A stretch of DNA of 64,000 nucleotides from positions 63,704 to 127,703 of the forward strand of contig JANNXU010000084.1 of assembly GCA_031409715.1 (NCBI GenBank), in the 5' to 3' direction. The number at the start of each line of letters is the position of its first letter. Within the stretch, counting starts at the first letter, position 1. This document shows, in pieces, positions 1 to 64,000 of the stretch. The DNA comes from Gemmatimonadaceae bacterium. GTDB taxonomy: Bacteria; Gemmatimonadota; Gemmatimonadetes; Gemmatimonadales; Gemmatimonadaceae. The notes beneath the pieces are model-generated. The model saw only the letters and a program-made list of their open reading frames with translations. It ran no database searches and had not been told where the DNA came from. The translations under genes were made by a program, and so were the position numbers.

Positions 1-615
1 GGGATCGTCGGGCTGCGGTGGTTCGAGGTCACGGTCACCGGCTTCTCGAACCATGCCGGCGCGACGCCGATGGACCAGCGACAGGATGCGATGCTCGCCG
101 CTGCGAAGTTCACGGTCGCGGTGAACGACGCGATCCGCAGCGAACCGGGACGACAGGTGGCGACCGTCGGGCGCCTGAACGTCACGCCGAACACGACCAA
201 CGTCATCCCGGGGCAGGTGGTGCTGACGGTGGACCTGCGTGACCTGAACCCGGCGAAGATCGAGCACTTCACGCAGCGATTCGAGCAGCTCGGTCGCGAG
301 ATCGGCGCGGCCAGCCAGGTGACGTTCGCGTTCACGCGCCTCGTCGAAAGCAGCCCTGCCATCTCCGACGCCCGGCTCATGCTGGCGATCGAGGGCAGCG
401 CGACGGCACTCGGCCTCTCGCATCAGCGCATGCCGAGTGGCGCGGGTCACGACGCGCAGGAGGTGGCGCACATCGCGCCGATGGCGATGATCTTCGTCCC
501 GAGCGTGGGCGGGATCAGCCATTCGCCGAAAGAATTCTCGCGGGCGGCCGACATCACCAATGGCGCGAACGTGCTCATGAACGCCGTCATCGCGGCGGAC
601 GCCGCTCTTCGCTGA
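1..615 (+). CDS. M20-family amidohydrolase (allantoate amidohydrolase / N-carbamoyl-L-amino-acid hydrolase type), C-terminal part; the 5' end lies outside the window
   Basis: Frame 1 is open from nt 1 (GIVGLRWFEVTVTGFSNHAGATPMDQRQDA...) and continues into ORF 70..615. The HAG.TPM..R.DA and SGAGHDAQ motifs are typical of this family. GC3 bias is strong. Confidence 0.8.
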   Translation, partial: GIVGLRWFEVTVTGFSNHAGATPMDQRQDAMLAAAKFTVAVNDAIRSEPGRQVATVGRLNVTPNTTNVIPGQVVLTVDLRDLNPAKIEHFTQRFEQLGREIGAASQVTFAFTRLVESSPAISDARLMLAIEGSATALGLSHQRMPSGAGHDAQEVAHIAPMAMIFVPSVGGISHSPKEFSRAADITNGANVLMNAVIAADAALR

Positions 616-620
616 CGCAC

Positions 621-653
621 GACGCCCCGCCGGTGCATCACCGGCGGGGCGTC
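621..653. terminator. Perfect 15-bp stem / 3-nt loop hairpin between convergent genes (probable bidirectional terminator)
   Basis: GACGCCCCGCCGGTG-cat-CACCGGCGGGGCGTC. It lies 6 nt after the amidohydrolase stop (613-615) and 32 nt from the lon stop (685-687). There is no clear T-tract. Confidence 0.6.
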
Positions 654-684
654 GCGTATTCAGTCGGTCATCGGCACATCACCC

Positions 685-3255
685 TCACAGCGCCGCCAGC
701 TCCCGCTCGATCACCCGCTCCACGTCGCTCTGCGGCACGAGCGCCACCTTCAGCACCTCGTCCAGCGTCTGCACGGGGTGGAAGGTGAGCGTCTGGCGCA
801 CCTCGTCCGGCACGTCCTCGAGATCCGCCTCGTTCGCCTTCGGAATGATCACGTGCCGGATGCCGGCGCGATGCGCGCCAAGCACCTTTTCCTTGAGGCC
901 GCCGATCGGCAGCACGCGGCCGCGCAGCGTGATCTCACCGGTCATCGAGACATCACGGCGCACCGCGCGTCCGCTCATCTCGCTCACCAGCGCCGTGGCA
1001 ATCGCAATGCCGGCGCTGGGGCCATCCTTGGGGATCGCACCGGCGGGCACATGGATGTGCGCCTCCACCGCACCGAGACGGCTGGACGGAATGCCCAGTG
1101 CCGCGGCGTTGTTCATGGCGAACGTGAATGCCGCGCGTGCGCTTTCCTTCATCACATCACCGAGCTGTCCGGTGAGGATGAGCGACACGGGTCCGCTCAC
1201 GCCGAGCCCGTCGGTGATGGTCTCCACCTGCGCGTCGCCCACGGCGGTCCGCAGTGCCGGTCGCGTGCCGGGGCGCCGCACCGAGGCCTCCACGAACATG
1301 ATGTCGCCACCCATCGGCGTGTAGTACATGCCGTTCGCGATGCCGACGGCGTCAGTGTCGCTGATCTTCTCGGGGTGCACCCGCGGACGGCCGAGCAACT
1401 CGCGCACGGCAGCGCTGTCGAGCACCGTCGGCACGGCGGCCGCTTCCTCCCCACCCGAGGCGAGCTTGCGCGCGACCTTGCGCGCCACGGCACCGATCTG
1501 GCGCTCCAGTTGGCGCACACCGGCCTCACGCGTGTACTGGCTGACGACGGTCATGACCGCGTCAGGCGTGAGCGTGATGCCCGCGCTCTTGAGGCCACTC
1601 TCGTCGAACTGGCGCGGCACGAGGTACTGCGTGGCGATGCCGGCCTTCTCCTTCTCGGTGTACCCGCTGAACTCCACCACTTCCATGCGGTCCAGCAGCG
1701 GACCGGGAATGTTCTGGATGAAGTTCGACGTGGCGATGAAGAGCACCTCGCTGAGGTCGAACGGCACGCCGAGGTAGTGATCGGTGAAGCTGTTGTTCTG
1801 CGCGGGGTCGAGCACCTCGAGCAACGCACTCGCGGGATCGCCCTGGAAGCCGGTGCCGAGCTTGTCCACCTCGTCCAGCAGGAAGACGGGGTTGCGCGTG
1901 CCTGCGGCCTTCATGCCGTTGATGATGCGGCCCGGCATCGCACCGACATAGGTGCGGCGATGCCCGCGGATGTCGGCCTCGTCGCGCACGCCGCCAAGCG
2001 CGATGCGCACGTACTCGCGGCCGAGGGCGCGCGCGATCGACTTCGCGATCGACGTCTTGCCCACGCCGGGAGGGCCGTTGAACAGGAGGATGGGGCCGCG
2101 TGCCATCGCCCGCGCCTTCGCCTCCTTGTTGTCGGTGATGGGCTCGGCGTTCGCCGGCGCGGCCTCGTCGTCATTGACGACGCGCACCGCCGGCAGCTCG
2201 CCGGTCTGCTGCAGCTCGGCCTCGAGCTGCTTCGCGCGCAGCTGGCGCACGGCGAGGAACTCGATCACGCGATCCTTGACGTCATCGAGGCCGTAGTGGT
2301 CCTCGGCCAGCACCGCGATGGCGCGTGGCAGGTCGAGCTGGTCGTCGCTGCGCGTGTTCCACGGCAGCTCGGCAATGGACTCGAGGTAGGTGCGGATGAC
2401 CTGCGCCTCCATGCTCTCGCGGCCGGCGCGCTCGAGGCGGCCCAGCTCGCGGTTGACCTCCTTCTGCGCCTCCTTCGGCAGCTCCAGCGCGGCGAGCTTC
2501 TCGCGCAGGGCCTCGACTTCCTTGCTCGAGTCGTCGTCGCCCAGCTCCTTCTGGATCGTCTTCAACTGCTCGCGCAGGAACATCTCGCGCTGGCGGTCGC
2601 CGAGCTCCTCCTGCACCTGGTTCTTGATGTCCTCCTGTGCGGAGAGCATGCCGATCTGCCGCTGCACGTGAACCAGCACGCGGCGGATCCGCTCCTCGAC
2701 GCTGAGCGTCTCCAGCAGCGCCTGCTTCTGCGGCACGTCCACATCCAGATAGCCGGCGACGAGGTCGGCGAAGCGACCCGGCTCGGTCACACTGTCCAGC
2801 ACCTTGTGCACGACCTCCTCGGGGAGGCCGCGCTTTTCGCCCAGCTCCATGGCGCGCTCGCGGGTCTCGCGGTGCAGCGCCTCGAAGGCGGGGTCCTTCT
2901 CGTCGATGGGCTCCATGTCGGCGGTCTGGACCACGGCCGCCGAGAGGTAGCCTTCCGTCTTGATGAACTGGAGGGCGGTGGCGCGGGTCTCGCCCTGCAG
3001 CAGGAGCTGCACGCCGCCGAGGCCCCGCTGGATCTGCCCGATGCGGGCGATCACGCCGGTGGTGTAGAGGTTGTCGCCCGACGGCTCGTCGGAGTTGTCG
3101 CGCTGGGCGACGGCAAAGACGAGGCGGTCGCCCTTCAGCGCCGTCTCGATGGCCCGCAGCGTCCCGGGCCGACCGGCGGCGATGGGGGCGGTGAGGCCGG
3201 GAAAGATCACCTGCCCGCGGAGGGGCAGGACTGGCAGCGTCTGACGTTCGGCCAT
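685..3255 (-). CDS. lon: ATP-dependent Lon protease
   Basis: From ORF 685..3696. The start is placed at ATG 3253-3255 ([20 protein letters not shown], Lon N-domain) with AGGAG 9 nt upstream. Walker A is GPPGVGKTS and the protease site is PKDGPSAG. Length is 856 aa. Confidence 0.95.
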
Positions 3256-3581
3256 GTGGTGGCGCTCCTGCGATGGGCAACCGTGGCAAGGGTGTCCCGG
3301 ATACGATACGGACATGACCGACAGTGCGCTTCGTCCCGCGACCCCTGCCAGGGGTCCGGGTCGTGTGAGGTCGGTCACGTCACCTGCTTTCTCCTCTCGC
3401 AAGGCTCGGGCGCACCCCGCCGTGCCACTTCGGCACCCTCGCCCAAACTTTTCCAGCCTGACTGGCGTACGAGGTGCCACATGGTCAGCACGCTGCAGGA
3501 GATCGACCCCCGGGCCCGCAATCCGTTCCGCGTCATCCCGTCCTGTCCGGTGCGACCTCGCCTCCTCCGGGTGGTTCCGGG

Positions 3582-5621
3582 ATGCTATCCTACGTCGACC
3601 GTAATCCTCTCCCTTTTCGCCGGCCCCACGTGCCTGATCCGGTAGATGCCACCGCCGACAACGAGTTGTTGGCGCGAGTGGAGCGCGCCCTTGCACCGCA
3701 GTACGAGGTGGAAGGTGAGCTCGGGCGTGGCGGCATGGGCATCGTCTATCGCGCCCGCGACACGCGGCTGAAGCGCTCGGTGGCGGTGAAGCTGCTGCCG
3801 CCCGAGCTGGCGTACCGGACGGAGATCAAGTCCCGCTTCCTGCGCGAGGCGGAGATGGCTGCCCAGCTCTCGCATCCGAACATCGTGCCGATCTATTCGG
3901 TCGACGAGAAGGACGGGCTGGTGTACTTCATCATGGCGTGCGTGGACGGCGACAATCTCGGGAAGCAGATGGCCACGCGCGGCCCACTGCCGGTGGCGGA
4001 GGTGCGTCGCATCATGCGGGAGGTGGCGGGTGCGCTCGCCTTCGCCCATGCGCGCAAGTTCATCCATCGCGACATCAAGCCGGACAACATCCTGGTCGAC
4101 AAGGATGACGGCCGCGCCATCGTCACCGACTTCGGCATCGCGCGCGCCGTGCAGGATGGCGCCGAGACGCGGCTCACGGCGACCGGCATCGCGATCGGCA
4201 CACCGGCGTACATGAGCCCCGAGCAGTGCGCCGGCGAGCGCGAGATCGATGGCCGTGCCGACCTGTATGCGCTGGGCACGCTCGGCTACCAGATGCTGGC
4301 GGGGCGGCTGCCGTTCGAGGCGACCAGCACGCCGGCGCTGCTCGTGAAGCAGCTCTCGGAGAAGCCGCGGCCGATCGTTGAACGGCGCCCCGACACGCCC
4401 CCCGACCTCGCGGGCATCATCATGCGCCTGCTGGAGAAGGACCCGGCGGCGCGCTTCGGGACGGCGGACGAACTCGCGGCGGCGCTCGACGGGCGAATCT
4501 CGTCCGGCTACAAGGCCCCGCCGGCCAACCGCACGCCGACACCGCTGATGAGTCAGTCGCCGCAGCCGTCGTGGGTGTTCGACGGGTCGCGGTCGGCGGC
4601 GGGCGGTGCCGTGCCGTCCGCGCCATACGGTGCCGCAACCAGCGAGGAAGTCGCGCGCTGGTATGCGCCGCAGGTCGTGAAGTTCCGGAAGGGCCTCGCA
4701 CCGTTCCTCACCTTCGCCGGCGTGGCAGTGGCGCTGAAGATCGTGAATGTCGTCGACCTCACGGTGGTGCCGGCGTTCTGGTCGATCGGCATCGCGATGG
4801 GCTACGCGAAGCTCTGGCAGGCAGGTTTCGACTGGCGCGACGTCTTCAAGCAGCCGCGCCACGTGTTGCTGGCCGATGTCGTCTCGGAAAAGGCGGATGA
4901 CGTGCAGGCGCTGTGGGACCCGAACAAGCGCAACATCGTCCGCGAACGGCAGCGGCTTCGTGTCGAGTCGGGCTCGGACGGTTCGTTCTACTCGGCCACC
5001 GACCGGATGATGAGCGACGGCGCGCTGCCGCCCGGCGTCACGCCCGGGTCGCCAGCGGCCGAGCAGGCACGGTACGGTGCGTGGTACGACGCGGTGCGTG
5101 ACGGGATCGGCGACCGGGCCGAGATCCAGCGCATGTACGAGTCGCTGCCGAAGGGAGAGAAAGGCATCGCGAGCGGGATCGTCGCCAACGCTGACGAACT
5201 GCTCTCGGCGGTGAAGTCGGAGGCCGCACAACTGGCGGACCTCGACCGCAACCCGGTCCAGCTGCCGGATGTCGCGCGCATCGAGCAGGAGATCACGCTG
5301 CTGGAATCGCAGGCGAATCCGCTCGAGCAGCGCAGCGAGGAGCGGGTGCGCCGCCTGGTGCGGTTGCGCCGCGAGAGTCGGCAGGCGGCCACGGAATCCG
5401 ATCGCCGCCGACGGTCGACCGACCGGCTGGAGCGCGCGCGGGCGGCGCTGCGGTCGATCCGCTTCGAGCTGGTCAAGCTGCGCACCGGCGCGTCGGCCTC
5501 GGGATCGACGGTCCACGTGACGCAGCTGGCGGAACGCGCGCAGGAGCTGGCGCGTGACGTCGACGCCGTGCTCGCCGCGGTTGGCAGCACGGGGTCGCGC
5601 GCGCCACGGGGCACCCGCTGA
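3582..5621 (+). CDS. Ser/Thr protein kinase (Hanks type) with two TM helices and a long charged C-terminal tail
   Basis: Motifs: GRGGMGIVYRA glycine loop, HRDIKPDNILV, DFGIARA, GTPAYMSPEQ. These are followed by a Pro-rich linker, hydrophobic segments (LAPFLTFAGVAVALKIV, VVPAFWSIGIAMGYAKLW) and a ~300-aa Arg/Glu/Leu-rich tail. The start at ATG 3582 is an inference, since the upstream ORF part is Pro/Arg-rich. Confidence 0.85.
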   Translation: MLSYVDRNPLPFRRPHVPDPVDATADNELLARVERALAPQYEVEGELGRGGMGIVYRARDTRLKRSVAVKLLPPELAYRTEIKSRFLREAEMAAQLSHPNIVPIYSVDEKDGLVYFIMACVDGDNLGKQMATRGPLPVAEVRRIMREVAGALAFAHARKFIHRDIKPDNILVDKDDGRAIVTDFGIARAVQDGAETRLTATGIAIGTPAYMSPEQCAGEREIDGRADLYALGTLGYQMLAGRLPFEATSTPALLVKQLSEKPRPIVERRPDTPPDLAGIIMRLLEKDPAARFGTADELAAALDGRISSGYKAPPANRTPTPLMSQSPQPSWVFDGSRSAAGGAVPSAPYGAATSEEVARWYAPQVVKFRKGLAPFLTFAGVAVALKIVNVVDLTVVPAFWSIGIAMGYAKLWQAGFDWRDVFKQPRHVLLADVVSEKADDVQALWDPNKRNIVRERQRLRVESGSDGSFYSATDRMMSDGALPPGVTPGSPAAEQARYGAWYDAVRDGIGDRAEIQRMYESLPKGEKGIASGIVANADELLSAVKSEAAQLADLDRNPVQLPDVARIEQEITLLESQANPLEQRSEERVRRLVRLRRESRQAATESDRRRRSTDRLERARAALRSIRFELVKLRTGASASGSTVHVTQLAERAQELARDVDAVLAAVGSTGSRAPRGTR

Positions 5622-5640
5622 TCGCGGGGCGACGCGCCCC

Positions 5641-7815
5641 ATGACGACCCCTGCGCCGGTCAGCGGCGACGAACTGCGCCAACGCCTCGCCGCCGCGCTC
5701 GCGCCGGCGTACACGGTGGAGGCGGAGCTCGGACGCGGCGGGATGAGCGTGGTCTATCGCGCCCACGACGTTCGCCTGCGCCGCGATGTGGCGATCAAGG
5801 TGCTCCCCCCGGAACTGGCGTTCGTCGCGAACGTGCGTGAACGATTCATGCGCGAGGCGCAGACGGCGGCGCAGCTCGCGCATCCGCACATCGTGCCGAT
5901 CTACGGCGTCGAGGAGCGCGACCGGCTGTCGTGGATCGTGATGGCACTCATCGAGGGTGAGACACTCGGCCAGCGACTGTCGCGGGAGGGATGCATCGAT
6001 GGGCCGGAGACGGAGCGGATCCTCAGCGGCGTTGCCGCCGCGTTGGCGTACGCGCACGCGCACGGCGTGATCCACCGCGACATCAAGCCGGACAACATCC
6101 TCCTCGAGCGTGGCACGCGACGTGTGCTCGTGACGGACTTCGGTATCGCGCGCGCCGCCGAGGGCGATGGGCGGCTGACGCTAACCGGCGTGGCCGTCGG
6201 CACACCGACCTACATGAGCCCCGAGCAGGCGATCGGCGATGGAGAAGTGGATGGCCGCTCAGACCTCTACTCGCTGGCCGTGGTCGGCTACCAGATGCTG
6301 GCCGGGGCACCGCCCTTCACGGCCACCAGCACGCCGGCGCTGCTGCTGAAGCAGGTGAGTTCGCCCTTGCCGGCACTGTCCGAGCGGGCGCCGTCGGCGC
6401 CGGTGACGTTGGTGGCGGCGATCGAGCGGGCGCTGGCGAAGAAGCCGGCGGACCGGTTCGACTCGCTGGAGGCGTTCGCGAGCGCCATGCGCGATCCGCC
6501 GGCTGCCGCGCCGCGGTCGGCGCCGCAGGGGCTGCGCAACCCGCCGGTGATCGGTGTGCCGGCGATGCCGCGTCCGGTGCGCGACCTCGTGCAGGACCGC
6601 GCGCCGGCGCAGGTACCACCGCTGCGGCCATCGCTGCCCGTGCCACCCCGGCCGCCGGTCCCGCTGGCAGGCGCGAATTCGGTGCCGGCGTGGGTGTACG
6701 GGGCCAGCGCCGACGCGCCGAGCATCGCGATGCGCGCGGCGAGCTTCCGGCGGCGGGCGCGCCGCACCGTCGTGATCATCGGCGGCCTCGCGCTGATCAA
6801 CGCCGTCACCTCGGCGGGGGCGCCGTGGGTGATGTTTCCCGCCTTCGCGATGCTGGTCGGCCTTTCGGCACGCTGGCGGCCGCTTGGTGATGCCGGGTTG
6901 GGGTTCCTGAACGTCGTGCTCGACCGGGAAGCCGAGCGAGTGGCGGGCGTGGAGCCGTCGGTGCCGGCGGTGCTGTTCAGCAACAGTCTGGCCGGCCGGG
7001 CGCGGCGGTTCGTCCGCCGGATCAAGACGGCGGCCGTGGCGGCCGGCGTCGGAGTCGTCTCGCTCGTCATTGGCGCGACGCTGCACGCCGAGCCGCTGGG
7101 CGCGTTCGCGGCCCTGAGCGGGGTTGGCGCGTTCGTGTCCGTGATGGCCGCCATCCGCTCCGCGCGGCCACTGACGCGGCTCGGCTTCCGGTATCGCGAG
7201 CTGATGAACGGCACCTGGCGCGACGGCGAGGCCTCACGTGCGCCGGGCACGGCGTTCCGGCTGCGCGAGGAGGAGGTGTCGCAGCTCGCGCCACCGGATG
7301 TGGTGATGAGCGGCTATGGCGAACGCCTGCGTCTGGCAGTGGACGACCGGACGGCGATCCGCCAGCAGATGGTGCGCCTTGGCGGCGCGGCGGGCGCGCT
7401 GATGCCGGATGTGGTGCCGACGGTGGATGCGCTCGTGTCACGGATTGCCGAGATCGCGGCGTCGCTGCACCAGCTCGACCGGGACATGGGAGCCGCCGGC
7501 GATGGTTCGCTGGACGCCCGGATCCGCGAGTTGCGAGGGCAGGGCGTGCCCGACGACGACCGCATGCTGGCACTGTTGCTCCGGCAGCGGCAGTCACTGT
7601 CCGACCTGGAAGGCCGTCGCGGCATGCTGCGATCCAAGCTGGAAAGCGCCTCGGTGACTTTGCAGAACCTGCGACTGGATGTGCTTCGGCTGGGTTCGAT
7701 GGGTCTGGAGGCGCCAGCGCGCCGTGACGTCGGGCAGGCCACGGAGCAGGCGCGGGCGCTGTCGAAAGATCTGGCGTACCTGCTGGAAGGGGCGCGGGAA
7801 GCGGACCGGTACTGA
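5641..7815 (+). CDS. Ser/Thr protein kinase (Hanks type), paralog of the preceding gene, with about four TM segments and a coiled-coil-like tail
   Basis: Motifs: GRGGMSVVYRA, HRDIKPDNILL, DFGIARA, GTPTYMSPEQ. A Pro-rich linker and several hydrophobic helices follow, then an Arg/Leu/Asp-rich C-terminus. The start at ATG 5641 (MTTPAPVSGDELRQRL) lies 19 nt after the upstream stop. Confidence 0.85.
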   Translation: MTTPAPVSGDELRQRLAAALAPAYTVEAELGRGGMSVVYRAHDVRLRRDVAIKVLPPELAFVANVRERFMREAQTAAQLAHPHIVPIYGVEERDRLSWIVMALIEGETLGQRLSREGCIDGPETERILSGVAAALAYAHAHGVIHRDIKPDNILLERGTRRVLVTDFGIARAAEGDGRLTLTGVAVGTPTYMSPEQAIGDGEVDGRSDLYSLAVVGYQMLAGAPPFTATSTPALLLKQVSSPLPALSERAPSAPVTLVAAIERALAKKPADRFDSLEAFASAMRDPPAAAPRSAPQGLRNPPVIGVPAMPRPVRDLVQDRAPAQVPPLRPSLPVPPRPPVPLAGANSVPAWVYGASADAPSIAMRAASFRRRARRTVVIIGGLALINAVTSAGAPWVMFPAFAMLVGLSARWRPLGDAGLGFLNVVLDREAERVAGVEPSVPAVLFSNSLAGRARRFVRRIKTAAVAAGVGVVSLVIGATLHAEPLGAFAALSGVGAFVSVMAAIRSARPLTRLGFRYRELMNGTWRDGEASRAPGTAFRLREEEVSQLAPPDVVMSGYGERLRLAVDDRTAIRQQMVRLGGAAGALMPDVVPTVDALVSRIAEIAASLHQLDRDMGAAGDGSLDARIRELRGQGVPDDDRMLALLLRQRQSLSDLEGRRGMLRSKLESASVTLQNLRLDVLRLGSMGLEAPARRDVGQATEQARALSKDLAYLLEGAREADRY

Positions 7816-7869
7816 GTCCACACGGCCTTCCCCGGTCTCAGCGGCAACGGAACATCGCAGCAGCAACGA

Positions 7870-8009
7870 AACAGCAGAACGCCAAGGCGCCGAGGGACTG
7901 AGAGGCGCGAAGGAAGGACTTCTGGGCTAGTCGACCCGCATCGGGAGCGCTGTTCCCAAGGCTGTACGTCGCGTCTTTCGGTTCCTCGGCGCCTTGGCGT
8001 TCTGCTGTT
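7870..8009. repeat. Perfect 26-bp inverted repeat (A-type module pair) between convergent genes
   Basis: AACAGCAGAACGCCAAGGCGCCGAGG at 7870-7895 and its exact reverse complement at 7984-8009. Both are flanked outward by CAG/CAA (left) and GTT/GCT (right) runs. Confidence 0.9.
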
Positions 8010-8040
8010 CAGTTGTTGTTGTTGCTGCTGCTGATTCTGC

Positions 8041-8862
8041 CTATCGCTCGACGAGGGCGGTGATGATTTCGGCCAGTCGCTCGGGCGATTCCTCGGGGAG
8101 GAAGTGGCGGCCGGACTCCAGGACGTCGAGTGTGGAGCCGCGGATCGCCTGCTCGAGCCGGCGGGCGGCGGCGACGGAGATGAAGGGGTCGTGGGCGCCG
8201 TGGACGATGGCGGTGGGCGCCGGGACCGATCCAAGCCGTGCGCCGATCTCCATCGTGTCGGCGCTGTCGAGTGCCTCGAGGTGGGCGACGTGGAGGTCGC
8301 GGCCGGCAGGGGTGGCGAAATTGCGGATGTAGCGGTCGATGGAGCGGGAGGCCAGTTCGGCGTCGACGAAGCCGCGCGCGAGGTCGGTCTTGAGCACTCC
8401 AAGGAGCCATGTGGCGGGAAGGTGGCGCGTCAGTGGCAGTGTAGCGCGCGCCATTTTCACTTCTCTCGACGGCCACTCATCGAAGCAGACGCTGCTGACG
8501 AGGCAGAGATGCGAGACCCGGTGTGGCGCCCGCACGGCGACCGCCTGTGCGATGCCGCCACCGACGTCATGGCCGATGAGGCAGGCGCGGTTGATTCCGA
8601 GCAGATCCAGCAGCACGAGCAGGCGGTCGGCGTGCGCCCGGATGTCGAGCGTGAGCGCGCCCGGCGGGTCGCTCCGGCCATACCCCAGCAGATCCAGCAC
8701 AACGACACGCCGCCCGTCGGGGAGGAGCGGAACCAGTTCCTGCCACAGGTGCGACGAGGTGGGGAAGCCGTGGATGAGCACCAGCGGCTCGCCGCCGCCA
8801 CGGGTGCCGGCCGCGTAGTAGTACAGGCGCGCGCCGCCGACGTCGAGGAACTCGCCGCGCAC
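8041..8862 (-). CDS. Alpha/beta-fold hydrolase
   Basis: The core is LVLIHGFPTSSHLWQ...LDLLGYGRSD...LIGHDVGGGIA (nucleophile elbow G-H-D-V-G). The ORF runs to 9150, but its N-terminal part looks non-coding. The start is tentatively the in-frame GTG 8860-8862 and remains uncertain. Confidence 0.75.
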   Translation of the reverse strand: MRGEFLDVGGARLYYYAAGTRGGGEPLVLIHGFPTSSHLWQELVPLLPDGRRVVVLDLLGYGRSDPPGALTLDIRAHADRLLVLLDLLGINRACLIGHDVGGGIAQAVAVRAPHRVSHLCLVSSVCFDEWPSREVKMARATLPLTRHLPATWLLGVLKTDLARGFVDAELASRSIDRYIRNFATPAGRDLHVAHLEALDSADTMEIGARLGSVPAPTAIVHGAHDPFISVAAARRLEQAIRGSTLDVLESGRHFLPEESPERLAEIITALVER

Positions 8863-9173
8863 TACGACCGTGTCCGTGTTTCGGGGGAATGAATCCGTCA
8901 GTCTCCAGCAGGGACCGGGCAGTCCGGTCGTGGCTTCGGTTCGGGGATTTACACCCGTCGCCGTCGAAGGGTACGCCTGGTGATGCGAGGCGCAAATGGT
9001 TGCCGTCGGACCATCGGCGTGCCGGCGGAGGCTCCGGTCGACGACGCCTGGGCACGCCGTCAGAGGATTCGTGCCGGGGTGAGAATTTTCGAGCACACCC
9101 CATGCCACGGCGCCGCCTTCTGTAGTAGCTTGGAGGTTGTTGTGGCGCAACGTGTTCCGTCCGCACCCCTCCT

Positions 9174-10361
9174 GTGACCGACCTTCCTGAACTCGAGACC
9201 GGCCTCCCTGCCGCCGCGCTGACGCCTCCCCCGGCCGATGTGCCCGCAGCCCCGCCGCCGCCGCCGCCCAAGCCCGTGCTCCCGGATATGCCGACCTCGC
9301 CGGTGCGAGTGCCGGTTCGCTGGCTCATGCGTGAGGGGACCGGCGCGGTGCAGTACCGGGCGATGGTGGAACTGGGCAAGCTCATGCCGGCCGCCGATGC
9401 GCAGCGCGTGACCCTGACGCAGGAGTCGGCGATCCGCTGCGCGGTGACGCTGCATGCCGACGGGCACTGGAACCGTCGACTGTTCCCGCTGCCAGGGGCG
9501 GCGCCGCACACCGCCACCTTCTCCGCCTTCCGTCACCTGCTCGAGTGCGGCTGGGATCGCGAGTCACCGCCACTGGCGGTGGCCCGACGCTTCCTCTTCC
9601 GCCTGTTGTCGATGGACGAGGATCCGGCGAACCTGTTCGAACTGGCGGAGGAGGCCGGGACCAACAAGGAACTGGCCAAGCGGCTGCGCGCGCACGTGCG
9701 CGTGGAGGCCGCGGCGCTGCTGGCGCAGGCCGGATACGAGCGAGATCCGCGGGTGCGCGGCGCGGCCATCCGTGCGACACAGAAGGTGATGGACTACCTG
9801 CGTTCGCCGCTGGCGGCGAAGCCGTGGATCCGAGTCGGCAACAAGCAGGTGCTTGCGTCCGAGGCCGCTCCGCCAACGCTCGGGTTCCTGCGGATGGTGG
9901 CCTTCATGCCCGAGCTCCGCACGGAGTATCACATGGGCATGGAGCTGCTCGGCCGGCACCTGATGCAGACCGAGCCGCGTCAGGAGCCGGTGCAGCAGAT
10001 CGACGGCATGCTGGTCACGGTGCCGCACATGGTGCTCGGTGATCGCCTGCCGCACCGGAATGCGCTCGAGGCCGACGTTCCTGCCGCGCTGCACTGGCTG
10101 GAGATCATGGTGCGCATGGGCGTGTTCAAGCGGCACGAGCCGTGGATCAAGATGTTCGAGCGCTTCGTGGAGAGCGCCGACCGCTACGGCGTGTGGCATC
10201 CGATGAAGGGTGATGCGATGCCGGCGACGACGGCGCCCGACCTGATCGGATGGTTCCCGCTCGAGGATGTCTCGACCGAGGGTGAGCGGCGGTGGAGTGA
10301 CGTCACCCTGCGCGTGTCGCTGATCGCGAAGCTGATCGGGCGTGACCTGACGCTCGTCTGA
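9174..10361 (+). CDS. Hypothetical protein with a Pro-rich N-terminus
   Basis: A 395-aa ORF with strong GC3 bias and a GTG start. I recognised no family; the sequence is helix-rich with DGHW-like motifs. Confidence 0.6.
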   Translation: MTDLPELETGLPAAALTPPPADVPAAPPPPPPKPVLPDMPTSPVRVPVRWLMREGTGAVQYRAMVELGKLMPAADAQRVTLTQESAIRCAVTLHADGHWNRRLFPLPGAAPHTATFSAFRHLLECGWDRESPPLAVARRFLFRLLSMDEDPANLFELAEEAGTNKELAKRLRAHVRVEAAALLAQAGYERDPRVRGAAIRATQKVMDYLRSPLAAKPWIRVGNKQVLASEAAPPTLGFLRMVAFMPELRTEYHMGMELLGRHLMQTEPRQEPVQQIDGMLVTVPHMVLGDRLPHRNALEADVPAALHWLEIMVRMGVFKRHEPWIKMFERFVESADRYGVWHPMKGDAMPATTAPDLIGWFPLEDVSTEGERRWSDVTLRVSLIAKLIGRDLTLV

Positions 10362-10374
10362 GCCGGCGGCTCCG

Positions 10375-11283
10375 GTGGCTGTGGGTCGGCGCGCCGTGCC
10401 TCTGACGGCCCAGGCGATGTATCCAGCGAACGACCCGGACGCCTCGGCGTTTCGGGTCGTGCTGGCATCGGGGGAGCAGGTGCGCGTGGTGGCGACAGGC
10501 GACCCGGCGGCGCCGCCGGTGCTGCTGCTGCACGGCTGGGGGTGTTCGGCCTATGCGTGGCGGTATCTGGCCGGCCCGATTGCGGCGCAGGGATGGAGGA
10601 CGCTGGCGATCGACCTGCGCGGCCACGGCCTGTCCGACCGGCCGAACGACGCTGGCCTGTACACGCGGGATGCGATGGTCGCACACCTGCGCGAGACCAT
10701 GGACGGACTGGGGGTTGCGTCCGCACCCATCGTAGCCCATTCGATGGGTGGCGCGGTGGCGGTGGGACTGGCGCTCCAGGAGCCGTCCCGTGTCCGGCAA
10801 CTGGCGCTGTTCGGCGCGGTGGGCTTCGGCATCGTCGACCGCGCAGCCTGGTCGCAGCTGCTCCCCCCGTCGCTGACGGCGACGCTGCTGCCGAACCGCA
10901 TTCCGCGGTGGGCGGTGAAGTTCGCGCTGGCGCATTCGCGCGGGGAGCGCGGGCTGTCGGATGAGCGCGAGGTGGACGAGTACTGGGCGCCGACGCAGTG
11001 GCCCGAGTTCCTGAACGCGATGCGGCTGCTGCTGCACCACTTCACCTGGTCGCCATGGACGCCGACCGAGCTGGCGCTGCTGCACCAGCCGCTGATGCTG
11101 CTGTTCGGCGACCGCGATCCAGTGGTGCGGCCGCGGCCGGTGGTGCCGACACTGGCGCGGTGCCTGCCGACCGCGTCGCTGCATGTGGCGCAGGGGGCCG
11201 GGCATGTGGTCCCGGAGGAGCGGCCGGAATGGGCGCTGGAGCGGGTGCTGCCATTCCTTGGCCGTCCCGGCGATTCTCCCTGA
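10375..11283 (+). CDS. Alpha/beta-fold hydrolase
   Basis: Motifs: PPVLLLHGWGCSAYAWR, IDLRGHGLSDRP, AHSMGGAVAV (GxSxG). It lies 13 nt after the preceding gene. An alternative start is ATG 10417. Confidence 0.85.
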   Translation: MAVGRRAVPLTAQAMYPANDPDASAFRVVLASGEQVRVVATGDPAAPPVLLLHGWGCSAYAWRYLAGPIAAQGWRTLAIDLRGHGLSDRPNDAGLYTRDAMVAHLRETMDGLGVASAPIVAHSMGGAVAVGLALQEPSRVRQLALFGAVGFGIVDRAAWSQLLPPSLTATLLPNRIPRWAVKFALAHSRGERGLSDEREVDEYWAPTQWPEFLNAMRLLLHHFTWSPWTPTELALLHQPLMLLFGDRDPVVRPRPVVPTLARCLPTASLHVAQGAGHVVPEERPEWALERVLPFLGRPGDSP

Positions 11284-11622
11284 TGCAGTACCATGGGGGC
11301 ACCGGAACACCCCGGCACGGCATGGGAATGGCCGGGGCCGTATGCACATGTCGGCATCCGGAGTACGTTACGATCCGAACAGCCGCTCGCGCCTGAGTGG
11401 GATGTTCACCGGCGGCGCGCGTCCCTCTGACGCGGCAGTTCGCCGGCGTCCCACGCGACGCGCACTCCGTGCACCCGTGTTGGTCGCCTTGACGGTCCGC
11501 GACGCTTTCCGTCGCGGCTGTGGGCGGGCAGCGCGTCGGCACCGGACCCCGGGACCGCTGCAGACAGCTTCACAGGTCGGCGCAAGCCGAACAGGCGACC
11601 TGTAGGCAACACACCACACCGA

Positions 11623-12909
11623 GTGAATTCACGTTCCCGACGCCCACGCACTGGTGGTCGCCCGCGCCCCGCTGGCACAGGCCCGACCACCGTCAGTGAG
11701 GCGGAACACAACTTCGTCCCGGAGCCCATCGAGGCAACGCCTGAGGCGATTGCCGAGCAGGCGGCGGCGGACGAGGCGCGCATCACGTTTGCGCAGCTGG
11801 ACTTGGATGAACGGCTGCTCGCCTCGGTGATCGCGGCCGGCTACGAATATCCGACACCGATCCAGCGCGAGGCGATTCCGCTGGCGCTGCGCGGCTCCGA
11901 CATCATCGGCCTCGCGCAGACCGGCACCGGCAAGACGGCGGCATTCACGCTGCCGCTGATCAGCCGTCTGCTGGATGGACCGAAGCGCACGCGCGCCCTG
12001 GTGCTGACGCCGACGCGTGAACTGGCGTTGCAGGTGGAAGAGAGTGTGCGCAAGTACGCGAAGGGCACCGGCATCGAGGTGGCGCCGATCTTCGGCGGCG
12101 TGCCGTACGAGCCACAGGAGACCGCGCTGCGTCGCGGGGTGGACATCGTGGTCGCCACGCCGGGCCGCCTGCTGGACCATCTCGAGAAGCAGAACATGGT
12201 CCCCGACGATCTCGAGGTGCTGGTGCTGGACGAGGCGGACCGCATGCTCGACATGGGGTTCGCGCCGCAGATCAATCGCGTGGTGGAGCAGATCCCGAAG
12301 TACCGCCAGACGCTGCTCTTCAGTGCCACCATGCCGCCCGAGGTCGAGGCGCTGGCGCGCAAGTACCTGCGACGCCCGATCGTGGTGCAGGTGGGCCGCC
12401 GCTCGAGCGCGGCGGTGACGGTGGCGCATGCCGTCTATCCGGTGCCGGCGGAGAAGAAGGTGGACCTGCTGGTGCACCTGCTGCAGCAGCCGAAGATGGA
12501 CTCGGTGCTGGTGTTCACGCGCACGAAGCATGGCGCGGACAAGGTGGTGCGCAACCTCGAGAAGCACGACATCGCGTCGACGGCGATGCATGCCGACAAG
12601 ACGCAGCCGCAGCGCATCAAGGCACTCGAGGGCTTCCGTGACGGGAGCATTCGCGTGCTGGTGGCGACGGACATCGCGCAGCGCGGGCTGGACATCAACG
12701 GCATCTCGCACGTGATCAACTACGACGTGCCGCAGCAGGCGGAGGACTATGTCCACCGCATCGGCCGCACGGGCCGCGCGGCAGCGACGGGTGATGCGGT
12801 GACGTTCATGGCGCCGGACGAGATCGCGATGGTGCGGACGATCGAGCGGGTGATCGGGCAGCAGATCCCGCGGGTGTCGGTGCCGGGCTTCGACTTCGGG
12901 ACTGGTTGA
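11623..12909 (+). CDS. DEAD-box ATP-dependent RNA helicase (RhlE-like)
   Basis: Motifs: PTPIQ (Q motif), AQTGTGKT, PTRELA, VLDEADRM, SAT, HRIGRTGR. The start is GTG, and the N-terminal ~50 aa are low complexity, so the true start may be later. Confidence 0.9.
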   Translation: MNSRSRRPRTGGRPRPAGTGPTTVSEAEHNFVPEPIEATPEAIAEQAAADEARITFAQLDLDERLLASVIAAGYEYPTPIQREAIPLALRGSDIIGLAQTGTGKTAAFTLPLISRLLDGPKRTRALVLTPTRELALQVEESVRKYAKGTGIEVAPIFGGVPYEPQETALRRGVDIVVATPGRLLDHLEKQNMVPDDLEVLVLDEADRMLDMGFAPQINRVVEQIPKYRQTLLFSATMPPEVEALARKYLRRPIVVQVGRRSSAAVTVAHAVYPVPAEKKVDLLVHLLQQPKMDSVLVFTRTKHGADKVVRNLEKHDIASTAMHADKTQPQRIKALEGFRDGSIRVLVATDIAQRGLDINGISHVINYDVPQQAEDYVHRIGRTGRAAATGDAVTFMAPDEIAMVRTIERVIGQQIPRVSVPGFDFGTG

Positions 12910-12940
12910 TTTGTTTTGCTTCAGTGGCGACAGTAACTGC

Positions 12941-13375
12941 AACAGCAGAACGCAGAGTCGCCACGGGACAGAAAGGCGCAGAGGGTGTGCGGTGTCCGGT
13001 TGCGGTCTGACGGGGGCATGATTTGCGAAGGGCAGGTAACGCTGTAACGGCAACGGCAACGGCAACTGCTTGACGCCAAGGCGCAAAGGCACGGAGGTGC
13101 AACGCTGTCGGCCCGCGCGATGTTCGGTGGTGCGAGGGTGTTGTGTGCTCGAACGGCTGGAGGATCTGCGCTCGCGAGCGCAATTCCTCCAGCTTTTTTG
13201 CGGCGGGTGGCGTCAGTTCCATCGCGTCTCGTGTGACCGACCGCGTTGCGCCTTTGCGTCAAGCCGTTGACGATGCCAGACGCGCCGATCGACCGCTGCG
13301 ACCACGCGCGCTGTTCCCCCAGTACTTCTTTGCGCCGTTCGGTCCCTTTCAGTCCCTTTGCGTTGATGCTGTTCC
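12941..13375. repeat. Composite nested inverted repeat: A unit, (AACGGC)3, B unit, terminator, B', A'
   Basis: The A unit starts at 12941. Hexamers occupy 13046-13069 and the B unit starts at 13070. B' lies at 13243-13264 and A' at about 13310-13375. See findings for the sequences. Confidence 0.8.
13156..13199 (+). terminator. Rho-independent terminator of the helicase gene
   Basis: GCTGGAGGA-(tctGCGCTCGCGAGCGCaat)-TCCTCCAGC followed by TTTTTT. The inner GCGCTCGCGAGCGC is itself a perfect palindrome. Confidence 0.85.
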
Positions 13376-13392
13376 AGCCGATTGCTGCGAAG

Positions 13393-13812
13393 CTATGCGC
13401 GGCGGATGCGGCCGATGCGGGAGATGGCGAGGGCGGTCGAGGCGCTGCCGCGCGTGATGGTGATGGTGGCCGTCGCGGCGCCCCAGCCGATGCCGGTGGG
13501 ACCGAAGGCGATGGAGTCGCGGGTGGTGGTGATGCGCACGCCGTAGGTGTCGAGTCGCAGCGTCCGGATCGTGTCGGCGCCGGCGAACACGGTGAGCGTG
13601 TTGCCGCTGGTGTCGATCCGGACTGCCGTCCGCCGAGCCGCGGTGAGCGCCATCGTGCGTGCGTCGGCCAGCGTGCGCGCCGCGTCGACGGCGGCGAGGC
13701 GGACGGTGATCCGGTCGCGCATGCCGACCAGCGCCGGGAGCGCGACGCCGGCGAGGACGGCGGTGATGGTGAGGGCGATCAGGATTTCGGGCAGGGTGAA
13801 GCCGGTGCGCAT
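13393..13812 (-). CDS. Prepilin-type N-terminal cleavage/methylation domain protein (GspH/FimT-like pseudopilin)
   Basis: MRTGFTLPEILIALTITAVLAGVALP matches the class III signal (G/FTLxE). GGAG lies 7 nt upstream of the ATG. Length is 139 aa. Confidence 0.85.
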   Translation of the reverse strand: MRTGFTLPEILIALTITAVLAGVALPALVGMRDRITVRLAAVDAARTLADARTMALTAARRTAVRIDTSGNTLTVFAGADTIRTLRLDTYGVRITTTRDSIAFGPTGIGWGAATATITITRGSASTALAISRIGRIRRA

Positions 13813-13896
13813 CTGGCACTCCGTGGGCTGGGGGCAGCGTCATGCTGCACCTCCACCCTCCGGTGTGCACACCGGAATCGCGCCGGCATCATCACA

Positions 13897-14556
13897 TCAG
13901 TGCAGACCGAGCACTGCCGAGACCTCGTGCATCGATGCCACGACGTGCGTGGCGCCGGCGTGGCGCATCTCGTCGGCGTCCACCATCGCGGCGTGGCCGA
14001 TCACGCGCATTCCCCCTGCCAGCGCCGCCTCGATGCCGAGCAGCGAGTCCTCGATCACCACGCACCCGTCAGGCGGCATTTGCAGGCGCTCGGCTGCGAG
14101 GAGGAACACATCCGGGGCTGGCTTGCCATGCGCCACCTCCGTGGCACTGGTGATCCGCCCCTCGAGCCGCGGCAGCAGGCCGGTGATGCCGAGGGTGGTG
14201 CGCATCTTGGCATGTGATCCGCTGCTGGCCACGCCGTACGGTGTGCCGCTCCGGTCGAGGGCGTCGAGCAGTGCCTCGATACCGGCGACGGGGCGCAGGT
14301 CGCGGGCGAAGACCGTCATCGCGCGTTCGTCGAGATCGGCGAGGAAGCTCGCGGGGACGGGGTGGCCCAACTCCCGTTCCACGATGTCCATGCAGCTCGT
14401 CATCGACCGGCCCATGAACGTTCGCGTGGTCATGTCGGTCGTGTACGGCAGCCCGAGTGCGTTCAGCATGGCGGTGAACTCACGGTTCATCAGCGGCTCG
14501 CTGTCCACGAGGACGCCGTCACAGTCGAGGATGACGGCGCCGGCGCGGAGCGTCAT
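13897..14556 (-). CDS. HAD-superfamily hydrolase (subfamily IA, phosphatase-like)
   Basis: From MTLRAGAVILDCDGVLVDSE (DxDxV motif I), with later SSGS and GKPAPD..., EDS..G motifs. The ATG at 14554-14556 overlaps the upstream stop (ATGA). Confidence 0.85.
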   Translation of the reverse strand: MTLRAGAVILDCDGVLVDSEPLMNREFTAMLNALGLPYTTDMTTRTFMGRSMTSCMDIVERELGHPVPASFLADLDERAMTVFARDLRPVAGIEALLDALDRSGTPYGVASSGSHAKMRTTLGITGLLPRLEGRITSATEVAHGKPAPDVFLLAAERLQMPPDGCVVIEDSLLGIEAALAGGMRVIGHAAMVDADEMRHAGATHVVASMHEVSAVLGLH

Positions 14557-15887
14557 CGCAGCAGGCGGGCGCTCTGCAGCCCGTTCAGCAGCGCATCGAG
14601 CGCGAGGGCGCTGAGTGCCTTCACGCCGGTCGGCAGGGAGGCCTCGTCCACGTCGTACATCGGCGAGTGATTGGCAGGGACACCGAACGGGTCGCGATCG
14701 CGTGGCGTCACGCCGAGGAAGAAGAACAACCCCGGCACCTTCTCCACGAGGCGCGAGAAGTCCTCGGCCGGCATCGATGGCATGCTTTCCAGCACCTGCG
14801 TGTCGCCGAGCGTGTTGCGCAGCACCGACGTGGCGCGGCCGAACCAGCGCGGATCGTTGGCGGTGGTGGGGTAGCCCGTGTCGATCGTGACCGTGGCGGT
14901 CGCGCCGCCGGCCTTGGCATACTCCTCGGCGATGGTGCGGAGCTGGGCGCGGATCAGGTCGCGCGCCTTGTCGTTGAAGGTGCGGAAGGTGCCGAACATC
15001 ACCGCGCTGTCCGGGATGATGTTCTCGCGGACGCCTGCCTGGAATCCGCCGACGGTGAGGATCGCCGGCCCGGCGGTGAGGTCCACGTTGCGGCTGACGA
15101 TCGTCTGCAGTCCCGTGACGATCTGTGCACCGATCACGATCGGGTCGACGCTGCGCCACGGCTGCGCACCGTGCGCCTGGCGGCCATGCACGACGACGCG
15201 CCAGTTGTCGGAACTCGCCATCATGCCACCGCTGCGGGTGGAGACCGTGCCGGTGGGCCCTGGCCAGGTGTGCAGGCCGTAGACCGCCTCGACCTTCGGG
15301 TCGTCGAGTGCGCCGGCATCGATCATCGGCTGGGCGCCGCCCTTGCCGCCCGCCTCCTCGGCCGCCTGAAACAGGAATGTCACGGACCCTGGCAGCGTCG
15401 CCTTCATCCCCGACAGCACTTCAGCGACGCCCATCAGGATGGCCGTGTGGGCATCGTGCCCGCAGGCGTGCATGACACCAACCGTCTGACCGCGGTAGGC
15501 GGTGGTGACCCTGGATGCGAACGGGAGGCCCGTCTGCTCAGTGACCGGCAGGGCATCCATGTCGGCACGGAGGGCAACCGCCGGGCCGGGCCGTCCCCCG
15601 CGGAGGATCGCAACCACGCCATGCGTCCCGCCGACCTCGGTGCGGACCTCCAGGCCCAGCGATTTCAGGTGGGCCGCCACGACGGCGGCCGTGCGCGTCT
15701 CCTCATAGCTGAGCTCGGGATGCTCGTGGAGATCGCGGCGCCAACTCACCACCTTGGGCGCGACCCGGGCGATGCGGGCGTCGAGATCCCGGAGCGTGGC
15801 GGCCGGGAGCGGCGGCGTGAGTGGGGCCTGCGCGGCCTGCAGGGCGGCGGAGACCAGGGTGAGCACGGAGAGGGGAAGGAGGCGCAT
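14553..15887 (-). CDS. M20D-family amidohydrolase (aminoacylase / hippurate-hydrolase type), secreted
   Basis: The signal peptide is MRLLPLSVLTLVSAALQAAQA. Motifs include HEHPELSYEE and MHACGHDAHTAILMG. It is translationally coupled to the downstream HAD gene. Confidence 0.9.
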   Translation of the reverse strand: MRLLPLSVLTLVSAALQAAQAPLTPPLPAATLRDLDARIARVAPKVVSWRRDLHEHPELSYEETRTAAVVAAHLKSLGLEVRTEVGGTHGVVAILRGGRPGPAVALRADMDALPVTEQTGLPFASRVTTAYRGQTVGVMHACGHDAHTAILMGVAEVLSGMKATLPGSVTFLFQAAEEAGGKGGAQPMIDAGALDDPKVEAVYGLHTWPGPTGTVSTRSGGMMASSDNWRVVVHGRQAHGAQPWRSVDPIVIGAQIVTGLQTIVSRNVDLTAGPAILTVGGFQAGVRENIIPDSAVMFGTFRTFNDKARDLIRAQLRTIAEEYAKAGGATATVTIDTGYPTTANDPRWFGRATSVLRNTLGDTQVLESMPSMPAEDFSRLVEKVPGLFFFLGVTPRDRDPFGVPANHSPMYDVDEASLPTGVKALSALALDALLNGLQSARLLR

Positions 15888-15894
15888 GCAGGGA

Positions 15895-15900
15895 ATTCTA
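15895..15900 (-). promoter_or_regulatory. Putative -10 box TAGAAT, 7 nt upstream of the ATG (leaderless candidate)
   Basis: The minus strand reads CTAGAAT-tccctgc-ATG. There is no Shine-Dalgarno sequence. Confidence 0.45.
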
Positions 15901-15970
15901 GCGTGGACCGTGGGAACAAGGCCCGGGCCGGTTACTTTGCTTGGCTGACCTACACTCCAACGCCTCCGTC

Positions 15971-17050
15971 ATGCGCATTGCCCTTTCCACCGGTGGTGGC
16001 GACGCCCCGGGCCTAAACGCCGTCATTCGCGCCGCCGTACTGTCCGCACTGGACCGCGGCTGGGAAGTCCTCGGCATCAAGCGCGGGTATTACGGCCTGC
16101 TCGGCGAGGACGACGTCGTCCCCATGACGCGGGACATGGTGGCTGGCATCGCGCACCTCGGCGGTACGATCCTTCGTACCACCAATCGCGGCAACCCGTT
16201 CTCCTATCCCGTGGCGAACGGGGACGGGACGTTTCGCGAAGTCGATCGCTCGGACGAAGTCGTGGCCAACGCGCGTGCGCTCGGCATCGATGCCATCATC
16301 ACCATCGGTGGTGACGGTTCGCTGTCGATCGCGCAGCGGCTGGTGGAGAAGGGGATGCAGATGGTCGCCGTGCCCAAGACCATCGACAACGACGTCAGTG
16401 GCACGATCACCACGTTCGGCTTCGACACGGCGGTGACGACGGCGATCGAGGCCATCGACAAGCTCCACACGACGGCCGAGAGCCATGATCGGGTGATGGT
16501 GCTGGAGGTGATGGGGCGTGACGCCGGCTTCATCGCGCTGCACGCCGGCGTGGCCGCCAGCGCCGATGTCGTGCTGATCCCGGAGATCGCGTTCGACGTG
16601 GAGAAGGTCGTGAGCAAGATCCGCTCGCGTGACCTGAACGGTCGTCGCTTCTCGATCGTGGTGGTGGCGGAAGGGGCGGTGCCGATTGGGGGCGAGGAGT
16701 CGATTCTGGGTCCGTCGATGCCGGGTCAGGCGAAGCGTGTGGGCGGGCTGGCCGGTCCGCTGGCGCGCACGCTGCAGGAGAAGACCGGCAAGGAGGCGCG
16801 CTCGTTGGTGCTCGGTCACCTCCAGCGCGGCGGCCAGCCGACGGGCTACGATCGTCTGCTGGCGACGCGATTCGGTGGCGAAGCGGTCCGCGCGGTGGCG
16901 GAGGGGAAGTGGGGCCACATGGTGGCGCTGCAGTCGCCGAACATCGTGACGATCCCGATCGTGGAGGCGCTGCGCGAGGTGAAGCGCGTGGACCCGAAGC
17001 ACGACATCGTGCTGACCGCTCGCGCGACGGGGATCTCCTTCGGCGACTGA
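15971..17050 (+). CDS. pfkA: ATP-dependent 6-phosphofructokinase
   Basis: Motifs: MRIALSTGGGDAPGLNAVIRA, ITIGGDGS, PKTIDNDV, MGRDAGFIAL. The start is moved to ATG 15971, in frame with ORF 15941. Confidence 0.92.
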   Translation: MRIALSTGGGDAPGLNAVIRAAVLSALDRGWEVLGIKRGYYGLLGEDDVVPMTRDMVAGIAHLGGTILRTTNRGNPFSYPVANGDGTFREVDRSDEVVANARALGIDAIITIGGDGSLSIAQRLVEKGMQMVAVPKTIDNDVSGTITTFGFDTAVTTAIEAIDKLHTTAESHDRVMVLEVMGRDAGFIALHAGVAASADVVLIPEIAFDVEKVVSKIRSRDLNGRRFSIVVVAEGAVPIGGEESILGPSMPGQAKRVGGLAGPLARTLQEKTGKEARSLVLGHLQRGGQPTGYDRLLATRFGGEAVRAVAEGKWGHMVALQSPNIVTIPIVEALREVKRVDPKHDIVLTARATGISFGD

Positions 17051-17136
17051 GGGAACCCTCGAGCCCTGACGTTCAGGTGAGGACAGGTGTCCACTGAACA
17101 GGACGAAGGGCTCGTGTCGGCAGCAGCGGATGAAAT

Positions 17137-17176
17137 GCGCTAACTGATTGCTGTTGAATCAGTTAGCGCTTTGTGT
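17137..17176 (+). terminator. Rho-independent terminator after pfkA
   Basis: GCGCTAACTGATT-gctgttg-AATCAGTTAGCGC (13-bp perfect stem) followed by TTTGTGT. Confidence 0.8.
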
Positions 17177-17266
17177 CGGTCTGGCACCGGCCCTGCCTAC
17201 TTGGGCGTATGCGCAGTGCGAGCGGACGAGGGCGCAGATGGACCATGCAGCAAGGAGACGGTGCCT

Positions 17267-17926
17267 GTGACGTGGGTGCGGCAGTGGGGCGTGGCAATCG
17301 GGTGGACGATCGGCAGTGCCGCAGCGGGCGCGGCGCAGTTGCCGACGGCAGAGCCGGACGTGCCCGCGGCGTACCTCCCGCCGTCAGGGATGTGCCGGGT
17401 CTGGCTGCGCGGGGTGCCGCCGGTGCAGCAGCCGGCGCCGACTGATTGTCCTTCCGCGCTCCGGGGCAAGCCCGTGGGGGCGACGGTGATTTACGGACCA
17501 CCGTCCCAGCAGCGTGCGATCGGGGCGAGCGCGTGGTCCCGTCCGTCGCTGCGGTCGGTGCGCGAGGATGAGCGCGCCGGCACGCCGGTCCGCAGCGGAA
17601 GCGACGAGGTGCGGTCGGACGGCTGCGCCGGCAGCCGGGAGCTGCATTGCGATGACACCGCCACACCGCTGCCCGCGATGCGCAGCGCCGTCCTCTGGAT
17701 CGAGGGGCAGCGCCCGATCGACCTGCAGCGGTGGTTCGCCGGCCAGACGGTGTCGGCGCGATTCGCGATGCCGATGCGCGGTGGAACGCCCGAGCGTGTG
17801 CAATGGTTCGACGGTGATGGCCGGCTCGTGCAGGTGTGGACCGACCGTGACGGTGATGGTCGTGCCGACCGGGTCGAGATCTTCGGCCGCGACGGCGTTC
17901 GACTGCGCGTGATCGGGCAGCAGTGA
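17267..17926 (+). CDS. Hypothetical secreted protein
   Basis: The GTG start has AAGGAG 9 nt upstream. The N-terminus VTWVRQWGVAIGWTIGSAAAGAAQ resembles a signal peptide. The C-terminus carries a DRDGDGRADRVE (DxDxDG-like) motif. GC3 is high. Confidence 0.5.
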   Translation: MTWVRQWGVAIGWTIGSAAAGAAQLPTAEPDVPAAYLPPSGMCRVWLRGVPPVQQPAPTDCPSALRGKPVGATVIYGPPSQQRAIGASAWSRPSLRSVREDERAGTPVRSGSDEVRSDGCAGSRELHCDDTATPLPAMRSAVLWIEGQRPIDLQRWFAGQTVSARFAMPMRGGTPERVQWFDGDGRLVQVWTDRDGDGRADRVEIFGRDGVRLRVIGQQ

Positions 17927-17983
17927 GGTGTGCCTGACGCAGCGGATGGCGGCGTGACACCGCCTGGCACCACATCTGTTGCG

Positions 17984-18013
17984 TTGACAGCGGATACCGT
18001 GCCGTGATAAGTA
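17984..18013 (+). promoter_or_regulatory. Sigma70-like promoter candidate upstream of the ATP-grasp gene
   Basis: TTGACA (17984-17989), then 17-18 nt, then ATAAGT/TAAGTA (18007-18013) with a TG two nt upstream. Confidence 0.45.
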
Positions 18014-18154
18014 TCGAGGACAATCGAACGCCGTGGTCATTTGCCGCCTCTTGCCGCCACGTAAAACACCGAGCTAAAACGCGAATGCCCGGCGGCTTTC
18101 CTGCGCCGGGCTTTGTCGTGTCCGGACGGCATTCCCGTGAGAGAGGTACAGTTC

Positions 18155-19132
18155 ATGTCCCGCAAGCCGATCGCCGTTTACCACGAGCATCCCGACTGGT
18201 TCCGCCCGTTGTTCGCTGAACTCGAGCGACGAGGAATCGCGTACGAGCGGCTGGATGCGGCCGCGCACCTGTTCGATCCGGCGGAGACCAGCGCACCGTG
18301 GTCGCTGGTGTTCAACCGCGCCAGTCCGTCGGCGTACCTCCGCAACCATGCGCAGACCACCTTCCACACGCTGCACTGGCTGCGGCATCTGGAGGGGATC
18401 GGCGTGCCGGTCGTGAACGGTGCGCAGGCCTACGCCTACGAGTTGTCGAAGGCGACGCAGCTCGACCTGCTGCGCGAACTCGGGCTGCCGTTTCCGAAGG
18501 CGCGCGTGATCAATCATCCGTCACGCGCGGTCGAGGCGACAAACGGTTTCCGCTTTCCCGTGCTGGTGAAGGCCAACATCGGTGGCAGCGGCGCGGGGAT
18601 CGTGCGCTACGAGACGGTGGAGGCACTGGCCGACGCGGTGGCGGACGGCACCGTCGACCTGGGCGTCGACAACACGGCGTTGGTGCAGGAGTCGGCGCCG
18701 CTGCGTGACGGGCACATCACGCGTGTCGAGACGCTGGGCGGGAACTACCTGTATGCGATCAACGTGTATCCGCCGCAGGACAGCTTCGACCTCTGTCCGG
18801 CCGATGCGTGCCAGACGACTTCGGGCGCGCAGCTCGTGCGCGGCGCATGCGCCATCGATGCGCCGACGTCGGGGATGCGCGTCGAGGCGGCGCATCCGCC
18901 GGCGCACATCATCCAGCAGGTGGAGCAGATCTCTCGCGCGGCGAACATCGACGTGGGCGGGATCGAGTACCTCGTGGACGACCGCGACGGGCAGCACTAT
19001 TTCTACGACATCAATGCGCTCAGCAACTTCGTGGCGGATGCGCCGAACGTGATCGGGTTCGATCCATTCGTGACGCTGGTGGACTACCTCGAGGCGCGGG
19101 TGGCTGGGGCGCCATCACTGGTGACGACGTGA
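18155..19132 (+). CDS. ATP-grasp domain protein (RimK / glutathione-synthetase-like fold)
   Basis: MSRKPIAVYHEHPDWF...; FPVLVKANIGGSGAGI; a GAGAGG Shine-Dalgarno sequence lies 8 nt upstream of ATG 18155. Confidence 0.75.
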   Translation: MSRKPIAVYHEHPDWFRPLFAELERRGIAYERLDAAAHLFDPAETSAPWSLVFNRASPSAYLRNHAQTTFHTLHWLRHLEGIGVPVVNGAQAYAYELSKATQLDLLRELGLPFPKARVINHPSRAVEATNGFRFPVLVKANIGGSGAGIVRYETVEALADAVADGTVDLGVDNTALVQESAPLRDGHITRVETLGGNYLYAINVYPPQDSFDLCPADACQTTSGAQLVRGACAIDAPTSGMRVEAAHPPAHIIQQVEQISRAANIDVGGIEYLVDDRDGQHYFYDINALSNFVADAPNVIGFDPFVTLVDYLEARVAGAPSLVTT

Positions 19133-19300
19133 GGCCCGGTGACTGGAGTCCCGGGTTCGGCGGGTGGCTGGGCACCGTGTCGGGCGTTGTCTCGGGCTCC
19201 GTGTGGGGCGACGGGACGGCAGCGGCGGCGATTGCGCGCTGAGCGTCACGAGCCGGGTGCGGTGCGCTGACGGGCTGCACCCGGACGCAGGTGACGGCGA

Positions 19301-19306
19301 TAGAAT
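19301..19306 (+). promoter_or_regulatory. Putative -10 box TAGAAT, 5 nt upstream of ATG 19312 (leaderless candidate)
   Basis: The sequence reads GATAGAAT-ggggc-ATG. Confidence 0.45.
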
Positions 19307-19311
19307 GGGGC

Positions 19312-20610
19312 ATGACATCCACGGTCGTGCCCAGCACCGCGAACCGCCTCCGCTCGATCGTCGGCGGGTCGGTCGGCAACCTCGTCGAGTGGTACGACTG
19401 GTACGCCTACTCGGCGTTCTCGCTCTACTTCGCGAAATCGTTCTTCCCGCCGGCCGACCAGACCGTGCAGCTGCTGAACGCGGCGGCGGTGTTCGCGGTG
19501 GGCTTCCTGATGCGGCCACTCGGCGGGTGGCTGATGGGTCGCTACGCCGACCGGCACGGGCGGCGCACGGCGCTGACGGCGTCGGTGCTGCTGATGTGCG
19601 CCGGGTCGCTGCTGATCGCGGTCACGCCGACGTACGCGCGCATCGGCATGGCGGCGCCGGCGCTGCTGGTGATCGCGCGCATGCTGCAGGGTGTGAGTGT
19701 GGGCGGCGAATACGGCGCGAGCGCGACGTACCTGAGCGAGATGGCGGGGCACGAGCATCGCGGGTTCTGGTCCAGCTTCCAGTACGTGACGCTGATCATG
19801 GGGCAGCTGCTGGCGCTGGGTGTGCTGCTGGTGCTGCAGCGCACGATGAGCACGGCGTCGCTGGAGATGTGGGGGTGGCGCATCCCGTTCGTGATCGGCG
19901 CGGCCTGTGCGCTGGTGGCGGTGACGCTGCGGCGCGGCATGGAAGAGACGACCGCCTTCACGCGCACCGTGCAGCCCGGCACCACGCGCGGGTCAGCACT
20001 GGCGGGACTGCTGGCGCACCCACGGTCGGTGGCAACGGTGTTCGGGCTGACCGCCGGCGGGACGGTGGCGTTCTACACGTTCACGACGTACGCCCAGAAG
20101 TTCCTGGTGAACACGGCAGGATTCACCAAGTCGGATGCCACGCTCGTCTCGGCGGCGTCACTGGCGATCTTCATGTGCGTGCAGCCGCTGGTGGGGACGA
20201 TTTCCGATCGCATCGGTCGGCGCCCCGTGCTGATGACGTTCGGTGTGGTGGGCACGCTTGGCACGCTGCCGCTGCTGACGGCATTGTCGAAGGCGGCGAC
20301 ATTCGGGAGTGCGCTGCTGCTGCTGACGCTCGCGCTGCTGGCGGTGAGCGGCTACACGGCGATCAACGCGGTGGTGAAGGCGGAGCTGTTCCCCGCGCAC
20401 GTGCGGGCACTGGGTGTGGCGTTTCCGTATGCGATCGCGGTGTCCGTGTTCGGCGGCACGGCGGAGTATCTGGCGCTCTGGTTCAAGAACATGGGCCACG
20501 AGCAGTGGTTCTACTGGTACGTGACGGCGTGCATTGCAGTGAGTCTGGTGGTGTATGCGACGATGCCGGAGACGCGGCACAGTGCGGCAATGCGCGAGGG
20601 TGAGGGGTGA
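19312..20610 (+). CDS. MFS transporter, metabolite:H+ symporter family (KgtP/ProP-like)
   Basis: Motifs: VGNLVEWYDWYAYSAF and the RPLGGWLMGRYADRHGRR loop (MFS motif A). About 12 hydrophobic segments are present. The start is moved from GTG 19291 to ATG 19312. Confidence 0.88.
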   Translation: MTSTVVPSTANRLRSIVGGSVGNLVEWYDWYAYSAFSLYFAKSFFPPADQTVQLLNAAAVFAVGFLMRPLGGWLMGRYADRHGRRTALTASVLLMCAGSLLIAVTPTYARIGMAAPALLVIARMLQGVSVGGEYGASATYLSEMAGHEHRGFWSSFQYVTLIMGQLLALGVLLVLQRTMSTASLEMWGWRIPFVIGAACALVAVTLRRGMEETTAFTRTVQPGTTRGSALAGLLAHPRSVATVFGLTAGGTVAFYTFTTYAQKFLVNTAGFTKSDATLVSAASLAIFMCVQPLVGTISDRIGRRPVLMTFGVVGTLGTLPLLTALSKAATFGSALLLLTLALLAVSGYTAINAVVKAELFPAHVRALGVAFPYAIAVSVFGGTAEYLALWFKNMGHEQWFYWYVTACIAVSLVVYATMPETRHSAAMREGEG

Positions 20611-20646
20611 GTGCGGGGTGCCATCACCCGTGTGGGTGACGGCGTG

Positions 20647-21519
20647 ATGCGTCGGGTCGCTTACCGTTATCTGGTGCGAACTCGACGGACGTCGATGGGC
20701 GGAGCACTGCACGTTGCTGCGTGCGCGCTGGTGCTCGGTTGCGGGCCGTCGGCGTCACGTAGCACGCTGCCACCGGCACCGACGCTCGGCCAGTGGGTCT
20801 GGACGCGCGCCGACGCAGCGCGCTTCGTCGAGAGTGCGGCGGCGCGGCGGGGCCTGCTGGCAGGCGTATTCGTCGGCGCGGTGCGCTGTGACACCGCATC
20901 TGGCACGGTGGTCGCCACGGCCGGACTGCCGCCCGATGTCGTGCCGGTGGCGACGCCGGTGGCAGTGATCCGCTTCGAGGATGGACTCGATCAGTGCCGC
21001 GGCGTGTCCGATCGCTCGGCGGCGTTCGAGGCGGCGGTGGACAGTGCTGTGGGCGTGCTGCGCCGGCGCGGCGGGAACGTGGCCTACGGTGCGGTGCAGC
21101 TCGACTTCGATGCGCCGCAGCGCGCGTTGCGGGCGTGGGCGACGACGGTGCGGCGGCTGCGGACGGGGGCGCTGCGCGGCGACAGCGTCTGGGTGACGTC
21201 GCTGGTGGCGCACCTGCGTGAGCCGGAATACGGCGCGCTGTTCGGCGGCGTCGTGAGCGGTCACGTGCTGCAGGTGTTCGACACCGGTGAACCGGCAACG
21301 GAGCCGCGGGTGGCCGAGGCGGTGCGGCTGGTGCGGCGCGCGGGGGTACCGTTCCAGATCGGTGTTGGCGCGTTCGAGCGCGAGACGCGGCGTGGGCGGA
21401 CCGAGCATCGCGCCTGGTTCGACGCGATCCCGCGGTTCGCGGAGGTGGAAGGGTATGCAGGCGTCTGGGTTTTTCCCGCCGGGCACCGGTGGGTGACATT
21501 GTTTCCGGAGCGGATGTGA
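20647..21519 (+). CDS. Hypothetical lipoprotein
   Basis: The lipobox-like sequence is AACALVLGCGPS. The ORF opens at GTG 20611, directly after the MFS stop, so the start (20611, 20647 or later) is uncertain. Confidence 0.55.
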   Translation: MRRVAYRYLVRTRRTSMGGALHVAACALVLGCGPSASRSTLPPAPTLGQWVWTRADAARFVESAAARRGLLAGVFVGAVRCDTASGTVVATAGLPPDVVPVATPVAVIRFEDGLDQCRGVSDRSAAFEAAVDSAVGVLRRRGGNVAYGAVQLDFDAPQRALRAWATTVRRLRTGALRGDSVWVTSLVAHLREPEYGALFGGVVSGHVLQVFDTGEPATEPRVAEAVRLVRRAGVPFQIGVGAFERETRRGRTEHRAWFDAIPRFAEVEGYAGVWVFPAGHRWVTLFPERM

Positions 21520-23489
21520 TGCGACGTGGCTGGCTGGTGCCGACGGCGATGATGACGGTGGCGACGGTGGCGTTCCCGTGTGGCGGGTCGAACAGCTACG
21601 ACGTGGATGGCCCGCTGGCGTCGTCGGTGACGTATGCCGAACGGGCGCTCTATCCGGTGATCGACATGCTGGACAACGTCACGCGGGACGAGATTCGCTT
21701 TCTGCCCGGGCTGATGCGAGCGGACTCCGTGCGTTTCGCAGCGCTGATCGGGCGGCCTCCGCTGGTCGTGTCGTGGTGGGACACGACGACGAAGGTGCGC
21801 GTGGCCGAGCCGTCGGCGAGGTCGCTGGAGGCGGCGTGGGCCCGTGGTGACGTGGACGCCGCCACCGGTGCAGCGCGCACACTCGTGGCGGCGATCATGG
21901 GGATGCCGTTCGCGCCCGACTCGGCACGCGACGCCGCGTTGCGGCTGGCGGTGGAGACGATCGAGCTGGCGCCGGCGGTGGCGGCGCAGCCCGTCGCGTC
22001 GCGCAAGGCGGCATTCACGCGACTGGCGCAGCCGGCGCGGATGACACCGTTCGACTCACTCCCGGCACTGCTGGCGCGTGACCCACAGTCACCGCGGCGG
22101 GCATCGCTCGAGTACGCGGCGCTGCGCGGTGCCGTGCGCACGGGGATTCCGGACGACACGCGTGAGGAGATCGCGAAGCAGGTGCCGGCGGCGCGGTGGG
22201 ATTCGCTGCAGGGGGCGCATCGTGGGTGGCTGTCACGGTATCCGCAGCATCCGTACGCGACGCTGGTGGCGCTGCAGCGCATGCGGCTGTTCTATCTCGC
22301 ATCGCAGAACGACAGCGCGTGGGTTGCAGCGGTCGCGCTCTACGCCACGCATCCCGTGCGTGCGGCCAGCGAGATGCGGTACATGTTGCAGACGGCTGCG
22401 CTGCCGTCGGCGTCGTTCCTGACCGAAACGCGGGTGCCACTGGAGGTGCGCGCGTCGCTGGTGGGCAACATGCGACCGTCCAGCGCGGCATGGTCTGCGC
22501 TGGGCGTGGCGGCCATGTGGAGTCGGCGTGATCCGCTGAGTGACAACCTGCAGGAGCGCCTGCTCGCGGCGATTGCGTCTGATTCATCGGCGGTCGTCGT
22601 GCTGCCGGCGACGTTCCCCGCGTGGCAGCCCACGCGATCACCGCTCTGGCGATACCTCTGGGCGGCGAGCCTGCTGCGCGCCGGACGGGCGAACGACGCG
22701 CTGCCGTTCACGACGATCCCGGTCACGCTGGCGCAGGATTCACTGCTCCACGAGGAGGCGGTGAATCTCACCGCGCGCATTCACCTCGCGCGCGCCGACT
22801 ATGTCGCGGCGGCCGCGACGCGCGGTCTCGACGGGTGGACTCGGCGCTACATCGTTCGCGTGCTCACGCCGGACAGTATCGTGCCGCAGCTGGCGGCGGT
22901 GACTGATGCCGCAGTCTCGCACGAGGCGCGGCTGCTGCTCGCGGTTCGTGCGGCGCAGGCAGGCCAGTGGAGTGCTGCGGCGTCGCAGGTGCGACCGTTC
23001 GATGCGCCGCGCGCGGCACTCTACACGCGGATCGGCACGCTGGCGCGTGACACGGTGTCGAACGCCGGACTGCTGCGATATGCGGGTGCGCTGGCCGCAG
23101 CCGGTGGCCGACTGTTCAACGAATCGTCGCGCTATTTCTACCGCGGGCTGATGAATCGTGACTATGCGCTGAACCCGCAGTACGACGCCGACGGACGTAC
23201 ACGGTGGGACCTGCCCTGGTCTCGGGAGCATGAGCGGACGCGGATGTTCCGGGCGCTGCGCGAAGGTTCGGAGCGGATGCTGGCGCTGACGGCATTCGCA
23301 TCGTACTTCGACCGACCCGGTGTGACGGCCGCGCAACGTGCGGCGGCGGTGCGGCTGGCCGACAGGACGTATCGGCAGCTGCTGGATACCGACCCGTCGC
23401 GGAACGATTCGGGGTTCTGGGTAGACTCGCTCCCGTCGAGCGCTGAAGGGCGTGCGATCCGGCGCGCGGGGCGCCGGCCGGGTGCGTGA
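21519..23489 (+). CDS. Hypothetical protein (about 656 aa, helix-rich), probable lipoprotein
   Basis: MRRGWLVPTAMMTVATVAFPCGGS. ATG 21519 overlaps the upstream TGA by 1 nt. GC3 is high and no family was recognised. Confidence 0.6.
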   Translation: MRRGWLVPTAMMTVATVAFPCGGSNSYDVDGPLASSVTYAERALYPVIDMLDNVTRDEIRFLPGLMRADSVRFAALIGRPPLVVSWWDTTTKVRVAEPSARSLEAAWARGDVDAATGAARTLVAAIMGMPFAPDSARDAALRLAVETIELAPAVAAQPVASRKAAFTRLAQPARMTPFDSLPALLARDPQSPRRASLEYAALRGAVRTGIPDDTREEIAKQVPAARWDSLQGAHRGWLSRYPQHPYATLVALQRMRLFYLASQNDSAWVAAVALYATHPVRAASEMRYMLQTAALPSASFLTETRVPLEVRASLVGNMRPSSAAWSALGVAAMWSRRDPLSDNLQERLLAAIASDSSAVVVLPATFPAWQPTRSPLWRYLWAASLLRAGRANDALPFTTIPVTLAQDSLLHEEAVNLTARIHLARADYVAAAATRGLDGWTRRYIVRVLTPDSIVPQLAAVTDAAVSHEARLLLAVRAAQAGQWSAAASQVRPFDAPRAALYTRIGTLARDTVSNAGLLRYAGALAAAGGRLFNESSRYFYRGLMNRDYALNPQYDADGRTRWDLPWSREHERTRMFRALREGSERMLALTAFASYFDRPGVTAAQRAAAVRLADRTYRQLLDTDPSRNDSGFWVDSLPSSAEGRAIRRAGRRPGA

Positions 23490-23590
23490 AAATGGTGACG
23501 CTGGCGTGGATTCCAGGCGGTAGACTGGTGGCGTGCGGTGCACCGTGGCGGCATGCACCCCGCTTCTTCGCCCTCAGCCGAGCCTAGCAT

Positions 23591-24154
23591 ATGGCCATGC
23601 GATCCCCCACGCGCTCCGATTGGACCGTCGCGGAGCTGCAGCAGTTGCCCGACGACGGCAACCGCTACGAGATCATCGACGGGGTGCTGTACATGACCCC
23701 GGCGCCTCGTGCGGTGCATCAGCTGGTCGCTGGCGAACTCTTCGTGCTGCTGAAGCTCTACGGCAAGGCGGCCGGGCAGATGGTGTTTTTCGCTCCCGCG
23801 GACGTCACGTTTTCGGATCGGACACTGGTGCAGCCCGACGTGTTCGCGTTTCCGGCGCCGGCAAGTATCACCTCGTTCAGCTACACCGACATCACGCATC
23901 TCGATCTCGCAATCGAAGTCCTGTCGCCAGAGACGGCGCGCGTGGACCGCTTCATCAAGCGACGCCTGTACCAGCGGCAGGGCGTGACCGAATACTGGAT
24001 CGTGGATGCGGACACGCGATCGGTGGAGCGGTGGCGTCCCGACTCGGTCGAGGGCGAACGGATCACCGGGGCGCTCTCATGGCAGCCGCGGCCGGAGCAT
24101 GCGGCGCTGATGATCGAGCTGTCGACGCTGTTCCGGGACGCACTGGGCGAGTAA
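23591..24154 (+). CDS. Uma2-family (DUF820) PD-(D/E)XK endonuclease
   Basis: Hallmarks: W.V.E....PDDGNRYEIIDGVLYMTPAP, VQPDV, AIEVLSPET, K...Y...GV.EYWIVD. The second ATG (23597) may be the real start. Confidence 0.85.
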   Translation: MAMRSPTRSDWTVAELQQLPDDGNRYEIIDGVLYMTPAPRAVHQLVAGELFVLLKLYGKAAGQMVFFAPADVTFSDRTLVQPDVFAFPAPASITSFSYTDITHLDLAIEVLSPETARVDRFIKRRLYQRQGVTEYWIVDADTRSVERWRPDSVEGERITGALSWQPRPEHAALMIELSTLFRDALGE

Positions 24155-24197
24155 TGCGGACCCGGTGGCTCACCGGGGCAGCCGTCGCGGCGCGGGG

Positions 24198-24203
24198 TAG
24201 ATT
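24198..24203 (+). promoter_or_regulatory. Putative -10 box TAGATT, 5 nt upstream of ATG 24209 (leaderless candidate)
   Basis: The sequence reads GGGTAGATT-ccggc-ATG. Confidence 0.45.
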
Positions 24204-24208
24204 CCGGC

Positions 24209-26866
24209 ATGCGTGACATCCGCGACCGATACCTCCCGCCCGACCCGGATGCCTTCCGGGAGGCGCGACCCGCCCGTGGGCGCGTCATCATCATCGCCCC
24301 CACCCGGGCCGCCTGCGAGACGATCGAGCTCGCCTTCACGCTGAACCTCCAGACGTACCTGGAGACGCACCACGGCACACGCCTCCGCGAACTGGCGGCC
24401 AGCGGGAAGGGCTTCGGGATCGTCGCCGGCACGGGCACGGGCAAGACGCTGGCGGTGCGCCCGATCGCGGAAACGATCCTCGGCGAAGCGCTGCGCGTCG
24501 GCGTGATCAACCGCGAGCGCGAGGCCACGCCGGAGACGCCACAGTGGAACGTGATCATCGTGACCACCGGCATCGCGCGGCGCTGGTTTCAGGACGGTGA
24601 CATCGACGAGCACGACACGGTGGTCGTGGACGAGATCCACCAGACCTCGGCCGAACTCGAACTGTGCCTGGCACTCGGCAAGCGGGCGCGCTGCCGCTTC
24701 ATCTGGCTGTCGGCCACCGTCGATCCGTCGTTCTACTCGCAGTATCTCGACAGCGGCGACGTGCTGGAGGTATACAGCTTCGACGAGGCGAAGAAGGCGA
24801 CGGTGGAGGTGCTGACGCGCAGTCCAGCCGACTTCCTCGACGACAAGTTCCTGAAGAAGGTGATCGCGGAGCGCCGCGGCGTGGCGATGTTCCTGCCGAC
24901 GCGCGCCGGCACGGAGGATGCTGCGCGGCACGTGCAGGAGAGCTACCCGAAGATCCACGCGCAGCACTACCACGGCGGTGAGCCGATCCGCGTGATCCGG
25001 CAGTATCTGGACGAGGGCGGTGTGCCCAAGCCGTTCTTCCTGTCGATGACGGCAGCCGGTCAGAGCGCGATCACGGTGCAGGGGCTGGACACGGTGATCA
25101 TCGACGACACGCGATTCACCAACATGGTCGACAAGGGTCGCAACGTGCTCACGCGCGTGCACCTGGGTGCGAACGAACTGCTGCAGATGGCGGGTCGCGT
25201 GCATGGACGCGTGGCGGGCGGACGGGTGTTCATCCTGTCCGATCGCCGCATCCCGTTCGAGCAGCTGCGGCCCGAGTTGCCCGAGTTCCAGCTGGCCGGC
25301 GACAGCGAGCGGGTGGCGATCACCTGCGCGGCGATCGGTGTGCGCGCCGACGATCTCGAGCTGCCGGTGCCGCTGGACAGGGTCGCCTACCGCCGCGCGG
25401 TGGCGCTGCTCGAGACGCGCAACCTCGTCGCCAACGGTCGCCTGACGGACTACGGCCGCGCTGTCGAGAAGATGCCGGTGGAGCGGCCGTGGGCCGAGCT
25501 GCTGGTGAACAGCGACGACGACCTGGTGCCCTACGTGGCGGTGATGAGCGGCGTGGAAAGCCTGCACAGGATGACGCGCGAGGATCGCAACCTGGACAGC
25601 ATGCTGATCCCGGGCAGCGACCATCTGACGGCGTACAACGTGTATGCCGAGGCGTTCACGAAGTACGGGTACGTGGGCACCGTGTATGGATTACCGCGCC
25701 AGCTCTTCCACGACGAGATCGCGGAGTGGGCGGAGGTGAAGGGCGTGCTGGTGAAGTCGCTGGAGGATGCGGCGCTGGCGATGGCGAGCGTCTATCGCTC
25801 GTTGAATGCGCCGTTGCCGACCGCGTTGCCGAGGGCAACCGAGGCGACGCGGGCGCGCTTCAGTGAGCTGCTGGCGCAGGTGATGCCGTTCGACCTCGTG
25901 ATCGACGAGGAGACGGCCTGGGGTGAGAGTGCGCGCGTGGGGAAGACGAGCGTCTGCGGGAGCTGGGGCGCGGTGGCGGGCACCCTGCGCTTCTTCGCCG
26001 ACCGGATGGGTATCCCGCGCGCGTCGATCGAGGGGACGCAGATCGCGCCGGCGCTGCTGCGGACGTTCGCGCACTACGGCGAGAGCACGCTGGCGTACGA
26101 CCCGCACAAGCGGCAGGGGCAGCTCGTGCGCACGCGGCGTGTGACGTACGGCGGCTTCGAGCTGGAACGCGAGACGGAGGTGCTTGGCGACTTCACGCCC
26201 GACGTGGCATCGCAGGCGCGCGACGTGCTGGCCGACGCGTTCGCGACGGAGCAGGTGCGCCATCCGGCCCTGGAGCGCAATCGTCCGATGGTTGCGGAGG
26301 CGCGTGAGGTATGGCGGCGCAGCGGCGGTGTGACTCGACGCGTGTCACAGGCCGATGTGGCGGCGTGGTATCGCGCGCGCATCGACGGTGTGGAGTCGGT
26401 GAATGACCTGAAGCACCTGCCGCTTCGGATGACGTGGGACGACTGGGTGTCACCGGAGGAACGAGCGCGCTATGAGGCGTTGCCGCACATGGTGAGCGTG
26501 CGGGATCGCCAGGTGCCGGTGGAATACGACGTGGAGGAGCGCGACGACGGCTCGCTGTTCGGCGTGGCGAAGCTGCGGCTGCCGGAGAAGCTGGCGCGCA
26601 CGCTGGTGACGGAGGAACTGCCGCCGTTCGACCGTCCGTACCGCTTCGTCGTGCTGCGTGGTCAGCGTGGCTCGGCGCGGGGTCGTACGCTGGACGAGTT
26701 GCAGGAGGCGCTGGATGCGCCGTGGATGCCGGACGAACTGGCGACGCTCGGTGACTCGTATGGCGCGCGGAAGGGTGGTCGTGAGCGAGCGCGCGAGGAG
26801 TACCAGCGGGGGAAGGAGCGACGGTCGGTCATTCCGCCCAGGAAGCGGGGCCGGAAGGGGCGTTAG
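24209..26866 (+). CDS. DEAH/RHA-type (HrpA/HrpB-like) helicase with an uncharacterised ~450-aa C-terminal region
   Basis: Motifs: AGTGTGKT (Walker A), VVVDEIHQ (motif II), LSATVD (III), QMAGRVHGR (VI-like). Length is 885 aa. Confidence 0.85.
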   Translation: MRDIRDRYLPPDPDAFREARPARGRVIIIAPTRAACETIELAFTLNLQTYLETHHGTRLRELAASGKGFGIVAGTGTGKTLAVRPIAETILGEALRVGVINREREATPETPQWNVIIVTTGIARRWFQDGDIDEHDTVVVDEIHQTSAELELCLALGKRARCRFIWLSATVDPSFYSQYLDSGDVLEVYSFDEAKKATVEVLTRSPADFLDDKFLKKVIAERRGVAMFLPTRAGTEDAARHVQESYPKIHAQHYHGGEPIRVIRQYLDEGGVPKPFFLSMTAAGQSAITVQGLDTVIIDDTRFTNMVDKGRNVLTRVHLGANELLQMAGRVHGRVAGGRVFILSDRRIPFEQLRPELPEFQLAGDSERVAITCAAIGVRADDLELPVPLDRVAYRRAVALLETRNLVANGRLTDYGRAVEKMPVERPWAELLVNSDDDLVPYVAVMSGVESLHRMTREDRNLDSMLIPGSDHLTAYNVYAEAFTKYGYVGTVYGLPRQLFHDEIAEWAEVKGVLVKSLEDAALAMASVYRSLNAPLPTALPRATEATRARFSELLAQVMPFDLVIDEETAWGESARVGKTSVCGSWGAVAGTLRFFADRMGIPRASIEGTQIAPALLRTFAHYGESTLAYDPHKRQGQLVRTRRVTYGGFELERETEVLGDFTPDVASQARDVLADAFATEQVRHPALERNRPMVAEAREVWRRSGGVTRRVSQADVAAWYRARIDGVESVNDLKHLPLRMTWDDWVSPEERARYEALPHMVSVRDRQVPVEYDVEERDDGSLFGVAKLRLPEKLARTLVTEELPPFDRPYRFVVLRGQRGSARGRTLDELQEALDAPWMPDELATLGDSYGARKGGRERAREEYQRGKERRSVIPPRKRGRKGR

Positions 26867-26965
26867 TCGGTGTGGCTCGACGGTCTCCACGAGCAACACG
26901 TTTCGTCGGTGTGGCTCGACGATCGTCGACAGCAGGACGCTTTGTCGGTGTGGCTCGACGATCGT

Positions 26966-26982
<17 letters not shown>
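26866..26982. repeat. 39-bp tandem repeat x3 starting at the helicase stop codon
   Basis: GTCGGTGTGGCTCGACG(G/A)TC... begins at 26866, 26905 and 26944. The tail of the third unit merges into the A-type module. Confidence 0.9.
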
Positions 26983-27180
<198 letters not shown>

Positions 27181-27226
27181 AATCCGTGTGCTTCGTGGGC
27201 GGTGATTGCCCGGAGACGGCGTTGGA

Positions 27227-27240
27227 GGACCGTTCGGTCC
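27227..27240. promoter_or_regulatory. 14-bp palindrome GGACCGTTCGGTCC (distal copy of the putative TetR operator)
   Basis: The palindrome is perfect and is followed by TAGTGA. It has the same half-sites as the copy at 27352. Confidence 0.5.
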
Positions 27241-27351
27241 TAGTGAAATGCTGAAAAGTTCGTGGTCGAAAGGTCGTCCTGGTTGCTGCTTGCCGCGTAA
27301 GTCATTCTCTTGCAATGACTTGCGCGGCTTTTCCGTTCGGGGTTGCGTATT

Positions 27352-27371
27352 GGACCGAGCGGTCCTAGTTT
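27352..27371 (+). promoter_or_regulatory. Palindrome GGACCGAGCGGTCC abutting the putative -10 box TAGTTT of tetR
   Basis: GGACCGAGCGGTCC (27352-27365) is followed by TAGTTT (27366-27371), 7 nt, then GTG 27379. Confidence 0.55.
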
Positions 27372-27378
27372 CACCCTC

Positions 27379-27996
27379 GTGAATACCCGACGCTCTCAGA
27401 TCCTCGATGTGGCAGCCGTGCTGATTGGGCGGCAGGGGTATTCCGCGACGTCCGTCGATGATGTCATTCGGGAATCGCGGCTGAGTGGCAAGAGTCACTT
27501 CTACCACTACTTCCGGAGCAAGGAAGAGCTCGGGTTCGAGGTGCTGGACCGGCAGTTCGAGCGATTCGCGGAGCGAGGTCTGGCGATCCTGCGGGAGCCG
27601 ATGATCGACCCGCTGGAGCGTCTCTACCTCTTCATCGATTCGCTGGTGGCGGCGCATGCCGAGCGCGGGTGTCACGGCGGATCGCCGTTCGGGACGCTGG
27701 CGGCGGAGATGGCTGATGCGCACGAAGGGTTCAGGCTGAGGATCGCGCAGGTGTTCGTGCGATGGTCCGGTCAGATCCAGTCGCTGCTCTGGGAGGCGCG
27801 GCCGCAGTTGCAGGATGACGTGGACGCGGTTCGGCTGTCGCGCTTCATCATCGCGGCGCTGGAAGGGGGGCTGATGATGTCGCGCGTGAAGCGGGACATC
27901 ACGGTGATGGAAGGGATCGCGCTGGACCTGAAGCGATTCATTTCGACGCACCTGCGCGACCCCGGTGCGGGGCTGCATCCGCCGGCGGGAGTTTGA
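27379..27996 (+). CDS. TetR/AcrR-family transcriptional regulator
   Basis: The N-terminal HTH is RRSQILDVAAVLIGRQGYSATSVDDVIRESRLSGKSHFYHYFRSKEEL. The start is moved to GTG 27379, in frame with TTG 27343. Confidence 0.85.
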   Translation: MNTRRSQILDVAAVLIGRQGYSATSVDDVIRESRLSGKSHFYHYFRSKEELGFEVLDRQFERFAERGLAILREPMIDPLERLYLFIDSLVAAHAERGCHGGSPFGTLAAEMADAHEGFRLRIAQVFVRWSGQIQSLLWEARPQLQDDVDAVRLSRFIIAALEGGLMMSRVKRDITVMEGIALDLKRFISTHLRDPGAGLHPPAGV

Positions 27997-28080
27997 CGAA
28001 TGCATGACGCCGGGCAGGGCCGGTTTGGTAGGGCACATCGGGCACGGGCAGGCCACACGACAGGACCTCGGGAGCAGACC

Positions 28081-28704
28081 ATGTCGGCAACGCAGCAGCA
28101 GGAACGGACGAGAACGAAGGGCAACGCAGTCTCGCGCAGCGAGGCGCCGCTCGAAGGCCGTGCGCGGTTCGAGGCCGAGGCGTTGGTGCATCTTGATGCG
28201 ATGTACAGCTTTGCTCTGAAGCTGTCGCGTTCACGGGACGACGCTGAGGATCTCGTGTCCGACACGATCCTTCGTGCCTTCGAGCGCTGGGAGCAGTACC
28301 GACTCGGCACCAACATCCGGGCGTGGCTGTTCACGATCCTCTACCACGTCTTCGTGAGTCGCAAGCGTCGGATCGACGCGCGCGAGGTGCAGGCCACGGA
28401 CGAGACGGATGGCTGGGGCGCATTCGAGCCGGTGGGCGAGGCGAACCCCGAGGCGCGCTTCTACGAAACGTTCCTCGACGCGGAGATCACGACGGCGATC
28501 GACAACCTGCCTGACGAGTATCGTGCGGCGGTGGTGTTGTCGGACATCCACGAACTGCGGTATGCCGAGATCGCACACATCCTCGGGGTGCCCGAGGGGA
28601 CGGTGAAGAGCCGCCTGTTCCGCGGGCGTCGCATCCTGCAGAAGAAGCTGGTGGGGTATGCGATGGACATGGGGTACATCAAGTCCGTTCCCGAAGCGGC
28701 CTGA
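28081..28704 (+). CDS. ECF (sigma-70 family group IV) RNA polymerase sigma factor
   Basis: Region 2 is DAEDLVSDTILRAFERWEQY...WLFTILYHVF. Region 4 is YRAAVVLSDIHELRYAEIAHILGVPEGTVKSRLFRGR. GGGAG lies upstream of ATG 28081. Confidence 0.88.
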   Translation: MSATQQQERTRTKGNAVSRSEAPLEGRARFEAEALVHLDAMYSFALKLSRSRDDAEDLVSDTILRAFERWEQYRLGTNIRAWLFTILYHVFVSRKRRIDAREVQATDETDGWGAFEPVGEANPEARFYETFLDAEITTAIDNLPDEYRAAVVLSDIHELRYAEIAHILGVPEGTVKSRLFRGRRILQKKLVGYAMDMGYIKSVPEAA

Positions 28705-29102
28705 CCCTTGTTCCCGATTCCGTCCTCCGTGTCGCTCCGGCATCGTGAACTCTGTGCACACGGAGGATCGGAGGAACGGAGTCAGGGAGGCGTCGCGATG
28801 TCTGCTGTCTGGTCTCAGCGATCATCCCGAAGCGACCCTCGGTTTCAGGTGCTGTGTGGGCTCAGTGATCATCCCGGAGTGATCATCAGTCTCAGGTGTA
28901 AGCGAAAAATATTCGCCCCCGGAGAGTCATTCCCCCGCATCTCGCGCTCGGCTGCCTGGACCGGCGCAGAGCCCTCGCCACCTCCGCTGCTCCCATCCTC
29001 CGCGTGAAAAGAGTTGACGTTGCCTGTCAACCGCACAAGCATCGAGCCCCTGCACCTCACTGAGAGGGCAGGGGCTCGTTACTGATCAGAGGCACGGGCG
29101 AG

Positions 29103-29777
29103 TCAGGACACCGTGATCGGCCGGAAAGCCTGCGTGATCGGCGCCGCGCGCATCGGCTCGCGTGCGCGATGGCGGGCGGCCTTGGCGCGGTTGCCGCAGG
29201 TGGCCATGTCGCACCAGCGTCGGCGGCCGTTCTTGGTGCTGTCGAGGAAGACGCGGCGGCAGCGGGGGTCGCCGCAGCATCGAACGCGACCGAGTTCACC
29301 GGCGATGAGCGAGTCGGCGGCGTCGTCGACGATCGGCATCATGAGCGCCGCGAATGCGTCGCCGCCGGCGACGAAGTTGCGCGTGTAGACGCCGTCGCTC
29401 GCGAGCTCGAGGCGGCGCGTGCCGGCGCTTCGGCCGAGGACGCGGTTGATCTCGGCCACCGCTTCGGTGCGGGCGTCACTGGAGACGGCTCCGTGTTCCG
29501 CCAGCGCCCGCAGTGCGCTGCGGACGCGCCGGGCATCGAGGAGGGAGGCGGTGGCGCCGGCCGGTTGCTGTTCCGCACGCCGCAGGATGGCGAGTCGGCG
29601 GTCGTGGTCGATCACCCCGACGGCGGCGAGCCACTCGAGCATGGTGCCGAAGTCGCGCATGGCGTCGCGGCGGACGCCGAGTTCGATGTCGTCGGTGTTG
29701 ACGAAATCGAGCCAGAGGCGATCGCCAACGAAGACGAACGTGCGGCGATCAGCTGGAGCGACGACGAGAGCGGACAC
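29103..29777 (-). CDS. CGNR zinc-finger domain protein (ABATE + zf-CGNR)
   Basis: The C-terminus is RCCGDPRCRRVFLDSTKNGRRRWCDMATCGNRAKAARHR. GTG 29775-29777 has GAGAAGG 5 nt upstream. Confidence 0.85.
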   Translation of the reverse strand: MSALVVAPADRRTFVFVGDRLWLDFVNTDDIELGVRRDAMRDFGTMLEWLAAVGVIDHDRRLAILRRAEQQPAGATASLLDARRVRSALRALAEHGAVSSDARTEAVAEINRVLGRSAGTRRLELASDGVYTRNFVAGGDAFAALMMPIVDDAADSLIAGELGRVRCCGDPRCRRVFLDSTKNGRRRWCDMATCGNRAKAARHRAREPMRAAPITQAFRPITVS

Positions 29778-29867
29778 GGGGACCTTCTCTTGAGAGGATG
29801 ATTCGACGTTACCCCCGAATTGCGTTGACGCAAGCAAACGCGCTCGGCGCTGCGCTACCTTCGCGGC

Positions 29868-30440
29868 ATGACGGAACCTGTGCTGCTGCCCGGCGTGCAG
29901 CGTGTCGTGGTCGGATCGACGAACCCGGTGAAGGTCGCGGCGGTCCGCGCGACGGTGACCCGCTGCGCCAGGCACGTGGTGGTGCATGGGGTTGCGGTAC
30001 CATCCGGCGTGCCCGACCAGCCATGGGGCGACGCGGAGACCGTGGCGGGCGCACGGCAGCGCGCGCTGGCGGCGCTCGGGGCCGATCCGAGTGCCGATCT
30101 CGCGGTTGGTCTGGAAGGGGGCGTGGTGCGCGAGTCCGACGGCGGCGTACGGACCTGCGCCTGGGCGGTGGTGGTGGACCGCGCCGGCGTGGTGGGGATC
30201 GGCGGCTCGATGGCGCTGACGTTGCCGCCAGGCGTCGTGGCGCTCCTCGATGGCGGCATGGAGCTGGGCCATGCCATGGATGCCGTCGCGCGCACGACCG
30301 GAACCAAGCATGCCGGCGGGGCGGTGGGCCTGCTCACCGCCGGGCTGGTGCCGCTGCAGCGCATGTACGAGACGCTGACGGCCTATGCCCTGTCGCGCTT
30401 TCTGCAGCATGGGTTGTGGGAGGAGCACGCGTCAGGCTGA
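29868..30440 (+). CDS. yjjX: Inosine/xanthosine triphosphatase (YjjX / DUF84 family NTPase)
   Basis: Motifs: VVVGSTNPVKVAAV, GVPDQPWG, GLEGGV, with family-typical length (190 aa). TACCTT lies 6 nt upstream of the ATG. Confidence 0.75.
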   Translation: MTEPVLLPGVQRVVVGSTNPVKVAAVRATVTRCARHVVVHGVAVPSGVPDQPWGDAETVAGARQRALAALGADPSADLAVGLEGGVVRESDGGVRTCAWAVVVDRAGVVGIGGSMALTLPPGVVALLDGGMELGHAMDAVARTTGTKHAGGAVGLLTAGLVPLQRMYETLTAYALSRFLQHGLWEEHASG

Positions 30441-30530
30441 CGGGCGACCGCGTGCACTGGGCGGCGGCGCGCCATTTCCCCGTGTGGAGCTGCCCGCCGG
30501 TGGAGGCCCGACGCGCGCCGGGCCGCACTC

Positions 30531-30697
30531 GTGGACTGGAAACGAAGTTCGGGAAAGCAGTCGCCGGTCGGAGCATCCCGGCTGGCTGCGTTGAACATCC
30601 TCGCAATACCGCGGGTATTGCTGTGGTTTTCGCCTTCCCATCCGGGCGCCCCACCCGGCTTGATGCTCTCCGAACTTCATTTCCAATCCACTAGATT
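30531..30697 (+). promoter_or_regulatory. ispH upstream element: 22-bp inverted repeat (2 mismatches) ending in CAC-TAGATT
   Basis: GTGGACTGGAAACGAAGTTCGG starts at 30531, and CCGAACTTCATTTCCAATCCAC lies at 30670-30691. TAGATT (30692-30697) is 6 nt from ATG 30704. The right half is 27/33 identical to the pyp upstream region. Confidence 0.55.
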
Positions 30698-30703
30698 ACG
30701 AGG

Positions 30704-31924
30704 ATGTCAGTCACCGACGAAGAGACGTACTACCGGAAGGGGTTCGGCCTCAAGGCCGACGTACAGGACACCCTCGCCGACGATTACACCGGCCGCCTGG
30801 TGGACGTGTTGCGGGCCAGCGAGTACACGGTCACCTCTGGGGACGTGACGGTGCGCCTCGCCAAGGAGTTCGGCTTCTGCTACGGCGTGGAGCGGGCCGT
30901 CGAGTACGCCTACCAGACGCGCCGGAAGTTTCCGGACCGCCGCGTCTTTCTGGCTGGCGAGATCATCCACAACCCGCACGTGAATCACAAGCTGCGGGAG
31001 ATGGACATCACCTTCCTGCAGTCGAAGGGGACCGGGTTCGACTACGACCTCGTCCAGCCGGACGACGTGGTGATCCTGCCGGCATTCGGCGTGACGATTC
31101 AGGACTTCGAGACGCTGCGCGCACTGGGCTGCATCATGGTGGACACCACCTGCGGCTCGGTGCTGAACGTCTGGAAGCGGGTCGAGAAGTACGCGCGTGA
31201 CGGCTTCACGTCGCTGATCCATGGCAAGCACTATCACGAGGAGACGCGCGCGACCGCCAGCCAGGTGCAGAAGTATCCCGAGGGGCGCTATCTGGTGGTG
31301 CGCGACATGTCGGAGGCGCGGCTCGTCTGCGACTTCATCGAGGGCCGGTGGGACCGGGCGAGTTTCCTCGAGAAGTTCGCGGCTGACCGCGCCTCGCCCG
31401 GTTTCGACCCCGACCTGCACCTGCGACGGATCGGTGTGGCCAACCAGACGACGATGCTGGCGCGTGAGTCGCTGGCGATCGGCGAAGAGGTGGGGCAGGC
31501 GATGGCGCGAGCGCACGGCGCTGCGGCTCGCGAGGCGAACTTCCGCACCTTCGACACCATCTGCTCCGCCACGCAGGACCGTCAGGATGCCGTGGAGGAG
31601 CTGCTGCAGGAGCCGCTGGACGTGATGCTGGTGGTGGGCGGGTACAACTCGAGCAACACGATCTCGCTGGCGGCGATCTGCGCCGACAAGGTGACCACCT
31701 ACCACGTGGAGGATGCCGAGGGCATCGATCCGGTGGCGGGTGTGGTGCGGTACCGGCCCATCGGGCTGCACGTGGAGGAGGCGACGCGCACCGGCTGGAT
31801 GCCGGCGACGGGGCCGGTTCGGGTCGGAATCACGGCGGGCGCGAGCACGCCGAACAACAAGATCGGCGAGGCTGTGGCGCGCATCTTCCAGACGCGGGGC
31901 ATCGACCCGGCGCAGATCGGGTGA
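30704..31924 (+). CDS. ispH: 4-hydroxy-3-methylbut-2-enyl diphosphate reductase (long form)
   Basis: FGFCYGVERAVEYAY, GEIIHNPHV and later conserved Cys/His regions are typical of IspH/LytB. Length is 406 aa. Confidence 0.9.
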   Translation: MSVTDEETYYRKGFGLKADVQDTLADDYTGRLVDVLRASEYTVTSGDVTVRLAKEFGFCYGVERAVEYAYQTRRKFPDRRVFLAGEIIHNPHVNHKLREMDITFLQSKGTGFDYDLVQPDDVVILPAFGVTIQDFETLRALGCIMVDTTCGSVLNVWKRVEKYARDGFTSLIHGKHYHEETRATASQVQKYPEGRYLVVRDMSEARLVCDFIEGRWDRASFLEKFAADRASPGFDPDLHLRRIGVANQTTMLARESLAIGEEVGQAMARAHGAAAREANFRTFDTICSATQDRQDAVEELLQEPLDVMLVVGGYNSSNTISLAAICADKVTTYHVEDAEGIDPVAGVVRYRPIGLHVEEATRTGWMPATGPVRVGITAGASTPNNKIGEAVARIFQTRGIDPAQIG

Positions 31925-32691
31925 GCGGCTACGGCCAGCGCGCCTATGCGCGGTACATCGCGCTTGGCGACGGGTTGTCGGCCGACCTGACACCGGCGCT
32001 CGACCTGAAGGTGACGGACGTGAGCGTGGCGCTCGAGCGCGACGCGCGCAGTGGTGAGGTGCCGCCGGTGGGTGCCGCGTCGCTGTTCTACAGCAACGAC
32101 GACGAGCGCTGGCCCGAGTTCACCGGGCACGATGTGCAGTCCATCACCGGGTGCAGCGAGATCGTGCGCCTGGCGACCGACGGGGCGAGCCTGGGCGACA
32201 TCTTCGACGACCAGGTGATGGCGCTCGAGGGAGACGCGTCGCCGACGCTGATCACGCTGACGGCAGGCGCGATCGACCTGCTCAGCGCCGTGGCCACGAA
32301 GCCGGCGCCGGCGCGGCGGGATGCGATCGTCCGCGACGCGGTGCGCGGCATCATGGCGCTCGCAACACTGCTGCACGAGCGGTTCGATGATCTGACGCTG
32401 ATGCTGACGACGCTTCCCGACCCCACGGACGGGATCGGCGTCTTTCCTGACGAGCGCGACGGCAAGGCGGTGCCGCCGGCAGCGCTGCTGCACTTCAACA
32501 CGCTGCTGCGCGAGCAGGGCCGCGCGCTGCCCGGAACGCTGGTGGCGGAAGCCCACGCGGCATTTCAGGGGCACGGGTTGACGGCACCCGAAGCCGAGCG
32601 ATGGTTCTGGCGCCGGAATCCTCACGAGCCGAGCGCACTCGGCGCGTCGGGGTTGCGGACGTGCTGGCTGGAGACGTTGCAGGCGGAGTGA
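31921..32691 (+). CDS. SGNH/GDSL-like hydrolase family protein
   Basis: IALGDGLSAD resembles block I. The GTG start overlaps the ispH stop (GTGA). Family assignment is moderate. Confidence 0.65.
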   Translation: MSGYGQRAYARYIALGDGLSADLTPALDLKVTDVSVALERDARSGEVPPVGAASLFYSNDDERWPEFTGHDVQSITGCSEIVRLATDGASLGDIFDDQVMALEGDASPTLITLTAGAIDLLSAVATKPAPARRDAIVRDAVRGIMALATLLHERFDDLTLMLTTLPDPTDGIGVFPDERDGKAVPPAALLHFNTLLREQGRALPGTLVAEAHAAFQGHGLTAPEAERWFWRRNPHEPSALGASGLRTCWLETLQAE

Positions 32692-32912
32692 ACGCTCGAC
32701 GGCGGCGGCGGTTCCCGCGACGTCGTGCGAGGTTCGCAGCGCACCGAACGCCGGCGCACCCCGCAGTGTCCGGACCGGAAAACTGGTACGCGCACGTCAC
32801 TGGCGATTGACGGTCCCACGTTTAGCGTAACGGTCGCAGGGTTGCTCACCGGTGAGCAATGTCCAGCACCGCGGACAGCGGCGGTGCGCCAGTCACGCAG
32901 CAGGAGCAAAGG

Positions 32913-34466
32913 ATGTCGGCGACACTCGAGCAGGACGGCATTGCGACCGTCCCCAGCGCAGCAACGCGGATGCGGATGACGATCCCGATTCGTTCGCGGT
33001 ACGAGAACTGGATCAATGGCGAGTATTCGCCCCCTGCCACTGGAAAGTATTTCTCCAATCCGTCGCCGATCACCGGCCAGCATCTCTGCGACGTGGCACG
33101 CGGCACCGCGCCCGACGTCGAGCGGGCGCTGGACGCTGCACACGCCGCATTCAAGAGCTGGGGCAAGACGTCGCCGACCGAGCGTGCCAACATCCTGAAC
33201 AAGATCGCCGACCGCGTCGAGGCCAACCTCGAGGCACTGGCGATGATCGAAACGATCGACAACGGCAAGCCCATTCGCGAGTCGATGGCGGCGGACATGC
33301 CGCTGGTGATCGATCACTTCCGCTATTTCGCGGGCTGCATCCGGGCGCAGGAAGGCAGCCTCTCGCAGCTCGATGACGACACGGTGGCCTATCACTTCCA
33401 CGAGCCGCTGGGCGTCGTGGGCCAGATCATCCCGTGGAACTTCCCGCTGCTGATGGCGACGTGGAAGCTGGCCCCGGCGCTGGCGGCCGGGAACTGCGTG
33501 GTGATGAAGCCGGCCGAGCAGACGCCGGTGAGCATCATGGCGTTCATGGAGCTGATCGCCGACCTGCTGCCGCCGGGTGTGGTGAACATCGTGCAGGGCT
33601 TCGGCATCGAGGCCGGCAAGCCGCTGGCGAGCAGCAACCGCATCGCCAAGATCGCCTTCACCGGCGAGACGACGACGGGTCGTCTGATCATGCAGTACGC
33701 GTCGGAGAACCTGATCCCGGTGACGCTGGAGCTGGGCGGCAAGAGCCCGAACATCTTCTTCGCCGACATCATGGACGCGGACGACGACATGTTCGACAAG
33801 GCGCTCGAGGGCTTCGGCATGTTCGCCCTGAATTCGGGTGAGGTGTGCACCTGCCCGTCGCGCGCGCTGGTGCAGGAGTCGATCTACGACGCGTTCATGG
33901 AGCGGGCGACGGCGCGTGTGGCATCGTTCACGCTCGGCCATCCGCTCGACGCGGGCACGATGGTGGGAGCGCAGGCGTCGAACGACCAGCTGGAGAAGAT
34001 CCTCAGCTACTTCGACATCGGCCGCGCCGAGGGCGCGAACGTGCGCCTCGGCGGCGAGCGCCACCTGCAGGACGGCGAACTGGCCGGGGGCTACTACGTG
34101 AAGCCGACGATCTTCGAAGGCACGAACGCGATGCGCGTGTTCCAGGAGGAGATCTTCGGCCCGGTGGTCTCGGTGACGAAGTTCACGGACGAGGACGACG
34201 CGCTGCGCATCGCGAACGACACGCTGTACGGCCTCGGTGCCGGCATCTGGACGCGCAACATCAATCGCGCGTACCGCTTCGGCCGTCACATTCAGGCCGG
34301 CCGCGTGTGGACGAACTGCTACCACGCCTATCCGGCGCACGCCGCGTTCGGTGGCTACAAGCAGAGTGGCATCGGGCGTGAGAACCACCTGCAGATGCTC
34401 AACCACTACCAGCAGACGAAGAACATGCTGGTGAGCTACAGCCCGAAGGCGCTCGGGTTCTTCTGA
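32913..34466 (+). CDS. NAD-dependent aldehyde dehydrogenase (acetaldehyde dehydrogenase II type)
   Basis: Motifs: [28 protein letters not shown], and GEVCTCPSR carrying the catalytic Cys. AGGAGCAAAGG lies upstream of ATG 32913, in frame with ORF 32859. Confidence 0.92.
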
Positions 34467-34474
34467 CCCCGGAT

Positions 34475-34795
34475 CGGTGCTGAACAGCTTCAACAGCTTC
34501 AAGTCTTTGACAGCTGAACAAAGACAACGCCAAGGGAACTGAGAGGAAACGGAAAGGACGCAGAGAACGGCTTTTTGAATGGAACTGCCTGGGTGTCGTG
34601 CGGTGTGCAGCGTGCACCGGGAATGACCTGCTGTTCCAGATACAGTGCCGTTCTCTGCGTTCTTTCGGTTCACTTTGCGCCTTTGCGTTCTTCCTTAGCT
34701 GTAAGGTTCTGCTTTAGCTGTAAGGTTCTGCTTTTGCTGTAGCGTTCTGCTCTTGCTGTAGCGTCTTGGCTGTTGTCGATCTGGACTGATATCGG
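34475..34795. repeat. Module-family inverted repeat with low-complexity flanks, splitting the aldH and DUF779 genes
   Basis: The arms lie at 34526-34571 and 34647-34689. The perfect core is GCAGAGAACGGC (34560-34571) with GCCGTTCTCTGC (34647-34658). The right flank holds about 19-bp tandem units (TAGCTGTAAGGTTCTGCTT x2 plus variants). Confidence 0.85.
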
Positions 34796-34813
34796 GCGAA
34801 CTTTCGTGAGGGT

Positions 34814-35218
34814 GTGATGGCCGAGCGGGTGGATTGCACGCCGGACGCGGCGGCGATGATCGACCGGTTGGTGGCGCAGCACGGTGTGCTGCTGTTCCAC
34901 CAGTCGGGTGGGTGTTGTGATGGCAGCTCGCCGATGTGCTATCAGCGCGGCGAGTTCAGGGTGGGCTCGCGCGACGTGCTGCTGGGCATCATCCACGGCG
35001 ACACGCCGGTGTACATCGGTGCGGCGCAGTTCGAGTACTGGCAGCACACGCGGCTGACGATCGATGTGGTGCCGGGGCGCGGCGCGGGCTTCTCGCTGGA
35101 GGCGCCCGAGGGCGTGCGGTTCCTGACGCGTTCGCGGCTGTTCACCGATGCGGAGGCGATCGAGATGGTGATCGCCGGACCGCCGCTGCGGGGGCCGGAG
35201 GCGGCGGGACTGGCATAG
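34814..35218 (+). CDS. DUF779 domain protein (usual partner of acetaldehyde dehydrogenase II)
   Basis: The HQSGGCCDGSSPMCY motif is present, and GAGGG lies upstream of the GTG-ATG at 34814/34817. Confidence 0.85.
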   Translation: MMAERVDCTPDAAAMIDRLVAQHGVLLFHQSGGCCDGSSPMCYQRGEFRVGSRDVLLGIIHGDTPVYIGAAQFEYWQHTRLTIDVVPGRGAGFSLEAPEGVRFLTRSRLFTDAEAIEMVIAGPPLRGPEAAGLA

Positions 35219-35340
35219 CGAACGGAGCCACGGTGTGATGGATGGCGGGGCCGGTGGCGGTTAGGCTTGTGGGCTGTGCATGCCACTCCTTCATCTTCAA
35301 CGCCGTGACCGCAGACTTGTCCTCGCCGTTTTCCGTCTCC

Positions 35341-36396
35341 GTGCGCCGATGCGCGGCGCTCGTCCTCCTCGCGCTCGTGACCGCACCCACCGTCACGGCG
35401 CAGCAGCACGTCGCAACCCGGCGGAAGCCTGCCCGCGTGTCGGCCCGTCCTGCGGCGTCCTCTCGCGTTCGCCAGGACACGACACCGAAGCGCCCGGTAC
35501 GCCCGCCGGTCGTGCGTGGTCGCCGCTCGTCCGACAGCAGCGCGATCGCCTCGCTCGACCGCGATTCGGTGGGTGACACGCGCTGGCCGGTGCGCACCGC
35601 ACCCTATGCCGCCGGGGCGCTGTTGCCGGGACATCGCATCGTGGCGTTCTATGGCAATCCGCTCTCACGGCGGATGGGCATTCTCGGCGAGCTGGACCCC
35701 GAGGACATGCTGAAGCGGCTGGATCGCGAGGTGGCGGCGTGGCGCGCTGCCGACCCGTCCACGCCGGTGATGCCGGCGCTGCACCTGATCGCGACCGTGG
35801 CACAGGGCTCGGCTGGCTCGGACGGCAAGTGGCGCGCGCGCATGGGTGACTCGCTGGTCACGCGCGTGATCCGCTGGGCCGAGACGCGCAACGCGATCGT
35901 GTTCCTCGACATCCAGGTGGCGAAGAGCACCATTCAGGCCGAGCTGCCACCGTTGATGAAGTGGCTGGAGCGGCCGAACGTGCACCTCGGCATCGACGCC
36001 GAGTTCTCGATGAAGGATGGCTCCAATCCGGGGCGTCGCGTGGGCACGTACGATGCGCGCGACATCAACTGGGTGCAGGCACAGATGTCGGAGCTGATCC
36101 GGCGCAAGAACCTCCCGCCGAAGATCCTCGTGGTGCACCGCTACACACGCCCGATGATCACGAACTACCGCAACATCGCCTTCGATCCGCATGTGCAGAT
36201 CGTGATGCACATGGACGGATGGGGCACGCCGCCGATCAAGATCTCGAGCTTCCGGTCGTACATCCAGGCCGAGCCGGTGCAGTTCGCGGGCTTCAAGCTG
36301 TTCTACCGCAACGACATCCGCGCCGGATCGCAGATGATGGTGCCGGGTGAGGTGCTGCGGCTCTGGCCGAAGCCGCTGTACATCCAGTACCAGTAG
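35341..36396 (+). CDS. Hypothetical secreted protein
   Basis: ORF 35242..36396. GTG 35341 gives a signal-like N-terminus (VRRCAALVLLALVTAPTVTAQQ). GC3 is high, no family was recognised, and the start is uncertain. Confidence 0.6.
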   Translation: MRRCAALVLLALVTAPTVTAQQHVATRRKPARVSARPAASSRVRQDTTPKRPVRPPVVRGRRSSDSSAIASLDRDSVGDTRWPVRTAPYAAGALLPGHRIVAFYGNPLSRRMGILGELDPEDMLKRLDREVAAWRAADPSTPVMPALHLIATVAQGSAGSDGKWRARMGDSLVTRVIRWAETRNAIVFLDIQVAKSTIQAELPPLMKWLERPNVHLGIDAEFSMKDGSNPGRRVGTYDARDINWVQAQMSELIRRKNLPPKILVVHRYTRPMITNYRNIAFDPHVQIVMHMDGWGTPPIKISSFRSYIQAEPVQFAGFKLFYRNDIRAGSQMMVPGEVLRLWPKPLYIQYQ

Positions 36397-36412
36397 TCGC
36401 ACCGACGGACCA

Positions 36413-36465
36413 GGCACGACGAAGGCCGGCGATCATGCGCTGATCACCGGCCTTCGTGTCGTGCC
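36413..36465. terminator. Long hairpin between convergent genes (probable bidirectional terminator)
   Basis: GGCACGACGAAGGCCGG ... CCGGCCTTCGTGTCGTGCC forms a 17-19-bp stem with a 2-nt bulge. The loop contains GATCA/TGATC. Confidence 0.6.
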
Positions 36466-36490
36466 ACTGCTGTCGTGCCACCGCGTGTGA

Positions 36491-39400
36491 TCAGGGCACC
36501 AGCGATGCCGCCGTCGTCATGCGGGACAGTGCCTCGAGCCGCCTGACGATCCTCGCCAGCTCGGCCTTGAGCGTGACCAGGCGCTGGGCCGCGTCACGCG
36601 GCACGCGCTGGTCGGCACCGAGCGTCATCGTGTAGAGATACTCCAGCTGGGCGACCAGCTTTGGCGACTGGTAGCGTCCCTCGGCCGTTTCCAGTGCGCG
36701 CACGATGTCTTCGGCCTCGCGGGTCATGGGTGTGCCACGCGCCTGCACCTGTGTACGCACGTCGCGGGCACGCGCGGCCACGCTGCGGGCCTCGGCCAGT
36801 GCGGTGCGTACGGCGAGCTCATGGCGCTCCTGCGCGACGAGCATCTCGTCGGTGAGTCCGTCGGCCTTCACGCGCGGATCGGCCTGCACCAGCAGCGCCT
36901 GCGTGAGCGTGTCACCGTCGACGATGAGGCGCACCGTGTAGCGGCCCGGTGCGACCATCGGCCCTCGGCCGCCGGGTGACGCCGCGTGCATCAGGTCCCA
37001 GGTGAAGCGGTTGGCACCGACGGAGTCCGTCAGCGCCGTGGCCACGGCCGTGCCGCGTCGCGGAGCAGGCATGGCCTGCTCGGTGGTGGTGCGCGCACCG
37101 ACGCCGGCGGTGGTGAAACTGCGGATCACGGCGCCGGTGGCCGAACGAATCTCCAGCACCGGCGCGGTGGTCGGCTTGCTGCCCAGCCAGTAATTGATGA
37201 TCGCACCAGCAGCCGGGTACTCCGGTGTGCCGGGGCCGGCGGGCGATGCGCTGTGCCGCCAGCGGATGGCGGGACGTGGCGCCTGCAGCGCCGCCTTCTT
37301 CGCGGCCATCGCGTCAGTGTATTGCAGCAGCGGTGACACGTCATCGAGGATCCAGAAGGCGCGTCCCATCGTCGAGAGCACGAGGTCGCGGCGATGCACC
37401 TTGATGTCGGTGATGGGCACGACAGGCAGGTTGCGCTGCATGGGCTGCCATGAGGCGCCATCGTTCAGGCTCACGTACAGGCCGAACTCCGTGCCGAGAT
37501 AGAGCAGGCCCTGTCGCTCGGGATCCTCGCGCACTACGCGGGTCGGCGTGTCATCGGGCACACCGTTGGTGCCGGTGGTGAGGCGCGTCCAGGTGCGGCC
37601 GTAGTCGGTGGTGCGATAGGCGTACGGCTTGAAATCGCCGAGCATGTAGCGGTAGACGGCGACGTAGGCCGTGCCCTTGCGATGATGCGAGATGTCGATG
37701 CCCTGCACCCGGCCGCCCGGCGGGAGGTCGGGTGGCGTGACCTTGGTCCAGCTCTGGCCGTTGTTGCGCGAGACGTGCACCGGCCCGTCGTTCGAACCCG
37801 TCCAGATCACACCCGGCTCGATCGGCGACTCCTTGATCGCGTAGAGCGTGGAGTAATACTCCTCGCCAGTGACGTCGCGGGTGATCGGACCGCCGCTGAC
37901 GACCTGCGTCTCCGGCGTGTTGGCGGTGAGGTCGGGGGAGATGCGCTCCCACGTCGTGCCGTCGTCACGCGAGCGATGCAGGAACTGCGAGGCCATGTAG
38001 ATCGTGCCTCGCGTGTTCGGCGAGACGTCCAGCGGCGAGACACGCTGGAAGCGATAGATCAGGTCCTTCGGGTCGTTGCCATACAGCGACTGCGCGCCGA
38101 TCCACGAGTTCTGCTCCTGACCCGTGCGCAGCGACATGCGCGAGAACTGTCCCTTGCAGGCACCGTAGACGACATCGCTGTTCCACGGGCTGGGCACGAT
38201 CGGACCCGTCTCGCAGCCGGGGCCCTGCTGCCAGTGCTGGATGGGCTGATCGGGAAGGGTGGCGAAGATCGGCAGTGACGGCACGATCACCGTCGTGTTG
38301 TCCTGCTGTGCGGCGTAGAGGCGGTACGGATAGTGGTTGTCCACGAAGACCTGGTACAGCTCCGAGGTGCCCTGGTTGTACTGCGTGCTCCAGGTGCGTC
38401 CACCGTCGAGCGTCACGTTCGCACCGCCGTCGTTGGACTGGACCATGATGTCCGGATCAGTGGGGTTGATCCAGATGTCGTGGTTGTCGCCGTGCGGCGT
38501 GACCATCGGCGTGAAGGTCTTGCCGCCGTCGGTGCTGCGGAACGAGGTCTCGTTCTGCACGAAGACATTGTCGGCGTTGCTCGGATCGGCGTCGATGTTG
38601 GTGTAGTAGAACGGGCGCAGCACGAGCGCGTTCATGCTCGACGTCTGGGTCCAGGTGTTGCCGCCGTCATCGGAGCGGTAGACGCCCTGCTTGGGCACCT
38701 CGGCCTCGAACAGCGCATAGACGCGGTTCGGTGCCGCGGCCGAGACGGCGAGGTTGGACTTGCCGATGATGCCGGTCGGCAGTCCGCCACCGAGCTTGGT
38801 CCAGGTGGTGCCGCCGTCGGTGGAGCGGTAGACGCCGCCGTCATCTCGGCTGCCGGAGATGATCGCCCACGGGCGCCGCACGCCGCGCCAGGCGGCGGCA
38901 TACAGCGTGTTGGGGTCGCCGGGCTTGGCGGTGATGTCGGTGATGCCGGTGGAGTCGTTGACGAACAGCACCTTCTCCCACGACTGGCCACCGTTGGTGG
39001 TGCGATAGACGCCGCGATCCGGCGAGTTCACGAAGGCCGAGCCCTGCGCGGCGACGAACGCCACCTCAGGGTTGGTGGGGTGAATGACGATCGCGCCGAT
39101 CTGGCCGACGTCGCGCAATCCGACAAAGCGCCAGCTGCGGCCGGCGTTGTCCGAGCGGTAGACGCCGCGGCCGGTGATGACGTTGGAGCGGATGCCATCG
39201 GAGCCCGTACCGACCCAGACGATGTCGGGATTGGAGGGGGCGACGCGAATGGAGCCGATGGAACCGGTGGAGAAGAATCCGTCGGAGACGTTGTTCCACG
39301 ACGCGCCGGCATCGGTGGTCTTCCAGACGCCACCGCCGCTGGCGCCCATCCAGAACTCGCGCTTGCGCTGCGGGACGCCGGTGACGGTGGTGACGCGTCC

Positions 39401-39547
39401 GCCGCGGAAGGGGCCGACGGTGCGGAACCGGAGGGCCTGCGTGGCGCGCGGGTCGATGCCGCCAGGCAACGACTGCGCGACGAGTGGCAGGACGAGCGTG
39501 CTGCCGAGGAAGGCAGTGCGCAGCGAGCGGCGAATGGCAGGGTGCAT
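36491..39547 (-). CDS. Secreted BNR/Asp-box repeat protein (sortilin/VPS10-like beta-propeller)
   Basis: The N-terminus is MHPAIRRSLRTAFLGSTLVLPLVAQS. There are at least 10 S/T-x-D-x-G-x-T/S-W boxes (TTDAGASW, SDNAGRSW, TTNGGQSW, STDGGTTW, SDDGGNTW, LDGGRTW, SRDDGTTW, TTDYGRTW and others). Confidence 0.85.
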   Translation of the reverse strand: MHPAIRRSLRTAFLGSTLVLPLVAQSLPGGIDPRATQALRFRTVGPFRGGRVTTVTGVPQRKREFWMGASGGGVWKTTDAGASWNNVSDGFFSTGSIGSIRVAPSNPDIVWVGTGSDGIRSNVITGRGVYRSDNAGRSWRFVGLRDVGQIGAIVIHPTNPEVAFVAAQGSAFVNSPDRGVYRTTNGGQSWEKVLFVNDSTGITDITAKPGDPNTLYAAAWRGVRRPWAIISGSRDDGGVYRSTDGGTTWTKLGGGLPTGIIGKSNLAVSAAAPNRVYALFEAEVPKQGVYRSDDGGNTWTQTSSMNALVLRPFYYTNIDADPSNADNVFVQNETSFRSTDGGKTFTPMVTPHGDNHDIWINPTDPDIMVQSNDGGANVTLDGGRTWSTQYNQGTSELYQVFVDNHYPYRLYAAQQDNTTVIVPSLPIFATLPDQPIQHWQQGPGCETGPIVPSPWNSDVVYGACKGQFSRMSLRTGQEQNSWIGAQSLYGNDPKDLIYRFQRVSPLDVSPNTRGTIYMASQFLHRSRDDGTTWERISPDLTANTPETQVVSGGPITRDVTGEEYYSTLYAIKESPIEPGVIWTGSNDGPVHVSRNNGQSWTKVTPPDLPPGGRVQGIDISHHRKGTAYVAVYRYMLGDFKPYAYRTTDYGRTWTRLTTGTNGVPDDTPTRVVREDPERQGLLYLGTEFGLYVSLNDGASWQPMQRNLPVVPITDIKVHRRDLVLSTMGRAFWILDDVSPLLQYTDAMAAKKAALQAPRPAIRWRHSASPAGPGTPEYPAAGAIINYWLGSKPTTAPVLEIRSATGAVIRSFTTAGVGARTTTEQAMPAPRRGTAVATALTDSVGANRFTWDLMHAASPGGRGPMVAPGRYTVRLIVDGDTLTQALLVQADPRVKADGLTDEMLVAQERHELAVRTALAEARSVAARARDVRTQVQARGTPMTREAEDIVRALETAEGRYQSPKLVAQLEYLYTMTLGADQRVPRDAAQRLVTLKAELARIVRRLEALSRMTTAASLVP

Positions 39548-39638
39548 GGCAGCGGGCGCTGGGGGAAAGGAGAGACTCCCCATTTTACGCGCTGTGCAGT
39601 CGGAGCGCTCTCCCTGCACCGGCCGTTGCGGGGTGGAG

Positions 39639-41024
39639 CTAGAGCTGTCCGGTGGATCCCCAGCGCTGCAGGCGCGCCTGGTATGCCGGATCGTCGTACC
39701 GCTCGAGGCGGAACGCCGGCGCGTATGGAGGAAGCGTGTCGCCCGTGACCGCCGCCGCCACCAGCTCGGCACCGGCGGGGGCGGCCATCAGCCCGTAGCC
39801 GGAGAGGGCGGCGTGCACATACGCCCCCGCCACCGGCAGCGCCCCGATCAGCGGGCGGTTCTCGGCCGTCTTGGTGTAGTAGCCGCCGTCCACATACATC
39901 GGCGGGAGTCGGTCCAGATACCGGGCCAGGCCGGGCGCGAGGCGCACCATGCCGCGCATCACGACCTCGGGGTAGAAGGGATCATCGGGCAGCGGCAACT
40001 CGGCGGTCTGATAGCGATGCGTGCTGTGATAGTCCCAAAGCATCAGCACCGTCTGGTTGTTGCGATAGCCCTCGGGACGGAGATGAATGCCGGCGGGCAT
40101 GGGCAGGGTGAGCCAGCGCGTGGCGTCATCGGCGGCGAGGTCGGCGCGTTCGTCGTCGTTCCACTCGAGCTGCTGCGCATCGTCGAGGATGACGAGGCCG
40201 GTGTTGCGGTCGATGACGCCGAGTGTGTCCTCGAACGCGACCTTGAGGTGCATCTCGGAGAAGAGCGGGAGGTCCACGCCGGTGAGCTGCGCGACCTCAC
40301 GGGCGAAGGGACCGGCGCAATTGACGAACGCGCGCGTCTGCAGCGTGACATCGGTGCCGTCGGTGCACGCGACGTGTACCGCGCTGACGTGTCCTGCCTC
40401 GCAGGTGACGGACTCCACGCGACCGCTCAGCAGCGTGGCACCCGCGGCGCGCGCCTCGTCCAGCAGGTACATGCCGAGCTGCTGCCCGCTCATCCAGCCG
40501 CAGCGGCGCGCGTGCAGCACCGCGACGACGGCGGGGTCGAGGAATGGGAAGTGCGCGCGGATCGCGTCGCGATCGAGAAAGAGGTCGGCGCCGGTGGGAT
40601 GATCGCGCCAGCCGGTGTGGGCGCTGGGCTGGTAGGCAGCGGCGTCGGCGAGGCTGCGATAGGTGCGCAGATCGCCGGCGCCTTGTGCCGATGCGAGCGC
40701 CGCGTCGCGCATGAACTGCGCCGCCTTGTCGGCATCGGTGGTGGCGTAGACGTAGCCGCGTCGATTGAGCAGGAAGCGGTCACCGCTGGCATCGGCCCAC
40801 TGCTCCAGCAGGTCGATGCTGCGGTTCATGAATTGCACCATCGCATCGTCGGGACCGGGCCACCAGTTGCGATAGGCCTCGGTGGACTTGTCGCTGGTGA
40901 GCGTGAGCGGCGAGCGCTCGTCGACGATCGTGATGTGCCGCACGCCGCGGAGGGCGAGGGCATGTGCGGTGGCGATGCCGGCGATGCCGGCGCCGCAGAT
41001 GACGACGTCGCTGGTGCGTGACAT
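39639..41024 (-). CDS. FAD-dependent oxidoreductase (DAO family)
   Basis: MSRTSDVVICGAGIAGIATAHAL carries the GxGxxG motif. The start is moved to ATG 41022-41024. Length is 461 aa. Confidence 0.85.
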   Translation of the reverse strand: MSRTSDVVICGAGIAGIATAHALALRGVRHITIVDERSPLTLTSDKSTEAYRNWWPGPDDAMVQFMNRSIDLLEQWADASGDRFLLNRRGYVYATTDADKAAQFMRDAALASAQGAGDLRTYRSLADAAAYQPSAHTGWRDHPTGADLFLDRDAIRAHFPFLDPAVVAVLHARRCGWMSGQQLGMYLLDEARAAGATLLSGRVESVTCEAGHVSAVHVACTDGTDVTLQTRAFVNCAGPFAREVAQLTGVDLPLFSEMHLKVAFEDTLGVIDRNTGLVILDDAQQLEWNDDERADLAADDATRWLTLPMPAGIHLRPEGYRNNQTVLMLWDYHSTHRYQTAELPLPDDPFYPEVVMRGMVRLAPGLARYLDRLPPMYVDGGYYTKTAENRPLIGALPVAGAYVHAALSGYGLMAAPAGAELVAAAVTGDTLPPYAPAFRLERYDDPAYQARLQRWGSTGQL

Positions 41025-41031
41025 GGGGCGA

Positions 41032-41037
41032 AGGATA
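41032..41037 (-). promoter_or_regulatory. Putative -10 box TATCCT, 7 nt upstream of the ATG (leaderless candidate)
   Basis: The minus strand reads CACTATCCT-tcgcccc-ATG. Confidence 0.35.
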
Positions 41038-41159
41038 GTGACCCCGGGCAGGCATGGCGGCGGAATGTTGAGGCGTGCGTGATTCTGGTGATGGTCGGAG
41101 CGGGTGGTGGTATCGTCGGTGGTGTCCACTTGCCCCTGCCACCGCACCGCTGCCAGACC

Positions 41160-41774
41160 ATGACCATGCCTGCCCTCGAAACGCGCCGCTGGTCGGCCGA
41201 CGACGTTCGTGCGCTGCCTGACACACCGGGACAGCGGTTCGAATGTGTGGATGGGGCGCTGCTCGTGACGCCGTCGCCCACACGGTCGCACCAGTGGATG
41301 ATAGCCGACCTGCTGCGGATGCTCGAGGCCTATGCACGTGCCGAGGGCGTCGGCACGGCGCTGATGGCACCGAGTGATGTCGAGCTGGATGCGCACACGC
41401 TCGTGCAGCCGGACCTGTACGTCCTTCCGCTGGTCGATGGGCGGCGCCCGTATGATGATGCGGAGGTCGGCGTGCCGCTGCTGTTCATCGAGGTGCTGTC
41501 GCCCAGCACGTCGCGCTTCGATCGTGTCGTGAAGCGGCAGCGCTACCAGCGTCAGGGCATCGAGTACTGGATCGTGGACCTCGACGCGCGGCTGGTGGAA
41601 CGCTGGCTGCCGACGGCCACGAGTCCGGAGATCATCTCCGGCACGATCACCTGGCAGCCCGTCGGTGCCGGCACGATGCTGTCGCTCGACGTGGCGCCGC
41701 TGTTCAATGAGGCGATGGGTGTGCCGCCGGACATGACACGGTCACTGCTGCCGCGTCGGAAGCCGACGGCCTGA
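41160..41774 (+). CDS. Uma2-family (DUF820) PD-(D/E)XK endonuclease, second copy
   Basis: Hallmarks: W.ADDV..LPDTPGQRFECVDGALLVTPSP, VQPDL, FIEVLSPST, KRQRYQRQGIEYWIVD. The start is at ATG 41160. Confidence 0.85.
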   Translation: MTMPALETRRWSADDVRALPDTPGQRFECVDGALLVTPSPTRSHQWMIADLLRMLEAYARAEGVGTALMAPSDVELDAHTLVQPDLYVLPLVDGRRPYDDAEVGVPLLFIEVLSPSTSRFDRVVKRQRYQRQGIEYWIVDLDARLVERWLPTATSPEIISGTITWQPVGAGTMLSLDVAPLFNEAMGVPPDMTRSLLPRRKPTA

Positions 41775-41971
41775 TCGCGGACGGCAAGGCTGTGGCTGCC
41801 GCGTGCATCACACTGTCCGGCAGCAGCACCACCACCGTGGTGCCCGATCGACGAGGGCGAGTGACGCGGCAGCGGCGGATCAGCGCCACCGCATCGCCCC
41901 GCGTTGGCAGGCGGGCGCACGTCAGGCACATTGTGCAGCGCTTGCCCTGATGACCCTCCCGCCGCCCCACC

Positions 41972-44491
41972 ATGCGATTCCTCCCGTTCGCGCTCCTGCT
42001 CACGCTCGCACCGGCACTGGGCGCCCAGCAGCGTCCGGCCACCCCGCCGGCGCCCGGCACCACGCCCCCCGCTGCCGCCCCCGCCGCCACCCCTGATGCG
42101 GCGGCGGCAGCGCGGCGTGGTCCACGCCCGTACGCCCAGGTCATCACCGGTCGCGCCGTCACCCGCGCCGGCATGATCACCGTGCACAAGGTGGACGAGA
42201 AGTGGTTCTTCGAGGTGCCGGACTCGATCCTCGGCCGCGACCAGTTGCTCGTTTCGCGCATCGCCGGGGTGCCGGCCGGCTTCGACGGCTTCATCTCGGC
42301 CGGCAGCAGCCTGAACGAGCGGCTGGTCCGCCTCGAGCGCGTGGGTGACCGGGTGGTGCTGCGCGCCCTGAGCGCGAGCGCGTACGCCGACGATTCACTC
42401 GCGATTGCGATCTCGGTCCGCGTGAACAACGTGGGCGCCGTGCTGGGGGCGTTCCCGATCCAGGCGTTCGGCCGCGACAGCGCGTCGTACGTGCTGGACG
42501 TGACGGACTTCTTCTCGGGCGACACGCCGGCGCTCTCGGGGCTCGACGCCGCTCAGCGTCGCACGTATCAGGTGCGGCGCCTCGATCCCGCGCGCTCGTC
42601 GCTGGACAACATCAAGAGCTTCCCGATGAACGTCGAGGTGTCGCACACGCAGACCTTCGATGCGGGCGCGCCACCGTCGGATGCCGATGCGGCGACCATC
42701 ACGCTGGCCATGCGCCAGTCGCTGGTGCTGCTGCCCAAGGTGCCGATGCGGCCGCGCATCGCCGATGATCGCGTCGGCTTCTTCTCGGTGAATCGCATCA
42801 ACTACGGCCTCGACGAGCAGAAGGCGGCGACCGAGACGTTCATCCGCCGCTGGCGGCTCGAGCCAAAGGACCCCGCGGCCTATGCACGCGGTGAACTGGT
42901 GGAGCCGATCAAGCCGATCGTGTATTACCTCGATCCCGCGACGCCCGCCAAGTGGCGGCCGTACGTTCGTGCCGGCGTGAATGCGTGGGCGAAGGTGTTC
43001 GAGCGCGCCGGCCTCCGGAACGCGGTGCAGGCCAAGGACGCCCCTGCCAAGGCGCAGGACCCCGACTGGGATCCCGAGGACATCCGCTACTCGGTGGTGC
43101 GCTGGACCGCCTCCACCGTGCGCAACGCCGTGGGACCGAGCACGTCGGATCCGCGCACCGGCGAGATCATCGAAAGCGACATCACCTGGTACCACAACCA
43201 CATGCGGTCGTACCGCAACCGGCTGATGATCGAGACGGGCGCCGCGAATCCGGCGGTGCGCACGCTCGACATCCCGGAAGAGGTGATGGGTGAGACGATG
43301 ACCCAGGTGATCACCCACGAGGTGGGACACGCACTCGGCCTGCCGCACAACATGATCGCGTCGGCGTCGTTCCCGACCGACTCGCTGCGGTCACGGAGCT
43401 TCACGTCGAAGTACGGCGTGTCGGGGACGATCATGGACTATGCGCGACAGAACTACGTGGCGCAGCCGGGCGACGGGCTGGCGCCGAAGGACTTCATCCG
43501 CCGCCTTGGCCCGTTCGATGATTTCGTGATCGAGTGGGGCTACCGTGTGCTGCCCACGGCCGCCACACCAGCCGCGGAGCGCCCCATGCTCGAGCGCATG
43601 CTGCGCAGCTCGACGGGGATGTTCGCGTATCGCTACCTGCCGCAGCAGCTCGTGGGCATCGATCCGCGGGCGCAGACCGAGGACCTCGGCGACGATCCGG
43701 TGAAGGCCACTACGTATGCGCTGACCAACTTGAAGACGGTGGTGCCGCAGATCGTGCGGTGGACGTCACGCCCCGGCGAAGACTACGGCGACCTGGCCGA
43801 AATCCACGGCGAGGTGCTGGGGATGTGGTCCACGTACATGGGCCACGTGACGAATGTCGTCGGGGGTATGCGCATCGACCAGAAGGTGTCGGATCAGGCG
43901 GGCCCGGTGTGGCAGGTGCTGCCGGTGGCCCGTCAGCGCGCCGCGCTGCGGTTCCTGACGGCGCAGGCGTTCGACACGCCGGAATGGCTGGTGCCGGCCG
44001 ACGTGATCAACCGCATCGGGCCAGCGGCGACTGGCGCCGGCGCACTCGCCGCGCGGCAGGCGGCGGTGCTGACGGCGCTCACGCAGCCCGCGCGGCTGGA
44101 TCGCATGGCGCAGGGCACGGCGTTGGAGCCGGGCGTGGGCTACGACGTGGCCGGCTATCTCGGTGAACTCACCAGCGCCGTGGTCGGCACGAGCGCGCCG
44201 GACGCCAATCGCCGCCTGCTGCATCGAGTGTACCTCGAACGGATGCAGGCGCTGATCGACCCGCCGGCACCACCGGCCGCGGCACCGGGGCAGGGCGGCG
44301 GTGGCGGCGGCTTCGGCGCGCCGCAGGTGAACGTGCGCCGCACCGACATCTCGGCATCGGCACGGGCGCAGGTGCGTGCGCTGGCGAGTGCGGCGCGCGT
44401 GAAGGCCGTGACGGCACCGGCCGGTGTACAGAAGGCGCACTGGCAGGACCTCGCCGACCGGGCGCAGGCGATCCTGGATCCGCGCCGGTAG
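41972..44491 (+). CDS. Secreted zinc-dependent metalloprotease (large HEXXH protease, DUF5117/DUF4953-like architecture)
   Basis: The signal peptide is MRFLPFALLLTLAPALGAQQ and the zincin motif is ITHEVGHALGLPHN. Length is 839 aa. The domain-family naming is from memory. Confidence 0.85.
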   Translation: MRFLPFALLLTLAPALGAQQRPATPPAPGTTPPAAAPAATPDAAAAARRGPRPYAQVITGRAVTRAGMITVHKVDEKWFFEVPDSILGRDQLLVSRIAGVPAGFDGFISAGSSLNERLVRLERVGDRVVLRALSASAYADDSLAIAISVRVNNVGAVLGAFPIQAFGRDSASYVLDVTDFFSGDTPALSGLDAAQRRTYQVRRLDPARSSLDNIKSFPMNVEVSHTQTFDAGAPPSDADAATITLAMRQSLVLLPKVPMRPRIADDRVGFFSVNRINYGLDEQKAATETFIRRWRLEPKDPAAYARGELVEPIKPIVYYLDPATPAKWRPYVRAGVNAWAKVFERAGLRNAVQAKDAPAKAQDPDWDPEDIRYSVVRWTASTVRNAVGPSTSDPRTGEIIESDITWYHNHMRSYRNRLMIETGAANPAVRTLDIPEEVMGETMTQVITHEVGHALGLPHNMIASASFPTDSLRSRSFTSKYGVSGTIMDYARQNYVAQPGDGLAPKDFIRRLGPFDDFVIEWGYRVLPTAATPAAERPMLERMLRSSTGMFAYRYLPQQLVGIDPRAQTEDLGDDPVKATTYALTNLKTVVPQIVRWTSRPGEDYGDLAEIHGEVLGMWSTYMGHVTNVVGGMRIDQKVSDQAGPVWQVLPVARQRAALRFLTAQAFDTPEWLVPADVINRIGPAATGAGALAARQAAVLTALTQPARLDRMAQGTALEPGVGYDVAGYLGELTSAVVGTSAPDANRRLLHRVYLERMQALIDPPAPPAAAPGQGGGGGGFGAPQVNVRRTDISASARAQVRALASAARVKAVTAPAGVQKAHWQDLADRAQAILDPRR

Positions 44492-44569
44492 GTCGTCAGC
44501 GGTTGGCACGGGGGCCGTGATGGCGCATCGGTCGGGTCGGATCCGCGCCGGTAGGTCGTCAGCGGTTGG
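44476..44569. repeat. 31-bp perfect direct repeat (63-bp period) duplicating the last codons and stop of the protease gene
   Basis: GGATCCGCGCCGGTAGGTCGTCAGCGGTTGG occurs at 44476-44506 and again at 44539-44569. Confidence 0.95.
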
Positions 44570-44607
44570 TGCGAGGGGTGAGCGTCGCGCGCATTAGGCG
44601 CGGGCGC

Positions 44608-46374
44608 TCACCCCTTCGTGCGTGCCCGTCGCGAGGCGCGCGCGGGGGTGATGGCCAGCAGCCCTCGTTCCACCAGCACCGGCGGCGCCCGCCAGCGGCC
44701 CGCGCGCTCCCACGCGGCGGCCAGTGCGAGCAGGTCGCCATCGGCCCAGGGGCGTGCCGAGAACTCCAGTCCGAACGGCAGGCCGCTGCCGTAGGTGCCG
44801 GCGGGCACCACGACGGCCGGCACGCCGATCATGTTCACCCAGCTCGTGTTGGAGTGCGGACCACCGCTCAGCTGGCCGTCCTGCGGCATGCTTTCGTCCG
44901 GCGGCGGCATCTGGATCGCCGGATAGACCAGTCCATCGAGCTTGAGACGATCGAGCGTCGCGACGTACTCTGCCAGCATCGCGCGGCGCGGGTCGTGATA
45001 CAGGCGTTCGGCCTGTGGATCGGTGGCCAAGGCGCGCTGATCGAGTCGTACGCCGGCGATGTTGCGGAAGCCGTCCTCGGTGCCGATCGACGACGTGAAC
45101 AGCGGACCGCCCACTACCGTCTGATACTCGACGGCACTGTGATAGCTGGCGGGACCGAAGCGACCGAGAAACTGGTCCGTGCCATCGCGCATGTAGGCGT
45201 ACGTCGAGACGCGACTGGCGAGGCGAGCGAAGCCCACCGGCAGGATGTCGTCGGTGATCACGACTTCCGCGCCCGCCGCGCGCAGTGCCGCGACGGCCTT
45301 CAGGAACATCGCGCGGGTGTCGTCGTGCAGCGGAATGTTGGCGACGGTGCGCGCCCGCTCGAACGCCGCGGCGCTGGCCGTGGACGGAATGCCGTGGAAG
45401 GGCACACCGTCGCCGTTCAACACGAACGCCGGCACGCCGAAGCGCTTGCCCTCGAGCGAGGCGGACGTGAGTGACGCATCGTATGACGTGCGGCGCGCAG
45501 TGGCTGGCGCCTGCAGCGTGACCGGGTCGAGCGAGTCGGCGCCCGCCATCACCGCCAGTGCGATCGCGGCGTCACCGGCGGTGCGTGCGATGGGGCCGGT
45601 GTTGTCGAGCAGCCAGTCGAGCGGTGCGATGCCGGCGATCGAGACCAGCCCGCGCGTCGGGAAGACGCCGACCAGCGCGCTGGTGGCGGCTGGCATGCGG
45701 ATGGAGTTGCCCGTGTCGGTGCCATTGCCGAGCACCGCCATGTTGGCGGCGATGGCCGTGACCACGCCGCCGGAGGATCCGCCGGGCGAGAATCGCACGT
45801 CGTACGCGTTACCGGTGCGCCCGAACGAGGTGCTGCGGTTGGTGTCGCTGTTGGCGAGATCCGGCATGTTCGCGATACCGACGATGATCGCGCCGGCGGC
45901 ACGCAGCCGCGCCACGACGGTGGCGTCGTGCGGCGCCACGAGCTCGTGTCCTGCCCGCGTGAAGCCACTCCAGCCGGCGGTGGTGATCTCACCGGCGATG
46001 CTGGTGTTGGCCTTGATCACGATCGGCACGCCCCACAGCGGGCCGTGCGGCGCGCCAGCCGGTGCGGCATCCTGCCGTGCCGCCTCGGCGAGGGCCTCGT
46101 CACGCAGCACCGTCTCGATGGCCCCGTAGATGCCGTTGTAGCGATCGATGCGGGCGAGGTGCCACTGCACGACCTGTGTCACGGTGTACGTCTTCGCGGC
46201 GTAGAGGTCGCGGAGATGTGGCACCGTGACGTCGAGCAGGTCGCGGTCGATGGCGGGGATCGCGGCTGGGGCGTCGGTGCTGGTCGCTGTGGCGGAGGCG
46301 CCGGGTGACGGCTGGCAGCTGGCGGAGAGGCTGATCGCCGCGATCAGCGCGGCACGGGTGAGGCGCATGGTCAT
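44608..46374 (-). CDS. Amidase (amidase-signature family), secreted/lipoprotein
   Basis: The N-terminus is MTMRLTRAALIAAISLSASC. The signature GGSSGG sits in the context SPGGSSGGVVTAIA. Confidence 0.88.
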   Translation of the reverse strand: MTMRLTRAALIAAISLSASCQPSPGASATATSTDAPAAIPAIDRDLLDVTVPHLRDLYAAKTYTVTQVVQWHLARIDRYNGIYGAIETVLRDEALAEAARQDAAPAGAPHGPLWGVPIVIKANTSIAGEITTAGWSGFTRAGHELVAPHDATVVARLRAAGAIIVGIANMPDLANSDTNRSTSFGRTGNAYDVRFSPGGSSGGVVTAIAANMAVLGNGTDTGNSIRMPAATSALVGVFPTRGLVSIAGIAPLDWLLDNTGPIARTAGDAAIALAVMAGADSLDPVTLQAPATARRTSYDASLTSASLEGKRFGVPAFVLNGDGVPFHGIPSTASAAAFERARTVANIPLHDDTRAMFLKAVAALRAAGAEVVITDDILPVGFARLASRVSTYAYMRDGTDQFLGRFGPASYHSAVEYQTVVGGPLFTSSIGTEDGFRNIAGVRLDQRALATDPQAERLYHDPRRAMLAEYVATLDRLKLDGLVYPAIQMPPPDESMPQDGQLSGGPHSNTSWVNMIGVPAVVVPAGTYGSGLPFGLEFSARPWADGDLLALAAAWERAGRWRAPPVLVERGLLAITPARASRRARTKG

Positions 46375-46442
46375 GGCGCGAAACGTATAATGCCGCGTGA
46401 TCGGCGCGACCCGGCCGACTGCGGTGCGGGCGCCGACCCGAC

Positions 46443-47447
46443 CTAGAACACCGCGTGCTCCCCCCGCTCCGCTCCGTCGCCGGTACGCGCCAGCCTGGCG
46501 TAGTAGTCGAACAACGTCTCGGCCCCCGTTTCCGGCGTGGCCTCCGCATCGTATCGGCCGCGCTGTGGATCCCACACGAGCATCGACTCCGTCGCATAGT
46601 ACCGACCGATGCGCGCCAGCTCCGCCTTGTCCGCGAGCGGTGGGATGACGCGGCCGAGCGTGCCGAGTACGGCGATGATCACATCGAGCATCGCCACCGG
46701 CACCTGCGTGAACCTCGGCGGACGGTCGAGCAGCGCGAAGAGTCGGTCACCCTGCTGGCGCGGCGTGATGGCGGGGCCCGGGCCGCCGATGTTCAGGATG
46801 CGGTTCTGCCGTGCGGGATCGTCGAGGCAGTCGGCGAGGTAGGCGCCCAGATCATCATCGCTGATCGGCTTGCAGGCCGTCAGCGACCCGTCACCGAAGA
46901 GCAGGAACGGCTTGCCGCTGCGCACCCGGTCGATCTGTCCCGACAGCGACTTGAAGAACGCAGTCGCCCGCACGATGGAGTACGTCACGCCCGATGCGAT
47001 CAGCGCCTGCTCGAACGCGAGCTTGGCGTGCTGAAACGCCAGCTTGGGCTTCTGCACGCAGATCGCGGACAGCAGCACCATCTGCGTCACGCCGTGCTGC
47101 TGGGCCACCTGCAGGGCGTGCAGGTGCGCCTGATGGTCCACGGCCCACGCATCCTTGGGCGCGCCGGTGCGTGATGCCATGCAGGAGACGAGTGCGTCGA
47201 AGTGCTCGCCCCGGAAAACGTCGCGGGCGAGTGAGGCGGGATCCCCGACGTCACCGGTGCGGATGGTGGCGCCGGGGATCGTGATGGCGTCGGCGGCGCG
47301 GTCGCGCGTGGTGCGGACGACGCACACCACCGCATGCCCACGCTGCACCAGCGCGCGCACCGTGGCGCGCCCGATCGTGCCGGTGGCGCCGAGCATGATG
47401 ATGCGCCGCGGGGAGGATGATCGGATGGCGGAGTGTGGCGTCGTCAC
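46443..47447 (-). CDS. NAD(P)H-binding reductase of the BciA/DVR (divinyl chlorophyllide 8-vinyl reductase) family
   Basis: Motifs span the whole length: GATGTIGR, LLSAICVQKP, AKL.FE, SIVR.TAFFKSLSGQ, GDGSLTACKPIS, IGGPG, IGRYYATESML. They are collinear with plant/bacterial DVR as I recall it. Confidence 0.75.
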   Translation of the reverse strand: MTTPHSAIRSSSPRRIIMLGATGTIGRATVRALVQRGHAVVCVVRTTRDRAADAITIPGATIRTGDVGDPASLARDVFRGEHFDALVSCMASRTGAPKDAWAVDHQAHLHALQVAQQHGVTQMVLLSAICVQKPKLAFQHAKLAFEQALIASGVTYSIVRATAFFKSLSGQIDRVRSGKPFLLFGDGSLTACKPISDDDLGAYLADCLDDPARQNRILNIGGPGPAITPRQQGDRLFALLDRPPRFTQVPVAMLDVIIAVLGTLGRVIPPLADKAELARIGRYYATESMLVWDPQRGRYDAEATPETGAETLFDYYARLARTGDGAERGEHAVF

Positions 47448-47457
47448 GGTGCGGTCG

Positions 47458-47477
47458 GGTCAGGTCAGGTCAGGTCA
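47458..47477. repeat. Pentanucleotide microsatellite (GGTCA)4
   Basis: It lies 10 nt upstream (on the minus strand) of the GTG start of the BciA-like gene. Confidence 0.9.
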
Positions 47478-47540
47478 GGTGGTGCGTGCCTGCGCGCGCC
47501 GCGTACCTGCATGTCCGCGTGCAGTGTGCGTGGCGGTGGC

Positions 47541-48422
47541 TCACGCACGCGGGGCGGGGTGGTCGAGCGCGGCCTCGAGGGCATCGGCGAACGCGGATGG
47601 TGCGTCGGGGTGCATGCGCAGGTAGAGCGACGGCTCGATCAGCTCCACCTCCATCACCGCCAGCGATCCGTCGTCGAGGCGGATCAGGTCCACGCGGACC
47701 TGCAGCGGCACCGGGGCGATGGCGGCCAGCACCCGTTCTGCCACGCGACGCAGGTCCGGTGACGCCGGAATCGCGATGATCTCGCCGCCATGTTCTTCCT
47801 GCACGCGGAAGTCGCCGGGCTTCGGCACTTTCTGGATGGCGTGGCTGAGCCGGCCGCCGAAGTAGAAGATCGAGTACTCGCCTTCGGTGATCACCGAGCG
47901 CAGGAACGGCTGCGCGAACCAGTCGCGATCGGCGAAGGTGTCGGTGAGCTGCTGCAGCATCACATCGCCGAGTGGAGCGCGCAGGCGGAAGGTGTCCGTC
48001 GCGCCGCCGCTGATGTTTGGCTTGATGACGATCTCCGTCTCCTGCAGCGTCGCGAAGAGCGCGGCGAAGACCGCCGGCGTCCCACCCCTGCCCCACACCG
48101 ACGGGACCACCGGCACGCCGCGCTGTTCGAGGATGCGGAGGTACCGCTTGTCGAGGTTCCACTCGACGACGCTGACGGGGTTCTCGAGCCGTGTGCCGCT
48201 GGCCTCGATCTGCCGCAGCGTGGCGAGGAATTCCGTGGCGCGATCGTGGTAATCCCAGGTGGTGCGGATCACGACCAGGTCGAACCGGCTCCAGTCGGTG
48301 GGCACCGACCAGGGCAGCTCCACTGCGTCCCAGCCACGGCGCGTGAGCTCGGTGATGGCGAGGGCGTCGTCGATCACGAAGTCGCCCACCGCCTCGAGTG
48401 TGAGGAATGCCACGCTTGGCAT
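47541..48422 (-). CDS. ATP-grasp domain protein (RimK / glutathione-synthetase-like)
   Basis: MPSVAFLTLEAVGDFVIDD...IRTTWDYH...NLDKRYL...IVIKPNISGGA...EVELIEPSL. The start is at ATG 48420-48422. Confidence 0.75.
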   Translation of the reverse strand: MPSVAFLTLEAVGDFVIDDALAITELTRRGWDAVELPWSVPTDWSRFDLVVIRTTWDYHDRATEFLATLRQIEASGTRLENPVSVVEWNLDKRYLRILEQRGVPVVPSVWGRGGTPAVFAALFATLQETEIVIKPNISGGATDTFRLRAPLGDVMLQQLTDTFADRDWFAQPFLRSVITEGEYSIFYFGGRLSHAIQKVPKPGDFRVQEEHGGEIIAIPASPDLRRVAERVLAAIAPVPLQVRVDLIRLDDGSLAVMEVELIEPSLYLRMHPDAPSAFADALEAALDHPAPRA

Positions 48423-48436
48423 CAGTGTGTTCGCCA

Positions 48437-48520
48437 CTCGGTGCGCGGCTCGGTCTGCGGCTCGATCTGCCCCGCCGTCTGCCACTCCGTCTGCAGCTCA
48501 GTCTGCGACTCGGATCGGAA
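48437..48520. repeat. 12-nt tandem repeat x7 (CTCGGTCTGCGG-like; GCAGAC core on the minus strand)
   Basis: Units start at 48437, 48449, 48461, 48473, 48485, 48497 and 48509. The array lies directly upstream of the ATP-grasp start. Confidence 0.85.
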
Positions 48521-48573
48521 TCTGGCTTCTAACTCCGTTCGCGCGTGCATACGCGCTGCATTCGAAGGAACGA

Positions 48574-49149
48574 TCATCCCTCGGTGCGTCGCAGGTCGCG
48601 CAGCTTCGCCTCGGCCGTGGCGAGGTCGATGCCCGGTGCCACCTCGGCGTCGCTCATGCCGAGGATCTCCAGCGCCCGCGCGACGACCGGTGCGCCGCCT
48701 GGAGCGCGCTGCCCGAACTCGATCTCGGCACGGCGGCACATGCGCTCTTCGTCGGCGATGTTCGTGGTGCGGCGGTTGACGCGCATGGCGGTGACGCGGG
48801 CGTGCACGCCCTCGTGCAGCACCGTCGCGGCGACCTGCGCCAGCGTGAAGGTCGGGTTCACGATGAAGGTCGTGTCGATCACCATCAGGCGCGTCTCGTG
48901 GAAGAAGACGCCGCGGTTGGGCCAGCGCTTGATCCAGATGGCGGCGACGTCGGTGCGCAGGCGGCGCAGGTTGCGCGGCATGTGCGTGCCGATCAGGCCG
49001 AGTGCCTCGGTGAAGCGGCTGACGAGCTGTGCGTCGTCGATGTCCTCGCGCTCGTTCAGCAGCCAGACCGGCACGCCGTGGATGACGTGCTTGGCGGAGC
49101 GGTTCGCGTCGTAGCGCTCGCGGAGCGGCTGGAGGAGGTCGCGGAGCAT
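48574..49149 (-). CDS. Hypothetical protein with an HEGVH (HEXXH) motif
   Basis: A 191-aa ORF with high GC3. It lies 19 nt downstream of the preceding gene. No family was recognised. Confidence 0.55.
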   Translation of the reverse strand: MLRDLLQPLRERYDANRSAKHVIHGVPVWLLNEREDIDDAQLVSRFTEALGLIGTHMPRNLRRLRTDVAAIWIKRWPNRGVFFHETRLMVIDTTFIVNPTFTLAQVAATVLHEGVHARVTAMRVNRRTTNIADEERMCRRAEIEFGQRAPGGAPVVARALEILGMSDAEVAPGIDLATAEAKLRDLRRTEG

Positions 49150-49168
49150 CAGGGAAAGAAAGCGCCGA

Positions 49169-49645
49169 TCACGGGGCGGGCCAGCCGGTGTCGAGGAGGA
49201 TCTTCCAGGTGCCGTCGTCCTGCTTGCGCCAGAGGGTCATGTAGCGGCCGCGGGAGAGTGTGTCGGTGCGGGCGCTGCGCCGGACCACGGCCGAGCGTCC
49301 GACGGTGACACCGGTGCGGCGGTCGGCGTAGGCGACGGCGTCGGTGGGCTCCCAGGTGAGGAGCCTGGTGGCGTCGGCGAAGAGCGACTTGTCGTTGCCG
49401 GCCACCGGGTCGATGCCGCGCAGCAGGATCAGTCCGCCGTTGCCGGGCTTGGCGATGTCGGGGGCGAAGCGGGCCACCCAGGCGGCGAGGCCGCTGTCGG
49501 CGACGGCGCGGGCGTAGGCCCGGTCGGCGGCGAAGAGTTCGTCCTGCAGGCCGGTGTCGTTGCCTGGCGTGCGGGTCGGCAGCGCCACCGGGGGGCGGCA
49601 GGCGGCGAGGGCGAGGGTGGTGGCCAGCAGGAGACGGAGGCGCAT
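49169..49645 (-). CDS. DUF4440 / SnoaL-like (NTF2 fold) lipoprotein
   Basis: The N-terminus is MRLRLLLATTLALAACRPP. The C-terminal motif is YMTLWRKQDDGTWKILLDTG. The start is at ATG 49643-49645. Confidence 0.65.
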   Translation of the reverse strand: MRLRLLLATTLALAACRPPVALPTRTPGNDTGLQDELFAADRAYARAVADSGLAAWVARFAPDIAKPGNGGLILLRGIDPVAGNDKSLFADATRLLTWEPTDAVAYADRRTGVTVGRSAVVRRSARTDTLSRGRYMTLWRKQDDGTWKILLDTGWPAP

Positions 49646-49720
49646 GGTGACTCGCGGGAGAGGGCGATGCTGGAACGTACCCGCAGGATGGACCCGCGTG
49701 CCGGCCGCAACCCTCAGCAT

Positions 49721-49838
49721 CAAGGGGTCAGAGTCCTTGTGGCGCGGGAGCATCAAGGGGTCAGAGTCCTTGTTGCTCCGACCCAGCAAGGGGTCAGAGT
49801 CCTTGTTGTGCGGGAGCCTCAAGGACTCTGACCCCTTG
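49721..49838. repeat. Four copies of a 19-20-bp motif at exactly 33-bp spacing, the last one inverted
   Basis: CAAGGGGTCAGAGTCCTTGT occurs at 49721, 49754 and 49787. The inverted CAAGGACTCTGACCCCTTG is at 49820. Copies 3 and 4 form a 20-bp perfect stem. Confidence 0.95.
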
Positions 49839-49892
49839 CTCGGGTGTCTGGCCACATGAAACAATCGCGCGTGGCTGTGCCCCCACGTTCCC

Positions 49893-52800
49893 TCAATGAA
49901 AGTCATGACTCCGCGCATGCTCCGCCCCCAGCTGTGCATCCAGCGGCACGAACAGCCGCCCCTTCACCGTCACCACGTTCGACTCCACCTGCAGCGTGCC
50001 CCGCACCAGCAGCAGCGGTGACGTGCTGATCTTCAGCGCATCACGCTCGAATCGCTGCGGCGTGACGACGACGTTCACAATGCCGGTCTCGTCCTCCAGC
50101 GAGAGGAAGACGAAGCCCTTCGCAGTGCCGGGCCGCTGCCGGCAGATCACCAGGCCGGCCACCGCCACCTGCTCGGTGTCGCGGCCGTTCCGCTGGAGGT
50201 CGCGCGCGGTGCGGATGCCGTTCGGCTGCAGCAGCGGCCGCAGATGTCGCATGGGATGCCCGTTCAGCGACAGCCCCGTCACGCGATAGTCCGCCTCGGT
50301 CAGCTCGGCCATCGACATGTGCGGTAGCGCGGCGTCGGGCAGTATTACCGATGGGGCAAGCGGCCCCGCGTCGCCACGCACGGCGGCCAGCACCTCCCAC
50401 AGCGCGCGGCGCCGGCGCGTGGCCAGCGGCTCCTGCGCGAACATCCCGTCGAACGCCCCCGACTCCGCCAGCAGTCGCAGTGCACGCCGATCGAGCCGCG
50501 TGCGCCGCACCACGTCACTCACGTCGCTGAACGGCCCCTCGGTGAGCGCCGCCTCGAGCTTGCCACGCGCCGCCGCGCCCAGCCCGCGCACACTGCGTAC
50601 GCCAAGCCGCACCGCCGGTGCGCTGGACTGCGGCCGGCGCAGCTCGAGCGTCGCGTCCCACGCCGAACGGGTGAGGTCCACGGAGCGCACCTCCACGCCG
50701 TGTCGCACACCGTCCTCGATCAGCGTGCCCGGCGCGTAGAACCCCATCGGCTGCGCATTCAGCATCGCCGCCAGGAACTCGGCATGGTAGTAATGCCGCA
50801 GCCACGCCGACGCGTAGACCAGCAGCGCGAAACTGGCGGCGTGGCTCTCGGGAAAGCCGTAGTCGGCGAAGGCGTTGATCTGCGCGAAGATGCGGTTGGC
50901 GATGTCGTCGTCGATGCCGTTGGCGCGCATCCCGGCGAGCATCTTCTGGCGCAGCGCCTCCATCTTCTCGTGGCTGCGCTTGTGTCCCATCGCGCGGCGC
51001 AGTGCATCGGCCTCGCCGGCGGTGAAGCCGGCACAGGCGATCGCGACCTGCATGCCCTGCTCCTGGAAGAGCGGCACACCGAGTGTGCGCTTGAGGATCG
51101 GCTCCAGTGACGGGTGCGGGTAGATCACCTCCTCGGTGCCGGCCCGGCGGCGCAGGTAGGGGTGCACCATCGCGCCCTGAATCGGCCCGGGGCGGATGAG
51201 TGCGACCTCGACGACGAGGTCGTAGAAGCAGCGCGGCTTGAGGCGCGGCAGCGTGTTCATCTGCGCTCGACTCTCCACCTGAAACACGCCGATGGTATCG
51301 GCCGCACAGAGGTCGTCGTAGACCGCCTGGTCGCTGGTATCGAGCAGCGCGAGATCGATGCTCACGCCGCGCGTCTGCCGCACGTATACGAGGCAGTCCT
51401 GCAGCACGGTGAGAATGCCGAGTCCGAGCAGGTCGATCTTCACCAGGCCGGCGGCATCGAGATCGTCGCGTTCCCACTGGATGACGGTGCGCCCCGGCAT
51501 GGAGGCGGGCTCGATGGGCACGACGGTGGAGAGGGGCTCGCGCGTGAGCACGAAGCCGCCGACATGGATGGAGCGATGACGCGGCAGTTGGTGCAGACCG
51601 TCGACGATGTCGGCGAGGGCACGCACACGCGGATCGGCGGGATCGAGGCCGGCGCGCTGCAGCAGGTCGGTGGGGAGTGTGCGCTCCTGCTTCGCGCCGA
51701 AGCCGGTGGTGGGCGCGGTGGCGGATGGTGGCGTCATCACCGGCGTGCCCGGTGTGGAGGCGTCCATCGCGCCGCGTTCGACGGCGGTGGTGCGGCGGGT
51801 GCGCGCCTTGGGGATGGCGGCGAGGCGCTCATCACGTTCGAACCGCTTGCGCAGTTCGGGGCGTCCGCCGGTGCCGTCGCCATGCATGCCGTCGAACCCA
51901 TCCACGTCGGCGGAGGCGGTGCGGATGGACGGGCGGTGCACGGTGAGCGGCACTGGTGCATCATCGGTGCCGTTGGTGTTGGCGGTGGTGTTGGTGTTGG
52001 TGTTGGCGGTGGTGTTGGTGTTGGCGGTGGTGTTGGTGTTGGCGGTGGCGTCGGCGGTTGCGGTCGCGCTGGCGAGGGCGCGCTTGGCCATGTCGCGCCG
52101 GATGTGCGGGCGATCGGTGTCGGGGACGTCGGCGCGGTGCACGGGGCCGGTGCCGTTCACGGTGTTCGGCGTGGCATCGACGAATGCCACGCGACGAAGA
52201 TCATCGGCGGTGCCGTTGCCGATGCCGGCGCGCAGTGCGGCGGCGGTGCTGCGCGCGCTGAAGCGGTCGCTGACGGCGGCCAGCGCATCGCCCTGCTCCA
52301 CCGAAAATCCGAGCACGCGTGCCGCGTCTCGCACCGCGCTGCGACCGCGGTAGGTGATCTGCTCGCAGACCATCGCGGCGTGCTCGCGGCCGTAGCGTTC
52401 GTACACGTACTGCAGCACGCGCTCGCGATCGCGGTGGGCGAAGTCGATGTCGATGTCAGGCGGTTCGCGGCGGTCCTCGCTGAGGAATCGCTCGAAGAGC
52501 AGTTCCATGCGGATGGGATCGACGGCGGTGATGCCGAGGCAGTAGCAGACGGCGGAGTTGGCGGCGGAGCCGCGACCCTGGCAGAGGATGCCCTCGCGCC
52601 GCGAGAAGCGGACGATGTCCCACACGATCAGGAAGTAGCCGGCCATGTCGAGGCGGCGAATGACGGCCAGTTCGTGCGCCAGCTGCCGCGCCTGTGCGGG
52701 GGTGCGGGTGGAGCCCCAGCGTTCCGTGGCGCCGGTCTCGACGAGCTGCGCGAGATAGTCGTCCTCGCTCACGCCGGGCGGCAGCGGAAATCGCGGCAGC

Positions 52801-53621
52801 GACGGCTTGATCTGCCCGATGCGGAACTGGCAGCGTTCGGCGATGGCGCGGGTGGCCCGCAGGCCCGCCTCGTGTCCCAGCCAGCGCTTGTGATGCAGGG
52901 CGGTGGACTTGAGGTACCACTCGCCGTTGGGCCGCAGGCGCGTGCCCATCGCGTCGAGCGGGCGGCCGTGGCGCAGGGCGGTGAGGGCGTCGTGGGTGGT
53001 GCGACCCTGCCGCGTGGCGTAGTGCACGTCGTTCGTGACGACCCACGGCACGCCGATGCGCCGCGCCAGCGGGATGAGCTGCCGCACCAGCGCATGCTCT
53101 TCGGGGAGGCGGTGATCCCAGACCTCGATCGCGAACGATTCGGCGAAGAGATCGCGCATCACGCCGGCCACGCGCGCGGCCTCGGTGGCGTTGCCGGCGG
53201 CGAGCGCCTGCGGGATCGCGCCACGCGGGCAGCCGCTGAGCGCGAACAGCCCACCGGCATGCTGCGCGAGCAGCGCGAACGACACCGACGGTGCCCCACG
53301 CTCGGCGGCGTCCATGCGGGCGCGCGTGAGCAGCGTGCCGAGGTTGCCGTAGCCCGTGCGCGACATGGCGAGCAGCGTGAGGTGCTGCAGGGCGCCATCG
53401 GATTGCACCGTGAGTTCGGCGCCGATGATGCCCGCGATGCCGGCGGTGTCGCAGGCCTGCGCGAAGCGCACGGCGCCACCGAGTTCATCGTGGTCGGTGA
53501 GTGCGAGGGCGGGCTGTCCGGCGATGAGTGCACGGGCGACGAGTTCTTCCGGTGCCGACGCGCCATCGAGCAGCGAGAAGGCGCTGTGGCAGTGCAGCTC
53601 GACGTAATCGGCGGCGGTCAC
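49893..53621 (-). CDS. dnaE2: Error-prone DNA polymerase III alpha subunit DnaE2 (ImuC)
   Basis: The PHP N-terminus is YVELHCHSAFSLLDGAS, and similarity to polymerase III alpha runs through the protein. The start is GTG. At 1242 aa it is longer than usual because of a low-complexity insert. Confidence 0.93.
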   Translation of the reverse strand: MTAADYVELHCHSAFSLLDGASAPEELVARALIAGQPALALTDHDELGGAVRFAQACDTAGIAGIIGAELTVQSDGALQHLTLLAMSRTGYGNLGTLLTRARMDAAERGAPSVSFALLAQHAGGLFALSGCPRGAIPQALAAGNATEAARVAGVMRDLFAESFAIEVWDHRLPEEHALVRQLIPLARRIGVPWVVTNDVHYATRQGRTTHDALTALRHGRPLDAMGTRLRPNGEWYLKSTALHHKRWLGHEAGLRATRAIAERCQFRIGQIKPSLPRFPLPPGVSEDDYLAQLVETGATERWGSTRTPAQARQLAHELAVIRRLDMAGYFLIVWDIVRFSRREGILCQGRGSAANSAVCYCLGITAVDPIRMELLFERFLSEDRREPPDIDIDFAHRDRERVLQYVYERYGREHAAMVCEQITYRGRSAVRDAARVLGFSVEQGDALAAVSDRFSARSTAAALRAGIGNGTADDLRRVAFVDATPNTVNGTGPVHRADVPDTDRPHIRRDMAKRALASATATADATANTNTTANTNTTANTNTNTTANTNGTDDAPVPLTVHRPSIRTASADVDGFDGMHGDGTGGRPELRKRFERDERLAAIPKARTRRTTAVERGAMDASTPGTPVMTPPSATAPTTGFGAKQERTLPTDLLQRAGLDPADPRVRALADIVDGLHQLPRHRSIHVGGFVLTREPLSTVVPIEPASMPGRTVIQWERDDLDAAGLVKIDLLGLGILTVLQDCLVYVRQTRGVSIDLALLDTSDQAVYDDLCAADTIGVFQVESRAQMNTLPRLKPRCFYDLVVEVALIRPGPIQGAMVHPYLRRRAGTEEVIYPHPSLEPILKRTLGVPLFQEQGMQVAIACAGFTAGEADALRRAMGHKRSHEKMEALRQKMLAGMRANGIDDDIANRIFAQINAFADYGFPESHAASFALLVYASAWLRHYYHAEFLAAMLNAQPMGFYAPGTLIEDGVRHGVEVRSVDLTRSAWDATLELRRPQSSAPAVRLGVRSVRGLGAAARGKLEAALTEGPFSDVSDVVRRTRLDRRALRLLAESGAFDGMFAQEPLATRRRRALWEVLAAVRGDAGPLAPSVILPDAALPHMSMAELTEADYRVTGLSLNGHPMRHLRPLLQPNGIRTARDLQRNGRDTEQVAVAGLVICRQRPGTAKGFVFLSLEDETGIVNVVVTPQRFERDALKISTSPLLLVRGTLQVESNVVTVKGRLFVPLDAQLGAEHARSHDFH
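51972..52048. repeat. In-frame 18-nt tandem repeat inside dnaE2 (coding strand ACCGCCAACACCAACACC; TANTNT peptide repeats)
   Basis: The plus strand reads GTTGGTGTTGGCGGTGGT... and the encoded peptide is ATANTNTTANTNTTANTNTNTTANTNG. Confidence 0.9.
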
Positions 53622-53644
53622 GCGACACCGCCAGCGCGAGTGGA

Positions 53645-53718
53645 GTGGACATGAAGTTGGGGCAGCACAAAGCCGGCTGGCGACTGCACCCCGAACTTCG
53701 TTTCCACGTCACTAGATT
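53645..53718 (+). promoter_or_regulatory. pyp upstream element: imperfect inverted repeat ending in CAC-TAGATT, homologous to the ispH element
   Basis: GTGGACATGAAGTTGGGG lies at 53645-53662 and CCCCGAACTTCGTTTCCAC at 53689-53707. TAGATT (53713-53718) is 7 nt from ATG 53726. Confidence 0.55.
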
Positions 53719-53725
53719 GCGCGGC

Positions 53726-54166
53726 ATGGAGACCCCGGACACCCCACGCACGGACCTGCAGCGACTGACTCCGGCGTCGCACGAGGCGCTGAAGGCCGAG
53801 ATCCTCTCGACGGCCGACACGATGTCGGGCGAGGAGCTGGACACGCTGCCGTACGGCATGATCCAGCTGGACGCGACGGGGCGCATCCTCAAGTACAACG
53901 CCGTCGAGAGTCGCCTCGCGCAGCTGCCGCAGGAGACGACGATCGGCAAGAAATTCTTCAGCGAAATCGCACCGTGCACGAAGGTCCAGCAGTTCTACGG
54001 GCAGTTCAAGGACGGGGTGCTGCGCGAGTCGCTGGACACGACCTTCTCCTTCCACTTCGCGTTCAAGCAGAACCCGCGTGACGTGACGGTGCGGCTGTTC
54101 TACAGCAAGCGGACGCGGAGTGTGTGGGTGATGATCTCGGACCGGGAAGGGAACCCGATCGGGTAG
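53726..54166 (+). CDS. pyp: Photoactive yellow protein homolog (PAS-fold blue-light photoreceptor)
   Basis: It aligns with H. halophila PYP recalled from memory: GMIQLDATGRILKYNAVE versus GAIQLDGDGNILQYNAAE, and IGKKFFSEIAPCT versus IGKNFFKDVAPCT. Tyr42, Glu46 and Cys69 equivalents are present. Length is 146 aa. Confidence 0.88.
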   Translation: METPDTPRTDLQRLTPASHEALKAEILSTADTMSGEELDTLPYGMIQLDATGRILKYNAVESRLAQLPQETTIGKKFFSEIAPCTKVQQFYGQFKDGVLRESLDTTFSFHFAFKQNPRDVTVRLFYSKRTRSVWVMISDREGNPIG

Positions 54167-54208
54167 CTCGGCGTGGCGTGACTGCTGCTGCTCCGACAGC
54201 AACTGCCA

Positions 54209-54586
54209 CTGCAACGGCAACGGCGGAAACGCAAAACTGGACAGCCGCAAAACGGCACTGTTGCAAAACGGCAACGGCAACGGCCACCGCGATTTTATCG
54301 CAGAACGGCACAGCCGCAGAACGGCACAACCGCAGAACGGCAACAGCCACCGAACAGCAAGGGCTTTGCGAACTGCAGTTGCCGTTGCAGTTCCTCCAGC
54401 ATTTTCGATGCATCGTGTTTCGCAGACACTGAATGCCCGCACGAATGCCGTGCCGTTCTGCGGTTGTGCCGTTCTGCGATAAAATCGCTGTGGCCGTTGC
54501 TGTTGCTGTCGCCGTTGCCGTTTTGCAACAATGCCGTTTTGCGGTTGTGCAGTTTTGCGTTTCCGCCGTTGCAGTTGCAGTTGCAG
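54209..54586. repeat. Large imperfect palindrome (arms of about 133 bp, centre of about 110 bp)
   Basis: The left arm is 54209-54341 and the right arm 54452-54586, about 90 percent complementary by eye. Arms contain GCAGAACGGCACARCC repeats, (AACGGC)n and (GCAGTT)n. The degenerate symmetry extends to both gene ends. Confidence 0.9.
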
Positions 54587-54637
54587 TTGCAGTCGCAGTT
54601 GCAGTCGCCGTCGCTGTTGCCGTGACCGTTGCCCGGG

Positions 54638-56413
54638 TCAGTCATACCAGCCCTGCAGGTGCCAGGTGTCGGACTCGTGGTAGACGAGCAGGGTGCCGAC
54701 TTCGCGGGTGTGGAGGTGCCAGTAGTCGCGGGCGAAGGGGGTGCGCCACCAGGCGCCGGTGAGGCGTTCGGGGCCGGTGGTGTCGAGGATGGTGAAGGTG
54801 TGTGACTGCCAGACGCCGGCGAGGGGGCGGTAGTCGCCGTCGCAGGTGATGCGGACCGGCTGCGGCGGGGTCAGCAGGCGGAGGGCGGCGGGGGTGGCGG
54901 TGCGGTCGCCGGCGAAGAGGGGGAGCCATTCGCCGAGGTGGGTGGTGAGGGCGTGATCGTCGCTGCGGGGGGCGACGGCGTTCTGCGCGACGGTGCGGGC
55001 GGCGGCGACGGCGGCATCGTCGCCGTCCACCAGCTCCGCCCAGGCGCCGCACCGTTCGGCGCGGTGATCGTCGCGCAGCACCGGGCGCATGACGCAGTCG
55101 GGGCCGAGGGTGCTGCGGAGGCGCTCGAGGGCGGCGAGGGCGGCGCCCGGGTCGCGCCAGCCGGCGTCGAGCAGGTCGCCCTGCTCGCCGGTGGCGGGGA
55201 GGGTATTGGTGAGCGTGACCGTGACGCCGCAGATCGGCGCGACCAGGGGCCAGTCGGCGAGGAGGGCGCGGCAGCGTTCGAAGAGCGGGGCGACGCGGGC
55301 GAGGGGATGCGCCGGCCGCACCTCGCGGGTGACGGTGTCGTGCGGGGCACCGTCGCGCGGGGCGGGGCGCAGCGCCGGCCGTGAGACCGGGCGCCCGTCG
55401 GCGGCGCCGGTGTCGGCCCGCTCCGGCCCTGCGTCCAGGCCCGCATCCTCCCGCGGCACACCATCCAGGTGCAGGGTGATGGAGACCGCGGCGGCCGCCA
55501 GCCCGTCCCGCACCAGATCGCGGACGAGGGTCTCCAGCGCCGCGCGCACCAGAAAGAGCGCTGGCTCCATGGTGTCACTGGCCCCGCCCAGCTCCGCCGT
55601 GACACTGCGCTGCGCCTCGAGGCGGGCGAGGACGGGGCGGCGCGGGTCCTCGCCATGGGCCAGCCGCCAGGCACCGAGGCCCGTCTCACCCCAGCGCCGC
55701 TCGATGTCCGCCACCGGCAGCGCCGCGAAGCCGCCCACCGTGCGGATCCCCAGTGCCTCGAGCGCGGCCACCAGCTCCTCGTCCAGCGGCAGGAACCCCA
55801 GCGGGAGCGGGGCAAGGAAGGCGGCATCGCCCGTGGAGGGGATGCAGACCGCCCGCTCGCAGTCCGCCGGGAGGGCATGCCAGGTGGCGGCACGGGCGGC
55901 GGCGCAGGAGTCGGCGACGGCCACGCGGGCCAGCGGATGCCAGCGCTGGGCGAGCCCCAGCAGGGTGCGGGCGAGGCGCCGCTCCCCCCCGATGGCGTCG
56001 AACCCCGTGGCGCCCACCCACCAGGTCCCGTTGACCGCCCCGGCCGGGGAGACGTGCGGGCTGGCCTGGATCAGCGCCGCCGTGGCGCGGGTGAGGGCCC
56101 CCGCGATCGCGATCTCGTCCCACGGCAGCACCTCCAGCCGGCTGCAGCGGGCCTTTGCCTCGGGAACGGTCATCCCCGCCCGCACCCGGGCCTTCCCCGC
56201 AGCAGCCGTTACCGCCCGAAGCCGAGTGCCGTCGGCAAGGGCGAGGAGCCGCTCATCCCAGTGCTTCCCCGGGTCGGCCGCAGGTGGTGCGCTGGCCGGC
56301 TCGCTGGTCTCCAGCCCCAGCCCGAGCTGCCGCGGCCCCTGGCTGGCGCGCCAGACGGCACCAACCGGGAACCGCGGGATCCGGACACAGGCAACGCGCC
56401 AGAGAGCAGACAT
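54638..56413 (-). CDS. imuB: ImuB, Y-family-polymerase-like component of the imuB-dnaE2 mutagenesis cassette
   Basis: The N-terminus is MSALWRVACVRIPRFPVGAV with ...RAGMTVPEAKARC...VADSCAAARAA.... It has Y-family palm-like organisation and lies next to dnaE2. The start is at ATG 56411-56413. Confidence 0.85.
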   Translation of the reverse strand: MSALWRVACVRIPRFPVGAVWRASQGPRQLGLGLETSEPASAPPAADPGKHWDERLLALADGTRLRAVTAAAGKARVRAGMTVPEAKARCSRLEVLPWDEIAIAGALTRATAALIQASPHVSPAGAVNGTWWVGATGFDAIGGERRLARTLLGLAQRWHPLARVAVADSCAAARAATWHALPADCERAVCIPSTGDAAFLAPLPLGFLPLDEELVAALEALGIRTVGGFAALPVADIERRWGETGLGAWRLAHGEDPRRPVLARLEAQRSVTAELGGASDTMEPALFLVRAALETLVRDLVRDGLAAAAVSITLHLDGVPREDAGLDAGPERADTGAADGRPVSRPALRPAPRDGAPHDTVTREVRPAHPLARVAPLFERCRALLADWPLVAPICGVTVTLTNTLPATGEQGDLLDAGWRDPGAALAALERLRSTLGPDCVMRPVLRDDHRAERCGAWAELVDGDDAAVAAARTVAQNAVAPRSDDHALTTHLGEWLPLFAGDRTATPAALRLLTPPQPVRITCDGDYRPLAGVWQSHTFTILDTTGPERLTGAWWRTPFARDYWHLHTREVGTLLVYHESDTWHLQGWYD

Positions 56414-56670
56414 GGGACAGGTGGCACGCGATGGCGTGGAAGCGTGAAATCGATGACAGGGGAGGGTGGGAGAGGGAGCATACCGAAGAAACACCGAAGC
56501 GCAAGGAAGGCGACAGTGCTGGCGCGACCGCCCTCGCAGACGGTGACGGGCAAAGCCGCCACACACGAAAATGTGACCTTCTCAATTGTTGCGCTCGCTC
56601 GGCAGGTCGTGCGAAAAATCGCGGGACGAAGGCATCAATGGCTGTGTTCGCTTTATGGGCCAGGAAAGGC

Positions 56671-56693
56671 AAATCGTTGCCATGAAACGATTT
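56671..56693. promoter_or_regulatory. Palindrome AAATCGTT-N7-AACGATTT in the imuB / PEP-CTERM divergent spacer
   Basis: It has perfect 8-bp arms and is AT-rich compared with its surroundings. Confidence 0.4.
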
Positions 56694-56780
56694 AAGCATG
56701 CCAGGCGATGGGGGCGCAGAATTGCAATGGATGAGCCCGTAAGCAATTCGCCGCATCCTTCCCCCCCTCGGGAGTTCCAC

Positions 56781-57476
56781 ATGGTCCGCTCAATCATCCG
56801 CACCGCCGCCGCCATCACCATCGCCTTCGTCGCCGCCGTACCGGCGCAGGCGCAGTACTCCTTCGTGCCGACCAGCGCCGGCATCGGCGGTTCCAGCGTG
56901 CTTGGCTGGGCGCAGCTTGGCAGCACCTACACCGCAGTCGCCAACACCACGTCCGGCCTGACCATCACGAACACCGCCACCACCGCGACGATCTCCCATA
57001 CGGTCAATACCAGCTTCGAGCGTCGCGATCAGGGCAACGGCTGGGGCGGCAACTTTGCGCCGAACAGCGCACTGCTGTGGAATCGCGGCGACAACGGACC
57101 GCTCACGATCATGTTCTCCGGCGCCGTCGGGGCAGCCGGTTCCGCCTACCAGAAAGACGCGTACGGCGCGTTCACCGGCACGATCGAGGCGCTCGATGCC
57201 GGCCAGAACGTGCTCGCGACATTCACGTTCTCGGGCAACTCGAACGGAAATAGTGACGGCAGTGCCGTGTTCGCCGGCATCGCCAGCACGCTCAACAACA
57301 TCTGGGGCGTTCGCTTCACCGGCACCAGCGGCAGCGCGCCCAACAACTTCGCCATCAGCAACGTCTCGATGAACCTGAACGCCCAGGTCGTCCCGGAACC
57401 GTCCACCTACGCCCTGCTCGGCACGGGCCTGCTGGCACTCGGCGGCGTCGCCCGTCGCCGCCGCATCACGGCCTGA
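56781..57476 (+). CDS. PEP-CTERM sorting-domain secreted protein
   Basis: The signal peptide is MVRSIIRTAAAITIAFVAAVPAQA and the C-terminus is VPEPSTYALLGTGLLALGGVARRRR. GGGAG lies upstream of the ATG. Confidence 0.88.
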   Translation: MVRSIIRTAAAITIAFVAAVPAQAQYSFVPTSAGIGGSSVLGWAQLGSTYTAVANTTSGLTITNTATTATISHTVNTSFERRDQGNGWGGNFAPNSALLWNRGDNGPLTIMFSGAVGAAGSAYQKDAYGAFTGTIEALDAGQNVLATFTFSGNSNGNSDGSAVFAGIASTLNNIWGVRFTGTSGSAPNNFAISNVSMNLNAQVVPEPSTYALLGTGLLALGGVARRRRITA

Positions 57477-57484
57477 CCTGACCT

Positions 57485-57513
57485 GCCGACCGGCGCATGG
57501 TGCGCCGGTCGGC
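57485..57513 (+). terminator. 13-bp-stem hairpin after the PEP-CTERM gene
   Basis: GCCGACCGGCGCA-tgg-TGCGCCGGTCGGC lies 9 nt after the stop. There is no T-tract. Confidence 0.55.
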
Positions 57514-57659
57514 GCGAGCGGAGAGGGAACGACGACGTGCCCGGTGGTCGGCCTGTGGCCAGCCCCGGGCACGATGCGTTGGGAGACTCCAAATGGCACG
57601 GTCCGGTGTTTCAATTCCGTCCCGTACGTCGCCACCACGATCCTCCTCACTTCGCCTTC

Positions 57660-59633
57660 ATGTCACGGCACTCCGCACTGCTGCTGCTCAGCGTCCTCAC
57701 CGCCCCGCTGCTGGCGGCCCAGAGCCGGCCCGCCCCGCGGCCGGTCACCGACACCTCGATCTTCGCGCCGCTCGTGCTGCCGACGCCGAGCGAGTTCCGC
57801 AGCGGCAGTGGAGCGCCCGGGGCGCGGTACTGGCAGAATCGCGCCGACTACACGATCCTCACCACGCTCGACACCGCCGCCACGACGGTGAAGAGCGAGA
57901 TGACGCTGCGCTACACCAACAACTCACCCGACACGCTGTATTTCGTCTGGCTGCAGACGGAGCAGAACGCCTTCAAGGCGAAGTCGCTGAACAGCTTCAT
58001 CTTTCCCGAGGACTCGCGCTTCGGCGCCCGCGGCTTCGAGGGGGGCTACACCTTCTCGCGCGTGGAGCAGCGCCTGGGCACCGCGACCGCACCGCGCCGC
58101 GTGAAGCTCGCCACACGCGTCAACGAAACGGTGACGAAAGTGGACCTGGCCGAGCCGCTGGCGCCAGGGAAGACGGCGGTGATCGAGATCGCGTACCAGT
58201 TCCAGGTGCCGGAACATGGCGCCGACCGCATGGGCCGCGAGGGTTCACTCTACGAGATCGCGCAATGGTACCCGCGCGTGGCGGTGTACGACGACGTGCG
58301 CGGCTGGAACATCGAGCCCTATCTGGGTCAGGGCGAGTTCTACCTCGACTTCGGTGACTACAATCTCGAGATCACCGTGCCCGCTGGCTACATCGTGGCC
58401 GCCACGGGGTCGCTCGAGAACCCGCGTGACGTGCTGACGGCCACGCAGCTGACGCGCCTGGCCACTGCAGCGCGCAGCGACACCGTGATCCGCCTCATCA
58501 CCGCCGCCGAGCTGGCGTCAGGTGCGGCGCGTCCGCGCAAGACGGGGATGATGACGTGGAAGTTCGCGGCGAGGAACGTGCGTGACGCGGTCTGGGCCGC
58601 GTCGCCCGAGTTCCAGTGGGATGCGTCGAGCTGGAAGGGGATCTACGCCTTCGCGTACTACCGTCCGAGTGCGGCCGCCAACTGGAAGGATGCGGCGGAT
58701 CAGTCGCGGATGTCGATCCAGGAATACTCCGAGCGCTGGTTCCAGTATCCGTGGCCGCACATCTCGGCCATCGAGGGGCCGATCAGCGGCATGGAGTACC
58801 CGATGATCGCGATGGAGAACCGCAGCGACGACGTGTACGACCTGTACAACGTGGTGACGCACGAGATCGGCCACATGTGGTTCCCGATGATCGTGGCCAG
58901 CAACGAGCGCGCCTACATGTGGCAGGACGAGGGCTTCAACACCTTCATCAACACCTTCTCCGAGGCGCGCCGCTATCCGCAGCGGGGTGATCAGATGGCA
59001 CGTGCCGAGGAGGAGCGCGGCACGGTGGAGCAGGTGATGCGTGCCGGCGTCGAAGGGCCGATTGCCGTGGGTCCGGATCGCATCGACCCGCGCCTGCTGG
59101 GCGTGTCGGCGTACGTGAAGCCGAGCGTCGGCCTGCAGCTGCTGCGGCAGGAGATCCTCGGCCCGGAGGCATTCGACGATGCATTCCGGACGTACATCCG
59201 TCGCTGGGCCTACAAGCATCCGACACCCGCCGATTTCTTCCGGACGATGGAGGATGTGGGCGGCCGCCGCCTGGACTGGTTCTGGCGCGGGTGGTTCCTC
59301 GAGAACGCGCGGTACGACCAGGCGGTGGACACGGTGGTGACACGCCAGGAGGGCGCCGCGCAGCAGGTGATCGTCGGCTACGGCAATCGCGAACGGGGCG
59401 TGCTGCCGATCCGGGCGCTCTTCACCTTCAGCGATGGCAGCACCGAGGCGTATCACTATCCGGCCGAGGTGTGGAGCACGAACAGCGTGCGCTACCTGCG
59501 GCGGTACACGTTCACGGGGAAGACGCTGGTGAAGGTGGAGCTCGATCCGGAGAACCGTCTCCCCGACATCACGCAGGCGAACAACACCTGGACGGCGCCT
59601 GCCACTGAGAAGGCGCGGCAGGTCGTGCCCTGA
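57660..59633 (+). CDS. M1-family zinc metallopeptidase (aminopeptidase N-like), secreted
   Basis: The signal peptide is MSRHSALLLLSVLTAPLLAAQS. The motif VVTHEIGHMWFP...WQDEGFNTF matches HEXXH-X18-E. Confidence 0.9.
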   Translation: MSRHSALLLLSVLTAPLLAAQSRPAPRPVTDTSIFAPLVLPTPSEFRSGSGAPGARYWQNRADYTILTTLDTAATTVKSEMTLRYTNNSPDTLYFVWLQTEQNAFKAKSLNSFIFPEDSRFGARGFEGGYTFSRVEQRLGTATAPRRVKLATRVNETVTKVDLAEPLAPGKTAVIEIAYQFQVPEHGADRMGREGSLYEIAQWYPRVAVYDDVRGWNIEPYLGQGEFYLDFGDYNLEITVPAGYIVAATGSLENPRDVLTATQLTRLATAARSDTVIRLITAAELASGAARPRKTGMMTWKFAARNVRDAVWAASPEFQWDASSWKGIYAFAYYRPSAAANWKDAADQSRMSIQEYSERWFQYPWPHISAIEGPISGMEYPMIAMENRSDDVYDLYNVVTHEIGHMWFPMIVASNERAYMWQDEGFNTFINTFSEARRYPQRGDQMARAEEERGTVEQVMRAGVEGPIAVGPDRIDPRLLGVSAYVKPSVGLQLLRQEILGPEAFDDAFRTYIRRWAYKHPTPADFFRTMEDVGGRRLDWFWRGWFLENARYDQAVDTVVTRQEGAAQQVIVGYGNRERGVLPIRALFTFSDGSTEAYHYPAEVWSTNSVRYLRRYTFTGKTLVKVELDPENRLPDITQANNTWTAPATEKARQVVP

Positions 59634-59842
59634 GCACGACATCTGTGTCGAGGTGGGCATCGCCACCTCCGTTCCTCCATGCCACCGTGTGAACAGCGTT
59701 GACGATGCCCCGCTGACGCAGACGTCGAGGTGCGTCACCCGTCGAGGCGATGCCTGCTGGCGGAGCCTGCCCGTAGCCTTCCTGAGCGGAATGCGAAACA
59801 GTGCGGGAGTGCGGTCCCACGGACGAACAGGAGGGAGGAGGA

Positions 59843-60160
59843 ATGACGATGACGCGAGTACTGGCTGGGATGGCGATTGTCTACTGCCTGAGCGGCTGTC
59901 AGAAGAACTACATCAACATGCACAACGGTGCGCCGCAGCATGAGGTGCGTGTGGTGCACAATTGCGACAATGGCGTCGCTAAAGTCTACTTCATCGCGAG
60001 TATGCGATGCGGAGCCACATCACCGGAACGTCCCACAGCGTCATGCGTGGCTACCCGTTGCGCATCAAGCTCGCCGCGGGTAATCACCGCATGGTCGTCG
60101 ATGATGGATCCCGGATCTACTCGCGCGACTTTCGTGTGGCAGGGCCGCTGGAGCTCGTGA
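59843..60160 (+). CDS. Small lipoprotein gene, possibly frameshifted (see finding)
   Basis: GGAGGAGGA lies upstream of ATG 59843. MTMTRVLAGMAIVYCLSGC carries a lipobox. GC3 drops in this frame after about 60000, while another frame (60007-60183) gains it. Confidence 0.45.
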   Translation: MTMTRVLAGMAIVYCLSGCQKNYINMHNGAPQHEVRVVHNCDNGVAKVYFIASMRCGATSPERPTASCVATRCASSSPRVITAWSSMMDPGSTRATFVWQGRWSS

Positions 60161-60255
60161 GTAACTGTCAGACGTCCCGGTGAGGTTCGGGCGCGCGGGC
60201 GGCGAGATGTCGGCGCTGACGTTGTTCGCGATGTGCTGAACGGCCCGTCACACCC

Positions 60256-61809
60256 TCAGCGTGGCACGGCGGGTTGGGGAACCGTCACATCCAGCGCTGC
60301 CGTCTCGATCACACCGCTCATGCGGCGCACCTGCACGAATACGCGATAGGTCCCAGCGGACGGGAACGCGACCGGGAAGCTCACTGCGCCGGTCGCGGCC
60401 ACCGCCGGCGCTGCCATCGCACCGTGCATCGCATGCATCCCCTCAGGCATGCCCGCCATCGGTTGCGCCTCGCCATGCATGGCCGTGTCACCCGCCTCGC
60501 GTCGCACGAGACGTTCCTGTGCGGCCATCGAGCCGGTCCCCATCGGGTGCAGGTGCATGAACACGCGGCCATCGGTGCGCAGCAGCATCGCGTGACCGGC
60601 CATGCCGAGCCACGGTGCCAGCGGCATCGGTGAGCCGTCGGCATTGGTGAGGCGCGCCGTGATCACGACGTCGCGGCCCACGGTCGCCGCGCGGTCGAGT
60701 ACGATCGCGAACGTCGCCCTGTCGCCGAGTGTGGCCGGTGCGTCGTTCACCGTGGGTGGCTGCAGTGACCACGCATCATCGCCGTCGGGATTCGGAGCCG
60801 CGTCGCCCGCAGTCACGGTGACGGTGTCCACGATGGTGCGCGTCGCGCCGCTCTCGTGCACCACATCGGCAAACAGCCAGTACGTGCCAGCATGCACGGC
60901 GGGGAGTGGCGTCGTGAACGTGCGTTCACCCGTCCGGACGGGATGCAGGTGTGCGACCGCGTCCGTGCCGCCTGCCTCGACGAGAAAGAGGTGCATCAGC
61001 TTGCCGTGGTCGGGCATCAGCGGCGTCGACATCCCGCCGCGCAGTCGTTCACCGGGCTTCGCGAAACGCCACGCGCTGTCGGTCACGGTCAGCGTGAGCG
61101 TGCGCTGCGCACCGCTGCTCACGACGCCTTCCGCGCGCACGGGTCGCAGCAGCGAGCTGCGGAAGCCCGCTTCCACGGAACTCCACCACTTCCAGCCTCC
61201 GGTCACCAGCGTGGCGGTGATCACGAACGCGATGGCCGCCGCGAAGCGTGCGCGCCGATGGCGGGGCCGGTCAGGCGTGACACCCGCCGGCAGCGTGGCC
61301 TCGCGCGCGGCGGCGCCGATCACCGACGCCAGCCCGAAGACGAGGAACGCGCCCAGCGCGGCCAGCACCCAGCCCAGCCAGTTGGGCATGCCGAGTGTGG
61401 CCGTGGCGGCGCTGGTGTACGGCACGATGAAGGTGCCGCTGCCGGCGGGTCCGCTGGCCGCGATGTGCAAGGCGTACGAGCCGCTGCTCATGATCCAGAT
61501 CTGCGTCTGGAAGGTGCCCGGCTCGCCCGGGACTGCGACGGCGGATTCAGGCGCGGGCGCACCCTTCGTGCCGTACCGCCAGAGCGCGGGTTGCAGCGTG
61601 ACCGCGGTCGGCAGCGCGCCAGGCGTGGTGGTGCGGATCACGACATCCACCAGCCCAGGGATCACCGCCGGCGGGCGCACCAGCACCCGCAGGCCGTACG
61701 GGCCGGCGGAGCCGTCCTGCACGACCATCGTGCTGCCGACGTGTGCGCTGCCGGTGAGCCAGACGGCGGTCAGCAGCAGCAGCGACGTGACACGCCGGCG
61801 CATGCTCAT
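60256..61809 (-). CDS. Hypothetical exported/membrane protein with a Met/His-rich C-terminal motif
   Basis: The N-terminus is MSMRRRVTSLLLLTAVWLTGSAHV, with two central TM helices. The C-terminal motif is MHGEAQPMAGMPEGMHAMHGAM. An ATGA overlap links it to the upstream gene. Confidence 0.6.
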   Translation of the reverse strand: MSMRRRVTSLLLLTAVWLTGSAHVGSTMVVQDGSAGPYGLRVLVRPPAVIPGLVDVVIRTTTPGALPTAVTLQPALWRYGTKGAPAPESAVAVPGEPGTFQTQIWIMSSGSYALHIAASGPAGSGTFIVPYTSAATATLGMPNWLGWVLAALGAFLVFGLASVIGAAAREATLPAGVTPDRPRHRRARFAAAIAFVITATLVTGGWKWWSSVEAGFRSSLLRPVRAEGVVSSGAQRTLTLTVTDSAWRFAKPGERLRGGMSTPLMPDHGKLMHLFLVEAGGTDAVAHLHPVRTGERTFTTPLPAVHAGTYWLFADVVHESGATRTIVDTVTVTAGDAAPNPDGDDAWSLQPPTVNDAPATLGDRATFAIVLDRAATVGRDVVITARLTNADGSPMPLAPWLGMAGHAMLLRTDGRVFMHLHPMGTGSMAAQERLVRREAGDTAMHGEAQPMAGMPEGMHAMHGAMAAPAVAATGAVSFPVAFPSAGTYRVFVQVRRMSGVIETAALDVTVPQPAVPR

Positions 61810-62987
61810 CGCTTCACCTCGCGCAGCCATCCACCCCACGCCAGACCGATGCGCGACGAGACGACGGCCGCCAGCACGCCCCACGTCATCGCTTTCGCGA
61901 CCGCCACCATCGCACCACCCTCGTCCACCCAGAACGTCCGTGGTCCGGTGAGGAATTCGGCGGGTACACTGTACGGCGCGAAGCCGCCGCCGAAGAAGGG
62001 ATGGCGGCCGATCTCCGTCGCGAGCAGTGCGCCGAACGGCCACTGGACGGCGAGGAGCGCCAGCACGAACGTCAGGCCGAGCACGACGGCGGTGAGCCAG
62101 GCGTTGCGATGCGCCATGCGGCGCAGCACCAGATCGATCGCTACGGCCGGGACGAGCAGCAGCAGCGGGAAATTCATCGGCACCATGTGCGTGACCTCAT
62201 GCCCGATCGGGCCGAGCCTGGGCGTCGCCGCGAACAGCGGGAAGATCCAGAGCTGGACGGCCATGATGCACATGTAGAACGCCGCGGTGGCCGTGGCCGG
62301 CCAGCGCAGCCGCGAGGCCCGCGACGCCGCCACGAGGAAGAGCGGATACACGCCGCCAGCGACGATGTAGAAGAGCGAGTTGTGCATGATCTCCACGTCG
62401 CTGTACTCCGTCACGGCGATCGCAGCGAGCGTCAGCAGCACGCCACTCGCAAACGCCACGACGGTCGCACGCGCCGTGGTGTCGCCCTCGGCGTTCTGCG
62501 AACTGACGGCCATCGTCTGCGCACCGACGAGGATGCCGAGCAGACCGCAGAGCAGCACCACGTGCGGTGGGCTGAGGATCTGCACGTCCAGGCCGTAGGC
62601 GTTGTGCCACCAGTCGTCGAAGGGCGCCGAGGTGAGCATCGCCAGCGCGCCCCAGATGCAGATCCAGCCACCGATGGGGCCGGTGAAGAACTTCCACAGG
62701 CGCACGCCGTCCGTCGCGTGCGTCTCCTTCCGCCAGAACGAGTTGGCGAGGACGCGTGCGCCGCACGACAGTCCGGCGAGCGTGCCACCGAAGTAGATGG
62801 CCATGTGCGCCGGCGTCCAGAACGTGTCGCGGCCGATGGTCATGTGCCACGAGATGTCCCAGATCAGCCCGACCAGGATGCTGGTGGCGCCGAGGACGAC
62901 GGCGGTGAGGTGGAGCGGAATCTCGCGGGCCGGCGCGGCGGTGCGGCTGGGCGCAGAGGTGCCGGGGGAGAGGATCGAGGTAGCCAT
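61806..62987 (-). CDS. Hypothetical polytopic membrane protein
   Basis: A 393-aa protein with about 9-10 hydrophobic segments and conserved-looking His/Trp (WDISWHMTIGRDTFWTPAH, DDWWHN). The start is at ATG 62985-62987. Confidence 0.6.
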   Translation of the reverse strand: MATSILSPGTSAPSRTAAPAREIPLHLTAVVLGATSILVGLIWDISWHMTIGRDTFWTPAHMAIYFGGTLAGLSCGARVLANSFWRKETHATDGVRLWKFFTGPIGGWICIWGALAMLTSAPFDDWWHNAYGLDVQILSPPHVVLLCGLLGILVGAQTMAVSSQNAEGDTTARATVVAFASGVLLTLAAIAVTEYSDVEIMHNSLFYIVAGGVYPLFLVAASRASRLRWPATATAAFYMCIMAVQLWIFPLFAATPRLGPIGHEVTHMVPMNFPLLLLVPAVAIDLVLRRMAHRNAWLTAVVLGLTFVLALLAVQWPFGALLATEIGRHPFFGGGFAPYSVPAEFLTGPRTFWVDEGGAMVAVAKAMTWGVLAAVVSSRIGLAWGGWLREVKR

Positions 62988-63309
62988 GGGCGTCCGGACC
63001 GGGGGCGGGTGCGTGCGATCCTGTAACTTACGCTCGCCCAACACATTGGTGACACGCCGGCGTGGACCGCAGAAGGCGAGTACGTTCTGGCACGCCGGCG
63101 GGCGACGATCGAGCCCGGTGCGCCGGGGCGTCGGGCACCGAGTGACTGCCGCGGCCGTTACATCTCGTCGTCCTTTGTACACCTTCTCGTTCCGTGGACC
63201 CCGTGCGGCAAGATTTTCGGTCGGATTGCTCTGGTATGCTGACGCCGATTCATGCAGTGAGTCGCCGCCCGATCGGTCACGCGCTGGTGGCGCCCGGCGT
63301 GGTGCGCCC

Positions 63310-63981
63310 ATGATCTCGGGCCTCTTCGCTTTCATCGGCATCGGCTTCCTGATCGGCTTCCGGCACGCCTTCGAGCCCGATCACCTCGCGGCGGTGAGCA
63401 TGCTGGCGACGCGAGAACGCGGCTGGCTGACCTCGGCCCGGCTTGGGCTGGCCTGGGGTGCCGGTCACACCGGCAGCGTCGCGATCGTCGCCCTGCTGAT
63501 CATCGTGCTCGGCATCCGCGTGCCGGAGTCGATGTTCGCGATGTTCGAACTGCTGGTCGCGGCGATGCTCATCATCCTCGGCGTCAGCACGCTCGTCACC
63601 GAGGCGCGCCGCCACCGCCGGGTGCTCGGCGACGCCCATGCGCACGCCCATCACGACCATGTGGCACACGCGCATCCGGAGCGGATCCGCAACGTCCGCG
63701 GTGCGTTCGGCTTCGGTATTGCACACGGGCTGGCGGGCAGCGGTGCCGTGATCGTGCTGCTGGTCGCTGCGGCCACCTCGGTGCGGGAGCAGTTCACCTA
63801 CCTGCTGGCCTTCGGTCTCGGTACGGTGGGTGGGATGTGCGTCGTGTCGCTGGTGGTGAGCGGAATGGCCGGGTTGGCGGTCTCGCGCAGCAAGCACTGG
63901 GCGATGAGCATTCGTGTGCTTGCCGCGACGACCAGCATGGTGGTCGGGATGATGCTCGGCTGGTCAGTGCTGACGTCGTGA
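63310..63981 (+). CDS. NicO-family (RcnA/UreH-like) nickel/cobalt transporter
   Basis: The signature is HAFEPDHLAA and the His-rich loop is HAHAHHDHVAHAH, with six hydrophobic segments. The start is moved to ATG 63310. Confidence 0.82.
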   Translation: MISGLFAFIGIGFLIGFRHAFEPDHLAAVSMLATRERGWLTSARLGLAWGAGHTGSVAIVALLIIVLGIRVPESMFAMFELLVAAMLIILGVSTLVTEARRHRRVLGDAHAHAHHDHVAHAHPERIRNVRGAFGFGIAHGLAGSGAVIVLLVAAATSVREQFTYLLAFGLGTVGGMCVVSLVVSGMAGLAVSRSKHWAMSIRVLAATTSMVVGMMLGWSVLTS

Positions 63982-64000
63982 TTGCTGCTGTGGTCTGTGG

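Follow-up and report, generated by a model that had tools for sequence, protein, structure and literature searches.

A fold-back repeat between convergent kinase and hydrolase genes of a Gemmatimonadaceae bacterium and its association with a predicted GxxExxY nuclease

A long, hairpin-forming inverted repeat fills the short spacer between two convergent genes in the genome of a Gemmatimonadaceae bacterium (assembly GCA_031409715.1; 5.02 Mb, 68% G+C, 104 contigs). The element lies at 7857-8031 of a 64,000-nucleotide stretch of contig JANNXU010000084.1, referred to here as the window. At about 175 bp, it is probably a fold-back repeat, gene-less and non-autonomous, that belongs to a nuclease-linked family, termed the A-type family, and that was inserted into the convergent spacer; the cognate nuclease, a predicted GxxExxY protein, would act in trans to produce or maintain the gene-less copies of the family. 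Model searches and alignments place the window element in this family, the elements prefer the 3′ ends of genes, and a predicted nuclease gene at a fixed syntenic locus is found beside gene-less copies whose positions vary.

The element and its convergent spacer

The spacer is bounded on the left by a Ser/Thr protein kinase gene (5554-7815, + strand; an open reading frame with a Pfam Pkinase match at E 2.4e-45), whose stop codon lies 41 nt ahead of the element, and on the right by an alpha/beta hydrolase gene (8041-9150, - strand; an open reading frame with an Abhydrolase_1 match at E 8.8e-32), whose stop codon is at 8041-8043, such that both genes converge on the element. Orthologues of the kinase are found at 65-71% identity in 16 Gemmatimonadaceae MAGs, which places the genome in this family; in related genomes, the hydrolase orthologues follow the kinase gene and are encoded on the other strand. 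Outside the fold-back there remains a unique left remnant of the original spacer (7816-7856), which together with 8032-8040 amounts to about 50 nt, a length in the range seen for the shorter of the orthologous spacers that lack an element.

At the core of the element is a perfect 26-bp inverted repeat, in which AACAGCAGAACGCCAAGGCGCCGAGG at 7870-7895 (+ strand) recurs as its exact reverse complement at 7984-8009, the two perfect arms being separated by a loop of 88 nt. A pattern search of the window recovers this repeat exactly as the first-pass annotation had described it, and no comparable 26-nt inverted match occurs in 100 dinucleotide-preserving shuffles. The symmetry is wider than these 26 nt: a repeat search delimits arms at 7858-7921 and 7958-8021 with 80% complementarity, and the outermost inverted pair (7857-7867 and 8021-8031) is perfect over 11 nt. 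From left to right, the element begins with a low-complexity terminal stutter, GCAGCAGCAACGA (7857-7869, + strand), which pairs with 8019-8031 and contains the 11-nt perfect pair. The left A-type arm (7870-7913, + strand) is purine-rich and carries about four CRRAGG units, with its outer 26 nt matching the right arm perfectly; nhmmer and a covariance model match it at 7871-7913 (E 3.3e-11). An asymmetric centre of 55 nt (7914-7968) is homologous to the centres of two further copies, C91 and G009, which are described below. The right A-type arm (7969-8009, - strand; model match E 3.0e-10) includes the exact reverse complement at 7984-8009 and is followed by the right terminal low-complexity stutter, CAGTTGTTGTTGTTGCTGCTGC (8010-8031, - strand), which was delimited from the sequence and the repeat search. 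The low-complexity flanks are as first described, as is the lack of a T-tract beside them, and both the family search and the gene calls agree with the earlier description of the element as a member of a repeated A-type module that fills the convergent kinase/hydrolase spacer.

Folding of both strands, which the first-pass annotation had proposed as a check, gives very stable structures in each case. As RNA, the + strand forms about 41 contiguous pairs, four of which are G.U (-138 kcal/mol, z -11.3), while the - strand reaches -113 kcal/mol (z -6.3); as single-stranded DNA, the element folds at -70.9 kcal/mol (z -12.5). At the RNA level, these predicted folds would most likely give each of the two convergent transcripts a very stable 3′ hairpin. 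The element could accordingly be read as a structure under selection, acting either as a factor-independent terminator in both directions or as a 3′ stabiliser of the kinase and hydrolase mRNAs, in the manner of REP/BIME sequences, the hairpins of which stop RNA polymerase or 3′ exonucleases in enterobacteria. The stable folding of both strands and the location of all four G.U pairs on the kinase-sense strand would suit this role, but a T-tract is absent from either strand of the element and terminator-like sites stand at chance level, with one pattern match where 0.5 would be expected. Rfam 15 identifies nothing in the window at gathering thresholds, and the lone sub-threshold match (E 0.15) is a chance similarity to a miRNA hairpin.

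A comparison of orthologous spacers also weighs against a selected terminator or stabiliser. No A-type arm is detected at the orthologous kinase/hydrolase spacer in any of 16 related genomes (nhmmer arm profile, E ≤ 10), which is one of the two outcomes that, taken together, had been named beforehand as arguing for a neutral selfish repeat. In three relatives (L011, L002 and L013) a spacer of only about 20-35 nt suffices, and in other species the site holds an extra gene or unrelated repeats. In the opposite direction, a copy in a sister species (G009:C279:3808-3952) is homologous to the window element through arms and centre (71%) and occupies a different convergent spacer, which in the present genome is about 45 nt long and empty. 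Comparison of filled and empty orthologous sites in both directions thus shows that the element has been inserted. Within the genome itself, a copy at another locus (C91:12509-12650) is 78% identical to the window copy over 140 nt; with the nearest copy at just this level of identity, no movement of elements was observed, and exact-pattern scans of metagenome contigs found no near-identical strain.

The A-type family and the question of selection on its helix

Iterated nhmmer recovers 50 A-type arms and a covariance model built on sequence only (R1) recovers 61-62, and the genome is estimated to hold about 25-30 A-type fold-back elements, or some 60 arms. The arm consensus from the family alignment, AACAGCAGAACGCAAAGGCGCAAAGGGACTGAAAGGCGCAGAG, comprises about four purine-rich CRRAGG-type units spaced 8-10 nt apart, and single arms are purine-rich sequences that are neither self-complementary nor palindromes. 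Most arms occur as pairs, + then -, with their AACAGC ends pointing outward, and form elements of 140-530 nt; the centres vary in both length and sequence and are largely unrelated, while AACNGC-type hexamer stutters flank the arms in most family members. A second arm type, the B-type (cTTGACGCCAAGGCGC...CAACGCgGTCGGT), forms fold-backs of its own, about two thirds of which are nested 110-185 nt inside A-type elements.

Further members are present in the window. A second, composite A-type element (12941-13373) consists of an A arm, a nested pair of B arms round a central hairpin with a T run, and an inverted A arm (model matches at 12941-12984 on the + strand and 13328-13373 on the - strand; B arm at 13068-13116). 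A half element (26967-27178, + strand) contains an A arm, a (CAACAG)n microsatellite and a B arm (27141-27178); it gives the best A-arm model match in the genome (E 2.7e-12), and no inverted partner was found for it. An additional A-type arm is located at 34653-34691 (- strand; model match E 2.5e-6). Hairpins followed by T runs are seen in some of the larger family members, and several contigs terminate within composite elements of this kind, at the ends of insertion sequences (IS). The assembly is fragmented and young copies have probably been collapsed; these elements, together with the IS that land in them, break short-read Gemmatimonadaceae assemblies.

The distribution of the elements is biased towards the ends of genes. 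Of the 13 A pairs that could be classified, eight occupy convergent spacers, a class that makes up 17.5% of all spacers (p 5e-4; the spacer classes rest on gene calls from a rough GC3-based ORF filter). Divergent spacers hold one classifiable A pair (C76:12985-13510), tandem spacers are also occupied, and the A arms mostly start 15-70 nt past a stop codon. REP/BIME elements and many MITEs have a similar bias to gene ends and convergent spacers. Purifying selection against insertions that hit promoters would fit this bias, as would a preference for the ends of genes. A terminator or stabiliser role would also be compatible with the enrichment at 3′ ends and in convergent spacers, and with the hairpins and T runs of some larger members, whereas the unconstrained centres and lengths of the elements, and the copies in tandem and divergent spacers, one of which encloses a gene, speak against it.

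The terminal inverted repeats, the small size and the filled and empty sites between species are characteristics that the family shares with MITEs. An ordinary MITE would be an internally deleted derivative of a transposase-encoding IS with the same terminal inverted repeats, mobilised by the transposase of that IS, and the genome does carry several IS families, some members of which are inserted inside A-type elements. Such an origin is nevertheless very improbable. No A-arm pair encloses a transposase, and a 2.2-kb spacing on C102 corresponds to two elements that flank an amidase gene. The A arm bears no relation to the IS ends seen at contig breaks, and a GxxExxY nuclease gene is the only gene found between A arms. 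No direct repeat indicative of a target-site duplication is visible at the borders, although the hexamer stutters blur these and the empty sites have diverged too far; no defined insertion boundary can be read.

If the arms were kept as paired strands of an RNA, their differences should be of a kind that preserves pairing, and across the family they are not. Alignment of the two arms in 16 paired A-type elements gives 133 differences, of which 64 are transversions and abolish pairing on either strand; of the remainder, 38 still allow a G.U pair on the + strand and 31 on the - strand. Arm identity is 72% within elements versus 66% between elements. The family as a whole has no substitution bias that preserves pairing, which argues against a selected RNA helix: it is not kept as a helix, since the arm differences do not preserve pairing and identity within elements is barely higher than identity between them. 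Comparison of the window copy with the C91 and G009 copies gives 16 stem pairs with double changes that keep pairing, although these do not separate an RNA helix from paired termini because both arms share one source.

Within the window copy, the + strand keeps four G.U pairs at positions where the - strand has A.C mismatches, and these pairs are compatible with some RNA-level constraint on this one copy. The 5:0 lean of the window copy towards + strand G.U is not significant alone and is not tied to orientation in the C91 copy. Strand asymmetry of G.U pairs was rejected as evidence for an RNA helix, given the family ratio of 38 : 31 alongside 64 transversions and a favoured strand that differs between the window and C91 copies; the strand that folds better is likewise inconsistent between these two homologous copies. 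Overall, a selected terminator or stabiliser is unlikely, and annotation of the hairpin as a terminator or regulatory RNA would be warranted only with transcript data.

The first-pass annotation had regarded the window element as the cleanest copy of the family, a description that holds in part. Its perfect run of 26 nt ties with that of C86:25798-26044, but the run of C69:14796-15309 is longer at 32 nt, and in overall arm identity C100 (43/48) and C86 (44/48) surpass the window copy (40/48). Perfect runs of 24-32 nt are present in three other elements, at differing positions in the arm. The most likely reading of the 26-bp run is that this copy is comparatively young or was homogenised recently; in view of the family-wide pattern of arm differences, a 26/26 match is the upper tail of a decaying population, which suggests youth or arm-to-arm conversion. 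Homogenisation or selection had both been put forward to account for the match, and of the two, youth or homogenisation fits better, while selection for structure is left unsupported by the 133 arm differences and the small gap in arm identity.

GxxExxY nuclease genes and their arm families

The sole gene found enclosed by A arms is located at C76:12985-13510, where arms at 12985-13027 and 13469-13510 (E 8e-9 and 6.8e-9 with the A-arm model) surround an ORF of 129 aa that encodes a predicted GxxExxY nuclease, a link absent from the first-pass annotation. The protein matches PF13366 (PDDEXK_3; E 9.6e-38) and TIGR04256 (GxxExxY; E 8.2e-40), and both the GxxExxY and the D...E.K motifs are intact. 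PF13366 is a large family that is listed as 'function unknown' (PMC3424549). A sequence search of the C76 protein against solved structures returned no match; a fold search with a structure model of pLDDT 70, built from three sequences, returned weak, generic PD-(D/E)XK matches to AF1548, Bax1, Cas4 SSO0001 and RecU, all with E ≥ 0.045.

Enclosure by inverted arms is a general feature of these genes. All three PF13366 genes in the genome are enclosed in this way, and inverted repeats of at least 20 matches flank 16 of the 20 PF13366 loci taken from 13 sister genomes, compared with 3 of 600 random windows of the present genome. Each of the three nuclease genes in this genome has a distinct arm type, which is also dispersed in gene-less form: there are about 60 A arms, about 25-30 loci of the C2-type and about 35-40 loci of the C14-type. 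One gene-less C14-type pair, cognate to a second GxxExxY gene of this genome, lies in the window at 54296-54481 (blastn; C84:117999-118041 and 118153-118184). Three arm families are dispersed likewise in the near-complete genome G016, with 55, 46 and 54 matches. Arm type clusters on the protein tree, where 5 changes of arm type suffice; shuffling gives a mean of 12.2, and none of 200 shuffles was as low (arm-type groups assigned by eye). A tree of 49 proteins resolves the C2, D and C14 clades and leaves an unresolved A grade. The predicted nuclease genes thus pair one-to-one with arm families. No description of a pairing between a GxxExxY nuclease and dispersed fold-back arms was found in the literature.

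A different enzyme would be called for if the elements were REPINs, that is, two inverted REPs mobilised by the RAYT of the genome, a Y1 HUH transposase. The doublet hairpin and its extragenic site resemble a REPIN, and the genome has one Y1_Tnp gene (C76:140805-141131). This gene, however, is flanked by inverted motifs of its own, of the GGTGACAGTG type, with no A arm nearby, and the link to a RAYT was rejected because of these other flanks; the A arms also lack the palindromic nature of a REP. It is therefore extremely improbable that the elements are REPINs.

In about 13 species of the genus, the A-grade nuclease loci have flanking sequence in common (210-nt flank comparison), and a neighbour gene (C76:12385-12776) adjoins the nuclease gene in G016, G010 and G005 at 78-83% identity (6.5 kb). 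Given these shared flanks and the conserved neighbour gene, the nuclease gene of the A lineage appears to have stayed at a single syntenic locus and to be vertically inherited there, whereas the gene-less copies shift between species. The arms at this locus nevertheless follow the other arms of their genome. With a profile built from the dispersed arms of this genome, those of C76 being left out, the C76 arms reach 29.8 and 27.2 bits, and orthologous arms in 13 other species no more than 16.4 bits. As measured by these profile scores, the fixed-locus arms of C76 evolve in concert with the dispersed copies of their own genome.

Gene and arms also tend to occur together across the genus. All 10 genomes with at least four R1 A-arm hits have an A-grade nuclease gene, and the five genomes without an A-grade gene have 0-2 A-arm hits each (Fisher one-sided ~0.016, where related genomes are not independent). 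The near-complete genome G001 has no PF13366 gene, no A arms and no C14 arms, while G005 has the A-lineage gene alone, with A arms present and C14 arms absent. Exceptions are G003, which carries 39 C14-type arms without a C14-clade nuclease gene, and four genomes that have an A-grade gene and no R1 hits, the arms being too diverged for R1. Co-inheritance of gene and arms would follow from physical linkage alone, which counts against a reading in which the nuclease acts on the arms.

A related reading is that the repeats serve the host together with the nuclease, for example as recognition sites that modulate transformation, recombination or defence, like NTS and SsnA in Neisseria. There is a precedent for a small nuclease framed by dispersed repeats that it cuts (PMC11893778), and the persistence of three orthogonal pairs across the genus would be in keeping with such a service, as would a nuclease gene that is single-copy per arm type, apparently vertical at a fixed locus and intact in its catalytic residues. 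The copies decay, however, and their positions differ between species, and the near-complete G001 has neither gene nor repeats. A host function of this type is judged to be distinctly unlikely.

Proposed mechanism and related systems

In the preferred reading, that of a nuclease-linked, non-autonomous repeat, the inserted unit would consist of two inverted A arms of about 44 nt round the 55-nt centre. The cognate GxxExxY nuclease would act in trans on the arms, presented as a hairpin, a cruciform or a single strand, and would thereby propagate, maintain or homogenise the gene-less copies. Support for such an action is indirect and comes from the one-to-one families, the co-occurrence of genes and arms, and the concerted evolution of arms within the genome. 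The element may persist at the window site because a convergent spacer tolerates insertion. Effects on the kinase and hydrolase mRNAs, such as a stable 3′ hairpin that blocks 3′-to-5′ exonucleases or a slowing of read-through, would then be a by-product of the insertion and not its cause.

A more specific proposal, which must be held tentatively and is rather doubtful as it stands, is that the A hairpins and the C76 GxxExxY gene form a two-component system like REPIN/RAYT, run by a PD-(D/E)XK nuclease. By analogy, a resident and vertically inherited nuclease would copy, excise or homogenise the hairpins via folded or single-stranded arms, and three orthogonal pairs per genome would co-diverge across the genus, in a family that apparently lacks RNase III. 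This enzyme was not detected in the present genome with PF14622, PF00636 or TIGR02191; across the genus, TIGR02191 gave no match in 20 genomes, and across the family, PF14622 gave none in 41. Under the two-component proposal, long perfect hairpins could be tolerable in transcribed spacers because the family appears to be without RNase III.

Among the closest parallels to these elements are the REPIN/RAYT systems, or REPtrons, of Pseudomonas and enterobacteria (PMC3116915, PMC3337134, PMC5581495). In both cases, extragenic hairpin-forming doublets of inverted short repeats are present in tens of copies, a single-copy vertical enzyme gene is framed by its repeats, several orthogonal pairs coexist in a genome, and the repeat population turns over while the gene stays. 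The differences lie in the enzyme, which here is a PD-(D/E)XK (GxxExxY) protein of about 125 aa and not a Y1 HUH transposase, and in the repeats, since each arm described here measures 40-50 nt, consists of an array of purine-rich units of 6-9 nt and has terminal stutters, whereas REPs are palindromes of 20-25 nt. The Ssn/NTS/SRM systems of Neisseria and other bacteria also have a small nuclease gene framed by a repeat that is dispersed around genes, and the Ssn nuclease is site-specific and recognises its framing repeat (PMC11893778). Ssn, however, is a member of the GIY-YIG superfamily that cuts single-stranded DNA, while the protein described here is a predicted PD-(D/E)XK enzyme.

Mosaic fold-backs of other bacteria, such as the BIMEs/REP of E. 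coli, Correia elements and ERIC-type repeats, are similar in that modular inverted repeats are located at gene 3′ ends or between convergent genes and form stable RNA hairpins. They are also alike in serving as hot spots for IS insertion and in the nesting of modules, which in the present genome takes the form of B-type inside A-type elements. Their sequences are unrelated to those of the A-type family and their module structure differs, and it is in the present family that a nuclease gene is associated with the repeats. Lastly, intervening sequences (IVS) with an ORF in 23S rRNA, for example in Coxiella, have an inverted-repeat stem round a small ORF, with variable-number short tandem repeats adjoining; the function of the ORF is unknown and the elements are regarded as selfish (PMC4990558). 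These IVS are inside rRNA and are excised by RNase III, unlike the elements described here, which are intergenic. The S23p/IVS protein (PF05635) is absent, and excision of the element from RNA in the manner of an IVS is unlikely, as no RNase III was detected and the element is intergenic.

The hairpin alone is an ordinary intergenic repeat and not a structure specific to this locus. What is new is the enclosure of a GxxExxY nuclease by A arms, the presence of one arm family per nuclease gene, the apparently fixed locus of the A-lineage gene as opposed to the variable positions of the copies, and the closer resemblance of its arms to the dispersed copies of this genome than to orthologous arms elsewhere. 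The value of the hairpin is therefore as an entry point to a system of repeat and enzyme, for which the genus provides an unusually clean comparison. If the nuclease acts on the arms, it would constitute a second enzymatic route, beside that of the RAYTs, to long-lived populations of intragenomic repeats, and the family could supply small nucleases with structure or sequence specificity.

Arm families and their associated genes

The B-type arms (cTTGACGCCAAGGCGC...CAACGCgGTCGGT) form a fold-back family separate from the A-type, with 26 arms in the genome from which the window derives. Five B-type pairs are free-standing; roughly eleven others lie nested within A-type elements, at a depth of 110-185 nt, where they often surround a central GGAACTGC...GCAGTTCC hairpin. 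B-type arms lie in the window at 13068-13116 and 27141-27178, and further sites in the same genome are found on contigs C22 (48292-48495), C55 (17863-18081 and 83795-84005) and C95 (35016-35219). No nuclease gene specific to the B-type arms was seen in this genome. Its single Y1_Tnp gene (RAYT-like, PF01797; C76:140805-141131, minus strand) has inverted GGTGACAGTG / CACTGTCACC motifs of its own on either side, and these motifs bear no relation to the A arms.

The exact start of the A arm, AACAGCAGAACGCAAAGGCGC, is found in fold-back elements of other phyla, with arms built in the same CGCARRG-unit style: three loci are from a Terriglobia MAG (L145, L146 and L148), one from Sumerlaeota (L147) and one from Caldilineales (L152). 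The remaining matches of the same scan fall within coding sequence and look like chance. At C102:30006-32265 in the window's own genome, a complete A-type fold-back directly adjoins each of the two ends of an amidase gene.

The congeneric genome G003 (5 contigs, 94% complete) carries 39 arms of the C14-type, a further fold-back family, and neither of its two copies of the GxxExxY nuclease gene (PF13366) belongs to the clade cognate to these arms. Either the arms are an orphan repeat population, or the cognate gene has been missed.

Empty sites and repeated occupancy of the spacer

Two orthologous sites that lack the fold-back were compared: the kinase/hydrolase spacer of L011 (genome G016) and C90:18950-19000 in the window's own genome. 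Both contain the 10-mer GGCGCCGCCA, and GGCGCC is present also within the arms of the window element. The chance of any shared 10-mer between two such sites is about 0.003, as assessed after the fact; GGCGCCGCCA may be a target motif. The orthologous spacers of other species, L010:5240-5470 and L006:5260-5390, hold unrelated tandem or inverted repeats (GGGGGCAAGGACTCCGTCCCCTTGACC arrays and CCCTCATGGACTC repeats). Repeats have settled in this convergent spacer more than once.

Insertion sequences in composite elements

Composite A/B elements are interrupted at ten contig ends of the window's genome, namely the 3′ ends of C5, C34, C55, C77 and C83 and the 5′ ends of C11, C74, C82, C83 and C95, each time at an insertion-sequence end. 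At least four distinct insertion sequences are involved, two of which appear IS256-like (GGGTCTGTCGGAAATTCTGTGTATGAGCC...), and insertion points within the composites vary, with no single fixed position. The A/B fold-backs are landing places for insertion sequences, and the assembly is broken there.

RNase III and long hairpins

The RNase III models PF14622, PF00636 and TIGR02191 gave no match in the window's genome, while positive controls for the RNase III searches matched in 8-9 model genomes. TIGR02191 matched in none of 20 genomes of the genus. Across the family Gemmatimonadaceae, PF14622 likewise gave no match in any of 41 genomes, which represent 40 genera and of which 28 are at least 90% complete. 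The missing RNase III might allow long perfect hairpins to build up in transcribed spacers.

Follow-up and report, generated by a model that had tools for sequence, protein, structure and literature searches.

The stretch of DNA analysed here (64,000 nucleotides from a Gemmatimonadaceae bacterium, hereafter the window, with a G+C content of 68.7%) contains between its convergent DEAD-box helicase and pseudopilin genes a spacer that was described in an initial annotation as a nested series of A, B, terminator, inverted B' and inverted A' modules, and the question arises whether such a structure is an elaborate terminator, a copy of a named repeat or an element of some other kind. Our analysis indicates that this spacer is probably a member of a family of mosaic, palindromic intergenic repeats that is clade-specific and non-autonomous and behaves like an extended terminator or 3' hairpin. 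The family itself is undescribed, real and structurally unusual, and its general kind (REP/BIME/BOX-like) is known.

The spacer (locus II, 12910-13392) is enclosed by the helicase gene (11623-12909, + strand) on its 5' side and the pseudopilin gene (13393-13812, minus strand; N_methyl and GspH domains, stop codon 13393-13395) on its 3' side, and direct inspection of the sequence recovered every string quoted in the initial annotation exactly at its coordinates, among them the A string from 12941 and the B' string at 13243-13264. The A unit (12934-12991, + strand; nhmmer E 1.5e-12) begins 25 nt past the helicase stop and is T-poor and purine-rich, with sub-repeats of about 9 nt of the form (N4-5)RAGG and AACTGC/AACAGC hexamers at its head; with the copy at 26966 it shares 88% identity across 48 nt. 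It is followed by a linker (12992-13045, + strand) that is 69% identical to that of the orthologous locus on contig L016 and not alignable with paralogs, the linker being different among paralogous copies and occupied by a hairpin in some of them. The hexamer run (AACGGC)3-AACTGC (13046-13069, + strand; Tandem Repeats Finder period 6, 3.5 copies) was found by inverted-repeat search to pair with GCCGTT on the far side, and its copy number varies among loci as well as among relatives. The B unit, which had been placed from 13070 onwards, does start there as described and extends on to about 13123; as a long form (13064-13123, + strand; nhmmer E 8.8e-10, profile match from 13057; 79% identity to the ortholog) it consists of GACGCCAAGGCGCAA + AGGCACGGAGGTG + CAACGCTGTCGG with CCCGCGCGATG after them, and this long form is common to locus II and to the unrelated loci on contigs L013 and L017.

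At the centre lies a 19-bp hairpin with a T6 tract (13156-13199, + strand; stem 13156-13193, T6 13194-13199), an inverted repeat with 89% complementarity that is 80% identical in L016. A simple terminator scan with a loop rule of 3-8 nt skipped this hairpin and the inverted-repeat search confirmed it. A GC-rich stem-loop directly followed by a U tract is present on the + strand only. The feature looks like an intrinsic terminator of the helicase transcript only. Downstream, the inverted short-form B' (13237-13268, minus strand; nhmmer E 1.6e-7, profile match from 13275; 74% identity to the ortholog) pairs with B over 32 nt at 88% complementarity by inverted-repeat search; the 5' B is of the long form and its partner of the short form. 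The inverted A' had been located at about 13310-13375; it is real, and its refined coordinates are 13319-13374 on the minus strand (nhmmer E 8e-7), ending 18 nt short of the pseudopilin stop. The ortholog L016 has (GCGGTT)n hexamers in place of A'.

Related units recur through the window well above chance. The core patterns matched 6 times (0.55 expected) and 12 times (4.7 expected), and none of 100 shuffles reached either count. An nhmmer profile returned exactly seven A units (7868+, 8013-, 12934+, 13374-, 26961+, 34504+ and 34704-; E 1e-12 to 8e-7) and three B units (13057+, 13275- and 27129+) with no further units, which upholds the earlier estimate of about ten copies including related units elsewhere. 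The consensus of these ten units after MAFFT alignment is AACAGCAGAACGCaAAGGCGCcAAGGgACnGAAAGGCGCAGAGG and has no GTAG head. The units are 45-60 nt long and share 60-88% identity among copies, reaching 75-88% over 48 nt between unlinked loci, and in eight of the ten their purine-rich sense matches the nearest upstream gene. A scan for T-poor/A-poor runs was discarded as a generic detector of the family, as such runs are more frequent in shuffles at 69% G+C than in the window itself.

Five window spacers follow one layout, as established from a gene map based on GC3 and inspection of all spacers, and A and B, rather than being independent modules, form layers of a single composite. The composites lie directly after stop codons. 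Next to the stop codon come short-period runs, which are either hexamers or tandem units of 9-39 nt, and then A, a linker, the AACNGC hexamers and B; the central hairpin follows, and beyond it stand B', hexamers and A'. A full composite leads inwards in this order to a central GC-rich hairpin, sometimes with a T tract, and then outwards through its mirror image. Arrays with periods of 6, 9, 16, 19 and 39 nt were found by Tandem Repeats Finder, and all five loci carry such arrays. A canonical T tract is present at one window centre only (13156-13199), the remaining centres being devoid of it. Inspection of the window spacers also showed most hairpins of the source genome sequence to be without U tracts.

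Locus I (spacer 7816-8040, element 7839-8036) stands between convergent kinase and hydrolase genes and consists of a CAG/CAA run, A (7868-7923, +), a 33-nt centre, A' (7957-8013, -) and a TTG/CTG run; the two outer runs pair with each other and the spacer forms a single hairpin of about 190 nt. Locus III (spacer 26867-27318, element 26866-27173, + strand), between a co-directional helicase-like gene and a TetR regulator, is a one-sided composite holding A and B in sense orientation only: a 39-nt tandem (2.9 copies), A (26961-27016), a hairpin (27020-27051), (AACAGC)11.5 (27064-27132) and B (27137-27173), in the same module order as in L017. In locus IV (spacer 34467-34789, element 34483-34775), between the co-directional aldehyde dehydrogenase and DUF779 genes, a AACAGCTTC run is followed by A (34504-34576, +), a centre, A' (34643-34704, -) and a 19-nt tandem (3.9 copies), with the antisense arm standing before the co-directional gene. 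Locus V (spacer 54167-54637, element 54185-54604), between convergent PAS-domain and imuB-like genes, is a giant palindrome of the same layout built from C-type units (CGCAGAACGGCACAGC, a 16-nt tandem) and CTGCAA/AACGGC hexamers, its arms being 88% complementary over 106 nt and 93% over 60 nt. Two details of the earlier description change accordingly. The statement that all copies sit at gene 3' ends does not extend to the copies at 27137+ and 34704-, which lie upstream of a co-directional gene and not behind a gene of their own strand; and the CAG/CAA/AACNGC runs, which are indeed present, are paired parts of the palindrome arms and not mere borders.

Protein searches placed the region in Gemmatimonadota, with best matches 90-92% identical and the named ones belonging to Gemmatimonadaceae MAGs. 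A degenerate pattern of the A core gave six single matches in the genome collection, and a metagenome scan with the A core led to three contigs (L013, L016 and L017), all of a single JGI sample series. Of these, L016 is orthologous to the window at the helicase locus and retains A, a B of three sub-repeats, the motif GTCGGCGCGCGCGATG, the hairpin with T6 and B'. The same composite stands behind unrelated genes in the other two, a Gfo/Idh/MocA oxidoreductase in L013 and a NUDIX hydrolase in L017, where full nests measure about 450-700 nt. The L017 nest of about 700 nt runs from the stop codon through a 25-nt tandem (four copies), A, a hairpin, hexamers and B to the centre, and from there through B', hexamers, an 11-nt tandem (four copies) and A' to about 160 nt of (GCCGTT)n-type runs. 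Module order is identical in five aligned copies from three assemblies and extends over at least 250 nt between unlinked loci, so the nested layout proposed for spacer II is found again at independent loci of related genomes.

A second, non-orthologous L017 copy has the centre GGAACTGCGCTCGCGGCTGCAGTTCC with a CTGCGCTCGCG core and resembles the window terminator. As the ortholog conserves the central hairpin and this one non-orthologous copy has a centre like it, the hairpin is probably part of the element. The hairpin plus T6 at 13156-13199 was therefore correctly recognised, with T6 on the + strand only, and calling it separate from the modules is a weak argument, because the hairpin recurs in the non-orthologous L017 copy; the view that the modules are more than plain terminators nevertheless survives testing. 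The 5' B arms, of the long form with an extra AAGGCACGGAGGYG, score 30-34 across loci as compared to 19-21 against their own B' partners. Being more alike across loci than to their own partners, they show that copying involved the whole asymmetric composite, which did not grow independently at each site. Copies of the composite, its long-B/short-B' asymmetry included, have reached the 3' ends of unrelated genes in this group of Gemmatimonadota.

Comparison of orthologous spacers shows that the elements come and go quickly. The modules are retained, though much rearranged, at orthologous sites in the closest relatives, L016 and L019, which bears out the conservation in related genomes that the initial annotation had asked for, and the composite is absent at the orthologous sites of relatives at about 90% protein identity. 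The spacer between the aldehyde dehydrogenase and DUF779 genes measures 324 nt in the window as against 76-99 nt with a plain hairpin in L007, L008 and L012, and that between the helicase-like gene and TetR 453 nt as against 170-193 nt in L007 and L008, from which the composite is absent. The kinase-hydrolase palindrome is kept in L019, where both arms read AACGCAAAGG in contrast to AACGCCAAGG in both window arms, and the kinase-hydrolase spacer of L021 has an unrelated hairpin. The helicase-pseudopilin spacer decreases from 483 nt in the window to 427 nt in L016, 313 nt in L021 (hexamers, B, B' and C-type units adjoining B', with no A) and 94 nt in L020 (one hairpin). No significant copies were found by nhmmer in about 110 kb of the relatives L007-L012, nor in L020, and L008 has sequence-unrelated analogues of the same architecture around its own hairpins (L008 6325-6518). 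Assemblies also break inside the modules, the helicase-pseudopilin spacer being a scaffold gap in L022 and the contig end of L013 lying in (GCCGTT)n, and the L019 contig ends 22 nt beyond the helicase stop; multi-copy repeats behave in this way in assemblies.

Rates of change differ between the layers. The window and L016 are 88-89% identical in the coding flanks, 68% at fourfold-degenerate sites and 58% over the whole spacer with nine indel runs; by segment, identity is 79% for B, 80% for the hairpin with T6, 74% for B', 59% for A and 39% for the hexamers, and A' has been entirely replaced. In the comparison with L019, identity is 64% at fourfold sites and 71% over spacer I. The inner core (B, hairpin and B') is slightly more conserved than synonymous sites, which leaves room for a host function, and is at most weakly constrained. 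The outer layers drift or turn over at the neutral rate or faster, and are gained, lost and resized quickly. The family is young and its turnover fast, which counts against a conserved regulatory RNA. Most of the indel runs that separate the window from L016 have lengths not divisible by three, and these lengths rule out a coding reading of the spacers; the spacers also failed the GC3-based gene map.

Structurally, the elements depend on the pairing of their arms. The predicted RNA fold reaches -138 kcal/mol in locus I as compared to -86 for shuffles (z -11.3) and -325 as compared to -188 kcal/mol in locus V (z -20.9, with about 190 paired positions per arm), and z is -5.2 in locus II and -6.0 in locus IV. 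Single A or B units folded as single-stranded DNA gave z values of -2.0 to +1.2, nine of ten falling inside the shuffle range and the lowest (-2.0) belonging to the unit at 12934-12991; single units are thus structured only via their inverted partner. The inverted A/A' and B/B' doublets form long hairpins, and their centres differ between copies. The preference of purines for the first arm was dropped as evidence for RNA function, given that any palindrome keeps this polarity on both strands.

Compensatory substitution between paired arms had been put forward as a check of the annotation, and the paired arms do co-vary. Column-wise Watson-Crick pairing is 69% between own arms against 61.6 +/- 2.3% between swapped partners, with none of 265 derangements reaching the former value, and two or more pair types occur in 20 of the columns. 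For the A arms, 15 of 720 partner permutations matched the own partners (2 of 120 with the orthologous locus removed), and in three of six loci the two A arms have private variants in common and are mutual best matches. Partner-specific similarity of the B arms alone is not significant (16 of 120 permutations). Arm covariation fits selection or conversion in favour of a hairpin as well as the birth of each palindrome by inverted duplication, and does not separate them.

No named family could be assigned to the elements. Rfam gave no match at the gathering threshold for the whole window, only noise at E<=10 for locus II and no match for any module at E<=0.1; distant-mode blastn with two composites against the 72,556 plasmids of PLSDB gave no match, and a viral contig scan gave 0 matches to the elements. 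This agrees with the earlier statement that the modules correspond to no named family, and none of the outcomes named in the initial annotation as refuting its reading occurred. No transposase, integrase or Y1/HUH (RAYT) protein is present among the roughly 45 window ORFs or in the gene tables of the relatives' loci, and a literature search yielded no paper that links Gemmatimonadota to REP/REPIN-type repeats or contains these sequence strings. Group II intron, retron, CRISPR and DNA-uptake sequence were discarded as readings, there being no Rfam match, no reverse transcriptase or cas genes, no regular spacing and no copies within genes.

Bacterial interspersed mosaic elements (BIMEs), built from REP units in E. 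coli and its relatives, are extragenic, lie mostly at gene 3' ends or between convergent genes and are mosaics of alternating units with other short motifs. Their copy number and composition vary by locus and strain, and their predicted hairpins can stabilise the upstream mRNA or attenuate transcription. The elements described here resemble them as extragenic, gene-3'-end mosaics of few unit types in alternating orientation and variable composition. However, a REP unit is an imperfect palindrome of 20-40 nt, while the present units are 45-60 nt without self-structure; they are nested in three to four layers about one centre instead of standing in tandem, the microsatellite runs take part in the pairing as integral components, and there is no sequence similarity. 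REP units typically have a conserved GTAG-type head, and REP doublets of the REPIN type are mobilised by RAYT (HUH/Y1) transposases, each encoded by a cognate single-copy gene with the repeats on its flanks. REPINs are inverted REP doublets with a poorly conserved spacer that form a long hairpin, the doublet being the evolving entity; they measure about 90-150 nt, have palindromic REP cores of 16-25 nt with 94-98% identity within a genome, and some are flanked by A and T runs and possibly co-opted for attenuation (PMC3337134). An inverted doublet with a weakly conserved spacer that forms one long hairpin is seen here too, and locus I (7839-8036) is the most similar. In contrast to REPINs, copy identity is 60-88%, units are non-palindromic, composites reach 470-700 nt, the GTAG head is missing and no RAYT gene occurs among the roughly 45 window ORFs. 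Membership in REP/REPIN was rejected on the unit as a stem-loop, nine of ten being within the shuffle range, and on core identity, which is below 94-98%.

The BOX elements of Streptococcus pneumoniae (boxA-boxB(n)-boxC) have a fixed module order, a variable internal number, complementary terminal modules that pair into a stem-loop and no transposase of their own. The present elements are likewise modular and intergenic with fixed order, variable sub-unit number and no own transposase, but BOX has a single level of pairing (A with C), no purine/pyrimidine asymmetry of its arms and no hexamer runs, and it belongs to a different phylum with unrelated sequence. Correia/NEMIS in Neisseria and ERIC/IRU in enterobacteria are co-transcribed imperfect palindromes of 100-150 nt whose RNA hairpins are processed and can terminate transcription. 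These are single-layered with defined terminal inverted repeats, and Correia has a TA target duplication, unlike the present elements where no such boundaries were found. The arrangement is also similar to bidirectional intrinsic terminators in having a central GC-rich hairpin between gene ends with a purine/A-rich 5' flank and a T-rich 3' flank, which gives a hairpin and then U-rich sequence on either strand, and to which 13156-13199 conforms on the + strand; such terminators, however, are not dispersed homologous repeats and are without paired arms of 50-200 nt, and most centres here have no T tract. The element behaves like the BIME/REPIN/BOX class and is a member of none.

Alternative explanations were weighed against these observations. 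The modules could be selected 3'-UTR RNA modules, i.e. single-stranded AAGG/GGA-rich platforms upstream of the terminator hairpin for a CsrA-, Hfq- or ProQ-like protein or for the anti-Shine-Dalgarno sequence of the ribosome, with a palindrome arising only because both convergent genes carry a sense module. In its favour, eight of the ten units are purine-rich when read in the direction of the closest gene upstream, and single units are unstructured, as a binding platform would be; (AACAGC)n is a perfect run of the A-R-N triplet, the Hfq distal-face motif, B and the hairpin are a little above fourfold-site conservation, and the one-sided locus III holds sense A and B only. We nonetheless regard this explanation as unlikely, for relatives at about 90% protein identity have no such modules in their orthologous 3' UTRs, the rate of change in A is close to neutral, A' is exchanged for hexamers in the closest ortholog and the antisense arm of locus IV lies ahead of a co-directional gene, while two-sided sense polarity is automatic in any palindrome and carries little weight. 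Structured non-coding RNA genes acting in trans (sRNAs or long hairpin RNAs) would account for the very strong predicted folds of loci I and V and for the arm covariation; yet Rfam has no match even at a permissive threshold, no promoter-like sites occur in the region scanned, orthologs show rapid turnover with many indels and the copies are always directly after stop codons, which makes this highly improbable.

Growth on the spot, in which intrastrand template switching and slippage enlarge an existing terminator hairpin with no copying between loci, the likeness of the loci being due to compositional bias and convergent sub-repeats, is quite improbable as a full account. It would explain why the arm covariation is real, why A arms in three of six loci are mutual best matches with private variants in common, why every locus has short-period arrays and why analogues of unrelated sequence surround the hairpins of L008 (6325-6518), and the 88-93% complementarity of the locus V arms suggests a recent inverted duplication. 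Against it stand the 75-88% identity over 48 nt, the module order over 250 nt or more and the long-B/short-B' asymmetry common to unlinked loci, along with the similar centre in the second L017 copy. Bias alone is insufficient for these features, and growth on the spot is probably an addition to copying between loci and no substitute for it. Common MITEs, or a known insertion sequence reduced to decayed ends, with A/A' or B/B' as terminal inverted repeats for a DDE transposase encoded elsewhere, likewise have only a slim chance of being the answer. Inverted terminal arms, small size, an intergenic site, presence/absence variation among relatives and the breaking of assemblies at the copies are in their favour. 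But the arms are long, degenerate and nested in several layers rather than forming a single terminal pair, the internal sequence is unconserved between copies, there is no nearby transposase, and nothing similar occurs in the 72,556 plasmids or the viral contigs. Inverted arms do exist. Target-site duplications were not observed among the orthologous spacers, whose filled and empty states are too diverged to align and so to define boundaries or such duplications.

Returning to the mosaic palindromic repeat family, its members may be non-autonomous elements mobilised in trans or copied via recombination or template switching at hairpins, and could settle where a gene-end hairpin is tolerated or already present. 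Replication slippage would then change the sub-repeat number, and the arms might be kept matched by inverted duplication or arm-to-arm conversion. A transcript that ends at the centre would carry a single-stranded purine-rich tail and a hairpin, while read-through from either side would produce a very long hairpin followed by GUU/CUG-rich runs. Convergent transcription would thereby be halted or insulated, and 3' exonucleases would be blocked. The terminator activity of the centres is putative, because a canonical T tract is present at only one window centre. A bolder proposal, to which we assign a low probability, is that of a self-propagating 'terminator cassette': a palindrome equipped with a hairpin terminator and with purine/pyrimidine arms in layers would propagate along a hairpin-dependent route unrelated to RAYT/DDE transposases (e.g. 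by template switching or through an unknown ssDNA enzyme), it would serve the host as an insulator between convergent genes, and look-alikes in Chloroflexota, Planctomycetota and Gammaproteobacteria MAGs would form with it one ancient, unrecognised cross-phylum class.

Gemmatimonadota are abundant in soil and hardly studied, and no repeat family is on record for them in the literature searched. The elaboration of an intergenic palindrome seen in this 69% G+C genome is considerable: its layers are nested several deep, up to about 190 positions of an arm are paired, and microsatellites belong to the structure. The family provides a tractable case of palindromic repeat spread without a visible transposase. 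It also allows one to ask whether, in high-GC bacteria, long 3' hairpins stand in for U-tract terminators. From a practical perspective, the elements break metagenome assemblies, create long spurious ORFs and could be fine-scale strain markers. The look-alikes in MAGs of Chloroflexota, Planctomycetota and Gammaproteobacteria have AACGCAAAGGCGCARAGG arms together with an inverted CTTTGCGTT partner.

In independent metagenome assemblies of relatives, three breaks fall exactly within module-bearing spacers, as a scaffold gap in L022 (~5480-5575) and as contig ends at position 1 of both L019 and L013. The repeats of the A/B family, i.e., the nested inverted repeats located behind genes, break up assemblies of this Gemmatimonadota lineage. 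Outside Gemmatimonadota, exact matches to the A-core search pattern were few (L001, L004, L005, L006, L015 and L018), all in metagenome-assembled genomes that were assigned to Gammaproteobacteria, Chloroflexota and Tepidisphaerales or left unassigned. These were mostly intergenic strings AACGCWAAGGCGCARAGGRAC with the inverted partner CTTAGCGTCTTTGCGTT lying 60-110 nt downstream, and the loci fold into modest hairpins (z -0.4 to -2.9). The AACGCWAAGGCGCARAGGRAC/CTTAGCGTCTTTGCGTT look-alikes may be distantly related to the A/B family, or they may reflect a style of sequence that is widespread. One of the AACGCWAAGGCGCARAGGRAC strings is located between pyrH and frr.

A repeat family distinct from A/B was observed immediately downstream of the dnaE2-like error-prone polymerase gene (49893-53708, minus strand), where four 19-nt imperfect palindromes CAAGGGGTCAGAGTCCTTG with a CAAGG/CCTTG stem are clustered in both orientations at 49716-49838. 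Related copies also occur in the more distant relatives L007 (~19600-19660) and L008 (~16760-16880). The 19-nt family has wider conservation than the A/B modules, and in appearance it comes closer than they do to a classical REP cluster. The dnaE2-like gene and an imuB-like gene with an IMS_C domain (54638-56581, minus strand) form a pair at 49893-56581 that resembles a mutagenesis cassette, and locus V, the biggest palindrome of the window (54185-54604), sits directly behind the latter gene. A hexamer/18-mer microsatellite, (GTTGGT/GGCGGT)n as read on the plus strand, lies within the dnaE2-like coding region (51971-52074), and therefore hexamer expansion in this genome is not limited to spacers.

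Another dispersed unit, ACACGGAGGATCGGAGGAACGGAG, is present once in each orientation (28739-28781 and 59667-59709) with 31 kb between the copies, both of which lie in spacers behind genes and are rich in Shine-Dalgarno-like GGAGG. In contrast to the A/B family, the polarity at 28704-28790 is reversed, with the pyrimidine-rich arm coming first, and two tandem copies of a 47-nt repeat (28803-28898) come after it.

Upstream of a TetR-family gene lies the perfect palindrome GGACCGNTCGGTCC (27227-27240), which is kept in relatives devoid of the composite, the full nest of modules (L007, ~4945-4958; L008, ~4963-4976). It is probably a TetR operator, marking the start of a conserved promoter region. 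The spacer that separates the convergent met-zincin and amidase genes carries a direct repeat, CCGGTAGGTCGTCAGCGGTTGG (~22 nt, copies 72 nt apart; 44491-44608), which is unrelated to the A/B family.

For one Rfam family, the SAM_alpha riboswitch aptamer (RF00521), a near-threshold match was obtained at 18023-18094 on the plus strand, with 33.1 bits where the gathering score is 36 (E 0.0012). The match could have arisen by chance, or it could reflect a diverged riboswitch of the SAM-II type in a lineage other than Alphaproteobacteria. The start of an ATP-grasp-like ORF (18065-19132) lies within the matched segment.

What the first reader, a model, noticed from the sequence alone, without database searches (positions are those of the whole stretch)
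24198..24211. A TAGAWT-like box 5-7 nt upstream of many start codons suggests widespread leaderless transcription
The same arrangement recurs at the first genes of transcription units.
- Helicase: TAGATT-5-ATG (24198)
- ispH: TAGATT-6-ATG (30692)
- pyp: TAGATT-7-ATG (53713)
- MFS transporter: TAGAAT-5-ATG (19301)
- M20D amidohydrolase, minus strand: TAGAAT-7-ATG (15895-15900)
- tetR: TAGTTT-7-GTG (27366)
- Uma2: TAGCAT-6-second ATG (23585)
- FAD oxidoreductase, minus strand: TATCCT-7-ATG (41032-41037)
- Possibly yjjX: TACCTT-6-ATG (29856)

None of these genes has a Shine-Dalgarno sequence. Other genes in the window (lon, aldH, the ECF sigma, the PEP-CTERM protein, the 18155 ATP-grasp gene, the pseudopilin) have clear GGAG-type sites instead.

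The spacing matches a -10 hexamer (TANNNT) placed so that transcription starts at the start codon. No conserved -35 is visible. The pattern also helps fix true start codons.
Basis: partly seen in the sequence, partly recalled or inferred. Interest (0 to 1): 0.6.

Follow-up and report, generated by a model that had tools for sequence, protein, structure and literature searches.

The report
Promoter boxes abutting start codons (leaderless genes)
In this Gemmatimonadaceae bacterium about one gene in seventeen, including nine in this window, has a promoter "-10" box 5-7 bases before its start codon, which is the known signature of leaderless messenger RNAs, seen here in a phylum where I found no description of it.

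Summary

**Genome-wide enrichment.** In the 5.02-Mb genome, TANNNT lies 5/6/7 nt before in-frame ATGs at gene 5' ends 57/103/53 times, against about 14 per other spacing. It is the only one of 64 XYNNNZ patterns enriched there (5.2x). It occurs at first genes of transcription units (13.4% of genes with a divergent neighbour) but not inside operons (2.5%, the null rate). It prefers ATG.

**Conservation.** 100 of 103 orthologues in same-genus genomes keep T1, A2 and T6 at 5-9 nt, while flanks and middle bases diverge.

**Reading.** The best reading is -10-only promoters that start transcription at the start codon, giving leaderless mRNAs. This is the arrangement known from Actinobacteria and Deinococcus-Thermus (GeneMarkS-2 "group C").

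- The genome consensus is TAnnTT (TAGCTT, TAGATT, TATCTT), not TAGAWT.
- Prevalence is moderate: about 6% of genes, roughly one transcription unit in nine.
- The "lon" gene has no GGAG site.

The organism is Gemmatimonadaceae, and I found no paper on leaderless genes in that phylum. This is a new member of a known kind. An earlier agent of this scan had already described the MITE next to two of the boxes.

The parts
24198..24211 (+). Helicase gene: -10 box TAGATT (24198-24203), 5-nt gap, ATG 24209
   Evidence: 14 of 14 genus orthologues keep TAGATT, TACATT or TAACTT at 5-6 nt while the upstream sequence is unalignable. It is the only start candidate in the ORF and lies at coding onset.
30692..30706 (+). 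ispH: -10 box TAGATT (30692-30697), 6-nt gap, ATG 30704
   Evidence: 13 of 13 genus and 57 of 75 family orthologues keep TANNNT at 5-9 nt; displaced control 2 of 75.
53713..53728 (+). pyp: -10 box TAGATT (53713-53718), 7-nt gap, ATG 53726
   Evidence: 14 of 15 genus orthologues have TATATT, TAGATT, TACATT, TAACTT or TATGTT at exactly 7 nt.
19301..19314 (+). MFS transporter: -10 box TAGAAT (19301-19306), 5-nt gap, ATG 19312
   Evidence: 14 of 14 orthologues keep the box at 5-9 nt.
15885..15900 (-). M20D amidohydrolase: -10 box TAGAAT (15895-15900), 7-nt gap, ATG 15887
   Evidence: 6 of 6 scorable orthologues keep TAGAAT or TAGATT at 6-7 nt.
27343..27381 (+). tetR: -35-like TTGCGT (27343-27348), 17-nt spacer holding the palindrome GGACCGAGCGGTCC (27352-27365), -10 box TAGTTT (27366-27371), 7-nt gap, GTG 27379
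   Evidence: 13 of 13 orthologues keep TAGTTT, TACTTT or TAGTAT at 7-8 nt and also the palindrome. A terminator-like hairpin at 27292-27328 plus a T-run lies just upstream.
23585..23599 (+). Uma2-family gene: box TAGCAT (23585-23590), 6-nt gap to the second ATG (23597)
   Evidence: Comparative support is weak: only 3 distant homologues, of which one has TACCGT-6-ATG.
41022..41037 (-). FAD oxidoreductase: box TATCCT (41032-41037), 7-nt gap, ATG 41024
   Evidence: The start is confirmed by the GxGxxG motif at residues 10-15 (MSRTSDVVICGAGIAG). 15 of 16 orthologues keep TANNNT at 6-7 nt with variable middle bases.
29856..29870 (+). yjjX-like gene: box TACCTT (29856-29861), 6-nt gap, ATG 29868
   Evidence: 11 of 12 orthologues keep the box at 6-7 nt.
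30531..30694 (.). MITE-like fold-back element whose right end (...TCCACTAG) runs into the ispH box
   Evidence: Inverted ends are visible. The family has about 15 matching ends in the genome. It is absent from the same site in relatives. It carries a terminator-like hairpin at 30603-30621.
53638..53715 (.). Short copy of the same fold-back element abutting the pyp box
   Evidence: Relatives have the divergent gene's 5' end here instead.

Best explanation
The boxes are the -10 elements (T-12, A-11, T-7) of housekeeping-sigma promoters. They sit so that RNA polymerase starts at, or within a base or two of, the A or G of the start codon. The mRNA then has no 5' leader and no Shine-Dalgarno site, and is translated by the leaderless route, in which a ribosome carrying initiator tRNA binds the 5'-terminal AUG.

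These promoters work without a conserved -35 element.

Shown here: the motif, its spacing, its specificity, its restriction to first genes of transcription units, its ATG preference and its evolutionary conservation.

Inferred, not shown: that transcription starts at the start codon, and that these mRNAs are translated as leaderless mRNAs.
For: 1. Spacing. TANNNT occurs 57/103/53 times at gaps 5/6/7 before ATG, against 13.7 at other gaps. A 6-nt gap puts +1 on the A of ATG for a -12 to -7 hexamer (established sigma-70 geometry).
2. Specificity. Of 64 XYNNNZ patterns, only TANNNT is enriched (5.2x; the next is 1.9x).
3. Promoter-like rather than RBS-like distribution. The box is flagged at 13.4% of genes with a divergent upstream neighbour and at 9.1% with an upstream gap of 80 nt or more. 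Only 2.5% of operon-internal genes carry it, which is the chance rate.
4. Start codon. The excess is 188 ATG, 38 GTG and 0 TTG.
5. Coding onset. Flagged ATGs sit at the onset of coding potential, median -9 nt, with 77% within 30 nt.
6. Phylogenetic footprint. 100 of 103 same-genus orthologues of eight window genes keep T1, A2 and T6 at 5-9 nt, while middle bases and flanks vary. A control displaced by 15 nt gives 2 of 103. For ispH this holds in 57 of 75 loci across the family.
7. tetR has a TTGCGT -35 at 17 nt, an operator palindrome ending at the box, and a terminator-like hairpin just upstream.
8. At ispH and pyp a MITE replaced everything upstream of the box, and the box was kept.
9. Upstream of first genes, TANNTT shows a peak at 5-9 nt, a near-empty zone at 10-24 nt and a broad hump at 25-65 nt. 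This fits two promoter classes, leaderless and leadered.
10. The same arrangement is experimentally established as leaderless in Deinococcus and mycobacteria (PMC12340547, PMC4007540, PMC3898074, PMC6028130).
Against: - There is no direct 5'-end evidence.
- A 1-3 nt leader cannot be excluded. Some orthologues have gaps of 8-9 nt.
- Prevalence is below the 25-50% of operons typical of GeneMarkS-2 group C genomes: about 226 excess genes of 4003, or about 10-13% of first genes.
- ispH could also be reached by read-through from yjjX.
- Uma2 has little comparative support.
- My gene model is home-made (codon log-odds). However, the raw pattern count without any gene model gives the same peak.
Confidence: 0.8

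Rival explanations
1. The box is a non-Shine-Dalgarno translation signal, an AU-rich ribosome or S1 binding site in a leadered mRNA. This would resemble the non-SD motif of GeneMarkS-2 group B genomes, which are common in the FCB group to which Gemmatimonadota is related.
For: SD use is low in this genome: GGAG at 5-8 nt gives an excess of about 440-500 genes, 11-13%. A published figure for Gemmatimonadetes is 22% (PMC10783764). The box occupies the position where an RBS would sit.
Against: A translation signal should also precede operon-internal genes, yet there the box is at the chance rate (2.5% against 13.4%). The enrichment is for exactly T1, A2 and T6, not for AT-richness: TANNNA is 1.4x and AANNNT is not in the top ten. 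Conservation in relatives keeps only those three bases.
Confidence: 0.05
2. The boxes are real -10 elements, but for a sizeable share of the genes the true start codon lies further downstream, or the transcription start lies a few bases upstream. The mRNAs would then be short-leadered rather than strictly leaderless.
For: Gaps of 8-9 nt occur: 30 ATG cases at gap 8, and ispH orthologues with TAGTTT-9-ATG. Uma2 has two ATGs 6 nt apart.
Against: The mode is at exactly 6 nt. Flagged ATGs coincide with coding onset. Orthologue N-termini align from that ATG. FAD-ox has GxGxxG ten residues after the ATG.
Confidence: 0.12
3. The pattern is a by-product of chance, of in-frame TAG/TAA stop codons just upstream of first ATGs, or of the MITE that ends in CTAG.
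For: At gap 6 the TAG or TAA of the hexamer is in frame with the ATG, which inflates 'unambiguous start' sets (44 at gap 6 against 4 at gap 7). Two of the nine boxes abut a MITE end.
Against: Gaps 5 and 7, which are out of frame, are also enriched 4-fold. In-frame gaps 3, 9 and 12 are not (8, 17 and 7). TAC and TAT hexamers are as enriched as TAG. Only 4 MITE ends abut such boxes, against 213 boxes. Relatives without the MITE have the same boxes.
Confidence: 0.02

Closest known systems
The '-10-motif adjacent to ORFs' of Deinococcus-Thermus (de Groot et al. 2014, PMC4007540; Zhong et al. 2025, PMC12340547)
   Same: A TANNNT box about 6-7 bp before the ORF. [quoted passage not shown] There is no SD. 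A separate GGAG class of genes exists in the same genome. The box helps to correct start codons.
   Different: There it covers about a third to 47-60% of genes or mRNAs and has been shown by dRNA-seq and reporters. Here it covers about 6% of genes, with no experimental data. The preferred hexamers differ: TACACT there, against TAGCTT, TAGATT and TATCTT here. This genome has no CarD/CdnL-type protein; its only PF02559 hit is the 1159-aa Mfd frame.
Leaderless transcriptomes of Actinobacteria, and GeneMarkS-2 'group C' genomes (Cortes et al. 2013, PMC3898074; Lomsadze et al. 2018, PMC6028130; Zheng et al. 2011, PMC3160421)
   Same: A Pribnow box 6-8 nt from the start of first genes in operons. 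SD sites precede other genes. The motif is TANNNT with little information in the middle, as in other high-GC genomes. There is no strong -35.
   Different: Group C genomes are predicted to have 25-50% leaderless operons, against roughly 10-13% of first genes here. None of these papers names Gemmatimonadota. In Zheng et al. it could only fall under 'Other Bacteria' (8 of 20 genomes, 1.4-16.1%).
Bacteroidetes primary-sigma promoters (-7 TAnnTTTG, -33 TTTG; recalled from Bayley, Rocha and Smith 2000, not checked here) and GeneMarkS-2 group B
   Same: The fifth position is T (61%), and T is often at the seventh position (36-40% at gaps 6-7), giving TAnnTT(t). SD use is low. The phylum is related to the FCB group.
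   Different: There is no G at the eighth position (C is preferred) and no -33 TTTG or any other upstream motif. The box is limited to first genes, unlike a group B RBS-type motif.
Correia repeat-enclosed elements of Neisseria
   Same: A small fold-back element with terminal inverted repeats, sitting at promoter boxes and supplying or duplicating part of a -10 hexamer.
   Different: The sequence family is unrelated. The ends are CTAG. It is a side feature of two of the nine sites, not the cause of the pattern.

Membership tests
Bacterial leaderless genes with a -10 box adjacent to the ORF (GeneMarkS-2 group C type) | A TANNNT (-10-like) motif localised about 6-8 nt upstream of the start codon | tested here: met
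   Peak of 57/103/53 at gaps 5/6/7 against 13.7 background. It is the only enriched XYNNNZ pattern. The raw pattern count shows the same peak.
Bacterial leaderless genes with a -10 box adjacent to the ORF (GeneMarkS-2 group C type) | The motif precedes first genes of operons, not internal genes | tested here: met
   13.4% of genes with a divergent neighbour, 9.1% with a gap of 80 nt or more, and 2.5% with a gap under 25 nt. All nine window genes are first genes.
Bacterial leaderless genes with a -10 box adjacent to the ORF (GeneMarkS-2 group C type) | No Shine-Dalgarno site at these genes, with SD present at other genes | tested here: met
   Among 813 unambiguous starts, 0 have both SD and box, 164 have SD only and 75 have the box only. 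Window genes are listed.
Bacterial leaderless genes with a -10 box adjacent to the ORF (GeneMarkS-2 group C type) | The transcription start maps at the start codon (5' UTR of 0 to a few nt) | not testable with these tools
I found no paper mapping transcription starts in Gemmatimonadota.
Bacterial leaderless genes with a -10 box adjacent to the ORF (GeneMarkS-2 group C type) | Preference for AUG as the 5'-terminal start codon | tested here: met
   Excess of 188 ATG, 38 GTG and 0 TTG. Among all candidates, ATG is 40%; among unambiguous starts, 71%.
Bacterial leaderless genes with a -10 box adjacent to the ORF (GeneMarkS-2 group C type) | Leaderless operons are a large share (25-50%) of all operons | tested here: not met
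   About 226 excess genes of 4003 (5.6%), and about 10-13% of first genes. This bears on the genome's class, not on the individual genes. GeneMarkS-2 itself was not run.
Bacteroidetes-type promoter (TAnnTTTG / TTTG) | TTTG after TAnn, and a -33 TTTG element | tested here: not met
   T is 61% at position 5 and 23-40% at position 7. Position 8 is C, not G. The upstream logo is flat.
Classical sigma-70 promoter with -35 TTGACA | A -35 hexamer 16-18 nt upstream of the -10 | tested here: not met
   Information is under 0.06 bit at every upstream position, with only a slight T excess at -23/-22. The scan gave 0 hits in 23400-31000. tetR alone has TTGCGT at 17 nt.

The most novel reading that the evidence does not exclude
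Gemmatimonadales may carry a conserved set of leaderless genes, including housekeeping ispH. These would be driven by -10-only promoters of consensus TAnnTT that need neither a -35 element nor a CarD/CdnL-type factor. A CTAG-ended MITE lands repeatedly on these boxes and replaces all upstream DNA without destroying them. That is a natural promoter-swap experiment, and it would make the phylum a third, independent bacterial model for leaderless expression.
Probability: 0.4. Interest if true: 0.45.

Novelty: new member of a known kind. Interest (0 to 1): 0.33.

Why it matters
It fixes the true start codons of at least eight genes in the window and of about 225 genes in the genome. Standard gene callers tuned to Shine-Dalgarno sites tend to misplace such starts.

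It extends the -10-adjacent-to-ORF arrangement to Gemmatimonadota, a mostly uncultured phylum with low SD use whose promoters have not been described. It also gives a working -10 consensus (TAnnTT) for that group.

It offers no new mechanism. The phenomenon is well documented in Actinobacteria and Deinococcus-Thermus, and was predicted computationally across bacteria in 2011 and 2018.

Tried and rejected
- **Rfam.** The scan of the window found nothing.
- **C at -1.** I considered C before the ATG as a sign of a transcription start (pyrimidine at -1, purine at +1). C at -1 is equally common at SD-led and other starts, so I dropped it.
- **Unambiguous-start genes.** This set gives 9.2% with the box, but it is biased towards gap 6 because TAG/TAA in frame closes the ORF. 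I used the all-candidate excess instead.
- **False positives.** My scan's extra hits at 20674 (GTG) and 41291 (minus strand) are likely false. Relatives do not keep them and they lie far from coding onset.
- **Shared ispH/pyp sequence.** I considered whether the sequence shared upstream of both genes is a -35 or an ECF-type element. It is the end of a repeat family.
- **Supplements.** The supplements of PMC6028130 and PMC3160421 held nothing on Gemmatimonas.
- **Phylum survey.** The survey by raw pattern against a reversed-pattern control is crude and loses power in lower-GC genomes.
Full report
**Where the window comes from.** The window is contig C84:63704-127703 of a 5.02-Mb, 104-contig, 68.3% G+C genome. 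The 80 best relatives of its ispH protein in the species-level genome collection are nearly all labelled Gemmatimonadaceae, Gemmatimonadales or Gemmatimonadota MAGs, with a best identity of 92%. The organism is therefore a member of Gemmatimonadaceae.

**Check of the observation.** The dinucleotide-binding GxGxxG motif sits ten residues in, which is the normal N-terminus of this enzyme class.

**Genome-wide test.** No gene caller was available, so I built one.
- It takes stop-to-stop ORFs, scores them with codon log-odds trained on long high-GC3 ORFs, and selects greedily without overlaps. It calls 4003 genes.
- For every in-frame ATG or GTG between the upstream stop and 45 nt past the onset of coding potential, I counted TANNNT at each distance.
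- Before ATG the counts at gaps 0-12 are 6, 8, 10, 8, 12, 57, 103, 53, 30, 17, 18, 10, 7. The mean at gaps 12-29 is 13.7. The Poisson probability of 103 is about 1e-53.
- Before GTG there is a smaller peak at gap 6 (40 against about 14). Before TTG there is none.
- The excess over background is 188 ATG, 38 GTG and 0 TTG, about 226 genes or 5.6% of the genome.
Of the 167 TAGAWT hexamers in the whole genome, these 27 (16%) sit in that position.
- Counting the bare pattern TANNTT-Nk-ATG on both strands, with no gene model, gives 53/90/41 at k = 5/6/7 against about 15. The result therefore does not depend on my gene calls.

**Specificity.** Of the 64 patterns XYNNNZ, TANNNT is the only one strongly enriched at gaps 5-7 (5.2x). 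The next, AGNNNT at 1.9x, is a shifted view of TAGNNT or of SD sites. Three artefacts can be set aside.
- The enrichment is not general AT-richness.
- It is not an in-frame stop-codon artefact. Out-of-frame gaps 5 and 7 are enriched, while in-frame gaps 3, 9 and 12 are not. TAC and TAT hexamers are as common as TAG.
- It is not produced by the MITE described below.

**What the box looks like.** I aligned the 213 ATG cases on the box.
- Position 3 is near background (G 0.40, C 0.29, T 0.23).
- Position 4 is C or A.
- Position 5 is T in 61% of cases.
- The commonest hexamers are TAGCTT (28), TAGATT (22), TATCTT (15), TACCTT (11) and TAGTTT (9). TAGAAT has 5.
- The genome consensus is therefore TAnnTT rather than TAGAWT.
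- The base after the hexamer is often T, followed by C.
- No position in the 50 nt upstream carries more than 0.06 bit. There is only a slight T excess where the first two bases of a -35 would lie at a 17-nt spacing.
- A classical -35/-10 scan of 23400-31000 finds nothing.

**Promoter or ribosome-binding site?** The GeneMarkS-2 authors separate the two by asking whether a motif also precedes operon-internal genes (PMC6028130).
- The box is flagged at 13.4% of genes whose upstream neighbour is divergent.
- It is flagged at 9.1% of genes with a same-strand gap of 80 nt or more.
- It is flagged at only 2.5% of genes less than 25 nt behind the previous gene, which equals the chance rate.
- Flagged ATGs sit at coding onset, median -9 nt, with 77% within 30 nt against 52% of all candidate ATGs.
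- Box and SD never co-occur among 813 genes with a single possible start.
- Upstream of 2171 first genes, TANNTT shows a peak at 5-9 nt (141 cases), an almost empty zone at 10-24 nt and a broad hump at 25-65 nt. That is the shape expected if one -10 type serves both leaderless and leadered promoters.

A hexamer at -12 to -7 followed by six bases puts +1 on the A of ATG. This is standard sigma-70 geometry, from established knowledge.

**Comparative evidence.** The region 14000-32000 is syntenic in same-genus genomes at 75-86% DNA identity. I fetched 15 such stretches, plus the pyp and FAD-ox loci.

| Gene | Orthologues keeping TANNNT at 5-9 nt |
|---|---|
| M20D | 6/6 |
| MFS | 14/14 |
| helicase | 14/14 |
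| tetR | 13/13 |
| yjjX | 11/12 |
| ispH | 13/13 |
| pyp | 14/15 |
| FAD-ox | 15/16 |

- In total that is 100 of 103. The same test displaced by 15 nt gives 2 of 103.
- The alignments show the box as an island. Upstream sequence is often unalignable. The three middle bases drift, for example TACCAT, TAGCAT, TAATGT, TACGTT and TAACTT at FAD-ox. T1, A2, T6 and the spacing stay.
- For ispH the box is kept in 57 of 75 loci across the family.
- At order level the arrangement is labile. In one sister family three of five helicase orthologues keep TATATT or TATCAT at 5-6 nt. In another family the gene is coupled to an upstream gene and has no box.
- Related genomes are not independent samples, so these counts are a footprint, not a statistic.

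**How common it is.**
- In this genome about 226 genes, 5.6%, carry the box in excess of background. Allowing for the 2.5% chance rate, that is about one first gene in nine.
- SD sites are themselves scarce. GGAG at 5-8 nt has an excess of about 440-500 genes. This agrees with the 22% reported for class Gemmatimonadetes (PMC10783764).
- The window, with nine such genes among about 45, is richer than average.
- The bare pattern count is similar in all 20 genomes of the genus: 86-132 hits against 18-156 for a reversed-pattern control.
- Across 60 genomes of the phylum the excess over that control is clear in some Gemmatimonadales genera, for example 105 against 16 and 61 against 12. It is absent in other classes, where lower G+C raises the background and the test has little power.

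**Details that fit.**
- tetR has a terminator-like hairpin (27292-27328 plus T-run), then TTGCGT, a 17-nt spacer filled by the palindrome GGACCGAGCGGTCC, then TAGTTT and seven bases to GTG. The palindrome is conserved in 13 relatives. This is the geometry of an autorepressed, self-contained leaderless unit.
- At ispH and pyp the sequence directly upstream of the box is the end of a fold-back repeat with inverted ends (...GAACTTCRTTTCCANTCCACTAG). It has about 15 matching ends in the genome, four of which run straight into TAGNNT-N6-7-ATG.
- Relatives lack the element at these sites but have the same box. The box therefore predates the insertion and survived replacement of all upstream DNA. This fits a promoter that needs no -35 (inference).
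- The ispH copy carries a terminator-like hairpin, which would make ispH depend on its own box.
- An earlier agent of this scan reached the same reading of the repeat (e1-3829180).

- The consensus is TAnnTT, not TAGAWT.
- 'Widespread' is moderate in this genome.
- The 'lon' gene at 41972 has no GGAG-type site in the 24 nt before its only possible start, and its product begins with a signal-peptide-like MRFLPFALLLTLA.
- The other five genes called SD-led do have GGAG, GAGG or AGGAG at 5-8 nt.
- Uma2 is the weakest of the nine.

**Comparison with what is known.**
- A -10 box abutting the ORF is the established signature of leaderless genes in bacteria.
- It was predicted across phyla by Zheng et al. 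(PMC3160421) and built into GeneMarkS-2 as 'group C', 1028 of 4769 bacterial species (PMC6028130).
- It was shown experimentally in Mycobacterium and in Deinococcus (listed; PMC12340547 read). The Deinococcus paper describes the same genus-level conservation of T1, A2 and T6.
- I found no paper linking leaderless genes with Gemmatimonadota or Gemmatimonas, and none mapping transcription starts there.
- One difference from both model phyla: this genome, 96% complete, has no CarD/CdnL-type protein. Its single PF02559 hit is in the 1159-aa Mfd frame.

**Verdict.** It is a new member of a known kind.

Noticed in passing
window 30531-30694 and 53638-53715; other copies listed: A MITE-like fold-back repeat with inverted ends (...GAACTTCRTTTCCANTCCACTAG) has about 15 matching ends in the genome. 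Four of them run directly into TAGNNT-N6-7-ATG: ispH, pyp, and one each on C80 and C96. Relatives lack the element at the ispH and pyp sites. An earlier agent already described it (e1-3829180).
   Followed up: partly
window 27292-27381: The tetR unit reads: terminator-like hairpin, -35-like TTGCGT, palindrome GGACCGAGCGGTCC ending at the -10 box TAGTTT, then seven bases to GTG. The palindrome (TAGGACC-N4-GGTCCTA) is kept in 13 genus relatives, so it is a likely autorepression operator.
   Followed up: partly
window 15901-15945: The spacer between the divergent M20D gene and the gene starting near 15941-15971 holds a block conserved in all relatives (AAAGTAACCGGCCCGGGCCATGTTCCCACGGG), which contains the 10-bp palindrome GGCCCGGGCC. 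Other box-upstream regions are not conserved like this. Its function is unknown.
   Followed up: no
window 29808-29840: A conserved block, GTTACCCCNGGAATGCATTGNCGCAAGCAAA, lies upstream of the yjjX box in 10 or more relatives, between two divergent genes. It may be the other gene's promoter or a regulator site.
   Followed up: no
whole genome (G000): Shine-Dalgarno use is low. GGAG at 5-8 nt exceeds background at only about 440-500 of 4003 genes, although the 16S 3' end is a normal ...GGATCACCTCCTTA. About four-fifths of genes have neither an SD site nor the -10 box.
   Followed up: partly
whole genome (G000:C28:10308-10475): The only CarD_TRCF_RID (PF02559) match lies in a 1159-aa frame, which is Mfd. 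No small CarD/CdnL-type protein was found. Actinobacteria and Deinococcus-Thermus, the two phyla best known for leaderless genes, do have one.
   Followed up: no
It may not be a cytosolic Lon protease.
   Followed up: no
upstream regions of 2171 first genes, genome-wide: TANNTT is almost absent 10-24 nt before start codons (about 0.2-0.6 per 1000 sites). It is common at 5-9 nt (13 per 1000) and at 25-65 nt (about 1.4-2.8 per 1000). This suggests that leaders of about 4-18 nt are avoided.
   Followed up: no
loci L100, L103-L106 (another family of the order): In these genomes the helicase orthologue starts with GTG 5-7 nt after the stop codon of an upstream gene (…GGCGACTGAGCCCG-GTG) and has no box. 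The same gene is leaderless in one lineage and operon-internal in another.
   Followed up: no
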